Shown here: positions 1-38,433 of the stretch, one piece after another
Position numbering within the stretch: position 1 is the stretch's first letter
How the letters are laid out: the number at the start of each line of letters is the position of its first letter
Assembly (NCBI GenBank): GCA_051646645.1
Contig: JBOFDD010000141.1
Span: 1-38,433 of the forward strand
DNA from: Bacteroidales bacterium
GTDB taxonomy: Bacteria; Bacteroidota; Bacteroidia; Bacteroidales; UBA7332
DNA length: 38,433 nt
Direction of reading: 5' to 3'
Notes under the pieces: generated by a model
Told to the model about the DNA's origin: nothing
What the model saw: the letters and a program-made list of their open reading frames with translations, nothing else
The model's database searches: none
Made by a program: the position numbers and the translations under genes

Positions 1-2
1 AA

Positions 3-131
3 ATCCTCTGGCGGTTCATCAAATACAGATGGCTACCTTTCGATGCTTTTCTTAACTTCCAAAATCTCAAAGAACGCCTGAATGATACACTGAACAAAAT
101 CGGAACAAAATGTATCATTAATTTTTATTGA
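3..131 (+). CDS. 3' end (42 codons) of an unidentified CDS that starts upstream of the window
   Basis: Frame 3 is open from the window edge to TGA at 129-131 (ILWRFIKYRW...GTKCIINFY*). It ends 1 nt before the stop of the convergent ade-like gene. Too short to assign a family. Confidence 0.3.
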   Translation: MLWRFIKYRWLPFDAFLNFQNLKERLNDTLNKIGTKCIINFY

Positions 132-1124
132 TTACTTAAGAGCATCTTTTTCCTTATCGAAAACACATTTTCCGTTTATATATGTCTCAAGTATATCAAA
201 CTCTTTTAAATCCTTTACACGAATAAAATCAGCGGGATCACCTGCATGAAGAAGTCCGACAGGTAATTTATAATGATGTACAGCATTAACAGATGCCGCT
301 TTAAGCACATCGAAAAGATCATAACCGTCCGAAATAGCTTTGATCACAATTTTATTTATATGTCCGTTTTTCAGCAGATCATCCGGATGGGAATCATCTG
401 TGCAAAACATGATTTGATCCGGATGTGTCTGTATCAAATCTTTTAAAGCGTCATAATTCTTTGCAGAACTTCCTTCGCGAATAGAAATCTGCATCCCTTC
501 TCCAATCTTTTCTATGGCCTCGGTTAATGATGTACATTCATGGTCGGTATCTATACCATAGCTGTATGCCCGCAGAGCTTCACCGGATAATCCGGGAGCA
601 TGTCCGTCAACAGGGAGGTGCAGAGTCTGAGCAGCAGAAAGTTTTTTAAGAACATCCGGGTCACCGTTTATTACTCCGGGATAGTTCATCATTTCCGATA
701 GGCCAACGAATTTTCCACTCTTTAATAATTTATACACCATCTCACCGTCTATCTCCGCTCCGCTGTGATCAAAAGGAGTAGCAGGAACGCATGATGGTAC
801 TGTGAAGAATATTTTCAATGGTCCGTTCTTCGCGGAGTTTTGCATAAACATTATTCCGGGAACCCCCATAACATTCGCAATCTCATGAACGTCCGTAACA
901 ATAGCAACTGTACCTTTGCTTACCGCAAAACGCGAAAATTGCAAAGGTGTCATCATTGAGCTTTCAATATGCACATGACTATCAATAAATCCGGGCATGA
1001 TGAACGAGTCATAACTATTATCCTTCTCTTCGATTGACGCAATCGAATTATTGCAGATTGAAATTTCAACCGGATAAATCCTTCGCTGCTCAACATCAAC
1101 TAAGTTTCCACAAATCTTTTCCAT
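132..1124 (-). CDS. ade: Adenine deaminase-like amidohydrolase, short form (330 aa, catalytic domain only)
   Basis: PGFIDSHVHIESSMMTP (HxH metal site), GHAPG, TDHE and FCTDDSHP match the amidohydrolase core of the adenine deaminase family. The usual C-terminal domain is absent. Confidence 0.75.
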   Translation of the reverse strand: MEKICGNLVDVEQRRIYPVEISICNNSIASIEEKDNSYDSFIMPGFIDSHVHIESSMMTPLQFSRFAVSKGTVAIVTDVHEIANVMGVPGIMFMQNSAKNGPLKIFFTVPSCVPATPFDHSGAEIDGEMVYKLLKSGKFVGLSEMMNYPGVINGDPDVLKKLSAAQTLHLPVDGHAPGLSGEALRAYSYGIDTDHECTSLTEAIEKIGEGMQISIREGSSAKNYDALKDLIQTHPDQIMFCTDDSHPDDLLKNGHINKIVIKAISDGYDLFDVLKAASVNAVHHYKLPVGLLHAGDPADFIRVKDLKEFDILETYINGKCVFDKEKDALK

Positions 1125-1229
1125 CTTTGAATCATTGATTAAAGAATAGCATAGCGAACCTTTAAATAATAGAACAATGCATGACCATACTATGTTTTAG
1201 ACAGAAACAGGATCTTGATCAAATACAAA

Positions 1230-1262
1230 AAGGGAGAAAAAGTAATATACTCTTTCTCCCTT
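1230..1262 (-). terminator. Rho-independent terminator-like hairpin downstream of the porin gene
   Basis: AAGGGAGAAA (1230-1239) pairs with TTTCTCCCTT (1253-1262). On the minus strand the stem is followed by TTTGTATTT. Confidence 0.5.
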
Positions 1263-1281
1263 CTCATTTATGTTTCAGGTA

Positions 1282-2571
1282 TTAAAATCCCAGTTCGACC
1301 TGGAATCTTATTTCATATGGATTGTACATGCTCTTTGGCATACCTTTCTTGTAATTGAAAGATGCATCAGCCTGAATTTTCAGATTGTGGCCAAGGATAT
1401 AGCGTGTTACGCCAATTGTTGACTGATTAAAATAGTCATATCCGACATCAGATTTTACTTTATTGTCCGGTAAAAGCGTTGAATTACGAAGAGCAATTTC
1501 CCACTTACTCGGGAATAAATAACTTGTTTGTACGTTTACACCATTTCCGGTATAGATTGTCTGATCAATTTTATCGTCAACCATTATATACGGATCGTTA
1601 CACACACGTCCCATCCAGTCTGTATAGAAAGCAAATCCACGATACTTAAGGATGAAGTCAAAGTAATAGTTTGACAGATTACGCGATTGATTTCCTGCAA
1701 TCAGATCACCCGTTTCGCCTCTTACTCTTTTTGCACGGTCATTAAAACTATATCCTCCTGCAACAAGAATCTTAGGTGTGGATTCACGCTCATAGTCTCC
1801 TTCAAATACATCACCTAAAGCTTTAAAGCGGCCTAAAGGGAATAGTTCAAGGCGGCCTGTATATGCGAAACCACTTTTCTGAGCGCTTTGGAAATTTCGA
1901 CCATCACCGCTTGTTACGGATCCGCGTGCAACGATGTTGAAGTCATTAAACAAACGAGTGTTGTATTCACCGAAGAAACCGAAATCCCGGTCAATATTAA
2001 ACTCTGAATTCACGATTGAACGATCCACAAACTGCAATGCACTTGAAGAGTTCGTACGTGCACGGTTTGCTTTAATTTTTGTCTGACCAAAACCAATGTT
2101 CCAGGTTGCGTTTGGAATATAATATACCATCGCATCGCGGACGATGTTCATGTTACCGTTAACAGGTTTAGAGTCATACGGAGTAAAACCTAACTGAATA
2201 GAATATGTAAGTTTTGGAGAGTAAATGTAACCATCAAAACGAAGACGAAGACGTTTTACCTGTGCTTCTGTTTTGTCAAGAGAGAACTGATCGTTGAATG
2301 ACATCCCTACCATGTTTTGCATGCGGAAGCGCATTGTCAGTTTATACCATTTGTCTTTAGGCTGAAAAGTAACCCCTTTACCGACCTCAATGTTTGGCAT
2401 ATTCCGGATTTGATCCAATAGAGCATCATCCGCAGGAATCATATAGACTGAATCCTCCTCAAAGAGTGTCTTGATTTTGTTCTGAGCACTAACCGGAGAA
2501 ATATTCGCCAGACTCAATAAGAATAAAAGTAAGAATGAAAACCGGATACTTTTAATTTGATTCGCTTGCAT
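1282..2571 (-). CDS. Phosphate-selective porin O/P family outer-membrane beta-barrel
   Basis: ORF 1282-2613. The internal ATG at 2571 gives a clean signal peptide, MQANQIKSIRFSFLLLFLLSLANISPVSA/Q. KRLRLRFDGYIYSPKLTYSIQLGF and the aromatic C-terminus ..RFQVELGF are typical of Bacteroidota porin O/P proteins. Confidence 0.75.
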   Translation of the reverse strand: MQANQIKSIRFSFLLLFLLSLANISPVSAQNKIKTLFEEDSVYMIPADDALLDQIRNMPNIEVGKGVTFQPKDKWYKLTMRFRMQNMVGMSFNDQFSLDKTEAQVKRLRLRFDGYIYSPKLTYSIQLGFTPYDSKPVNGNMNIVRDAMVYYIPNATWNIGFGQTKIKANRARTNSSSALQFVDRSIVNSEFNIDRDFGFFGEYNTRLFNDFNIVARGSVTSGDGRNFQSAQKSGFAYTGRLELFPLGRFKALGDVFEGDYERESTPKILVAGGYSFNDRAKRVRGETGDLIAGNQSRNLSNYYFDFILKYRGFAFYTDWMGRVCNDPYIMVDDKIDQTIYTGNGVNVQTSYLFPSKWEIALRNSTLLPDNKVKSDVGYDYFNQSTIGVTRYILGHNLKIQADASFNYKKGMPKSMYNPYEIRFQVELGF

Positions 2572-2749
2572 AAGTTTGTTATTGTTTACTGGATGCAAAA
2601 GTAATTTAATCATAAATTCACGCCAAAATAACCCAATTACAATTCTGTTACATAGTTGTTTAAGTTTTGTTGCAGTTCCCGGTGTGGATATGAGGTTATT
2701 TAAATATTCACTTACATTATCAGTTAATATGCAACTACTTTAAACGAAA

Positions 2750-2784
2750 GGAAGGCAGAGCTAATCGTATTAACTCTACCTTCC
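2750..2784 (-). terminator. Terminator-like hairpin at the distal end of PUL-1
   Basis: GGAAGGCAGAG (2750-2760) pairs with CTCTACCTTCC (2774-2784), with one G-U pair in the minus-strand RNA. Followed on the minus strand by TTTCGTTTA. Lies about 155 nt past the GH110 stop. Confidence 0.45.
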
Positions 2785-2939
2785 ATCCTGATTTACTCAT
2801 CTTATTCAGACGTCCTCCGGTACTAATTGTTGTGTGTTTTAGACCTGTGTTTATATAATTTATTTTGCACCGGAAGTGTCGGATATAAGATGAAAAAACG
2901 ATCCTTCCTTTTAACGGGTCGGATTAATAAGCAATGCGA

Positions 2940-4793
2940 TTATTGAATTGAGATCTTATTCAATTCCGAATCATTGATTTTCGTATCAGACTTCTGATCA
3001 AATCTGATATTGTTGTTTTCTACCGTAATATTTGTTGCTCTTTCAAAAAAGAAAGGCATCTTGTTCCAGTGAAAAGGTGCGTAATCGGAATTACGGATGA
3101 TCTTATTTTTCTTGAAAGTTAATCCGTCTATCGATTTTGCATATACAAGAGGAGCATCAAACACTTCGAATACATTATTCTCAATGATTACTCCTTTTCC
3201 GTCTCCTCCATGGAAATATTTCTTCTGATCTTTCAGATTAGGGATTTCCGGATAGATGGAGATTACGGCATTAGTAAACTGAAACTGGCTTGTCAGTGAG
3301 TTCTTGAAACTGTTATTGCGAATAATCACTTCTCTGCACGCACCTGTTTCGTACCATCCGTTGCAATCGCCACAAAGCAGAATTGCTGTTCCTGATGTGT
3401 GATCAAATACATTCTTTTCCACAATCGTTTTTTTCGGAGTACTGAATAGTGTACCCCGTGCACGGTTGTTTCGGATCAGATTATTAGCAAAGTATACTTC
3501 CGGCGTCCAGGTGAGATTTTCAATGCCAACCGGATCGTTCTCATCAAATGAAAAAGGAAGGGCCTTTTCAAATTTTATTTCAAATAGTTTAGCCCCGTGT
3601 TCTGTCGGTTTATCTATTGCTTTTATTGATACAACTTTATTTGTCCCATCAAACAGTTCCATTGTTTTTGATGAAACAAACTGCACTTCATCCCCCGGTC
3701 GCCCCCATTCGAATCCCCAGGATTGGGAATGCATATAAGCTGCTTCAACAGTTGTTGCATTAATCTTACGTTTGATATTCAGATAGGTGCCGTGAACGTT
3801 AATCGCATCATCCATCATGTTTTCGTATAGTCCGTTAACTGAACGGATATAGCCTTTGCAGGCGGAGAAATGAGTGGCGTCAGCCTGAGTGGTGAAATAG
3901 CGCGGATCTTTTTTGCCGCGCAGGAAGATATTGAATTTATCTAAAGTAATATTTTCAGTCATCTGAGCCAGTAGTCCCATACCTTCCGCATAATGAATAT
4001 TGATATTCTCCAGAACCACATCTTTTGAATGAGTAACAAATACCCCCGGTGTTGGTCTGTTATAACTTCTCATAGCTATCACAGTCCCCGGAATCAATTT
4101 TGCATTCTTCCATGATTTAGAACGGATTGTGCGTGGTGCAATTTCTTCCACATTCTTTACTCCGAGCCCTATGTCACTTGTGTTGTAAACAAGGTGTTTT
4201 GTCTTTTCCTCAAAGGCAATACCCCACGATGGAGTATGACTCCATCCATCGCCATAAACAGTCAGATTATTATTCTCGATACGATAGTTAACCCAGGGTG
4301 CAATTTCATATACCACTTCTCCAGTTTCCGGATTATTTGATTTAATCTGTACCTGAGCAATGTGCGGATTTGGGAAGTCAACATTGAAGTTTTTCAGTGT
4401 TATTGATGAATCTCCGATCACAGAGACAGGCAACATTCTACCGTGAAATAAAAAATCTGATCCTTTACCATCCAGAGTCAGGTTGTTGAGCCCTTCAATT
4501 GCAATCCCAACGGACTTTGGGTTAGCCTGATCATGATTGGATATATAATACTCTTTTTGGGCAGAGCCTTCAGGGAGAAAATTATAGGTTCCTTTGTCAA
4601 ATTCGATTGTAATTTTATCACCTTCAGAAGTCATCTTCTTTATTTCAGAGAGCGCTTTATCAACCAGAGGAGAGCAGTTTTCAGAAGTATTTGGCTTAAC
4701 TCCGAAGTCAGATATTCTGAATTTTATGTCTTTAGCGGATAATATTGAAGCGAATGAGAATAAAGAAATTAAGATCGTTTGTTTCATTTTCAA
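2940..4793 (-). CDS. GH110 alpha-1,3-galactosidase (blood-group B antigen-type exo-galactosidase), secreted
   Basis: Signal peptide MKMKQTILISLFSFASILSA. EYYISNHDQANPKSVGIAIEGLNNLTLDGKGSDFLFHGRMLP, NFNVDFPNPHIAQVQI and NNRARGTLFST...SGTAILLCGDCNGWYETG match the right-handed beta-helix GH110 (GlaA/GlaB) family. Confidence 0.85.
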   Translation of the reverse strand: MKMKQTILISLFSFASILSAKDIKFRISDFGVKPNTSENCSPLVDKALSEIKKMTSEGDKITIEFDKGTYNFLPEGSAQKEYYISNHDQANPKSVGIAIEGLNNLTLDGKGSDFLFHGRMLPVSVIGDSSITLKNFNVDFPNPHIAQVQIKSNNPETGEVVYEIAPWVNYRIENNNLTVYGDGWSHTPSWGIAFEEKTKHLVYNTSDIGLGVKNVEEIAPRTIRSKSWKNAKLIPGTVIAMRSYNRPTPGVFVTHSKDVVLENINIHYAEGMGLLAQMTENITLDKFNIFLRGKKDPRYFTTQADATHFSACKGYIRSVNGLYENMMDDAINVHGTYLNIKRKINATTVEAAYMHSQSWGFEWGRPGDEVQFVSSKTMELFDGTNKVVSIKAIDKPTEHGAKLFEIKFEKALPFSFDENDPVGIENLTWTPEVYFANNLIRNNRARGTLFSTPKKTIVEKNVFDHTSGTAILLCGDCNGWYETGACREVIIRNNSFKNSLTSQFQFTNAVISIYPEIPNLKDQKKYFHGGDGKGVIIENNVFEVFDAPLVYAKSIDGLTFKKNKIIRNSDYAPFHWNKMPFFFERATNITVENNNIRFDQKSDTKINDSELNKISIQ

Positions 4794-4813
4794 TGGGTAT
4801 TAAGATAAATAAT

Positions 4814-4849
4814 GAGGCTATTCAAAACTATAACGTAATGAACAGCCTC
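4814..4849 (-). terminator. Intercistronic hairpin between the GH109 and GH110 genes (attenuator or processing site candidate)
   Basis: GAGGCTATTC (4814-4823) pairs with GAACAGCCTC (4840-4849). The stem is 10 bp with one position that is G-U in the minus-strand RNA, and both sides are flanked by A/T-rich runs. Confidence 0.3.
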
Positions 4850-4864
4850 TTTATTTTGGATTAA

Positions 4865-6247
4865 TTATTTCTGATGAAACTCAAGTTTCTGATACTTATT
4901 CCAGCCGCCTCTTGTGAAATCAGGAATTTCAACAGGAGCAGAATTGTTATCCAGAGAAATTTCTGTAAGTGGAGCAAGACAGCACCATTCAGCAAGATCA
5001 TAAACATCCATATCTAAAGGAAGACCGTTTTGCAGGCAGTAAATCAGACGATAATCCATGATAAAATCCATTCCTCCGTGACCACCTACTTTTTTCGCTT
5101 TTTCTTCGATGTCTTTAACGATAGGGTGTTTGTATTTTTGCATCAATGCTTTTCTCACATCTTCAGGAACGAAGTCATGAGCGCTCAGATCTTCGTGGTT
5201 TGGAGTAATATCAGATCCAAGATCTTTACCGTCCAGCGCATATCCTTCAACCGGATACTTGTTTGCAAAACCTTTAGTTCCGCTCAATTGATAAAGGCGG
5301 TTGTAAGGACGAGGAGATGTTACATCATGCTGAATCTGAATCGTTTTACCTTTTTCTGTACGGATCATAGTCATTGTATGATCTCCGTTACGGAATTTAG
5401 CCGGTTCTTTTCCTGTTGCTTCTTTAATGTAAGCCGGGTTTTGAAGCGGTTTTGTATCCATCGAAACCAGGTAGTTCATTTTATCACCACGGTGAATATT
5501 CAATGCCTGACAAGCAGGACCCATACCGTGAGTAGCATATATGTCACCTCTGTGATTCTGGTTATAATCCATACGCCAGTTATTCCAGTAGGATTTCCAG
5601 TATGGTTGCAATGCATGGATGTAAGCTCCTTCAGCGTGAATTAATTCACCGAACATCCCTTGCTGAGCCATGTTTAGCGTTGTTAGTTCAAAGAAGTCAT
5701 ATACACAGTTCTCCAATTGCATACAGTGTTTGCGAGTACGTTCCGAAGTATTGATTAATCCCCAGATTTCGTCCATGGTCATTGCCGCAGGAACTTCAAT
5801 AGCCACATGCTTTCCGTCATTCATAGCCTGAATACCAATTTTAGCATGGCTTTTCCAGTCAGTAGCCACATATACCAGATCAACATTCGGAAGAGCTGTA
5901 ACCTTTCTCCATACCGAAGTGTCACCGCTGAACTCAAGCGCTTTTGCACGACCGGCTTTCGTAAGATATTGATTAACTGCTTCCACACGTGCAGGAATTA
6001 CGTCGCAAATAGCAACAATCTCAACACCGTCTACCTGAGTCAGGCGATGTACCGCACCAGGACCGCGCATGCCTAATCCGATAACAGCAACGCGTACTGT
6101 CGGGATAGGATCACATTTTAGCTGAAGTACGTCTGTCTGTCCTTTAGGACGTTTAGGCGTAGGTGTTTTTATAATCTGAGCCTGAGCCAGTGGCGCAATT
6201 AATGCCACTAACAGGCAGGATAAAACAAGTTTCTTTAGTCGTTTCAT
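4865..6247 (-). CDS. GH109 NAD-dependent alpha-N-acetylgalactosaminidase (Gfo/Idh/MocA fold), secreted
   Basis: Signal peptide MKRLKKLVLSCLLVALIAPLAQA. Rossmann motif VRVAVIGLGMRGPG. QLENCVYDFFELTTLNMAQQGMFGELIHAEGAYIH, THGMGPACQALNIHRGD, SPRPYNRLYQLSGTKG, GHGGMDF and DVYDLAEWCCLAPLTEISL...VEIPDFTRGGW closely parallel the Elizabethkingia NagA-type GH109 enzymes. Confidence 0.85.
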   Translation of the reverse strand: MKRLKKLVLSCLLVALIAPLAQAQIIKTPTPKRPKGQTDVLQLKCDPIPTVRVAVIGLGMRGPGAVHRLTQVDGVEIVAICDVIPARVEAVNQYLTKAGRAKALEFSGDTSVWRKVTALPNVDLVYVATDWKSHAKIGIQAMNDGKHVAIEVPAAMTMDEIWGLINTSERTRKHCMQLENCVYDFFELTTLNMAQQGMFGELIHAEGAYIHALQPYWKSYWNNWRMDYNQNHRGDIYATHGMGPACQALNIHRGDKMNYLVSMDTKPLQNPAYIKEATGKEPAKFRNGDHTMTMIRTEKGKTIQIQHDVTSPRPYNRLYQLSGTKGFANKYPVEGYALDGKDLGSDITPNHEDLSAHDFVPEDVRKALMQKYKHPIVKDIEEKAKKVGGHGGMDFIMDYRLIYCLQNGLPLDMDVYDLAEWCCLAPLTEISLDNNSAPVEIPDFTRGGWNKYQKLEFHQK

Positions 6248-6265
6248 AATTTGTAGTATTTATAT

Positions 6266-6447
6266 AAGTAATATCAATAATTTACTGTAACATTTTAAAT
6301 ATGTATTTAATCTAAGATTTCGGATTCTTTTAGGTCTGTTTTTATTTTTCAAACCTTGATTTAGCCGGCTAAATCTGCATTTCGAAAAATAAAAACAGCC
6401 TCTAAAATTATCTCGAAAAATGTAACATTAAATTCTTTCTATCACTT
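6266..6447 (+). repeat. Copy A of a 182-bp PUL-boundary intergenic repeat (partner at 31703-31884)
   Basis: Ungapped alignment with 31703-31884 at a constant offset of 25437 bp, with about 20 mismatches in 182 positions by eye. It fills the whole susD-1 / GH109 intergenic gap. No ORF. Confidence 0.9.
6358..6375. promoter_or_regulatory. Perfect 18-bp palindrome GATTTAGCCGGCTAAATC inside repeat copy A (operator or hairpin candidate)
   Basis: The sequence equals its own reverse complement. Copy B (31795-31812) keeps both 8-nt half-sites and changes only the central dinucleotide (CG to CC). Confidence 0.4.
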
Positions 6448-6450
6448 CGA

Positions 6451-8217
6451 TTAATAACCCGGATTCTGATCTCCCTCAAGTAGCGGGTTGTAGTCAATTG
6501 CACTTTGTGGAACCGGCATTAGCATCAGACGATCCCCCCATGCTTTATCAACAACTTTATATCCACTCGGAGCATATGTTGGTCCGTTCATCACTTTTGC
6601 ACAATAGTCCGAACCATATCTGCGCATATCATCGTAACGGTGCCCTTCAGCAGCAAGCTCAATACGACGCTCGTTACGAACAAATTCCAAAGCATCCTCT
6701 TTACTGCCGATCGCAGCCGGTACATTTGGCATACCGCAACGGTCTCTCAGATCATTAAGCACATCCATAACCTGAGTATCCCATCCTGCATTCTGAATGC
6801 GTGCTTCTGCAAATGTAAGTAGTACCTCAGCATAACGGATAACCGGATAGTCCTCCACATTTGCCCAGTTGTCATAAGCCTGTAAAGCTGTCATCTTGCG
6901 ATAGTTGTATCCACTCCACGATTCGTTACCATCTTTACCTGCTTTAGAAGGATCCCAGCGATAATAGAATGTTCCTCCTTTGAAGTCAGTTTCGTGCCAT
7001 CCTTTGAATGGGAACAGCATAGAAGCGTACAGACGTGAATCGCGATTACGGAATTCTTTCATATACTCATAATCTGCAAGATTCATTGTTTCTACTTTCT
7101 TAATGTACGAAGTCTGATCCAGGTCTTTTACCTCATTGTAGATCGTCGCATAATTAGCAGCTCTTGTATCATGTGAAATCGCAGGACGAATTGTTTTTCC
7201 GTCAATATCCCAATAAGCATCAATCAGATCCTGCATGGGTTCGAAAGAACAATAACCTGAAACAAGCTGGCTCGGGCGGATGTACGTATAGCGTGTCCAG
7301 TCGTAGTTATTCGGGTCTGCCATGTAGCCACGGGTAAGAATGTACTCCGGATTTCTCGGATTCGCATTTTCTTTGTGCCAAAGAGCTTCGTAGCTAAACA
7401 TCCCTTTGATGAACTTATCCTTATCAATACCTTTAGCTTCGAAATCAATATACTGATACATCTCATTTGCTTCCTGTTTCTGAGCATCATTCAATTCTGC
7501 AATGCGGAACAAAGCATGCTGATTGCTTTCAATTACAGCACGAGCCGACTTTTCAGCTTCCGTATAATTTTTGAAATACAGGGCTGCTCTTGCACGAAGC
7601 GCATTTGCAGCGTGAGACGTAATACGTCCGCGTTCATTCATTGTTCCACCATCGTATGAATCAGGCAGAATTGCAGCAATCTCAGCCAGTTCAGCCAGAA
7701 TAAATGCACGTACCTCTTCCACACTGTTACGTGCTACCGGAGGAGCATCAAAAGGTAATACAGTTGTGATAATAGCTACCTTTCCAAATTTTGTTGTCAG
7801 ATCAAGATAAGACAAAGCTCTGAAGAAGCGGGCTTCGGCTTTCATTCTGTTACGAAGCGTTTCTGCCATTTCGCACTTATCCACATTCTGAAGAAAGTTG
7901 TTTACAATACGAATCGTCGAAAAGTCATAACCTCTGTTTTCAGATGCTGTAAGTCCATTTTGCTGGATTAGCTCAAACGGACCTTCCCATGGTTTATGAC
8001 TGTGAGAGTTATCCGTACACATCTCATCCCAGATATCCATTCCCGGCATTTGTGCGTAGCAGGCATTGATTGCATACCATGCATCTTTATCTGTTTTCCA
8101 GAAGTTCTCTTCTGCAATATCTGAAGGTGGTACTACATCCAGATTACAAGAGTAAAGGCTTCCTGCAAGAAGGGCTATTGCCACATATTTCATTGAATTG
8201 ATATATCTCTTTTTCAT
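6451..8217 (-). CDS. SusD/RagB-family nutrient-binding outer-membrane lipoprotein (PUL-1)
   Basis: Lipoprotein signal ..ALLAGSLYSC. Lies directly downstream of the SusC-like gene. ARFFRALSYLDL, ALRARAALYF, RYAEVLLTFAEA, ERRIELAAEGHRYDDMRRYG and LMPVPQSAIDYNP are SusD-family hallmarks. Confidence 0.9.
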   Translation of the reverse strand: MKKRYINSMKYVAIALLAGSLYSCNLDVVPPSDIAEENFWKTDKDAWYAINACYAQMPGMDIWDEMCTDNSHSHKPWEGPFELIQQNGLTASENRGYDFSTIRIVNNFLQNVDKCEMAETLRNRMKAEARFFRALSYLDLTTKFGKVAIITTVLPFDAPPVARNSVEEVRAFILAELAEIAAILPDSYDGGTMNERGRITSHAANALRARAALYFKNYTEAEKSARAVIESNQHALFRIAELNDAQKQEANEMYQYIDFEAKGIDKDKFIKGMFSYEALWHKENANPRNPEYILTRGYMADPNNYDWTRYTYIRPSQLVSGYCSFEPMQDLIDAYWDIDGKTIRPAISHDTRAANYATIYNEVKDLDQTSYIKKVETMNLADYEYMKEFRNRDSRLYASMLFPFKGWHETDFKGGTFYYRWDPSKAGKDGNESWSGYNYRKMTALQAYDNWANVEDYPVIRYAEVLLTFAEARIQNAGWDTQVMDVLNDLRDRCGMPNVPAAIGSKEDALEFVRNERRIELAAEGHRYDDMRRYGSDYCAKVMNGPTYAPSGYKVVDKAWGDRLMLMPVPQSAIDYNPLLEGDQNPGY

Positions 8218-8236
8218 AGTTTTTTCATTTAATGGA

Positions 8237-11200
8237 TTAGAAAGAAACGTTTACTCCGAATGCAACCGATTTAGATCCGAGAGCACCAAGTCCGCGTCCT
8301 GATTTTGATTCCGGATCGAAATCCTTCATTTTTTTATCTGCACGTATTGTAAACAGATTTTCAGCAGTCAGGAACATTTTCAATCCCGTAAGCGGAGTTT
8401 TGCTTAACAGACTTTTCGGGAACTGATATCCAAGAGATATTGTCTTGAAACGGAAGTAATCTGCATCGAAAAGCTGGAAGTCACTGAAGTTCTGATTGTA
8501 GTTATCGTAACTGTGTCCGCCATAAATTCTCGGATATCCGGCATTTGGATTCGGATTATTCGGACTCCAGCGATCCATATGGAACTGACGAGGATTTGAA
8601 TTCAGGAAGAAAGCCCAAACCTGTTCCGATTCAAACGCAGCCTGTGTTCCCGTTACGCCCTGACCAAACATCGATAATTCAAAGTTTTTGTACATCACAC
8701 TCAGGTTGATGCCATAAGTGAAATCAGGTACATCTTTACCTATGATTGTACGGTCTTCAGCTGTTATGTCACTTTTGTAAGGCACATCCGGACGTTGTGG
8801 TACATATTTTATGTCACCCGCATTCGGAACCCGGCCTAACTTGTAGTATTCGCCTCTGTCAATTTCATCCTGAGTGTAAAGTCCGTCCGTTTTATATCCA
8901 TAGAACGAACCGATAGATTCACCTTCTCTTAATATATAGCGGATTTTGTCTCCTCCGTTTACAACATCGTTGTTTGCACTTCCCAGATCCATGATCTTAT
9001 TTTTGTTCCATGAGAAGTTTGCACCTACAGTGTAGTTTACTTGTCCGATTGTGTTGCGGTGTGTAACAGCGAACTCAAAACCATTATTTTTTACTTTACC
9101 GATATTCTGAGCAGGTCTGTATTTCTCGTCAGAACTGATACCTGTTTCAAGCGGAACATTATAAGCAAGCAGGATATCGCTTGTGTTTTTGATGTAATAG
9201 TCAGCTACGAAATTCAGTTTTCCATTGAAGATATCGAAGTCAACACCAAAGTCGGTGATTGCAACTTTCTCCCATCCCAGATTTTTGTTCGCCGGTTTAG
9301 TTTCGATAATACCGATTACAGGAACATCTTCGAAGTTGAAGTTTTGATTGTTTCTATAATTCTGGAAGTAGTCATAGTTACCCACGTTGTTAATGTTACC
9401 CAGTTTACCCCATGAAGCACGCACTTTCAGATTGTCGATCCATGTTGCATTTTTAAGGAAATCTTCCTGATTAATTCTCCATGCAGTAGAGAAAGAAGGG
9501 AATACACCCCAGCGATTGTCTCGTGGAATCTTGAAGAACCATCCGTACGGATGTTACCCTCAAACAAGTAGCGATCCATGAAAGAATAGTTGATACGAGC
9601 AAAGTACGATCCGATTTTATATTCAGACATCCCCCCTTGATTAGTCATCTCTGCTGTCGAACCTGCATTCATATCAGGTAATCCGTCTGTAGGGAAATTC
9701 TTACGACTACTTTTCTGAATTTCGCTTTTGTAATGTTCATAAGATGTACCGATTAAAGCCGATACGTCATTATGTGAGTTTTTCCAGTCATATTTTGCCG
9801 TAGCCATGTAAAGCATACGGTTTGAACTTTGCCAGTTCATATCCATTTTATTCGTATATACTCCTGTTCCCGGAATCGGTTGTCCTGAATTGAAGTCAAT
9901 GATATCGTCAAATAATCCGGTATATGATTTCCCTTTATATTCATATCCTTTGTAGATCCCCTGTCCGCTGATCGTAAGTCCTTTTACCGGTTTAAAATCA
10001 AAACCAAGATCAATCATTGTATTGTCTGTTTTCGAATTTGACCAGTCGTTTTTGTCAAGCGCACGAAGCGGATTGTTTTTCATAAACTCCTGAGTAGCCT
10101 GAGCTCCACCGGCAATAGACCCGAACATTCCGTTTGAATGCTGAGCAACCATAATAGAAGGAACAGTAAGAAAGTTCATCAAAGCCGGAGCACCACGATC
10201 TCTGTCGCTTGCATCACGGATATACTTAACACCTGCTTTCAAAGTAATCCAGTCAGTCAGGTCAGCAGCAGTATTGATGTTGAAGTTATATCTTTCACTA
10301 TTCTGTCCGGGCATGAACTTTTCGTCAAACAAGTATCCCAGACCCGAAAAGAAACGGATTTTTTCACTACCACCGCTAAAGTTAAGCGAGTGTTGAGTAG
10401 TAACCGTATTTTTCTTTAGGACAAGATCAGACCAGTCTGTATTTGGATACAGGTCAGGATTAGATCCGTTTTTGAACATTTCGATTTCCTCTTCGCTATA
10501 AGCCTGATTCCAGCCTTTTGATGCATCGCGGTTGTAGAATGCTTCATTTAATAGTTCTGCATAATCCCATGAGTTAACAAGATCAGGAAGATAAGTCGGG
10601 TTTTTGATACCTACATAGCCGTTATATGAAATATTCAGCTTGTCTTTTTTACCTGTTTTGGTTGTAACCAACACCACCCCGTAAGCAGCACGCGAACCGT
10701 AGATCGCACTTGATGCAGCATCTTTCAGGAATGAGATCGATTCAATACTGTTAGGGTCAAGACTTGAGAAGAACCCCGCATCAGCTATTGCTCCGTCAAT
10801 AACATAAAGAGGCTCAGAAGTACCTAAGTTTCCTCTACCACGAAAGTTGATTGTCGGATTTTCGCCCGGACGTGAGATAATCGTTACACCCGGAACAGTA
10901 CCCTGAACGGCAGAAAGCACGTTTGTCTGAACACGATCTTTGATATCGTCAGATGAAATTGCTGCTACAGACCCCGAAAGGTTAACCTTTTTCTGAGTAC
11001 CGTACCCCACAACCACAACTTCGTCCAGCGCCTTAGAGTCGTCCTTCAGCGTGATGCGCATCGGGCTGTTACTGTTCGCTGCAACTAACATCGGCTGATA
11101 TCCGATATATGTCACTTTGATCATGCTGCCTTCCGGAGCATTCAGCGTAAAGTTACCGTCAAAATCCGTAATCGTTCCGTCAGTTGTACCATCTACAACT

Positions 11201-11601
11201 ACGTTTGCACCGATAACCGCTTCGCCGGTATTGTCTAAAATTGTCCCGCTGATTTTTTTAGCTTGTCCCGCTTTCTTTGAGCTGATAGAAATGTTATTTC
11301 CGTTTACTGCAAAAGTCAGATTTTTAGCTGACAGAATGCTTGACAATACATCTTTGACAGTGATATTCTCTTTGTTGAGAGAGATATCGTTCTGAGAAGG
11401 AAGAACAATATCACGATACGAGAAGCGATAATTTGTTTGTTTCTCAATCAGTGATAATACATTTTTAAGATTGGTTTTTTCAACATTCAAATTCACTTTT
11501 TGTGTTTGAGCAAATACCGAAACCGGATTTGTCAATAAAAAAAGGAATAAGAGTTTAGACAATACAATGCTAATTGTATTGAAACTTGATTTCAACTTCA
11601 T
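8237..11601 (-). pseudogene. SusC/RagA-family TonB-dependent transducer with N-terminal STN domain, split by a 1-nt frameshift near 9518-9522 (ORFs 9427-11601 and 8237-9424)
   Basis: Signal peptide, then an STN-like segment (NLKNVLSLIEKQTNYRFSY), a CarboxypepD_reg-like segment (ISGTILDNTGEAVIGANVVVDGTTDG), the plug (DEVVVVGYGTQKKVNLSGSV) and a barrel ending ..AFGVNVSF. After ..DGSSRFHE the frame is lost. A +1 shift restores DNRWGVFPSFSTAWRINQEDFLKNATWIDNLKVRASWGKLGN, which continues into the downstream ORF. Confidence 0.85.
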
Positions 11602-11688
11602 GTGATTAGTTTTTACAGGTTTGTCAATTGTTATGTTTTATGATTTTTGTTTTCGGTCAGAAGTCATCATTCCTTGTGTGTGTTTTCT

Positions 11689-12672
11689 TCAGTGATTAAA
11701 CTGTATGATTAAATTTTTGTTGTGTATTCTGAATTTAAAATCATAGTGGTACTGTAGAGCTTGAAGAATTTCGTCCAGACTTTCTCCTTCGAAGCTTCCG
11801 CTAAACCGATCACTGAGATATCCTGATTCAGAACATTGCAGCTGGTATCCATAATATTTGCAAAGCTCCTCTAAAACGTCTCTTAATGGAGCAGATTTAA
11901 ATATAAATTTACCACTTAGCCAGGCGATATCTTCTTTTGAATCCGTATTTTCAATGACTAATTTTCGTTCTTTGATATTGAAAATAGCCTTTTGATTGGG
12001 TTTTAACTGCGATTCCGGAAACGACTCGTTGTCGCTGTATAAAGCTACTGACCCTTCAACCAGAGATGTCTCAATGACCGGGCTATTGCTGTAAGCCGAA
12101 ACATTGAATGTAGTTCCGAGTACTTTAATATATAAGTCTGATGTCTCTACGATGAATGGCTTCTTTTTATCCTTGTTTACTTCAAAGTAACCCTCTCCGA
12201 CAAGTCTTAGTTTCCTTTTTGATTCTCCAAAATCGGCAGGATAACTCAATTCCGTTCCGGCATTAAGTTTGACGGTACTTCCATCAGGCAGCTTTACTGT
12301 GGCTCTTTCTCCTTCGGCAACAATAACCTGAAGATCCTTGCTCGCTGAATTATTCTGACTCTCACCCTGAATAATCGAATAGGCTTGATAACCTGCAAGA
12401 ATCACAAGACCGATCGCAGCAATGTTTCTGAGCTGACGGAACAGATGAACGACCTTACCTTTTTTCTTCTCTTTAATAATCCGGTCAATCTTACGGAATG
12501 ATTGTGCTCTTTTCTTTCCGGTATACTCATACTTTACCCACACGTCTTCCAGTATGGATTTAATAGCAGCATCCGGAAGAGTAGGAATAATATCGCATAA
12601 TTGCTTCCACTCATCCGCAGTGATAGTGCCATTGGCATATTTTTCAAATAATAGATATATCGGATCTTTCAT
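11689..12672 (-). CDS. FecR-family transmembrane anti-sigma factor
   Basis: Preferred start is MKDPIYLLFEKY.. at 12672; the track ORF extends to 12735. One TM helix (IAAIGLVILAGYQAYSII). FecR-like periplasmic domain (VKLPDGSTVKLNAGTELSY..GEGYFEV..PFIVET..LGTTFNV). Positioned between the ECF sigma gene and the STN-SusC gene. Confidence 0.85.
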   Translation of the reverse strand: MKDPIYLLFEKYANGTITADEWKQLCDIIPTLPDAAIKSILEDVWVKYEYTGKKRAQSFRKIDRIIKEKKKGKVVHLFRQLRNIAAIGLVILAGYQAYSIIQGESQNNSASKDLQVIVAEGERATVKLPDGSTVKLNAGTELSYPADFGESKRKLRLVGEGYFEVNKDKKKPFIVETSDLYIKVLGTTFNVSAYSNSPVIETSLVEGSVALYSDNESFPESQLKPNQKAIFNIKERKLVIENTDSKEDIAWLSGKFIFKSAPLRDVLEELCKYYGYQLQCSESGYLSDRFSGSFEGESLDEILQALQYHYDFKFRIHNKNLIIQFNH

Positions 12673-12743
12673 GTTGTTCCTTTTTCTGGAATTTATAAGA
12701 GTTACGTAATACTGATTTAAATTTACCAGAAGCAATTCGTTAT

Positions 12744-13319
12744 TTAACTTATATTATAGATTAAGAGAAGTAAATAAGCAGAACAGGATAACTCTTCTCT
12801 CAGTATCTGGAGAGAAGAATACAAATGGTTGTAGACAGAGCGTTCTGTGATATCAAGCTTATCGGATATTTCTTTTATAGAAATTCCAAGCTCCTTGTTT
12901 AATTCAAAAATTTCTCTCTGGCGGGGTGTTAATTTCATCTTTGCGCTTCTCAGATTCTCAACAAATTCATCATAGTCCAGCTCCTGGTCAACATTATTGT
13001 GGCTAATATTCATGCATTCAGAATGTTGCATGTAGTCTTCGAAAAGCGGGTTTTTCACCTTTCTTCTAATTTCATCAACTAATAAATTCTGGGCTATCCG
13101 GAAAAGATAAGCTTTAAATGATAATGCTTCATCAATTGTTGAATGATGAAGCCAGACTTTCAGAAAAGTCTCTTGCGTAATATCATCAGCAGTTTCCTCC
13201 GATCTGCTTAGCTTAAAGATAAAGCCCTTCAGATTTTTTGCATGAATTTCATACAGTGTCTGAAAAGCCTTATAATCCCCTTTCTTTAAGGCTAAAATCA
13301 ACTCAACTTCCTTTATCAT
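12744..13319 (-). CDS. ECF (sigma-70 family, group 4) RNA polymerase sigma factor
   Basis: Region 2 (DITQETFLKVW..KAYLFRIAQNLLVDEIRR) and region 4 HTH (LTPRQREIFELNKELGISIKEISDKLDITERSVYNHL). First gene of the sigma / anti-sigma / susC / susD arrangement. Confidence 0.9.
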   Translation of the reverse strand: MIKEVELILALKKGDYKAFQTLYEIHAKNLKGFIFKLSRSEETADDITQETFLKVWLHHSTIDEALSFKAYLFRIAQNLLVDEIRRKVKNPLFEDYMQHSECMNISHNNVDQELDYDEFVENLRSAKMKLTPRQREIFELNKELGISIKEISDKLDITERSVYNHLYSSLQILREELSCSAYLLLLIYNIS

Positions 13320-13468
13320 CTCTACTGAAAAATATTAATATATTTGCGAATATATAAAATATAGTCAACTGAAATGTATATTGGTAAATAATAATAATGA
13401 ACTTTGCTGACGGTCTTAGGTTTATTGAACGTTTATCGAAAGGTTTTTATCTGCTTTTATACCCAGGC

Positions 13469-14341
13469 TTACATGTTTTCGATAAAATCCAGAATAATTT
13501 TGTATACTTTATTATGATCTGTTTCGTTCAATACCTCATGTTTCATATTGGGTATTACGATATTGGTAAGGTTCTTATAACCGCATTTTTTCAATAACCT
13601 GAAAGATCTTTTCAAGCCTTGCTTTCCTCCTGTCACAGGATCCTCTTCGCCTGTTACGCTTAGTATTGGTAGTCCGGGATTATTACACAGATAATGCTTC
13701 TTCTCTTTTAATTCACGCACGGCTTTCATAACTGTAAGAACCGATTCGTTTGGGTATGCATATCCGCAGAGCGGATCTGATTTATACTTAGCTATGTTCT
13801 CAGAATTAAAACTAATCCAGGATACATTTTTTCCATTCATAATAAAGTATCTGAGAAAGCTGTTGTAGCCTCTTTTCCCAGAAAGGCAGATCGCAACTTT
13901 AGTGAGAAGTATTCCCAGTGGTGTCAGTATATTGTAATCTACCGTTCCTGTTAATATCAGCCCTGCTATTCGTGAATCGTGATTTTCTAAATAGCATCTT
14001 GAGAAAACAGAGCCTAACGAATGGCCAAAGAGATACAATCGGCATCCCGGATGCTGATTGCAAATGTACTCACTGACTTTGTAGTTGTCGTCAACAATCT
14101 GCTGCCAGCTATCCATATATCCTAATGTGTAAATGTTGTTTAAAGATTCTCCATGTCCTCTGTTGTCTGCAACAATCACGGCGTATCCATTTTCGTTAAG
14201 GTATCTGGCGAAGTCAAAGTATCTTTCTTTATGTTCGACTGATCCATGAATTATCTGTACTAATGCTTTGGGATCTTGATGATTAAATATTGTTGCGGCA
14301 ATTATTAATCCGTCTGAAGCCTCTATTCTAAGATGTTCCAT
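13469..14341 (-). CDS. Alpha/beta hydrolase (lysophospholipase / monoacylglycerol lipase-like)
   Basis: IIHGSVEH oxyanion region, nucleophile elbow LFGHSLGS, and C-terminal ..MKHEVLNE histidine motif. Confidence 0.75.
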   Translation of the reverse strand: MEHLRIEASDGLIIAATIFNHQDPKALVQIIHGSVEHKERYFDFARYLNENGYAVIVADNRGHGESLNNIYTLGYMDSWQQIVDDNYKVSEYICNQHPGCRLYLFGHSLGSVFSRCYLENHDSRIAGLILTGTVDYNILTPLGILLTKVAICLSGKRGYNSFLRYFIMNGKNVSWISFNSENIAKYKSDPLCGYAYPNESVLTVMKAVRELKEKKHYLCNNPGLPILSVTGEEDPVTGGKQGLKRSFRLLKKCGYKNLTNIVIPNMKHEVLNETDHNKVYKIILDFIENM

Positions 14342-14520
14342 AAAACAGAATTTATCAAATATGTATGGCTGAATACTGTAGTCATATACATTTGTGTTAC
14401 TTGTTTTTTACAACAATCGAATACAAAGGAAGTTTTAATTTTAGGCAAATCAATAGGATTCATTCACCGTATGAATCTGATTAGTAGTTTTCTATGTAGT
14501 TTTAGATGCGTTAATTTGGA

Positions 14521-14528
14521 TATTTTTG
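14521..14528 (+). promoter_or_regulatory. Candidate Bacteroides -7 promoter box (TATTTTTG) upstream of the TonB-C paralog pair
   Basis: Exact match to the TAnnTTTG consensus, 107 nt upstream of the ATG at 14635. Motif match is the only evidence. Confidence 0.25.
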
Positions 14529-14634
14529 CTTTATTTGCAATCTGATAGTCCTTTTTAGATACAAGCATCCAGTTTTTATTTCGGATATCATACAATGAAA
14601 TCAGGTTATACCGATATTAATATTCTTTTTATCT

Positions 14635-15666
14635 ATGAAAAATAAACGAGCGATTACCTATTTACTTTTCGTCTTTGTCTTCTCTGTTATTTATGCACAG
14701 CAGGATAACGCTTTGCTTCAGGAGATGCTGAAAGCAAACCGCATATCTTATCCTTTTGATTTGACGAAGCGTACTGAATTTAAAGCTGTTCAAATACCCG
14801 CATCTCTCAACAAATTGCAGGAGTGTAATATCTATAATGATATACGTAGATATAGTCTGAAAGAGAAAGTTTCGGCTTTTCGTGTATTAGGTAAGTTCAA
14901 TTTAGTTAAACATAATCATGTATTCCTTGTCGAGTTTGGTGATCCGAAAAAAGAGCGACGCCAGTTTCTCTGGGTAATGAATAAGGAGGGAAAACTGTTA
15001 AGCTCCCTTGATGTTGGTTCCGGTTATGGCCCGAATCTGCTTACGAAGCAATTTTCCGTGTGGAGTGATAAAAAGATTATGGTAAATCAGATTTATTCTT
15101 ACGGTTCAGACTCAGTGTGTTATCAGAATTTTAATTCTTTTACCGGCGGACGTATTGATACTCAGTTTAAGATTGAAGAGTCGGGGCAGATAAAGATTCT
15201 TGGAGCAAGAGCTTATTATGGTAAGACGTATGATCGAAATGAAATGGAAAACCGGTTTTATGAGATAGCCGAAGGGACTGAAAAAGAACGAAAAAAAAAT
15301 CCGATGTACTACTGTAGCGATGCTTTTTTATTAATTGACTCTTTGACTCTCTCTGCCGATTCGGTTGATAATCCACCTCAGTTTCCCGGAGGAGATGACG
15401 CGTTAAAGAGTTATGTTAGTGAAAAACTGGAAAATATCAGATTTGATCCCGAACTTGTATTTATAGGAGGAGAGGTAACCGTAGCTTTTATAATTAATGA
15501 AGATGGCGTAATTTGCAACATTGAAATTGTCAACGGCTTGAATGAACGGGTAGACTATTTTTGCAAGGAGCTTATTCGTCGTATGCCCGACTGGATTCCC
15601 GGTGAGCATGATGGCAAAAAGGTTCCGGTGAAAGTGACTCTACCTTTATTAATCCCAATAATTTAA
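14635..15666 (+). CDS. Secreted protein with an unknown ~240-aa N-domain and a C-terminal TonB-C-like domain (paralog 1)
   Basis: Signal peptide MKNKRAITYLLFVFVFSVIYA/QQ. C-terminal PPQFPGGDDALKSYVSEKLE...GEVTVAFIINEDGVICNIEIVNGL...MPDWIPGEHDGKKVPVKVTLPL matches the TonB C-terminal fold pattern. No N-terminal membrane anchor or Pro-rich spacer. Confidence 0.7.
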   Translation: MKNKRAITYLLFVFVFSVIYAQQDNALLQEMLKANRISYPFDLTKRTEFKAVQIPASLNKLQECNIYNDIRRYSLKEKVSAFRVLGKFNLVKHNHVFLVEFGDPKKERRQFLWVMNKEGKLLSSLDVGSGYGPNLLTKQFSVWSDKKIMVNQIYSYGSDSVCYQNFNSFTGGRIDTQFKIEESGQIKILGARAYYGKTYDRNEMENRFYEIAEGTEKERKKNPMYYCSDAFLLIDSLTLSADSVDNPPQFPGGDDALKSYVSEKLENIRFDPELVFIGGEVTVAFIINEDGVICNIEIVNGLNERVDYFCKELIRRMPDWIPGEHDGKKVPVKVTLPLLIPII

Positions 15667-15669
15667 TCA

Positions 15670-16701
15670 ATGAAATCAGTTCTACTTAAGATTACTCTTC
15701 TTATTCTATTTGTTTTGCTAGCTGATACAGGAGTTGCTCAGGTGTATGAAAAGCTGGAGAAAATGAAAGATGGCTCTTTTCGGGTCAGGAGTGATGTCAA
15801 TTTCAAAAGATCTTACTTAAATGAATCAGGTTCCGGAGAATCTGTTGATCTGAATGTCCCTTTTTCTGTCAATTTATATTCAGATTTTCAGGAGACCGAG
15901 TTGCTTTGTACGGTTAAGAATTACTCTGTACTTGCTTTTGATCGTCTGCCAACAGTTAACCTTTATCTTCTGAACTTCAAAGATGAAGGAATTGGGAAAG
16001 TATATGCCTGTACATTCAAGGGTAGTGTCATGATTGATTCTCTTCTGATTGGTCGTTATTCCGATGATCTGATATTGAAACAGTTTGGGTTTTATCGTAG
16101 TTCTCAGAGACACTCCAGCGAAGTACGTACGTATGAGCTAATTCCTCTAGACAGATCAAAGCACAATTGGTCGGATATGAAAAAGATGATTGCAGGGCGT
16201 TGTGACATATATTATACAATAAATGAGGAGGGGAAATTTGTGAAGGGAAATTCCATCAGATATTATTCGGAGGTTTACACCCGCAAGTATCTTATGAATC
16301 CCTATTATAATATATGGGAAGGAGAAGAACGTAAGATTGATAAGAAAAAGAATAATGAATCTTTCTTTCGATCAAACTACCAACCTAAGATTTACAATCA
16401 ACAAGACTCATTAGATGCAAGACCTTCCTTTTCCGGTGGAGCTGATCGTATGAATGAGTTTATTGCGACTAAATTGAAGCAATTTCTGGCACTTAAATCC
16501 GAACCCAAACAATCGGGGGATGTAGTTGTAAGTTTTGTGATAGATGAAGCAGGAGAGCCAACGCTGCTAACAATTGCTTCCGGTATTAGTCAATGGCAAA
16601 ACCGTATGGCAGAGGAAATAGTCCGGCAAATGTCCTGGAATCCAGGAATGCTTAATGGAAGAGAAGTGCCGGTTTTATCCAAACTAACAGTTTCGTTTTA
16701 A
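15670..16701 (+). CDS. Secreted protein with an unknown N-domain and a C-terminal TonB-C-like domain (paralog 2)
   Basis: Same length (343 aa) and architecture as the upstream gene, starting 3 nt after its stop. Signal peptide MKSVLLKITLLILFVLLADTGVA/Q. RPSFSGGADRMNEFIATKLK...GDVVVSFVIDEAGEPT...WNPGMLNGREVPV. GRCDIYYTINEEGKF parallels GRIDTQFKIEESGQI in paralog 1. Confidence 0.7.
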   Translation: MKSVLLKITLLILFVLLADTGVAQVYEKLEKMKDGSFRVRSDVNFKRSYLNESGSGESVDLNVPFSVNLYSDFQETELLCTVKNYSVLAFDRLPTVNLYLLNFKDEGIGKVYACTFKGSVMIDSLLIGRYSDDLILKQFGFYRSSQRHSSEVRTYELIPLDRSKHNWSDMKKMIAGRCDIYYTINEEGKFVKGNSIRYYSEVYTRKYLMNPYYNIWEGEERKIDKKKNNESFFRSNYQPKIYNQQDSLDARPSFSGGADRMNEFIATKLKQFLALKSEPKQSGDVVVSFVIDEAGEPTLLTIASGISQWQNRMAEEIVRQMSWNPGMLNGREVPVLSKLTVSF

Positions 16702-16789
16702 AGTCCGTTTAGATCCTGTGAATCCTTCCCCTTTAATGCTAACATTCAATAATATATTGATAAAAAGGGATTATCGCAAATGGAATGCG

Positions 16790-16797
16790 TATCTTTG
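16790..16797 (+). promoter_or_regulatory. Candidate -7 promoter box (TATCTTTG) for the UDG-fold gene
   Basis: Exact TAnnTTTG match 25 nt upstream of the ATG at 16822. Confidence 0.4.
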
Positions 16798-16821
16798 CGG
16801 CTTCAAACAAAAGTAGAATAA

Positions 16822-17490
16822 ATGAGATCTAAAGATTTAAAGGCAGCTAAGGCTGCAAAAGTATTGGTGATCGGCGAAGATTCAAACCTGTACTGGTCAG
16901 AAACAGTAGCTCCGGTTGTGATGTTTGCTGATTATTATTTCCGTGAATTTCCGAAAGATCACGGAGAGCGCAGCCGCAATGTTGAAGCCCGCAATCTGTT
17001 TGACTACATTACATACCTAACAGGCAGTCAGTTCGAGAACGAAGAATATTATTTTACGAATCTTTGTAACGACCTTGTTGCTGCACCTCCAAGAGGAAAA
17101 CGTGTACTAATCCCTACAGAGAAAGCTGTTCGCGGATTGGCACATATCGAATGGATTCTGGAACAAAATCCGACCATTGAATATGTGGTTGCTATGTCGA
17201 TGCAGACCAATTACTGGTTGCAGAAACTTGGCTTCTATGCTGAAGACGAAAAGTTTACTTATGGTGCTCAACCCCGTCAGGTTGGACTAAACTCGGAGGA
17301 TCCTTTCTATCAGCCTGTTGATGGAAAAGCTTTCCGTCCTGTTTGTGGTCGCATCTTTAATGTAAACAAACAAGAAGGAATGAAGCTGATCGCTGCTCTG
17401 CCTGCAAAAGATTTCCCGTTGAACGACAAAAACCGCGAGATCTACGGTGAGGCTTATGCAGAGCTTCGTGCTGTAATGCTTAAAAAATAA
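16822..17490 (+). CDS. Hypothetical cytoplasmic protein, probable divergent uracil-DNA-glycosylase-superfamily fold
   Basis: The order of elements mirrors family-4 UDGs: KVLVIGEDSN (vs ..VGEGPG), ARNLFDYITYLTG, EYYFTNLCNDL (vs vYiTNivKC), IEYVVAMS (vs iivpLG), KLIAALPAKDFP (vs vfpmfHPa). The catalytic-motif residues are replaced. No signal peptide. Confidence 0.45.
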   Translation: MRSKDLKAAKAAKVLVIGEDSNLYWSETVAPVVMFADYYFREFPKDHGERSRNVEARNLFDYITYLTGSQFENEEYYFTNLCNDLVAAPPRGKRVLIPTEKAVRGLAHIEWILEQNPTIEYVVAMSMQTNYWLQKLGFYAEDEKFTYGAQPRQVGLNSEDPFYQPVDGKAFRPVCGRIFNVNKQEGMKLIAALPAKDFPLNDKNREIYGEAYAELRAVMLKK

Positions 17491-17527
17491 AGAATATCGG
17501 TTAAGCTTGATTGATATTTGAATTAGA

Positions 17528-17566
17528 AGAAAGGGGAAATCAGACTCATTCTGTTTTCCCCTTTCT
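17528..17566 (+). terminator. Rho-independent terminator-like hairpin after the UDG-fold gene
   Basis: AGAAAGGGGAAA (17528-17539) pairs perfectly with TTTCCCCTTTCT (17555-17566), with a 15-nt loop. Followed by GTTATATTTTA. Confidence 0.6.
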
Positions 17567-17818
17567 GTTATATTTTACCCAATGTGTTTTACCGAAGCAT
17601 TAAGTGAATCCTGAAAAGTAAGCACGTGATTCATGGATTGTATGTTTGGTTTCTGTCCATAATAGTGCGATTTAATGTGCTCAAATGTGCCTGAACATAC
17701 ACTATTTATTCAATTCCTGAACTCTGGTTCTGAAACTTTCCATACGTAGCAATCTGCCGCAGGATACGTATAAATAGTTCTGATTATAGGTAAGATTAAT
17801 CTGATCTGCAAGGGGGAT

Positions 17819-17980
17819 TAACCTATTTCACACCTATGATTAATTTCTACCCTGTACAGCTCCTTGTAAGGTGCTGTACATATCCTTTTGGGGTGCTGTA
17901 CATATCCTTTTTGGGTGCTGTACAGATCCTTAATTATTCATACGTTCGAAAAGAATTAATCATAGGTGTGAAATAAGTTA
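17819..17980. repeat. 27-bp inverted repeat pair (17819-17845 / 17954-17980, 26/27 matches) enclosing a 108-bp segment
   Basis: The left arm is TAACCTATTTCACACCTATGATTAATT. The reverse complement of the right arm is TAACTTATTTCACACCTATGATTAATT. Confidence 0.9.
17849..17936 (+). repeat. Four head-to-tail 22-bp direct repeats (iteron-like) with a TGTACA core
   Basis: Units are ACCCTGTACAGCTCCTTGTAAG, GTGCTGTACATATCCTTTTGGG, GTGCTGTACATATCCTTTTTGG and GTGCTGTACAGATCCTTAATTA. TGTACA occurs at 17853, 17875, 17897 and 17919, exactly 22 bp apart. Confidence 0.9.
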
Positions 17981-18131
17981 TTCTCCGGTATGACTGAATT
18001 TATTCAAACGTATATTGCGTCAGCTATATACGTATAAGCTCTGATGGTGTTGCAGATACTTTTCCAACATTATCATCTGCAACGCTATCTGCAGCACCTC
18101 CAGGGACTATCCATGAAGGGTTTATACGTAT

Positions 18132-18151
18132 GTTGCAGATGCATCTGCAAC
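18132..18151. repeat. Perfect 20-bp palindrome GTTGCAGATGCATCTGCAAC
   Basis: Self-complementary. Directly preceded by the palindrome ATACGTAT (18124-18131). The same half-site recurs at 18049-18057 (forward) and 18075-18083 (reverse). Confidence 0.9.
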
Positions 18152-18169
18152 AAATAAAACTTTATTTCA

Positions 18170-18210
18170 TAAGAAAACAGCGGACCTCTCCGGGATTGAA
18201 GAGTCCGCTG
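18170..18210 (-). terminator. Rho-independent terminator-like hairpin after the OM beta-barrel gene pair
   Basis: CAGCGGAC (18178-18185) pairs with GTCCGCTG (18203-18210). On the minus strand the stem is followed by TTTTCTTA. Lies 39 nt past the stop at 18249. Confidence 0.6.
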
Positions 18211-18248
18211 ATAATTCTTTACACATATTATTTCAAGTGCGCTGTATA

Positions 18249-18899
18249 TCAATGAGCATAAAATGAATAGCCAAGCTTCGCATTAAATGAATTATAAAAA
18301 TCTAAGCCGCTTGTAAAAGTTCCGTTATAGGAAAACCCTAACGCGAAACGATCTGTTAGTTTATATTCATAACCTAAAGACAAAACAGCTCCAAAGCCGT
18401 TAGACTTAATATCCCAACTACCTGCTTTTTCCCAGGATCTGATTGTTCCGTTTGTCGTAACATAAAAATCAAGACCTGCATAATCTTCGTAGCCTCTTGA
18501 AAGGTTTACCCCAACTGTTGCGTGCGTGTAGATACGGTGTTTATCAGTCTGAAGAAGGTCATAACCTGCACCGATGCCAATATTCGTTTCCCATAAGTTT
18601 TCTCTCAAACGAATCGTCTTGTCTCCGATTTTAACCATAACCGATTCTGTCATCAGCATTTCTTCAAACGATTCAGAACGGACATGATTATTATTCATAC
18701 ACATTACAGATCCAACCAGGTAGAATCGCTTTGAAAGAAAGAGTTGATTCTCAAACCCAAAATTAAATCCGGCTTTATTCCAGACTTCAGTAAAACGTGT
18801 ATAACCTCCCTGAACAGAGATCTGGTTTTTCATTCCCTGAGCATGCACTGCTCCAAAGCTCAAAATAAGAAATAGAATCAATAGTTTAATTTGGCGCAT
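18249..18899 (-). CDS. Small outer-membrane beta-barrel protein (OmpA-TM / OMP_b-brl-like)
   Basis: Signal peptide MRQIKLLILFLILSFGAVHA/Q. Alternating hydrophobic beta-strand pattern with G/Y/F-rich strands (GAVLSLGYEYKLTDRFALGFSYNGTF). No other domain. Confidence 0.65.
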   Translation of the reverse strand: MRQIKLLILFLILSFGAVHAQGMKNQISVQGGYTRFTEVWNKAGFNFGFENQLFLSKRFYLVGSVMCMNNNHVRSESFEEMLMTESVMVKIGDKTIRLRENLWETNIGIGAGYDLLQTDKHRIYTHATVGVNLSRGYEDYAGLDFYVTTNGTIRSWEKAGSWDIKSNGFGAVLSLGYEYKLTDRFALGFSYNGTFTSGLDFYNSFNAKLGYSFYAH

Positions 18900-18951
18900 A
18901 ATCTTATATTTATCAATTTATTATATCATTTACAACGGGAGATCTTACTGA

Positions 18952-19515
18952 TCAGAACATCGCCCCGATATTAATTAACCCCATAACATTATATTCTTCT
19001 GCTTGATTGAAGTAGAAACGGGCTCCTATACTCCAAACGTCTGTCAGCTTATAGTTATATCCGGCAGATATATTTAACCCGAATACATTTTCATTTTCTG
19101 AGAACCAGTATTGATCCGGTTCATCCTGAATGAATCCTCTTCCAAGCGAAGTCATATTCTTATGTGTGTAATTCACTCCTGCATTCATAAAGGCAAGATG
19201 CTTCGAAGTATTAACAGCAAAAAAGTAAATATTGGGACCTAAAGATATTGTTGATGCTTGTATCTCAACCGATGAATCGGGATAATAATGGCTATAGCGT
19301 GATCCAATCGTTGTTCCGAGATCAAGCCCTGCTCCCCATCTTTTATGAAATTTGTAAACAAAGGAGTTCACATTTGAAAATCCATTTACAAATTCAGAAT
19401 AACTGTATCCGTATCCGGACATCAGCAAAAAAGTCTCATCTTTATCCTCCTGTGCTATGAGAGAAACGTTTGAAATAAGAGTAAATATCAAAAGAGAAAA
19501 AATGTGTTTCATCAT
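18952..19515 (-). CDS. Small outer-membrane beta-barrel protein (paralog-like partner of 18249-18899)
   Basis: Signal peptide MMKHIFSLLIFTLISNVSLIA/Q. Beta-strand periodicity (GLNISAGYNYKLTDVWSIGARFYFN, compare GYEYKLTDRFALG in the neighbour). Terminal ..IGAMF with a C-terminal Phe, typical of OMPs. Confidence 0.65.
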   Translation of the reverse strand: MMKHIFSLLIFTLISNVSLIAQEDKDETFLLMSGYGYSYSEFVNGFSNVNSFVYKFHKRWGAGLDLGTTIGSRYSHYYPDSSVEIQASTISLGPNIYFFAVNTSKHLAFMNAGVNYTHKNMTSLGRGFIQDEPDQYWFSENENVFGLNISAGYNYKLTDVWSIGARFYFNQAEEYNVMGLINIGAMF

Positions 19516-19583
19516 TATACGTTAGAATTTTTTTATTCAATCAATCACTAATATACACCTGAAATTTATATTGCCTCTTTGTG

Positions 19584-19727
19584 CAAAATTAAGCGAAAAT
19601 CCCCATAATCAGGTTTGTAACGCCAGCTTAAAGCTTGTAATGTATATTAGTTAATATATTGATTTGCAAAGCTATAGCGCAAAGTGTGAAAAAGAGTTTC
19701 TTGTAAATAGATAAAACAGCTTTGTAA
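19584..19727 (-). promoter_or_regulatory. Two promoter-like modules upstream of the OM barrel genes, each a -7 box plus two phased TTGTAA repeats
   Basis: CAAAATTA (19584-19591) and CAAAGCTA (19667-19674) are exact reverse complements of TAnnTTTG. TTGTAA occurs at 19615 and 19635 (20 bp apart) and at 19701 and 19722 (21 bp apart). The nearer repeat starts 24 or 27 bp beyond each box. Confidence 0.35.
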
Positions 19728-19752
19728 GGCAATATTATAGCTATAAAATAGA

Positions 19753-21339
19753 TTAGCTTGTTTTCATTTTATCTTCTATAAACAGGATAATATCAGCTCC
19801 TTCGCTGGTCTGCATCTTCTTACGAACAGAGGATCTGCACTTTTGAACGGAATAAATACTTTGTGCCCAAACGGCCGCAATCTCATCCGTTTTAAATCCG
19901 ACGCGCATCAGACAGCATAGTTGAAGTTCTTTCTCGCTCAGACTGGAATAGGAATCACAGAGGTATTTATAAAATCCATTATACAGCTTATCCACATCAT
20001 CGTAAAACCGGGGCCACTCAATTGTAAAGGGATTTTTATCGTCAATTGTCAGTACCTTGTTTAATTTTTCTACAAAGGTTTGATTGGTGTTTATTTGCTG
20101 GTTTTTCAACAATGCAATACGCTTAGTGATCTCAAGGTCGCGAATAATTGTATCTGCTATTGCTGAAGAAGTGCTTCTGTCTTTCTCAACAATTGATTCG
20201 AGAGCTTCGAGCTTTGATTCCAGTTCGAAAATATACAGCCGTTTTTTTCGTCTGTACCAGATGTAAAATGAACATATAAGCAGCGTTGCAAAGAAAAATA
20301 TACTGACAAAAAGAATTATTGAATGCTCAAGCCGGCTATATTTCGTTTTTAGCTTATCAATCTGATAAGTGGCATAAAGCTCATCAGGGGTTCCTTTGCT
20401 CAGGTGAGCCTGAATCTGATCTTTATAAATCAGAGTTCGCTTCAGCTGTATAAGAGCATTCTTTAAATCGCCCTCATGCATATGATATTCCGAATCGATC
20501 AGGTAAAAAGATTGTTGGATATTCAAATTTGATATTTGAGGCAAAAGCTCCCCTAGTTCAATACGGGTGGAGTTTAACTCCTCTTTTTGTCCTGTGTGAA
20601 TATAAATATACATTGCTATCAGTTTATCCATAGCTGCTTTCTCAGGTTCTTTACCCGAAGGAATAGAAGCCAGACAATTCAAAGCCTGATCCCATTTGTC
20701 TTCGTTTAAATAAGCAATAGCCATATTGCGCAATAAGACGGGATAACGCTCATCTGTCCGGTTTATATAAGTATAAAGATATTCAAACAACCTTAGAGAA
20801 CTTTCTGTATCAGATGTATACAGGTAGGTTAAGGCGGCTTGCAGCAAATAGGTTGTATCTGTTTCTCCGCAAGTCAGCTGTCTGAATAATTCCGATGAGA
20901 TTTTCAGATGTTCTGCCGAACTGATAAGGTCATATTCCATAAGATAGATAATTCCGATTTTACTGTGCAAATAAGCAAGCTGTCTTTTATCGCCTAACTT
21001 TTCTGATAACTCGAGCGCCTCACGAAAACAGATAAGGGAAGATTGGTATTCTGCGTATTGCTCATAAACATTTCCGAGAAGTATTAAGCTCTGAAGTTCA
21101 TTCTTCTTGTCGTTTACCTTATTAAAGTATATTACAGCATCGAGCAGCTTTGCCGAATCGCGTTTTAACGACTTACCCATTCGCAAGTCCGCTTCAGTAT
21201 TTCTGAGACAGATATTGAGTTCAGTATTTTCAGTAGCTTGCTTTATCTTTTCATTTGGAAGGCTACCAGCACTAAAGTTATTATCACAACTTTGCATCAG
21301 AATAGAAAAAAGGCACAGAAATAAATAGATGATTCTCAT
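19753..21339 (-). CDS. Membrane-spanning one-component regulator: exported TPR sensor domain, single TM helix, coiled coil, C-terminal LuxR/GerE-type HTH (copy 1)
   Basis: Lipoprotein-like signal MRIIYLFLCLFSILMQSC. TPR-like helical repeats (LLGNVYEQYAEYQSSLICFREALELSEKLGD..). TM helix IILFVSIFFFATLLICSFYIWY followed by RRKKR. HTH LSEKELQLCCLMRVGFKTDEIAAVWAQSIYSVQKCRSSVRKKM. Confidence 0.7.
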   Translation of the reverse strand: MRIIYLFLCLFSILMQSCDNNFSAGSLPNEKIKQATENTELNICLRNTEADLRMGKSLKRDSAKLLDAVIYFNKVNDKKNELQSLILLGNVYEQYAEYQSSLICFREALELSEKLGDKRQLAYLHSKIGIIYLMEYDLISSAEHLKISSELFRQLTCGETDTTYLLQAALTYLYTSDTESSLRLFEYLYTYINRTDERYPVLLRNMAIAYLNEDKWDQALNCLASIPSGKEPEKAAMDKLIAMYIYIHTGQKEELNSTRIELGELLPQISNLNIQQSFYLIDSEYHMHEGDLKNALIQLKRTLIYKDQIQAHLSKGTPDELYATYQIDKLKTKYSRLEHSIILFVSIFFFATLLICSFYIWYRRKKRLYIFELESKLEALESIVEKDRSTSSAIADTIIRDLEITKRIALLKNQQINTNQTFVEKLNKVLTIDDKNPFTIEWPRFYDDVDKLYNGFYKYLCDSYSSLSEKELQLCCLMRVGFKTDEIAAVWAQSIYSVQKCRSSVRKKMQTSEGADIILFIEDKMKTS

Positions 21340-21478
21340 TGATTAGTTGTGTTTAGTTAAGATGTAAAGCGATCATAACAGAGGCTTTGCGGTATTATTA
21401 GTGATCAAAATATCCTTTTTTGGTATATGAATTCATTACAAAGATAGGCATACTTAACAAATATAAGCAAATTAGATA

Positions 21479-21521
21479 TAAAAAAACACAGAACGGTATA
21501 TTGGGGGTATACCATTCTGTG
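21479..21521 (-). terminator. Rho-independent terminator after the zinc-ribbon membrane protein gene
   Basis: CACAGAACGGTATA (21487-21500) pairs with TATACCATTCTGTG (21508-21521). The stem is 14 bp, with one G-U pair in the minus-strand RNA, followed on the minus strand by a T-run (plus-strand A-run 21479-21486). Confidence 0.7.
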
Positions 21522-21552
21522 CTAATGCTGTATGCCGGGGCTTTACAAAGTT

Positions 21553-22281
21553 TTATTTCAGACTGTCTATCTTAAACGAGTAAAAAACTTTGTTTGCGAT
21601 ATTCTGTAAACGCTTATCTTTCTGATCATAACAGATTATCAGGTTCCATAGGGTATGATTCCGGATAACAATCATCTCTTTACGCTGATAATGTTCGCCT
21701 GTTTTATCTCCATAATTGCAGGTCTGAACACCATATAACATATCATCCTTCTCATAAATATCCCGGTCACTCATCTCTACATTAGTTCCGGTCATAGACT
21801 TAAGTTCATTGAAAGAACCATCCAGAGCTCCTTCCATAGAAAGAGAATCAACCTGAGGCTTGTATTCGATTTCAACAAGGGAAATTGACAGATTCCGTTT
21901 AATGTAGGTAAAGTGCGAGCTTTTTTCGATAATCGATTTCAGCTCCGGATCAATAGCCGGCTTCGTTTCCGTCAAGTGTACAGGCAATTCTATAGATACT
22001 CCCATAGGAAAAACCTGCATATGCCAGTCTGTTAGCTGATCAACGGGAACAACCTGTGCAACAGGATCTTTTACACCCTCATGTTCTTTAAAAAGGGAAA
22101 ATGCATAAGAGCCAACCAGATAGGTGATGAATAATGCCACAAAAAGAATCAACCAAAAGCGCGGGTCTTTCGAGTTAAACCGATGGTGTTTGGATTCAAT
22201 CGGAGCTTGACAACTTTGACAGGACTTCGAATCGGATGAATTCACCGTTCCGCAATTAGGACAGATTACATTTTTCGGCAT
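21553..22281 (-). CDS. Hypothetical membrane protein: N-terminal zinc ribbon, one TM helix, extracytoplasmic domain of unknown function
   Basis: CPNCGTVNSSDSKSCQSC (CxxC..CxxC), TM helix FWLILFVALFITYLVGSYAFSLF, then a ~170-aa domain with no motif I recognise. Confidence 0.55.
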   Translation of the reverse strand: MPKNVICPNCGTVNSSDSKSCQSCQAPIESKHHRFNSKDPRFWLILFVALFITYLVGSYAFSLFKEHEGVKDPVAQVVPVDQLTDWHMQVFPMGVSIELPVHLTETKPAIDPELKSIIEKSSHFTYIKRNLSISLVEIEYKPQVDSLSMEGALDGSFNELKSMTGTNVEMSDRDIYEKDDMLYGVQTCNYGDKTGEHYQRKEMIVIRNHTLWNLIICYDQKDKRLQNIANKVFYSFKIDSLK

Positions 22282-22364
22282 AATATTCTTATTTGATTTA
22301 CTTATACAATAGTGATACTTTGAGATATCAGGATAAACAAATTAAACATTAGGGTTGTTTTGAA

Positions 22365-23234
22365 TCACAACTCTTTCAGATTAATATCTTTTTTATCTAT
22401 GTAGTTCGGAAAACGGAATGAAGGCATACCCATCGCCATAGCAGCATGTATAGTACCATCAAGCCCTAACAATTCAGCCAGTTTATCACCGCCGGATTGT
22501 TTGGTTGCTGAATAAACAAAACCCATATAAAACTGACTGACACCCAGACTTTCTGCCATTAATGAAGCATTCTGGTAAGACAGATTACAGTCTATGATCC
22601 CAAAACGATTCTTTTTGGGTGTGTAGATGATTAAAGCCGAAGTAGCCCCACGCATTATCATATCATTACCCTGTGCATACTGTTCTTCCAACGCTTTGAA
22701 AGTAGGAACATACTTATATGCATCAGGCATTACCCTCTTCAGTATGGGTTTCAATAAAGGATTCTCTAATTTCTTTATTGCTTTACCAAAGATATCGAGA
22801 GTAAATTCAGACATAAGTCTGATCTTCTCCGGGTCAGTGACCAAAAGAAAAGATACTTGCTGAATATTGCTGGCTGTAGGTGCTCGGTGTGCTGCTTCAA
22901 TAATCTGATCATGATATTCTTTCGGAACGGGTTTCTTTGAAAAAGCACGATTTGAACGTCTTGCCTTGCAAAGGAGCATCACCTGTTCGGGTGTTGGCAT
23001 CTGGCTATAGTCTATCGGATGGACTTTCTCTTCGGGGAACACAGAATGAATAACCGATTTAGTCGGACAAACAGCTACACAGTGTCCGCACGAAATGCAA
23101 TTTTCAATAGCTTCCGGAGTTACAATTGAGTCTTTTGACTCCTGAACAAATATCTTAACCGGGCAAACACGAACACACTTACCACATTTAATACAAGTAG
23201 TCTGATCAACTGATAAGCTCAAATTTTTATCCAT
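22365..23234 (-). CDS. Ferredoxin-fused nitroreductase family protein (2x [4Fe-4S] + nitroreductase domain)
   Basis: CIKCGKCVRVCP and CISCGHCVAVCP cluster motifs, followed by the nitroreductase signature RRSNRAFSKKPVP and a flavin-binding-type C-terminal half. Confidence 0.8.
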   Translation of the reverse strand: MDKNLSLSVDQTTCIKCGKCVRVCPVKIFVQESKDSIVTPEAIENCISCGHCVAVCPTKSVIHSVFPEEKVHPIDYSQMPTPEQVMLLCKARRSNRAFSKKPVPKEYHDQIIEAAHRAPTASNIQQVSFLLVTDPEKIRLMSEFTLDIFGKAIKKLENPLLKPILKRVMPDAYKYVPTFKALEEQYAQGNDMIMRGATSALIIYTPKKNRFGIIDCNLSYQNASLMAESLGVSQFYMGFVYSATKQSGGDKLAELLGLDGTIHAAMAMGMPSFRFPNYIDKKDINLKEL

Positions 23235-23246
23235 AATTATAATTAT

Positions 23247-23774
23247 TTATTCCAGTCCAAACGCTGATGTATATACTATCGTTCCTTGTTTATCCGAAAG
23301 CGCACCTTTTGATAATTCTATCCCCATACAATATTCATCGGGTACATCAAATGGCATTGTTATTCCAAACGGCGAAAGTTCTTTGTATCCGAATCGCGGA
23401 TAATATTCAGGATGTCCGAGAAGAATTACCGACTCAAATCCCAGCTCTTTCGCTTTTGCATGCGATGAATTAACAAGAACAGAACCAACTCCCATATGCT
23501 GATAGTGCGGATCTACGGCTACAGGGGCTAATGCCAGTGTGGGATGAACACCTCCGATTGTTATGGGAGTTAACAGAATATATCCGATAACACGTCCTTC
23601 CGCTGTGGTTGCAACTAAAGCGAGGTCTTCGAGAAACTCCGGAGCTCTGCGAAGGCGTTCGATCAGATACTGTTCCTGATGATCGCTGTGCGGTTCATTT
23701 CTGAACGCAGATTCTACAATCTCTGAAATTATTGCGTAATCATCGGGTGTTTCTTTCCGTATACAAATATCCAT
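23247..23774 (-). CDS. GNAT-family N-acetyltransferase
   Basis: 175 aa. Acetyl-CoA motif A VDPHYQHMGVGSVLV, then ..LGHPEYYPRFGY, typical of small GNATs. Confidence 0.8.
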   Translation of the reverse strand: MDICIRKETPDDYAIISEIVESAFRNEPHSDHQEQYLIERLRRAPEFLEDLALVATTAEGRVIGYILLTPITIGGVHPTLALAPVAVDPHYQHMGVGSVLVNSSHAKAKELGFESVILLGHPEYYPRFGYKELSPFGITMPFDVPDEYCMGIELSKGALSDKQGTIVYTSAFGLE

Positions 23775-23777
23775 AAA

Positions 23778-24140
23778 TTATTTATTTAGAAGTTTTGCAG
23801 CCCACTCCTCTTCTTTAAATCCAACAAGGACGGTATTTCCGCAAATCAGTACAGGTCTTTTTACCAATTTACCTTCAGTAGCAAGAAGGGCAAGCAGGTT
23901 GTCCTGCGTTTCTTTCTTTACTACGTCTTTCAATCCAAGCTCTTTGTATCTGACTCCGCTTGTATTGAAGAATTTATTTACAGGCAATCCACTTTTGGGA
24001 ATCCAGGTCTTCAACTCATCTTCTGATGGATTCTGCGTAATAATATCACGACTTTCTACATCAATACCATTTGCTTTTAACCATTTAGCCGCTTTCTGAC
24101 ATGTTCCGCACTTTGTGTATTGGATAAATAATGGTTTCAT
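23778..24140 (-). CDS. ArsC/Spx/YffB-family thioredoxin-fold protein
   Basis: 120 aa. N-terminal YTKCGTCQKAAKWLKANGI and C-terminal LVKRPVLI are characteristic of the ArsC-family fold. First gene of a tightly spaced three-gene operon (gaps of 3 and 12 nt). Confidence 0.75.
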   Translation of the reverse strand: MKPLFIQYTKCGTCQKAAKWLKANGIDVESRDIITQNPSEDELKTWIPKSGLPVNKFFNTSGVRYKELGLKDVVKKETQDNLLALLATEGKLVKRPVLICGNTVLVGFKEEEWAAKLLNK

Positions 24141-24162
24141 AGTTAAATCTTTATTTTTATAA

Positions 24163-24170
24163 CAAACATA
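24163..24170 (-). promoter_or_regulatory. Candidate -7 promoter box for the arsC-like / GNAT / nitroreductase operon
   Basis: CAAACATA is the reverse complement of TATGTTTG, an exact TAnnTTTG match, 22 nt upstream of the start at 24140. Confidence 0.4.
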
Positions 24171-24287
24171 ACAATTTTCAGATTGAAATCATATGAATCA
24201 AAAACAAAACTATCCGTATATATGTATTTTATTGTAACAAAAATAACTATCTTGCGCCAAAACCCATACACCCATAAATCTCTAACA

Positions 24288-25910
24288 ATGAATTACAGAA
24301 GTCTATTATCATTCATTTTACTGCTACTGATGCCGAATATTTGCGCTTCAGTCGAAAAACAAAGGGAGCTATTAGACAAAGCCGCAGATTTGCTTTACGA
24401 GAGTCCTTCACAATCGGCATTAATAACCGAGAAAGTTCTTAACCAACTGAGTGAGCATAATGAGGAGAATCACGACATTTATATTGAAGCATTAACCATA
24501 TTAGGACGCTCATATGATCTTCAGGGTGATTTTGATTTAGGAATCCAGGTATATCACGATGCTCTTGATCTTTGTAATCCATCTGACAAAAGACTGATTG
24601 CACTGATTAACCTGCGTATGTGCTCCTTGTATCGCTGCCTCAAAGATTTCAGTAAATCATACGAATTCATTGAAACAGCAACCTCTATGTATAAAGCTCT
24701 CGGCGACTCGAGTGGTATTGCGCAATGCTATAATTCACGGGGACTAATCCATACAACTCTTGAAGAAAACAAGGCTGCTGAGAAATATTTCCTGCAAGCT
24801 CTTGAGATTAACCGTAAGATCAATGATCAAAAATCTGTTGCAGCCAACCTGAATAACCTATGTCTTTATGAAGGAAACTCCGAAGAAAAAATAAAACTGC
24901 TTGAAGAGGCTATTTCAATTAACCGGGCTCGAAATGCAAACTGGCCTTTAGGTGAGAATTATAATAACATGGGAATTCAGTATTTCTATGCAGGAAACTA
25001 TAGAATGGCCTTAACAATGCTTGATAAGGCAATGACTTACGCTGAAAAATTAAATGCGAAAGAGCTCATGTGCGACAATTACAGATACAAATCATGGGTT
25101 TATGACAGTTTGCACCGGTATGACAAAGCCTATTCCTGCTTTCTGAAACTCTACGAAATGGAGCAACAGATTCAGTCTGAAAAGAATCTGAGAAATATTG
25201 AGCGTTCTATGTCTCAAAAAGCTTTATTGAAAAAAGCAGGACAAATTCAGCTAATGGATCAGATGCATAAAAACCAGATTCTTAAAAACTCATTGATATT
25301 TAGTGTATCCTTACTTATTCTTGGCATTTTCTCATTATCCATTTTCTGGAAAAGAGACAAAGACCGCAAACGCTCTGAGCTGTACAGAACCAAACTTGAA
25401 CTCGAACAGAGTAACTCGGAGTTATTAAAACTGAAACTCCGCCAGGAAGAAATTGAAAAACAAAAAATGGAAACTAAGCTCTCAACGAATAAAAGAGATC
25501 TTACAAACTTCGCATACTACATTCGGAGCCGGAATGAAATGCTGTCAAAAATCAAAGATCAGATAAAAGAGGCATACAGAATGGACCATTCTCTCATTCA
25601 CTCTCACCTCCGCCGGATTAGTGCTTTTATTAGTCAGTACGAAACATCTGACGATAATAAGCTTCTTGTTGTTACAGAAATAGAACAATATAACGAAGAT
25701 TTCATTAGCAGACTGGACCAAAAACATCCGGATCTGACTAAATCAGAAAAGCAACTCTCGGCTTTTTTACGTATTGAATTAAGTACAAAAGAGATTTGTT
25801 TAATGACCGGCTCAAATATTAAAGCAATAAATATGGCGCGTTACAGACTCCGGAAACGCTTAAATCTTAATCCGGAAGATTCAATTTCAGAATATTTACA
25901 AAACATCTGA
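24288..25910 (+). CDS. Membrane-spanning one-component regulator: exported TPR sensor domain, single TM helix, coiled coil, C-terminal LuxR/GerE-type HTH (copy 2, heads PUL-2)
   Basis: Preferred start is MNYRSLLSFILLLLMPNICAS at 24288; the track ORF starts at 24183. Multiple TPRs (ALTILGRSYDLQGDFDLGIQVYHDALDL, AQCYNSRGLIHTTLEENKAAEKYFLQALEI, NYNNMGIQYFYAGNYRMALTMLDKAMTYAE). TM helix SLIFSVSLLILGIFSLSIFW followed by KRDKDRKR. HTH LTKSEKQLSAFLRIELSTKEICLMTGSNIKAINMARYRLRKRL. Confidence 0.75.
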   Translation: MNYRSLLSFILLLLMPNICASVEKQRELLDKAADLLYESPSQSALITEKVLNQLSEHNEENHDIYIEALTILGRSYDLQGDFDLGIQVYHDALDLCNPSDKRLIALINLRMCSLYRCLKDFSKSYEFIETATSMYKALGDSSGIAQCYNSRGLIHTTLEENKAAEKYFLQALEINRKINDQKSVAANLNNLCLYEGNSEEKIKLLEEAISINRARNANWPLGENYNNMGIQYFYAGNYRMALTMLDKAMTYAEKLNAKELMCDNYRYKSWVYDSLHRYDKAYSCFLKLYEMEQQIQSEKNLRNIERSMSQKALLKKAGQIQLMDQMHKNQILKNSLIFSVSLLILGIFSLSIFWKRDKDRKRSELYRTKLELEQSNSELLKLKLRQEEIEKQKMETKLSTNKRDLTNFAYYIRSRNEMLSKIKDQIKEAYRMDHSLIHSHLRRISAFISQYETSDDNKLLVVTEIEQYNEDFISRLDQKHPDLTKSEKQLSAFLRIELSTKEICLMTGSNIKAINMARYRLRKRLNLNPEDSISEYLQNI

Positions 25911-25965
25911 TTGTAGTGGTATATCACAAACGTAATTATTGATTATCAATGTGTTATACGGAATA

Positions 25966-26029
25966 TTGTAGGTGATATTATTGATAAAAATAACGAATTG
26001 TAGGTCTTGCGTAGGTGATAATATATTTT
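25966..26029 (+). promoter_or_regulatory. Direct TTGTAGGTGATA-type repeats plus a near-consensus -7 box upstream of susC-2
   Basis: TTGTAGGTGATA at 25966-25977, TTGTAGGT at 25998-26005, GTAGGTGATA at 26011-26020, and a looser TTGTAGTGGTATA at 25911. TATATTTT at 26022-26029 has one mismatch to TAnnTTTG. Confidence 0.35.
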
Positions 26030-26095
26030 ACAGAAACAAAAGTCACCCCATATATTAGCCGACGAAAAAAATTATCAACCTATAATTTTCAATCC

Positions 26096-29000
26096 ATGAA
26101 GTACCTAACAAGTCCAAGAGTTGCAAGTCCTCACTGGAGGATTATTCTACTTACTCTGTTTCTATTACCATTTAGTTTGTACGCACAAACTTATCTTCTG
26201 AAAGGAAGTGTTTTTGACAATGCTAACGAACCGTTAGTTGGGGCAAATATCCAGATCAAAGGAACACAAACAGGCACATTGGCTGATGTCGATGGTGGAT
26301 TCCAGTTAGAAGTTCTGCCAAATCAGACTCTGATTGTTTCATTTGTGGGATATAAGATGCAGGAAATTCCGGTAAACGGAAGAAAATCAATTAAAGTTGT
26401 ATTAACTGAAGATTCACAGCTTCTGAATGAAACAGTTGTTGTCGGATACGGAACTATGAAAAAAAGCGACTTAACAGGAGCTATTTCTTCCGTAGATGTT
26501 AATGATCTTTCGAAAAGAGCTACTACCAATCCGGCTGAAGCACTGCAAGGTAAGATTGCAGGTGTGAACGTTCAGAAATCAGGTGGAAATGCAGGATCGG
26601 GCGTTCGCGTAAAAATCCGCGGGGTGAAATCTTTCGGCAGCAATGAACCGCTTTACATTATTGATGGCTTTCCGGGAGACATCAACAGTGTGAATCCAAG
26701 CGACATTGAATCGATGGAGGTATTGAAAGATGGTGCCGCAGCAGCTATCTATGGTTCTGTTGCTGCAAATGGTGTTATTATCGTTACTACAAAAAGCGGT
26801 AAAAAAGGGGACATCAAGGTCGATTTCAACACCTACCTTTCATTCTCAAGTGTAGACAAAAAACTGGATATGCTTGATGCTGACGGTTATGTAAAGGTTC
26901 ATGAGCAAATGTACAAGAACTACTACAATGATGAAGGTAAACCTGCTACTTACCCTGAATACGTTACAAATCCGGGTAATGTAAATACCGACTGGCAAAA
27001 AGAAGCTTTCCGCAATTCATTCTCTCAGAATTACATGGTCGGAGTTCGTGGTGGCGGAGATGCTGCACGTTTCTCTATGTCTTATAACCATGCTGATGAT
27101 GAAGGTACAATTATAGGGAATGACTACAAACTTGATAATGCAAGAATGAAAGTTGACTTCTCGAAATATATCTTCGATGTAGATGCAAATATCGGAATCA
27201 AAGCTACAAGCAACAACCAGCCTAAATTCCAGTTGAAAGAGATGTATATGATCTCTCCTTTAGTTCCTGTTTATGACGAAAACAATAAATATGGTTTTGG
27301 TCTGACTAATTTCAAGGAAATTCCTAATAACCGTAACGTTATTGCTGATGATCATTTCAGAACAAGAAGCAACAAAACAAAAGAATATAATGCCAATATC
27401 TCTGTAAACGTTAACATCACTGATTGGTTAAAATTCAAAACAGCCTATTCATTCCGTGGGGCAAACAACTTGAGCACATCACATTATCCGGATTATATCG
27501 CAGACGTTAAAGCACCGAACGAATATCCTTTCTACTCAGAATATGCATCTTACTGGCAGTCTCAGGTGTTTGATAACACTTTGAGCTTTGATAAACAAAT
27601 CAAAAAGAACTCGATCAATGCAATGGTGGGTGCTTCAATCACAAGAGAAATATCAACATGGCATGAAGTTGGCGCAGAAGGTAAAAAAACAGAATACTCT
27701 GTTATTGATGGCAAACTTGTTACGACTGTCAGACCTGGTGGATTCCTGGATCCTAACTTCCAGACAATCGGAGCCGGTACAGGCGGTACTTACTACGGAA
27801 GCGGTTCGAAATATGAATACAACCGTGCTTCTTTCTTTGGTCGCGTAAACTATTCTTATGATAGCAGATACCTGTTCCAGGCAACACTTCGTTATGACGG
27901 TTCTTCAAAATTCGGTTCTGAAAGCCGTTGGGGATTCTTCCCTTCTGTAGCTTTGGGATGGAGAATCAACCAGGAATCATTCTTCCCTGAAACAGACGTT
28001 ATCAGTAACTTGAAACTAAGAGCAAGCTGGGGGCGTCTTGGTAATGAAGGAGCACTTGGCTACTATGACTTCTTAGCTCTGATAAATACATATAATAATA
28101 TGTTTATGGGGTATGTACAAGGTTCCGGCGAAAATCCATGGCCGGGAAGTATTGCTCCGGGACTTGAAAACCGTGATCTTAAATGGGAAACGACTGACAC
28201 TAAAAACATCGGTCTTGACTATGGTTTCCTTGACAACCGCCTTTATGGTAGCTTGAACTACTACTACAACAAAACAAATGATTTGCTTATCACAAAGGTT
28301 CTTCCTCCGTCAGCAGGTTTGTACGATCCTATCCTTAACGTAGGTAAGATCAAAAACAGCGGTGTTGAAATCGAAGTAAACTGGAATGACAAAATTAGAG
28401 ACTTTCAGTATAATGTTGGCTTCAACCTTACTACTATCAATAATAAAGTATTAGAACTGGCATCTCCTGATCAGGTTCTTTACGGCGAAGGTTTGAAATA
28501 CGGATCTGAGCACTTCCCTACTCAGACTCGCGTTGGTAAAACAATTGGCGGATTCTATCTGTATAAAACAGATGGTATATTCCAGAGTATGGACGAAGTG
28601 AATGCTCACGTAAATAAAGATGGTGATTTAATTCAGCCAAATGCTAAACCGGGCGATATCCGCTTTGCTGATATCAACGGTGACGGTGAGATCAATGAAG
28701 ATGATAAAGAATACTGTGGTGCCGGTATACCTAAGGTAGAGGCAAACCTTTCTTTAGGAGCAAGCTACAAAGGTTTTGATTTCTCAGTTGTATTTGGTAG
28801 TGCATGGGGACATAAAATCTACAATGGTAACAGATATTTCTATGAGGGAATGGCTTCCGGCTCTAACTTCCTGAAATCATCTCTTAATGCATGGACTCCG
28901 GAAAACACAAACACGGATATTCCTCGTGCTGTTCTTCAGGATAAAAATGGTAATGCTCGTGAATCGGATCGTTTCCTTGAAAACGGGAACTTCCTTCGTA

Positions 29001-29224
29001 TGAGACAACTTCAGTTCGGATATACACTTCCATCTCAGCTTACCAAAAAAGCATGGATTGAAAGTCTGAGAGTATATGTAAGTGGTGAAAACTTATGGAC
29101 ATGGAGCAACTACAGCGGTATAGATCCGGAGTTCTCTCGCGCAAGTGTACTTAACTCTGGTATTGACAATCTGATTTATCCATTCAACCGCACTTATGTT
29201 GTTGGTTTGCAAGTAGTATTTTAA
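26096..29224 (+). CDS. SusC/RagA-family TonB-dependent outer-membrane transporter (PUL-2, no STN domain)
   Basis: Preferred start is MKYLTSPRVASPHWRIILLTLFLLPFSLYA/Q at 26096. CarboxypepD_reg-like LKGSVFDNANEPLVGANIQIKGT, plug ETVVVGYGTMKKSDLTGAISSV, LRASWGRLGNEG, and barrel end ..YVVGLQVVF. Confidence 0.9.
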   Translation: MKYLTSPRVASPHWRIILLTLFLLPFSLYAQTYLLKGSVFDNANEPLVGANIQIKGTQTGTLADVDGGFQLEVLPNQTLIVSFVGYKMQEIPVNGRKSIKVVLTEDSQLLNETVVVGYGTMKKSDLTGAISSVDVNDLSKRATTNPAEALQGKIAGVNVQKSGGNAGSGVRVKIRGVKSFGSNEPLYIIDGFPGDINSVNPSDIESMEVLKDGAAAAIYGSVAANGVIIVTTKSGKKGDIKVDFNTYLSFSSVDKKLDMLDADGYVKVHEQMYKNYYNDEGKPATYPEYVTNPGNVNTDWQKEAFRNSFSQNYMVGVRGGGDAARFSMSYNHADDEGTIIGNDYKLDNARMKVDFSKYIFDVDANIGIKATSNNQPKFQLKEMYMISPLVPVYDENNKYGFGLTNFKEIPNNRNVIADDHFRTRSNKTKEYNANISVNVNITDWLKFKTAYSFRGANNLSTSHYPDYIADVKAPNEYPFYSEYASYWQSQVFDNTLSFDKQIKKNSINAMVGASITREISTWHEVGAEGKKTEYSVIDGKLVTTVRPGGFLDPNFQTIGAGTGGTYYGSGSKYEYNRASFFGRVNYSYDSRYLFQATLRYDGSSKFGSESRWGFFPSVALGWRINQESFFPETDVISNLKLRASWGRLGNEGALGYYDFLALINTYNNMFMGYVQGSGENPWPGSIAPGLENRDLKWETTDTKNIGLDYGFLDNRLYGSLNYYYNKTNDLLITKVLPPSAGLYDPILNVGKIKNSGVEIEVNWNDKIRDFQYNVGFNLTTINNKVLELASPDQVLYGEGLKYGSEHFPTQTRVGKTIGGFYLYKTDGIFQSMDEVNAHVNKDGDLIQPNAKPGDIRFADINGDGEINEDDKEYCGAGIPKVEANLSLGASYKGFDFSVVFGSAWGHKIYNGNRYFYEGMASGSNFLKSSLNAWTPENTNTDIPRAVLQDKNGNARESDRFLENGNFLRMRQLQFGYTLPSQLTKKAWIESLRVYVSGENLWTWSNYSGIDPEFSRASVLNSGIDNLIYPFNRTYVVGLQVVF

Positions 29225-29231
29225 CCTATAA

Positions 29232-30767
29232 ATGAAGAAACCTATGAAAAAGATATTTATATCCATCGCCACTGTCTTGTCTCTAATGACGATGAGTTCA
29301 TGCGAAGATTTTTTAACTGTAGAGTCACCCGATCAGTTAACCTCTTCCTCTTTCTGGCGAAATAAAGCCGATGCTGAGGCTGGATTAGCTGCTGCGTATT
29401 CAAAAATGGAATCTTCAACAGACGTTTGGGGATTTGCTGAGATTCACTGGCCTGTTGAGGCATACCGGGAAGATATTATCAATATGGGGAATGATGCATT
29501 AAACTACCAGAACTGGACAGAACTCGCATTATTTACATATGGCAACGGGAACTCGCAGTTCTCGCTTTACTGGCAGGATAATTATGCTGGTATAAGCTAC
29601 TGTAACCAGGTTATCGAAAAAGTATCGGAAATTCCTGATGTTGCAATCACGCCGGAGGATCGTGCCAAAATCATCAATGAAGCACACTTCTTAAGAGCTT
29701 ATTATCACACAAAACTACTAATGAACTGGCACGATGTGGTTATTCGTGACAAATACATAACTTCTCAGGCTGATTTGAGTAAAGCACTTTCATCAAGAAC
29801 TGAATGCTGGGATTTTGTACTAAACGATCTGGCTATTGCTACTGCACTTCCGGCAGAGCAAGCATCTGAAAATCTGGGTAGAGCAACAAAAGGTGCTGCT
29901 TACTCCTATATGGGATGGATTTATCTGACCCGCGCTTATGAAGAAAGCGGCCGAAAAGATGAGTTTTTGAACAAAGCCGTAGATGCTTTTAAAAATGTAA
30001 CAGGTTATGAGTTGGAGAAAAACTTCCTGAGCATGTTTAACGGCACAAACAAAAACAGCAAAGAGTCAATCTTTGAACTTCAGTTTACTATGTCAAACGC
30101 GAATGGAGCAAACTACCGTACTGCTCTTCACAGATGGATTGGCGTTAGCGAACTTTGGGGATGGGATGAGATTCTTCCGAGTGAAAGCCTGATGACTGAA
30201 TATATGAAAGAAGGTAAGATCGCAACAACAGGTAGATATGATTCCAGACTTTATGCTAGTATTTTCTTCCAGGATGAATACTTCAACGATGGTTCAGGTA
30301 AAGTCTATGGTTATAACTATGACGACTGGTTCCAGAACTCAGAGGGCGTTGCTTATAACAGACCTGCTTTCCGCAAATTTATGCCTGCGACTTATGCAGA
30401 CCTTGAAATGTCGAGAACAGCTGTAAATATTCCTTTAATGCGCTACTCTAACGTTCTTTTGATGTACGCTGAAGCATTAAATGAGCTTGGCAGAACCAGC
30501 GAGGCTATTCCTTTTATTAATAAAGTAAGAGAAAGAGCTGATATGCCAGCAATGACAGGAACGTCACAGGCAGACGTAAGAGCTCAGATTGAGCATGAAC
30601 GTATCCTTGAGTTCCCGCTGGAAAACTACCGTTTCTATGATTTGAGAAGATGGGGAAAAGCGAAAGAAGCTCTTGCAGCTGTCGGACGTAAAACTTTTGA
30701 TCCTCAGAAAAATAATTTTTATCCGGTTCCCTTAACCGAGATAAATTCTAACGATCTGGTTAATTAA
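29232..30767 (+). CDS. SusD/RagB-family nutrient-binding outer-membrane lipoprotein (PUL-2)
   Basis: Lipoprotein signal ..VLSLMTMSSC. AHFLRAYYHTKLLMNW, RYSNVLLMYAEALNELG, HERILEFPLENYRFYDLRRWG and FYPVPLTEINSN. Starts 7 nt after susC-2. Confidence 0.9.
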   Translation: MKKPMKKIFISIATVLSLMTMSSCEDFLTVESPDQLTSSSFWRNKADAEAGLAAAYSKMESSTDVWGFAEIHWPVEAYREDIINMGNDALNYQNWTELALFTYGNGNSQFSLYWQDNYAGISYCNQVIEKVSEIPDVAITPEDRAKIINEAHFLRAYYHTKLLMNWHDVVIRDKYITSQADLSKALSSRTECWDFVLNDLAIATALPAEQASENLGRATKGAAYSYMGWIYLTRAYEESGRKDEFLNKAVDAFKNVTGYELEKNFLSMFNGTNKNSKESIFELQFTMSNANGANYRTALHRWIGVSELWGWDEILPSESLMTEYMKEGKIATTGRYDSRLYASIFFQDEYFNDGSGKVYGYNYDDWFQNSEGVAYNRPAFRKFMPATYADLEMSRTAVNIPLMRYSNVLLMYAEALNELGRTSEAIPFINKVRERADMPAMTGTSQADVRAQIEHERILEFPLENYRFYDLRRWGKAKEALAAVGRKTFDPQKNNFYPVPLTEINSNDLVN

Positions 30768-30779
30768 TCTATTTTTTAT

Positions 30780-30805
30780 CGGCGGAGCGTGTGAATGCTC
30801 CGCCG
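30780..30805 (+). terminator. GC-rich hairpin after susD-2 (terminator-like, no clear U-tract)
   Basis: CGGCGGAGC (30780-30788) pairs perfectly with GCTCCGCCG (30797-30805), with an 8-nt loop. Confidence 0.45.
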
Positions 30806-30824
30806 AAATTAATATCAGTAATTT

Positions 30825-31109
30825 ATGTTCATTGTCGTAGCACTGTTAGTTTCAGGTATTTTCCTTGGCTTTATTCTGCGGGATAAAGGAATTGAAAAGG
30901 TCAACCGGTTTATTACTCCTTTAATCTGGTTACTTCTTTTTCTGTTAGGAATTACTGTTGGTAAAGATCCGAAAATAATGCAGGGATTAACCACAATAGG
31001 TATTGATGCACTAATCATTACTTCTTTTGCTGTATTGGGAAGCGTAATTGCGGCATGGGGACTTTTACAATTGTTGAACCGCGCTAAATCTAAAAAAAAT
31101 GAAGGGTAG
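30825..31109 (+). CDS. LysO (YbjE) family lysine exporter, N-terminal segment encoded as a separate 94-aa ORF
   Basis: Three hydrophobic helices. Collinear with the first ~90 residues of E. coli YbjE/LysO (LIWLLLFLLGITVG vs MVYLILFFMGISLA). Confidence 0.7.
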   Translation: MFIVVALLVSGIFLGFILRDKGIEKVNRFITPLIWLLLFLLGITVGKDPKIMQGLTTIGIDALIITSFAVLGSVIAAWGLLQLLNRAKSKKNEG

Positions 31110-31701
31110 TATCATTATTGTTTCCTTCTTCATTCTTGGGGTACTATGTGGAAACTACGAACTTTTACCCGGCTGGATATTAGAATCAGATTATAGCCTC
31201 TATGCACTCTGGTTGTTAATGTTCTGTGTCGGAATAAGTGTAGGGTCTGATAAAAAAGCTTTACATAGTATCCGGAATATTGAACGGGGATATATCTGGC
31301 TTCCTGTATTCACAATCATTGGCACATTAGCAGGTTCTGCCATATCTGTATTCTTCATCAACGGATATTCGGTATCTGATTGTCTGGCTGTAGGATCGGG
31401 ATTTGGTTATTATTCCCTCTCCAGCATTTTTATTACTCAGTACAAAGGTCCTGAACTTGGAACAATCGCACTGATTTCAAACATCTGCAGAGAAATTATC
31501 ACCTTGCTGTTCACGCCTGTTCTGGTATATATTTTTGGAAAACTTGCTCCCATTTCGTGCGGAGGAGCAACCACAATGGACACAACTTTACCTGTTATTA
31601 CGAAATACAGCGGAAAAGAGATGGCAGTCATTGCTATTTTTCATGGAATAACCGTAGACTTCACCGTTCCTTTTCTTGTAACTTTCTTCGCTACCTTATA
31701 G
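31099..31701 (+). CDS. lysO: LysO (YbjE) family lysine exporter, main DUF340-type segment
   Basis: GSGFGYYSLSSIFIT, ISNICREIITLLFTP, CGGATTMDTTLPVI and IFHGITVDFTVPFLV match ASGFGWYSLSGILLT, FNDLARELIAIMLIP, CGATSMDFTLPVL and IVHGFILSLLVP of E. coli LysO. Overlaps the upstream ORF by 11 nt at an A8 run. Confidence 0.8.
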   Translation: MKGSIIIVSFFILGVLCGNYELLPGWILESDYSLYALWLLMFCVGISVGSDKKALHSIRNIERGYIWLPVFTIIGTLAGSAISVFFINGYSVSDCLAVGSGFGYYSLSSIFITQYKGPELGTIALISNICREIITLLFTPVLVYIFGKLAPISCGGATTMDTTLPVITKYSGKEMAVIAIFHGITVDFTVPFLVTFFATL

Positions 31702-31702
31702 C

Positions 31703-31884
31703 AAGTAATATCAATAATTTATTGTGACATTTTAAATAGATATAAAACCTAAGATTTCGGATTTTTTTAGGTCTGTTTTCCTTTTTCTCTCCTTGATTTA
31801 GCCCGCTAAATCTGCGTTTCGAAAAATAAAAACATCCTCTAAAATTATCTCGAAAAATGCAACACTAAATTCTTTCTATTACTT
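31703..31884 (+). repeat. Copy B of the 182-bp PUL-boundary intergenic repeat (partner at 6266-6447)
   Basis: Same orientation and length as copy A, about 89% identical and ungapped. Starts 1 nt after the lysO stop and ends 26 nt before the GH2 ATG. Carries the GATTTAGCCCGCTAAATC near-palindrome at 31795-31812. Confidence 0.9.
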
Positions 31885-31889
31885 AGTAA

Positions 31890-35036
<3,147 letters not shown>

Positions 35037-35062
35037 ACCCTTTTAATTTTTAATTTCGTACA

Positions 35063-36967
35063 ATGAAAAATACACTCTCAGTTTTATTAGCCCTTTTCCT
35101 GGTCGCTTGCACTCAAGCGACCCAGGAAAAACCATTATTGCAAGATCAGTTTTCTCAGATTCTCGATATAACTTACTCTCCCGATACTCTTACCGGAGGA
35201 AGAGGGTGGTTTACTGATCAGGGGTCATGGATGGGATTTACTCTTCCTGAAAAAGGAAGTAAAACGATTGGCTTCAGCGGACCTTATGATCTTGAATCAA
35301 GAAGATGGATTTCTCAATCTTTGCTACAGGCTTCTTTTATATTACCAGAACAAAAATCTGTTGATCTGGCGATAGACTCAACAAACTATATCCCCGGAGC
35401 CATACGCCTTACTGCCGGTAATGGATCGGATTTACGCATGAATCAGGAGATGATGTTTATTGACAAGAATCATGCAATTGTATCATTCTCGACAAATAAA
35501 GATCAGACATGGGTCTTGCATGGCAAGCTATTATCTGAACTACAAACACTTCATAAAGAGAAAGAAAACTTGCTCATTTCTCTTTCAAACGGAGAGATTC
35601 TGGCTCTTTCTTTTGAAGGTGATGTGAAAATAGAGACAAACGGAAAGGAATATACGGCTACTTCGGATAAGAAAAAACAAACTTACGCCGTGATTTCCTA
35701 TTTCAATCATAAAAAAGAGTTAGTTGCCGGACTACAAAAAGCTGCTCAGATCATTGCCTCTCCGGAGAGTTATATAAAGGATCAGCGGAAAAAGTGGAAT
35801 GACTATCTCGAAGCGGTTATTCGCCCCGAACTTCCGGAACAATACAATAGAATTGCAGCTAAATCAGTTGTGACACTTATGTCAAACTGGAGAAGCGCGA
35901 AAGGTGGATTATTACATGATGGCGTCGTACCATCGCATGCTGTTGGATATTTTGTTGGATTTTGGGCATGGGACTCCTGGAAACATGCTTATGCACTGGC
36001 TAAAATTGCTCCTTCACTGGCAAAAGATCAGATACGTACCATGTTTGATTATCAAACACCGGACGGAATGGTCATTGACTGTATCTATACAAACAGCGAA
36101 GAGAACAATCCGAGAGACAGTAAGCCTCCTTTGGCTGCATGGGCTGTCAACCGGATCTATGATGAAACAAAGGATACGGCTTTTGTAAAAGAGATTTACC
36201 CTCAACTGGTTAAATATCACAACTGGTGGTACGAAAACAGAGATCATAACGGAAATGAGATTTGTGAATTCGGGTCGGTTGATGGAACAGAAGAGGCTGC
36301 CAAATGGGAAAGCGGAATGGATAATGCGATCCGTTTTGATGAAGCTACAATGGTAAAAAACAACGATCAGGCATGGAGCTTCAATCAGGAATCAGTAGAC
36401 CTGAATGCTTTTCTGATCTTCGAAAAGCAACTGCTTCGTAAACTTGCTCCCGTTGCAGGGATGAATCTGGAGATTAAGGGTTCGCCGGACGAGAATGTGA
36501 ACTACTTCTTCGACGAAAAAGATAAATTCTTTTATGACAAAGGACTTAAAGGTGAGTTCATCCGCGAGCAAGGCTCTGAATCGTATATCCCTTTGTGGGC
36601 AGGAATCGCTTCTCAGGCTCAGGCTGACAATGCTATGAATGTGTTCAAAGACACAAGCAAGTTTTCAACCTATATACCATTCCCCACAGTTGCTGCCGAC
36701 AATCCAAAGTTTATGCCTAAAGGCTACTGGCGCGGTCCGATCTGGCTGGATCAGGTATACTTCGGCATTAATGGTATACGCAACTACGGATATAAAACGG
36801 AAGCTGATACTTATACCGAACAGGTATTTGATCGTCTTGATGGATTACAGGGCACTGCTCCTATTCATGAAAATTATGGTACACATACAGGAGAGAGACT
36901 AAAAGCGCCTCATTTCAGCTGGTCTGCAGCTCACCTGCTTATGTTGTTCGAAGAATATAAAAACTAA
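35063..36967 (+). CDS. GH63-family (YgjK-like) alpha-glucosidase, lipoprotein
   Basis: Lipoprotein signal LALFLVAC. FWAWDSWKHAYALA, KPPLAAWAVNRIY, YPQLVKYHNWWYENRDHNGN, WESGMDNAIRFD, YWRGPIWLDQVYFGINGIRNYGY, PIHENY and APHFSWSAAHLLML are collinear with E. coli YgjK motifs. Confidence 0.8.
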   Translation: MKNTLSVLLALFLVACTQATQEKPLLQDQFSQILDITYSPDTLTGGRGWFTDQGSWMGFTLPEKGSKTIGFSGPYDLESRRWISQSLLQASFILPEQKSVDLAIDSTNYIPGAIRLTAGNGSDLRMNQEMMFIDKNHAIVSFSTNKDQTWVLHGKLLSELQTLHKEKENLLISLSNGEILALSFEGDVKIETNGKEYTATSDKKKQTYAVISYFNHKKELVAGLQKAAQIIASPESYIKDQRKKWNDYLEAVIRPELPEQYNRIAAKSVVTLMSNWRSAKGGLLHDGVVPSHAVGYFVGFWAWDSWKHAYALAKIAPSLAKDQIRTMFDYQTPDGMVIDCIYTNSEENNPRDSKPPLAAWAVNRIYDETKDTAFVKEIYPQLVKYHNWWYENRDHNGNEICEFGSVDGTEEAAKWESGMDNAIRFDEATMVKNNDQAWSFNQESVDLNAFLIFEKQLLRKLAPVAGMNLEIKGSPDENVNYFFDEKDKFFYDKGLKGEFIREQGSESYIPLWAGIASQAQADNAMNVFKDTSKFSTYIPFPTVAADNPKFMPKGYWRGPIWLDQVYFGINGIRNYGYKTEADTYTEQVFDRLDGLQGTAPIHENYGTHTGERLKAPHFSWSAAHLLMLFEEYKN

Positions 36968-36976
36968 GAATACAAG

Positions 36977-37010
36977 GGTCACTCGTTCGAATCGAGTGGC
37001 CTTTTTTATT
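36977..37010 (+). terminator. Rho-independent terminator at the end of PUL-2
   Basis: GGTCACTCG (36977-36985) pairs with CGAGTGGCC (36993-37001), with one G-U pair and a 7-nt loop. Followed by TTTTTTATT. Confidence 0.75.
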
Positions 37011-37124
37011 CTCAACTCTCCGGTCTTACTGTTTTCAGGAATATGATGAGTCAGATCGGTATGAGAAAGAGCCGGTTTCCGTTAATATTGTGTATAGAAT
37101 GCTCTATGATTTCAGTACTATTTC

Positions 37125-37132
37125 TATCTTTG
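37125..37132 (+). promoter_or_regulatory. Candidate -7 promoter box (TATCTTTG) for the terminal partial ORF
   Basis: Exact TAnnTTTG match 15 nt upstream of the ATG at 37148, which implies a very short leader. Confidence 0.4.
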
Positions 37133-37147
37133 CAAAAAAACTATAAC

Positions 37148-38433
37148 ATGAATACTTCTATATTTTCACGGACAAACTGCCAACAGATATTAGATAAGCT
37201 CTCCAATGAGGAGGTACGTTTTCTTAAAATCCTTGCTTTCATCCTTTATCCTGTTGATGAACAGCTTGTTTTTATATTAACCAAGCATCTCAATCAACAA
37301 AAAAAGGAGTTGATCGCTATTTTAAATATGCTGGAAAAGAATGAACTGGTAACGAGTCACGAAAAAGTGTTTAGTCATCAAAAAAAAGAATACGAACTTC
37401 ATCCCGGATTAATTACGGAACTTTATATCCGGGCAGCTAAAGACACATCAAAACAAACAATTGAGAACGAAAGATTAGCATCCCTTTTTCAGTGGAACCA
37501 CAATTCGGATAAAAACTCAGCACTTAAAAACCGGAAGTGTTTACTTTCCTTTTTAACCAAAGGGAATATTCATCCTTTAGATTTCCATAAACTTTTCTGG
37601 CATGATCATGACTGGCCTGCACTCATCATGTCCTGGTTTGATTTTGAAGAGTTAACCCCTCTATTACAGCAGCTCCCAGATGAGCTAATCTGTCTTTTGT
37701 TTGACAAATTCTTTGAGGATTTTACAGATCGCCTTATTGATCGCACCAAAGAGTTTGATCTTCTTATAACCAACAATTCTTACCTGGATAAAGAACTAAA
37801 AGTAAAGCTTGAAAGCGTACTTATTCTTACCAAATATATTTTCAGAGGCGAACTGAATAAAGCTTCAGAAAATATAAACATAAAACATTATGGGGGAATG
37901 CTCGCATACGCATTTATGCTTCAGTCAAAAGGACAATTTGAAGAAGCTGTTTTGTTTTATGAGAAAGCGCATAAAAACTTCCCCGGATCTTTTCCTACTA
38001 ATATTCCGTTTTATGACTTTTGCTATATAACCGCTTTAATGCGAAGTAACACGGAAAAGACAAAAAAGAAATTACTGACACTTTCGAAGAAAAAGGATAT
38101 TAACGATTCTTCGAGAGACTATATGGTTCTGAATGCTTTGATTGATATTGCCACGAACATTAATTACGACAAAAAAGGAAATCCGAAGTTGAAAATAATA
38201 GCCCGGACTCCCGTTACTTGTCTACTTGGGGAATATCTGCTTTGTCATTACAATCTTAAAAACAGTAATGATCCGGATTTTCATTACCCCAGGTATCTCA
38301 AAGACAAAGATGCATTTAAGATCTTCCAATTTATTCTGGCTTCTGATTTTGATGAATGTAAGCCTATGTATGATAAACTCAAATCAGAGATAGGATGCGA
38401 AGATATCTTACCTTCTTTCCAAAAAGTAGACCT
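37148..38433 (+). CDS. Hypothetical cytoplasmic protein, 3'-truncated by the window end (at least 428 aa, helical-repeat-like)
   Basis: Not in the supplied ORF track because it has no stop in the window. I translated it by hand from ATG 37148 (MNTSIFSRTNCQQILDKLSNEEVRFLK...) to 38433 without meeting a stop codon. No signal peptide, no TM helix and no motif I can assign. Confidence 0.6.
   Translation, partial: MNTSIFSRTNCQQILDKLSNEEVRFLKILAFILYPVDEQLVFILTKHLNQQKKELIAILNMLEKNELVTSHEKVFSHQKKEYELHPGLITELYIRAAKDTSKQTIENERLASLFQWNHNSDKNSALKNRKCLLSFLTKGNIHPLDFHKLFWHDHDWPALIMSWFDFEELTPLLQQLPDELICLLFDKFFEDFTDRLIDRTKEFDLLITNNSYLDKELKVKLESVLILTKYIFRGELNKASENINIKHYGGMLAYAFMLQSKGQFEEAVLFYEKAHKNFPGSFPTNIPFYDFCYITALMRSNTEKTKKKLLTLSKKKDINDSSRDYMVLNALIDIATNINYDKKGNPKLKIIARTPVTCLLGEYLLCHYNLKNSNDPDFHYPRYLKDKDAFKIFQFILASDFDECKPMYDKLKSEIGCEDILPSFQKVD

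What the first reader, a model, noticed from the sequence alone, without database searches (positions are those of the whole stretch)
17819..17980. 27-bp inverted-repeat clamp around four phased 22-bp direct repeats in a gene-free gap
TAACCTATTTCACACCTATGATTAATT (17819-17845) recurs in inverted orientation at 17954-17980 with 26/27 matches. The 108 bp between the arms is almost entirely four head-to-tail 22-bp units (17849-17936). Units 2-4 read GTGCTGTACA[T/G]ATCCTT.. and unit 1 is degenerate. The palindromic core TGTACA therefore falls at 17853, 17875, 17897 and 17919, exactly 22 bp (two helical turns) apart. Nearby there is no ORF of 60 aa or more and no Rep, transposase or integrase gene. 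I see no flanking target-site duplication and no TAnnTTTG promoter box inside. Three explanations seem possible. It could be an iteron-type array that binds a sequence-specific DNA-binding protein on one face of the helix. It could be a recombinase-flipped segment. It could be an sRNA whose long stem presents four repeated 22-nt motifs, acting as a protein sponge. The unit1/unit2 junction CTTGTAAGGTGCTG resembles the ATTGTAGGTGATA repeats upstream of susC-2 and the TTGTAA repeats upstream of the OM barrel genes. The two TPR-TM-HTH regulators in this window are therefore candidate binders.
Basis: partly seen in the sequence, partly recalled or inferred. Interest (0 to 1): 0.8.

Follow-up and report, generated by a model that had tools for sequence, protein, structure and literature searches.

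The report
Orphaned 22-bp phased palindromic site array
The inverted-repeat "clamp" and its four 22-bp repeats are real, but they are the middle of a 308-bp array of 14 strictly phased palindromic sites, most likely docking sites for an unknown DNA-binding protein. In related bacteria the array fills the control region of a gene that this strain has deleted.

Summary
The arms match 30/33, and TGTACA falls at 17853, 17875, 17897 and 17919. All these features are unique in the window.

The element is part of something larger. From 17735 to 18042 there are 14 head-to-tail 22-bp units. All nine ACGT or GTAC tetramers between 17744 and 18030 share one phase.

The four inner units fit a perfect 22-bp palindrome, TAAGGAGCTGTACAGCTCCTTA. 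The outer units derive from ATTAATCATACGTATGATTAAT. The "arms" are two degenerate outer units in opposite orientation.

In related uncultured Bacteroidales the same array fills the space between divergent promoters of an HD-domain gene and a sulfatase gene. This strain lost the HD gene through a 929-bp deletion. Its sulfatase side has been replaced.

The clamp is strain-specific: arms match 21/33 in L016, and the left arm core is absent in L022. The phasing and the four TGTACA units are conserved. One relative lacks exactly 8 × 22 bp.

No contig shows the inverted orientation. There is no Rfam match, internal promoter box, terminator, target-site duplication or second copy.

Best reading: an orphaned multi-operator, iteron-like protein-binding array whose binder is unknown. 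Inversion switch, sRNA and MITE are not supported.

The parts
17735..18042 (.). Whole 22-bp phased array of 14 head-to-tail units
   Evidence: The register print shows a core motif at the same position in nearly every 22-bp line. All 9 ACGT/GTAC tetramers between 17744 and 18030 are in phase 0 mod 22. The lag-22 match fraction is 0.53 (z 9.8), and no other lag is comparable.
17845..17932 (.). Four inner T-type units with a CTGTACAG core.
   Evidence: TRF period 22, 3.6 copies. The consensus of 14 such units from 4 lineages is TAAGGAGCTGTACAGCTCCTTA, a perfect 22-bp palindrome. GTAC is invariant and CCTT/AAGG is strongly conserved.
17813..17845 (.). Left arm: an outer-type unit in inverted orientation with a hypervariable 10-bp core (CACACCTATG)
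   Evidence: IR I1. Five different cores occur at this position among lineages with 94-99% identical flanks.
17954..17986 (.). Right arm: the second of two direct outer-type units (AATTAATCATAGGTGTGAAATAAG)
   Evidence: IR I1. TRF reports 17932-17973 as a 22-bp tandem repeat of 1.9 copies. In L016 this unit reads AATTATTCATACGTCCGGAAATAG, which is 15/22 identical.
17933..17954 (.). Right-1 unit ATTATTCATACGTTCGAAAAGA. It is the symmetry partner of the left arm about the array centre at 17888.5.
   Evidence: It is 22/22 identical in L016. It pairs with the left arm in the L016 fold.
17735..17800 (.). Left outer units with cores ATACGTAG (17742), ATACGTAT (17764) and ATAGGTAA (17786)
   Evidence: Direct repeat D8 has spacing 22. 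The units are 21-22/22 identical to L016. The cores are in phase with the TGTACA units.
17999..18042 (.). Right outer units with cores AAACGTAT (18006) and ATACGTAT (18028). They form an inverted copy of 17742-17776.
   Evidence: IR I2: 35 nt, 74%. The cores are in phase. This stretch is not homologous to L016 beyond 17983.
18043..18152 (.). Cluster of TTGCAGAT/ATCTGCAA motifs, including the perfect 22-bp palindrome TGTTGCAGATGCATCTGCAACA at 18131-18152. It may be a further module of the same kind of array.
   Evidence: IRs I5, I12, I17, I20 and I24 and direct repeats D3 and D11.
17575..17660 (-). Remnant of a 340-aa HD-domain-like gene. The C-terminal end is 17575-17641 and the first codons are 17642-17660. 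The deletion junction lies at the 6-bp repeat GATTGT (17636-17641).
   Evidence: L001, L003, L004, L005, L016 and others carry the intact gene between these points. 929 bp are missing here, and the microhomology is shown. The HD assignment is weak in Pfam (E 0.0087), but sources name the homologues HD domain proteins.
17682..17689 (-). Possible -7 promoter box of the lost gene (CACATTTG on the minus strand, one mismatch to TAnnTTTG). The array begins about 45 bp upstream of it.
   Evidence: Read from the sequence and conserved in L016 and L023. Inference only.
17528..17566 (+). Terminator-like hairpin of the 222-aa gene
   Evidence: IR I7: 17 nt, 94%, 5-nt loop, followed by a T-rich run.
18180..18209 (-). 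Terminator-like hairpin of the 216-aa OMP gene (GCGGACCTCTCC...GAGTCCGC, then a T run on the minus strand)
   Evidence: Read from the sequence.

Best explanation
The element is the core of a composite array of protein-binding sites that works like tandem operators or iterons.

Fourteen 22-bp units lie head to tail. The four central units are copies of the palindrome TAAGGAGCTGTACAGCTCCTTA. The flanking units derive from the palindrome ATTAATCATACGTATGATTAAT. Left-hand units keep its right half and right-hand units keep its left half.

In the ancestral arrangement the array fills the space between the divergent promoters of an HD-domain hydrolase gene and a sulfatase gene. The inferred mechanism is that dimers of a sequence-specific DNA-binding protein occupy successive palindromes two helical turns apart. 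They would touch each other and form a cooperative nucleoprotein complex that sets the activity of the flanking promoter(s).

In this strain both flanking genes are gone, so the array is an orphan. The HD gene was lost to a 929-bp deletion and the sulfatase side was replaced by a rearrangement.

The 27-33-bp clamp is not a separate device. It is two degenerate units in opposite orientation. In this lineage alone they became nearly identical, probably through a templated conversion within the quasi-palindrome.

Shown: anatomy, phasing, conservation, genomic position and the mode of evolution. Inferred: protein binding, cooperativity and a regulatory role. The binding protein is unknown.
For: 1. 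9 of 9 ACGT/GTAC cores are in one phase, and lag-22 z is 5-10 in the left flank, core and right flank separately.

2. The units are palindromes with a conserved centre (GTAC at 2.0 bits), conserved outer tetranucleotides (CCTT/AAGG) and variable positions between them. That is the pattern expected of a dimer's two half-sites.

3. The array occupies the same place in three lineages whose HD proteins are 79-97% identical to the L001 protein used as the search query. Each lineage has four TGTACA-type units and no internal indels, although the unit sequences differ.

4. In L016 the array (8542-8827) lies between the HD gene start and the sulfatase -7 box TATTTTTG (8845).

5. Core-bearing units are 19-22/22 identical between the window and L016, whereas the core-less arm units are 15/22.

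6. The array evolves in whole units. L019 lacks exactly 176 bp, which is 8 x 22, between shared anchors.

7. 22-bp phased arrays with the same kinds of core occur in IMG/VR contigs: 27 stretches with TGTACA x3. One array of ATACGTAT-type units lies between an AraC-family gene and an esterase gene. This shows the architecture recurs in control regions.
Against: No binding protein is identified. No HTH gene is consistently linked to the array in L016, L019 or L022.

The AraC lead was not reproduced near 60-70% homologues.

The array is dispensable. It is deleted in L019, interrupted by a 1.45-kb insert in L017, and orphaned in the window.

Twelve to fourteen sites is many for a simple operator.

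A 22-bp period is 2.1 turns, so over 14 units the sites drift by more than a full turn and cannot all lie on one face.

Only about five lineages are available and they are not independent.
Confidence: 0.5

Rival explanations
1. It is a functionless palindromic minisatellite. A 22-bp palindromic unit amplified by slippage or unequal exchange in spacer DNA, and it now drifts, rearranges and acts as a fragile site. The cores look conserved only because the units are young copies of one another.
For: The array gains and loses whole units. It is dispensable in L019, L017 and the window. Rearrangement breakpoints cluster at it: the HD deletion about 100 bp away, replacement of the right flank at 17983, and the L017 insertion inside it. 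Assemblies often break there.
Against: Two distinct unit types keep their order, their number (four T units) and their exact register in lineages with only 79% protein identity. Variation is concentrated at particular unit positions and in the core-less units rather than spread evenly.
Confidence: 0.22
2. It is a structured RNA. Either an sRNA or a long 5' leader of the HD gene folds into a long stem that presents repeated hairpins and acts as a protein sponge or cis-regulator.
For: Folding is very stable: -80.4 kcal/mol, z -9.7 on the + strand and -69.9, z -9.3 on the - strand. L016 and L022 also fold well. In the window the two arms changed in concert.
Against: Any tandem array of palindromes folds this way on both strands. 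The pairing register differs by lineage: units 1:2 and 3:4 in the window, 1:4 and 2:3 in L016, and 1:3 in L022. The outer stem is 21/33 in L016 and its left half is missing in L022. There is no Rfam match; only miRNA hairpin models appear, far below threshold. There is no TAnnTTTG promoter box upstream and no terminator after it. The array lies upstream of the likely HD promoter.
Confidence: 0.1
3. It is a non-autonomous mobile element (a MITE), or the internal part of one, with the 27-33-bp arms as terminal inverted repeats.
For: The window has arms of 30/33 around a short non-coding core. L019 lacks the core. A separate ORF-free element bounded by terminal inverted repeats (TIRs) has inserted into the same array in L017.
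Against: There is no target-site duplication. There is no second copy in the window or in 165 kb of related loci. An architecture pattern found nothing real in JGI metagenomes or IMG/VR. The element sits at the same site in three lineages. The L019 gap is an in-register loss of 8 units that does not coincide with the arms. The phasing continues through and beyond the arms.
Confidence: 0.07
4. It is a phase-variable invertible segment flipped by a site-specific recombinase acting on the arms, like a Bacteroides invertible promoter.
For: An IR pair flanks 108 bp and originally lay upstream of a gene. CATACGTTCGA inside the segment loosely resembles the Mpi IR consensus ARACGTWCGT (8/10). That consensus is recalled from my own knowledge and was not tested.
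Against: 0 of 14 independent contigs that reach the arms show the flipped orientation. There is no TAnnTTTG inside on either strand. No recombinase is among the Pfam-scanned window proteins. The arms are not conserved as an IR in L016 or L022. Logan contigs break 18-55 bp inside the array, not at the arm boundary.
Confidence: 0.03

Closest known systems
Iteron arrays of plasmid and phage replication or control regions, for example the seven 22-bp iterons of R6K gamma ori and the incC repeats of F (own knowledge)
   Same: Both have head-to-tail sites with a 22-bp, two-turn period, several copies, and a non-coding location. Both evolve by gain and loss of units. Comparable 22-bp arrays with TGTACA cores are common in IMG/VR contigs.
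   Different: Here there is no Rep gene, no plasmid or phage context, and no AT-rich unwinding element. The units here are full palindromes, which suggests dimers, whereas classical iterons are asymmetric and bind monomers. Two unit types are combined here.
Tandem palindromic operators bound cooperatively, for example paired 18-bp ARG boxes of ArgR at 21 bp centre to centre, or lambda OR1-OR3 (own knowledge)
   Same: Both have palindromic sites abutting each other about two turns apart, placed at or between divergent promoters.
   Different: This array has 12-14 sites instead of 2-3. The sequences are unrelated and no cognate repressor gene is known.
Centromere-like repeat arrays of type II and Ib partition systems, for example the four 20-bp tandem repeats of pSK41 parC that are wrapped by ParR (own knowledge)
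   Same: Both are contiguous 20-22-bp repeats. A period slightly off the helical repeat would wind bound dimers into a superhelical filament.
   Different: No parM, parA or parR genes are present. The location is chromosomal, among polysaccharide-utilisation genes.
Array in IMG/VR contig L062 (13804-13957) between an AraC-family gene and a BD-FAE esterase gene
   Same: It has a 22-bp period and seven units. Its cores, ATACGTATAAAT and ATCATACGTATGAT, match the outer units here (GGATACGTATAAATAG; ATCATACGT/ACGTATGAT).
   Different: It has no TGTACA units. The ATTAAT-to-ACGT spacing differs by 3 bp per half-site. The AraC association was not found at more distant homologues.
Bacteroides invertible promoters
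   Same: Both have inverted repeats flanking a segment of 100-200 bp upstream of a gene.
   Different: This element has no internal promoter box and no evidence of flipping. Its IR is not conserved and no recombinase is present.

Membership tests
Plasmid/phage iteron origin | Tandem direct repeats of 17-22 bp with a period of about 22 bp | tested here: met
   Period 22 over 14 units.
Plasmid/phage iteron origin | Adjacent Rep initiator gene and a mobile-replicon context | tested here: not met
   Pfam scans of the window proteins show PUL genes, TonB-like, ECF sigma/anti-sigma and OMP genes. There is no Rep, Par, integrase or transposase. Relatives have HD hydrolase and sulfatase genes.
Invertible promoter (phase switch) | Conserved inverted repeats bounding the segment | tested here: not met
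   The arms match 30/33 in the window but 21/33 in L016, and the left arm core is absent in L022.
Invertible promoter (phase switch) | Both orientations present in sequence data | tested here: not met
   All full-length contigs (window, L002, L016, L022) and all partial contigs (L001, L003, L005, L007, L023, L024, L012-L015) have the same orientation. These are assemblies only; raw reads were not examined.
Invertible promoter (phase switch) | Promoter inside the segment (TAnnTTTG in Bacteroidota) | tested here: not met
   There is no match in 17846-17953 on either strand.
MITE | Target-site duplication at the ends of terminal inverted repeats | tested here: not met
   The flanks are TGCAAG on the left and GGTATG on the right, with no duplication.
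MITE | Multiple dispersed copies in the genome | tested here: inconclusive
   It is a single copy in the 38-kb window and in 165 kb of related loci. Nothing real was found in JGI metagenomes or IMG/VR. The complete genome and GTDB were not scanned with a DNA pattern.
Known structured RNA (Rfam) | Score at or above a family's gathering threshold | tested here: not met
   There were 0 matches in the window and in L016, L017 and L022. At E up to 1 only miRNA hairpin models appeared, at 23-26 bits against thresholds of 70-110.
sRNA gene | Conserved secondary structure with compensatory changes in one register | tested here: not met
   The minimum-free-energy (MFE) topologies differ among the window, L016 and L022. 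Only 3 full-length homologues exist, so no formal covariation test was possible.
Multi-operator (tandem palindromic repressor/activator sites) | Palindromic sites positioned at the regulated promoter(s) | tested here: met
   The 22-bp palindromic consensus is shown. In L016 the array spans the interval between the HD gene start region and the sulfatase -7 box.
Multi-operator (tandem palindromic repressor/activator sites) | A cognate DNA-binding protein that binds the sites | not testable with these tools
   No candidate is consistently linked. The TPR proteins with a LuxR-like C-terminus are neighbours only in the rearranged window lineage.
REP/BIME-type extragenic palindromes | Hundreds of copies per genome and an associated RAYT transposase | not tested
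   Only 38 kb of this genome is available, and it holds no other copy.

The most novel reading that the evidence does not exclude
The array, the TTGCAGAT cluster beside it and the 1.45-kb ORF-free insert in L017 may belong to one undescribed class of non-coding iteron islands in Bacteroidales. The L017 insert consists of six different clusters of 8-11-bp motifs at spacings of 10-12 or 21-22 bp. Such islands would be modular, partly mobile platforms on which one or several unknown DNA-binding proteins assemble filaments. They might act as titration or decoy sites, or as centromere-like sites, rather than as ordinary operators.
Probability: 0.1. Interest if true: 0.75.

Novelty: new variant of a known kind. 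Interest (0 to 1): 0.45.

Why it matters
Almost nothing is known about transcription-factor binding architecture in uncultured Bacteroidales. A 300-bp array of 14 strictly phased sites built from two palindromes is an unusually explicit DNA signal. It could be used directly as bait to fish out its binding protein.

The case also shows how a striking inverted-repeat clamp can arise as a by-product of a tandem palindromic array. That is a caution for scans that look for invertible switches, MITEs or sRNAs.

In this particular strain the array is probably a relic, because both genes it once flanked are gone.

Tried and rejected
Rfam gave nothing usable at gathering threshold or at E up to 1. ARAGORN found no tRNA or tmRNA.

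BLAST of the gap against plasmids, and of the L017 insert against phages and plasmids, found no match.

The architecture pattern TGTACAN3CCTTN4GGN3TGTACAN3CCTT gave one chance hit in JGI metagenomes and none in IMG/VR.

GTDB therefore could not be scanned with a DNA pattern.

More distant HD-gene homologues (54-58% identity) lie in unrelated contexts and have no array.

The Bacteroidetes LexA-like motifs GGA-N5-TCC and CTAA-N5-TTAG (PMC8565304) do not fit the units. Literature searches for TGTACA or 22-bp repeats in Bacteroides or Bacteroidales found nothing relevant.

The AraC lead from L062 failed. Twelve loci with AraC homologues have no phased ACGT arrays.

The 46-aa ORF across the array was rejected as coding. 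The signal is a 22-bp DNA period, which is not a multiple of 3, and the start codon is absent in L022.

Fur-box, ARG-box and CodY-box resemblances of the ATTAAT-containing units were considered by eye and judged too weak to claim.

Full report
**1. The observation**

- The inverted repeat extends to 33 nt (17813-17845 and 17954-17986) at 91% complementarity, with 108 nt between the arms.
- Its 24-nt core occurs nowhere else in the 38-kb window, and none is expected by chance.
- Tandem Repeats Finder (TRF) reports a 22-bp repeat of 3.6 copies at 17852-17931.
- The 17-mer GTGCTGTACATATCCTT occurs three times, against 0.12 expected.
- TGTACA starts at 17853, 17875, 17897 and 17919.
- There is no ORF of 60 aa or more in the gap and no TAnnTTTG box inside the segment.

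**2. The element is part of a larger array**

I printed the region in 22-bp lines anchored on the TGTACA cores. A core motif then sits at the same position in nearly every line from 17735 to 18042, which is 14 units.

The cores read, in order:
- ATACGTAG, ATACGTAT, ATAGGTAA
- one core-less unit
- ACACCTAT (the left arm)
- four CTGTACA(G/T) units
- ATACGTTC
- ATAGGTGT (the right arm)
- one degenerate unit
- AAACGTAT, ATACGTAT

All nine ACGT or GTAC tetramers between 17744 and 18030 are in the same phase modulo 22. The lag-22 match fraction is significant separately in the left flank (0.49, z 5.1), the core (0.79, z 9.9) and the right flank (0.56, z 6.1). No other lag stands out.

Fourteen TGTACA-type units from four lineages give the consensus TAAGGAGCTGTACAGCTCCTTA. 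This is a perfect 22-bp palindrome with invariant GTAC, well-conserved CCTT/AAGG and variable positions between them.

The outer units idealise to a second 22-bp palindrome, ATTAATCATACGTATGATTAAT. Units left of the centre keep its right half and units right of the centre keep its left half.

A tandem array of palindromes is self-complementary about every unit centre and every unit junction. Long hairpins and very negative folding energies on both strands follow automatically.

**3. Genomic context**

The window comes from an uncultured Bacteroidales lineage. The flanking 222-aa protein retrieves only two GTDB species, both Bacteroidales MAGs. The surrounding genes are ordinary chromosomal genes: SusC/SusD pairs, glycoside hydrolases, an ECF sigma/anti-sigma pair, TonB-like proteins and OMPs. 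No mobile-element genes are present.

The gap lies between convergent genes, each with its own terminator hairpin. It is gene-free only secondarily.

- Related contigs (L001, L003-L005, L016, L017, L019, L022, L023) carry a 340-aa HD-domain-like gene on the minus strand. It sits exactly between window positions 17641 and 17635.
- The window retains only the gene's last 67 bp and its first codons.
- 929 bp are missing between two copies of GATTGT.
- The array therefore begins about 75 bp upstream of that gene's start codon. It also lies about 45 bp upstream of a conserved near-consensus -7 box (CACATTTG). The promoter assignment is inference.

On the other side, all relatives have a divergently transcribed sulfatase gene whose TATTTTTG box follows the array. 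In the window, homology to L016 ends at 17983. Beyond that point lie two further in-phase ACGT units, a cluster of TTGCAGAT/ATCTGCAA palindromes and the 3' end of an OMP gene.

The array is thus an orphaned divergent control region.

**4. Comparative anatomy**

The window, L016 and L022 align through the array without internal indels. Their HD proteins are 97% and 79% identical to the reference. All three have four TGTACA-type units, although the unit sequences differ.

L019 lacks the TGTACA units and the right-hand units. Between shared anchors it is shorter than L016 by exactly 176 bp, which is 8 x 22. The array therefore changes by whole units in register.

In L017 the TGTACA units are interrupted by a 1.45-kb ORF-free insert.

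Per-unit identity between the window and L016 is 19-22/22 for most units. It is 15/22 for both arm units. Five different 10-bp cores occur at the left arm among lineages whose flanks are 94-99% identical.

The two arms match 30/33 in the window but only 21/33 in L016. The left arm core is absent in L022. The clamp is therefore specific to this lineage. The clustered differences that make the left arm match the right arm look like a templated conversion within a quasi-palindrome. This is inference.

**5. Tests of the alternative readings**

*Inversion switch.* Four full-length contigs and ten partial contigs from independent samples all show the same orientation next to the arms. No promoter box lies inside and no recombinase gene was found. 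The IR is not conserved.

Logan contigs do tend to stop inside the array, at 17828-17879 from the left and at 17935 from the right. No k-mer of 23 or more is repeated there. The breaks lie 18-55 bp inside the array rather than at the arm boundary. This points to strain or unit heterogeneity rather than flipping.

*sRNA.* No Rfam family matches. There is no promoter or terminator signal. The predicted pairing register differs by lineage: units 1:2 and 3:4 in the window, 1:4 and 2:3 in L016, and 1:3 in L022.

*MITE.* There is no target-site duplication and no second copy in the window or in 165 kb of related loci. Nothing real turned up in JGI metagenomes or IMG/VR. The phasing runs through the arms into the flanks.

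**6. Best explanation**

The most economical reading is a composite array of binding sites for a dimeric, sequence-specific DNA-binding protein. There may be two proteins, one for each palindrome type. The sites are two helical turns apart, so neighbouring dimers could interact and form a cooperative complex over the region between two divergent promoters.

A period of 22 bp is 2.1 turns. Bound dimers would therefore wind slowly around the helix rather than lie on one face. This resembles partition-type filaments (own knowledge).

Supporting observations:
- Conservation is position-specific within units.
- Unit order, number and register are retained across lineages.
- The array sits at promoters.

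The architecture also recurs elsewhere. 27 IMG/VR stretches carry three or more TGTACA cores at 22-bp spacing, many of them obvious non-coding arrays. One IMG/VR contig (L062) has seven 22-bp units with ATACGTATAAAT and ATCATACGTATGAT cores between an AraC-family gene and an esterase gene.

The binder is unknown. AraC homologues at 60-70% identity have no such arrays nearby. The window's two TPR proteins with a LuxR-like C-terminus are neighbours only in the rearranged lineage. I put this explanation at about 0.5.

The main rival, at about 0.2, is a functionless and fragile palindromic minisatellite. In its favour, the array has been deleted, interrupted or orphaned in three of five lineages.

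**7. Comparison with known systems and novelty**

The array works like iterons or tandem operators. It fails membership of replication-origin iterons because there is no Rep gene and no replicon context. It also fails the tests for invertible promoters, MITEs and known RNAs (see the membership table).

I rate it a new variant of a known kind, of moderate interest. In this strain it is probably a relic.

The L017 insert and the TTGCAGAT cluster hint at a broader class of modular repeat islands, which I could not pursue further.

Noticed in passing
L017 8232-9679: About 1.45 kb of ORF-free DNA is inserted inside the TGTACA array of a sister species. Its ends are GAGGATGTATCAAAAG and, reverse-complemented, GAGGGTGTGTCAAAAA (13/16 matching). 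It holds six successive clusters, each of a different 8-11-bp motif in both orientations, at spacings of 10-12 or 21-22 bp. The motifs are GCTACTTGC, CTTAAGAG, GGTTGCAATT, ATCAGCAC, ATACGTATTTC and ATGGCAA. Two terminator-like hairpins lie at its right end. Searches of phages, plasmids, IMG/VR patterns and Rfam found no match.
   Followed up: partly
window 17575-17660: The 340-aa HD-domain-like gene found in all relatives is reduced here to its two ends. The cause is a 929-bp deletion between GATTGT repeats, plus a 1-bp deletion near the start.
   Followed up: yes
window 18043-18152: A cluster of five or six TTGCAGAT/ATCTGCAA motifs includes the perfect 22-bp palindrome TGTTGCAGATGCATCTGCAACA (18131-18152). 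The same ATCTGC motif accompanies the ATACGTAT cores at 17750-17771. It may be a further module of the array.
   Followed up: partly
window 17983 (right boundary of homology to L016): In relatives a sulfatase gene follows the array. Here the right side is replaced by the 3' end of an OMP operon. The new sequence again carries in-phase ACGT units, which suggests recombination between two similar arrays.
   Followed up: partly
L062 13804-13957 (IMGVR_UViG_3300008273_000034): A seven-unit 22-bp array with (T/A)TAATACGTAT(T/A)AAT cores lies between an AraC-family regulator gene and a BD-FAE esterase gene in a Prevotella-like contig. Its cores match the outer units of the window array.
   Followed up: partly
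window 19615-19728: Four (C/T)TTGTAA motifs at spacings of 20, 66 and 21 bp lie upstream of the 187-aa OMP gene. They share only an 8-mer with the array and were not analysed further.
   Followed up: no
window 8237-11601: A SusC-like receptor appears split into a 724-aa ORF (Plug and N-terminal domains) and a following 395-aa ORF with no Pfam hit. It is possibly a frameshifted gene.
   Followed up: no
L042, L049, L054 (IMG/VR): Very long arrays of 11-24 or more units of GGATT(T/C)NNTGTACACCTGA(A/G)AT at a 22-bp period occur in large viral contigs of 136-177 kb.
   Followed up: no

Follow-up and report, generated by a model that had tools for sequence, protein, structure and literature searches.

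The gene at 24288-25910 encodes P0001, which is likely a SusR-type membrane-spanning one-component transcription factor, within a subfamily that the DUF6377 profile does not recognize. The window, that is, the whole stretch of DNA analysed, comprises 38,433 nucleotides of a Bacteroidales contig. According to profile comparisons and structural models, remote homology indicates a divergent SusR-type regulator and not a new class. The preliminary description had stated that no known class of PUL regulator has this architecture; this claim of a distinct class is not supported, because SusR has a like architecture (PMC2757170, PMC3878776; structural model) as well as profile-profile homology by hhalign. 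P0001 very probably switches on the adjoining sugar-uptake genes.

The P0001 reading frame starts with ATG, although a longer alternative frame opens at TTG 24183 (ORF analysis). We prefer ATG 24288 because orthologs align from residues 1-28 and because this start gives an N-terminal signal sequence. Hydropathy analysis locates the N-terminal hydrophobic stretch at residues 4-24; the N-terminus is a cleavable signal or an anchor, and by analogy with SusR it is probably cleaved by SPase I. Within residues 48-300, Pfam detected TPR_12 (E 2.5e-18) together with TPR_1, TPR_2, TPR_8 and TPR_10, and the AF2 model (pLDDT 83.9) displays 14 helices within residues 40-295. The top Foldseek structures for this domain are LGN/Pins, Rap, KLC and consensus-TPR proteins (E 3e-8), whereas a PDB sequence search with the whole protein yielded generic TPR matches only. 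In the ortholog alignment, the Asn-rich motifs NLNNLCLYEG and WxLGENYNNMGxQYFY of the TPR region are invariant columns. The features of the locus are compiled in Table 1.

Table 1. Features of the P0001 locus and of the architecture-mate P0002, with positions in the window.
Feature	Positions	Strand	Description	Evidence
P0001 gene	24288..25910	+	TPR-TM-HTH one-component regulator, 540 aa	ORF, domains, model, orthologs
Signal peptide	24288..24350	+	aa 1 to ~21, MNYRSLLSFILLLLMPNICAS	hydropathy
Periplasmic TPR solenoid	24405..25172	+	aa 40-295, 14 helices / seven TPR pairs	Pfam, AF2, Foldseek
Single TM helix	25287..25349	+	aa 334-354, SLIFSVSLLILGIFSLSIFW plus flank	Kyte-Doolittle 2.38
Basic stop-transfer cluster and long charged helix	25350..25574	+	KRDKDRKR; aa 355-429, cytoplasmic	sequence, model
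LuxR/GerE-type four-helix HTH	25740..25904	+	aa 485-539	family profiles, AF2 model
Putative operator box 1	25911..25921	+	TTGTAGTGGTA; TGTAG 25912-25916; abuts P0001 stop codon	
Putative operator box 2	25966..25977	+	TTGTAGGTGATA; TGTAG 25967-25971; 55 bp after box 1	
Putative operator box 3	25998..26007	+	TTGTAGGTCT; TGTAG 25999-26003; 32 bp after box 2	
Degenerate box 4	26009..26020	+	GCGTAGGTGATA; CGTAG 26010-26014; 11 bp after box 3	
Probable Bacteroides -7 promoter box	26051..26058	+	TATATTAG; consensus TAnnTTTG	
susC-2	26096..29224	+	presumed first target; TonB-dependent transporter without STN domain	
susD-2	29232..30767	+		domain search
P0002	19753..21339	-	528 aa; lipoprotein-like signal, TPR, TM, like HTH output module	

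The TM helix is the sole strong internal hydrophobic segment of P0001 and is directly followed by WKRDKDRKRSE. Hydropathy and the AF2 model, with KRDKDRKR as a positive-inside flank, predict the sensor outside and the HTH inside. In the model, residues 298-429 form one unbroken helix of ~130 residues that passes through the membrane segment. A coiled coil had previously been assigned behind the TM helix; the continuous helix is indeed modelled, whereas the coiled-coil state of residues 355-429 and their dimerization are presumed from it. Profile searches with Pfam and NCBIfam found no HisKA, HATPase, receiver, sigma-70 or FecR domain. P0001 hence falls outside the hybrid two-component systems (no HisKA, HATPase_c, receiver or AraC-type HTH in the profile searches) and outside the ECF sigma/anti-sigma pairs (no sigma-70 r2/r4 or FecR, and a susC-2 devoid of STN). 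In agreement with the preliminary description, P0001 carries a predicted signal sequence and periplasm-facing TPR region (Pfam, 14-helix model, hydropathy), followed by one TM helix with a basic cluster, and it lacks kinase, receiver, sigma and anti-sigma domains. A TPR sensor outside, an HTH inside and the absence of a phosphorelay support the proposed role as a membrane-tethered one-component regulator.

The P0001 model closes with four short helices (residues 485-539), and the recognition helix begins at K512-A513. Pfam GerE (PF00196) does not match P0001 itself, but it matches 9 of 20 orthologous C-termini (best E 3.8e-6). The best PDB matches of the family profile are LuxR-type regulators, namely 3clo (E 4.7e-4), EL222, EsrB and PdeL; together with the four-helix model, these data support the suggested GerE/LuxR-type HTH at the family level. 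The C-terminal 90 residues are the best-conserved part of the family (62% mean column identity), with an invariant RYRLRK motif. By profile search, this output module is closest to that of BguR-type regulators: a Bacteroides cellulosilyticus protein composed of Reg_prop, Y_Y_Y, TM and GerE was matched at E 5e-27, as opposed to E 0.002-0.03 for the SusR C-terminus with a narrow profile. The module is found in 66 of 121 sampled Bacteroidota genomes, compared with 9 of the same 121 for DUF6377, and the proteins bearing it are about 410-460, 510-660 and 900-1050 residues long.

The stop codon of P0001 (25908-25910) and the ATG of susC-2 (26096) are separated by 185 nt, and both genes lie on the plus strand. 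The susC-2 product consists of CarbopepD_reg_2, Plug and barrel domains (profile search); a domain search detected neither an STN domain nor any other signalling extension. The gene thus lies upstream of an STN-less susC, as had been described. The sigma-70/FecR genes and the STN-type set in the window belong to its other PUL (9427-13319).

Orthologs of P0001 were found in 200 species-representative genomes by a contig scan, and synteny was examined in 80. The ortholog precedes susC-susD in 72 of these 80 loci, 61 times directly adjacent and 11 times with susC 1-4 kb downstream, which bears out the proposed linkage to susC/D in other genomes. In Bacteroidales, susC-susD is usually followed by a lysO pair, GH2 and GH63, and the locus is present in Bacteroides, Phocaeicola vulgatus, Parabacteroides, Tannerella forsythia, Alistipes, Odoribacter and Muribaculaceae. 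As far as titles and abstract openings tell, a literature search on the GH2/GH63 PUL apparently returned nothing specific. We reject a general PUL linkage of the wider TPR-TM-HTH architecture: in a phylum-wide sample, only 1 of 20 non-orthologous relatives precedes a SusC-like transporter. A survey of this architecture across Bacteroidota supports proximity to susC for the P0001 orthologs, but not for their more distant relatives. Elsewhere in the phylum, many output-module proteins adjoin non-PUL genes such as T9SS cargo.

The gap between P0001 and susC-2 harbours a putative operator array. Of 58 distinct intergenic regions compared, 57 carry TGTAG(A/G) boxes, three or four per region and in direct orientation, at fixed positions with spacings of 55-56, 32-33 and 11 bp; the fourth box at +11 is present in 22 of the 58. 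As multiples of ~11 bp, these spacings place the boxes on the same side of the DNA helix. Of the 58 regions, 46 contain the 8-mer TGTAGATA (shuffle maximum 13), and the array is found once in the 2.6-Mb genome, with 0.06 occurrences expected by chance. Where the first residue of the recognition helix (residue 513) is Ala, 12 of 18 boxes read TGTAGG; where it is Thr, the 159 boxes include 12 with TGTAGG and 121 with TGTAGA. The Ala-type regulators form two separate clades, and the covariation rests on these two only. Just downstream of the array, the -7-like box aligns with a TTAnTTTGC block conserved in the orthologs. As TTTG likewise serves as the -33 promoter element of Bacteroides, part of the conservation seen in the boxes could be due to promoter elements instead of an operator. 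We link P0001 to the susC/D operon because of the conserved synteny, the conserved operator array and the covarying recognition-helix residue.

SusR has been described as a protein with an SPase I signal, a periplasmic N-terminal sensor, one internal TM helix and a cytoplasmic C-terminal HTH (PMC2757170, PMC3878776). It is predicted to bind direct repeats (PMC3878776), and its response is elicited by maltose and malto-oligosaccharides (PMC2757170, PMC11633381). We identified the SusR reference from its neighbourhood, which contains GH97 and SusE/F, together with the JGI annotation 'regulatory protein susR'; the B. thetaiotaomicron and B. ovatus proteins are 89% identical, in agreement with the published figure (PMC11633381). 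Like P0001, the B. thetaiotaomicron SusR model comprises a 14-helix periplasmic repeat, a TM helix and four C-terminal helices, and its top Foldseek matches in the PDB are LGN/Pins TPR structures common to P0001 (E 1.4e-5). To our knowledge, direct ligand binding by SusR has not been demonstrated, and we know of no characterization of DNA binding by SusR itself.

Full-length hhalign of the P0001 family against SusR resulted in 96.3% (E 2e-9) over 485 collinear columns, with 0.6% for the reversed control. This score was reached after diverse DUF6377 proteins from a phylum-wide search had been added; the first full-length comparison relied on an alignment of nine SusR sequences (mean column identity 71%, most rows 65-89% identical to the first) and gave 26.6%. 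Part of the full-length score stems from TPR repeats, signal peptide and TM segment, and these are weak evidence of specific common descent. The cytoplasmic 130 residues alone, free of TPR and TM, scored 92% (E 6.8e-7; reversed control 0.3%) with a 50-sequence superfamily alignment and 6% with a narrow ortholog alignment. BLASTP of P0001 against SusR was not significant (E 0.72). At E up to 1, neither P0001 nor P0002 was matched by the DUF6377 profile (PF19904), which extends from the final periplasmic repeat across the TM helix into the cytoplasmic region; true SusR proteins reach 283-315 bits with it, and two other relatives in the same genome scored below threshold only.

P0001 and SusR (BT3705) share a length of about 530-550 residues, an SPase I-type signal, a periplasmic TPR-like solenoid of ~14 helices, one internal TM helix, a cytoplasmic helical linker and a C-terminal HTH, and both lack a phosphorelay; the gene stands at the head of a susC/D locus, as for SusR-like regulators. 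P0001 thus combines the predicted topology, the all-alpha periplasmic TPR-like sensor of ~280 residues, the profile-level ancestry and the susC/susD adjacency of that type. The two proteins nevertheless differ: identity in the hhalign alignment is about 16%, the TPR repeats of P0001 pass Pfam thresholds whereas those of SusR are sub-threshold, and the P0001 HTH is nearer to GerE. Moreover, the P0001 locus contains GH2, GH63 and LysO instead of GH13/GH97 starch genes, and its boxes are spaced by 55/32/11 bp compared with the 67 or 77 bp proposed for SusR. A literature search found no paper on TPR-bearing SusR-like regulators or on PUL regulators joining LuxR and TPR.

BguR-type beta-glucan regulators (bioRxiv 10.64898/2026.01.10.698779) and their Bacteroides relatives resemble P0001 in their signal peptide, single TM helix, helical linker and lack of a phosphorelay, and their genes are likewise located directly upstream of susC. 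The C-terminal 90-residue output modules are clearly homologous (E 1e-18 to 1e-27), and P0001 shows the output features of this type, including the GerE-like HTH. The BguR-type sensor, in contrast, is a tandem beta-propeller plus Y_Y_Y (proteins of about 900-1050 residues), whereas that of P0001 is a TPR solenoid, and P0001 as a whole is ~400 residues shorter; Pfam found no Reg_prop or Y_Y_Y match in P0001. The BguR preprint itself treats SusR and BguR as architecturally comparable only. FimS, the TPR sensor histidine kinase of Porphyromonas (NCBIfam NF053520), has a periplasmic TPR array followed by a TM segment as in P0001, whose residues 79-371 match the model at E 3e-12 but with 45 bits against a 600-bit cut-off; the similarity may be generic to TPRs. 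P0001, unlike FimS, has neither HisKA nor HATPase, and its output is a direct HTH. ToxR, CadC and TcpP of Proteobacteria resemble P0001 as single-pass proteins that couple a periplasmic sensor to DNA binding without phosphotransfer, and they bind direct repeats near the promoter while tethered to the membrane. ToxR has a cytoplasmic N-terminus with an OmpR-type winged helix and a periplasmic C-terminus; P0001 is of opposite polarity, and its HTH is LuxR-type. No sequence relationship between P0001 and ToxR, CadC or TcpP was seen.

In the literature found, BT3442 figures only as a TPR protein heading the MACPF cluster of B. thetaiotaomicron (PMC2954219). The BT3442 family (NF053779) has a TPR-TM-HTH layout like that of P0001, and the family model aligns over residues 48-537. 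P0001 (23.3 bits) and P0002 (41.4 bits) remain far below the 940-bit cut-off and so are outside the family, which is a separate orthologous group not linked to PULs. A BT3442-like protein of the same genome carries the output module (E 1e-12). P0002 has its TM segment at residues 336-363 and its HTH at the C-terminus. Described earlier as a paralog of identical architecture, it does have a like layout; BLASTP against P0001 was not significant (E 0.36), and the C-terminal module (E 1e-9 against the P0001-family profile) is the sole demonstrably homologous part. The location of P0002 on the minus strand is missing from the preliminary description.

We propose that the ligand of the periplasmic TPR domain would be a degradation product, oligosaccharide or glycopeptide, that enters through SusC/D. 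The signal could pass along the continuous helix 298-429, probably because a dimer or oligomer shifts in register or packing. With the phased boxes then bound by membrane-tethered HTH domains, transcription from the susC promoter might be switched on, and P0001 would be an activator that acts locally on a single operon. The ligand, the binding to DNA and activation as opposed to repression are all inferred.

The usual partners of LGN/Rap-type TPR folds are peptides or proteins and not free sugars. P0001 might instead sense a peptide, a glycopeptide or a periplasmic protein partner, for example a periplasmic SusC segment or a binding protein, by protein-protein signalling as in trans-envelope signalling, with its target unchanged. 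Consistent with this, the best fold matches are the peptide-binding TPRs LGN/Pins, Rap and NprR, an invariant Asn recurs every ~37-40 residues (N149, N189/190, N226/227, N264) in a spacing that resembles the Asn ladder of peptide-binding TPR grooves, and the conserved operon includes a LysO-type amino-acid exporter pair. However, SusR, a sensor of like kind, responds to maltose and malto-oligosaccharides (PMC2757170, PMC11633381), susC-2 lacks STN and other signalling extensions, and no partner gene is kept beside the regulator; we regard this alternative as possible but doubtful. We consider it very unlikely that P0001, with a vestigial helix bundle at its C-terminus, serves as a TPR scaffold or envelope protein instead of a transcription factor, and that the TGTAG boxes are promoter or UP-like elements or are bound by a different factor. 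P0001 itself is below the GerE threshold, TTTG doubles as the -33 element and relatives elsewhere in the phylum adjoin unrelated genes. Yet the C-terminal 90 residues are the most conserved, with RYRLRK invariant, and are homologous to BguR-type domains that do score with GerE. In addition, a set of three or four boxes on one strand, spaced by fixed multiples of 11 bp, is not a single promoter, and the array is unique in the genome and covaries with a residue of the recognition helix.

Alternatively, P0001 might represent a distinct, non-SusR class of PUL sensor, in which a FimS-like TPR sensor was fused to a BguR-like LuxR output and the likeness to SusR arose by convergence. The missing DUF6377 match, the insignificant BLASTP comparison with SusR, the far closer similarity of the module to BguR-type regulators, the FimS match of the TPR and TM region, the wider distribution of the module than of DUF6377 and the presence of a canonical SusR in the same genome are in line with such an origin. 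We nonetheless consider it improbable: SusR matches P0001 in domain order, size, helix count and PDB folds, the full-length hhalign is collinear, and the cytoplasmic module scores highly on its own against a negligible reversed control. Even if the likeness were convergent, membrane-spanning one-component PUL activators are already known from SusR and BguR. For the divergent SusR-type regulator favoured here, we lean towards a wider model in which SusR, BguR-type, BT3442-type and P0001-family proteins would branch from a single superfamily of membrane-spanning one-component regulators that extends across the phylum. These would share a homologous output of ~90-130 residues (helix plus LuxR-type HTH) with swapped periplasmic sensors; DUF6377 would be a narrow offshoot, the TPR groove of the P0001 subfamily, with its Asn ladder, may read a glycopeptide and not a plain glycan, and TGTAG(A/G) together with residue 513 would provide a first recognition code.

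The type of regulator is already known, whereas the P0001 subfamily itself is unstudied as far as the literature searched shows. PGAP labels P0001-type proteins only as 'tetratricopeptide repeat protein' and DUF6377 misses them; consequently, PUL surveys for HTCS, ECF and DUF6377 would score a widespread PUL as regulator-less. The predicted operator is unusually clean, which makes DNA binding by a SusR-type regulator directly testable, and homology between the SusR and BguR output modules would join two regulator types.

The regulator gene upstream of susC-2 encodes a stop-free 540-aa protein (P0001) whose hydropathy profile displays a signal-like N-terminal segment (residues 4–24) and a single strong internal hydrophobic helix (residues 334–354, Kyte-Doolittle 2.38). 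As this helix is followed by the basic stretch WKRDKDRKRSE, the positive-inside rule predicts the N-terminal two thirds to be outside and the C-terminal third inside. The only Pfam matches are TPR families at residues 48–300 (TPR_12, E 2.5e-18), and HisKA, HATPase, receiver, sigma and FecR domains were absent from Pfam and profile searches. An AlphaFold2 model, suggested earlier as a check and calculated from 23 orthologs (mean pLDDT 83.9), visualizes 14 TPR-like helices (residues 40–295), one unbroken helix enclosing the TM segment (298–429), two more helices and a terminal four-helix bundle (485–539), with LGN/Pins, Rap, kinesin light chain and consensus-TPR proteins as top PDB fold matches (E 3e-8). 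Hydropathy, Pfam and model agree with the predicted topology of the preliminary description (signal, TPR part outside, one TM helix, basic flank, C-terminal HTH inside), which had also rightly denied the protein a kinase, receiver, sigma or anti-sigma domain; its sequence observation is confirmed.

The regulator stop codon (25908–25910) and the in-frame susC-2 ATG (26096) are 185 nt apart, precisely the distance first stated. The mechanical susC ORF starts at GTG 26015, within the operator region; most orthologs align with this long frame only from residue 56–57, and ATG 26096 is the likely start. A domain search of susC-2 yielded CarbopepD_reg_2, Plug and barrel but no STN domain, as claimed before; susD, a LysO-type pair, GH2 and a GH63-like hydrolase follow in this order. 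The other PUL in the window (9427–13319, minus strand) is under classical ECF sigma control and thus provides an internal contrast to the STN-less susC-2.

We scanned one genome per GTDB species and kept the best 80 of 200 relatives (38–79% identity), which include Bacteroides, Phocaeicola vulgatus ATCC 8482, Parabacteroides, Tannerella forsythia ATCC 43037, Odoribacter, Alistipes, Paludibacter and Muribaculaceae. According to tblastn with the neighbouring proteins of the window, susC lies directly downstream on the same strand in 61 of the 80 loci and 1–4 kb downstream in 11 more, while five have no downstream susC and three end too early to judge. Linkage to susC in other genomes, for which a survey had been proposed, is hence found in 72 of the 80 orthologous loci; among these, susD is present in 69, GH2 in 63, GH63 in 53 and LysO in 46. 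Both the PUL and the position of its regulator are conserved. Order and strand of the locus at 24288–36967, from the regulator through susC, susD, the LysO pair and GH2 to GH63, are kept across Bacteroidales, including the P. vulgatus (L015) and T. forsythia (L040) strains. In most loci labelled Parabacteroides or Tannerella, no LysO pair separates susD from GH2, and most have no LysO match at all; in T. forsythia, LysO is located after GH2.

P0001 itself does not reach the Pfam GerE threshold, but the proposed GerE/LuxR-type HTH is supported at the family level: GerE is matched by 9 of 20 non-redundant orthologous C-termini (best E 3.8e-6), and their profile retrieves LuxR-type regulators first from the PDB (3clo, E 4.7e-4, then EL222, EsrB and PdeL). 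The C-terminal motif LT-x2-E-x-L-x3-LR-x2-LSTKEI-x9-INM-x-RYRLRK-x-L fits the LuxR pattern. The 90-aa C-terminal profile also matches the C-termini of 950–1017-aa B. cellulosilyticus proteins (E 1e-18 to 1e-23), one of which combines Reg_prop, Y_Y_Y, a TM helix and GerE and is thus of the BguR type; BguR was recently reported to be a one-component regulator for laminarin that spans the membrane (bioRxiv 10.64898/2026.01.10.698779). BguR-type proteins and P0001 therefore have homologous output modules, whereas the Reg_prop and Y_Y_Y part belongs to the former. Of the 121 Bacteroidota genomes sampled, 66 encode the module (29 of 75 genera), in frames of about 410–460, 510–660 and 900–1050 aa; DUF6377, which marks the SusR family, was detected in 9 genomes from 4 genera. 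Five tandem genes of about 405–505 aa in one relative's locus (L105, G080:C38:78400–88700) bear the same HTH module and no predicted TM helix; family f16 has similar TM-less genes in many of its genomes. The module family may thus include a soluble branch that has multiplied as tandem arrays in small-genome Bacteroidota.

The preliminary description had further held that no known class of PUL regulator has this architecture. For SusR, however, an SPase I signal and a single internal TM helix were reported, with the N-terminal part in the periplasm and the C-terminal HTH in the cytoplasm (PMC2757170); another paper describes it as a membrane protein that combines a sensor in the periplasm with a DNA-binding domain in the cytoplasm (PMC3878776). 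As SusR candidate in P. vulgatus we identified a 531-aa ORF adjoining a GH97 gene upstream of the SusE/F genes, 75% identical to B. thetaiotaomicron proteins named 'regulatory protein susR' by JGI; the B. ovatus counterpart is 89% identical to B. thetaiotaomicron SusR, the figure published for BoSusR and BtSusR (PMC11633381). In SusR proteins, a signal sequence is present and the TM helix spans about residues 326–353. For B. thetaiotaomicron SusR, the AlphaFold2 model is of low quality in the cytoplasmic region but reaches pLDDT 70–91 at residues 50–300; it comprises 14 periplasmic helices, the TM helix, cytoplasmic helices and four terminal helices, and its top PDB matches are the same LGN/Pins TPR entries as for P0001 (E 1.4e-5). 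Thus SusR carries the very layout claimed to be missing from known classes, and in the predicted models signal, 14-helix TPR-like part, TM helix and four terminal helices are identical in architecture. The two differ in that SusR matches DUF6377 (299–315 bits) and TPR models only below threshold, whereas P0001 has TPR matches above threshold and no DUF6377 match in the Pfam search.

BLASTP revealed no significant similarity between P0001 and SusR (E 0.72), and a first hhalign comparison of the orthologs with nine rather similar SusR sequences (mean column identity 71%) yielded 26.6%. With ten SusR-family proteins, including diverse DUF6377 members from the 121-genome sample, hhalign returned 96.3% (E 2e-9) over 485 collinear columns, TM on TM and HTH on HTH (reversed-sequence control 0.6%). 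To avoid the score inflation that TPR repeats and hydrophobic helices may cause, we restricted the comparison to the final 130 residues of the cytoplasmic part: a 50-sequence module alignment from across the phylum matched the SusR C-termini at 92% (E 6.8e-7, 92 columns; reversed control 0.3%). Remote homology to SusR is therefore probable, and the notion of a distinct class is not supported.

P0002, the 'paralog of identical architecture', is encoded on the minus strand, a point to be added to the preliminary description. It does have the same architecture, and its C-terminal module is homologous (E 1e-9 with the P0001 family profile), but BLASTP similarity to P0001 is not significant (E 0.36). 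It has a lipoprotein-like signal (LMQSC), only the output module in common with P0001 and a weak NCBIfam BT3442_fam match (E 7.7e-11), and its gene precedes two small outer-membrane beta-barrel genes rather than a PUL. The genome encodes several further architecture-mates; one relative, split over two overlapping frames (G000:C149:5348–6729, matches 5348–5905 and 5881–6729), could reflect an assembly error or a pseudogene with a frameshift. A distantly related Bacteroidota genome (L089, G098:C2:20600–33000) has two TPR-TM-HTH regulator genes (533 and 559 aa) adjoining in tandem on the same strand. Among 20 sampled non-orthologous relatives of 500–660 aa, a SusC-like transporter follows in only one; several others adjoin T9SS cargo genes, a TPR gene then beta-oxidation genes, or other unrelated genes. 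The wider architecture is hence not PUL-specific, and the PUL link is limited to the orthologous group of P0001.

Features of the two PULs, P0002 and the predicted operator in the window
Feature	Position	Strand	Remark
STN-bearing SusC	9427–11601	-	other PUL
FecR anti-sigma	11689–12735	-	other PUL
ECF sigma	12744–13319	-	other PUL
P0002 (528 aa)	19753–21339	-	
P0001 (540 aa)	24288–25910	+	
TGTAG boxes	25912, 25967, 25999	+	conserved array
CGTAG variant box	26010	+	fourth box position

In the regulator–susC intergenic regions of 58 distinct loci, the 8-mer TGTAGATA occurs in 46, compared with a shuffled-control maximum of 13. Three or four same-strand TGTAG(A/G/T) boxes (consensus TTTGTAGATA) are present in 57 of the 58, at about 187, 132, 100 and, in some regions, 88 nt upstream of the susC ATG; as their spacings (55–56, 32–33 and 11 bp) are all multiples of about 11 bp, the boxes lie on one helix face. 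About 50 nt downstream of box 3, orthologs conserve a TTAnTTTGC block fitting the Bacteroides -7 consensus TAnnTTTG. Its counterpart here is TATATTAG at 26051–26058, which predicts transcription to start about 30 nt before the susC ATG; the conserved block does not align with TATATTTT at 26022–26029, previously proposed as the -7 element. Within the entire 2.6-Mb genome, there is a single match to TGTAG-N49-52-TGTAG-N26-29-TGTAG (0.06 expected by chance). Furthermore, the base that follows TGTAG co-varies with residue A513, with which the predicted recognition helix begins: with Ala this is G in 12 of 18 boxes, with Thr G in 12 and A in 121 of 159. Because the regulators with Ala fall into two separate clades when the tree is midpoint-rooted, and so represent two events only, this covariation is suggestive rather than proof. 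Taken together, array, single occurrence and covariation mark P0001 as the protein most likely to bind the boxes, and as a local regulator of a single target.

We propose that the periplasmic TPR groove of P0001 binds a product imported by SusC/D, that the long helix, in a dimer or higher oligomer, would relay the signal, and that the tethered HTH domains would settle on the phased boxes and switch on the susC promoter, as SusR and BguR activate their own target promoters. A glycopeptide or protein signal instead of a plain glycan is a serious alternative as ligand, given that the orthologs have invariant asparagines at periodic intervals which, like the related folds, recall peptide-binding TPR grooves, and that the operon contains the LysO pair.

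A regulatory role of P0001 is strongly supported by these comparisons, and our literature search retrieved no paper describing its subfamily. The same genome encodes, directly upstream of GH97 on a 6-kb contig (L086, G000:C9:4018–5673, minus strand), a canonical SusR (DUF6377, 283 bits). The organism thus carries SusR proper besides a divergent type. P0001 belongs to the SusR kind as a divergent, uncharacterised member whose output resembles that of BguR.
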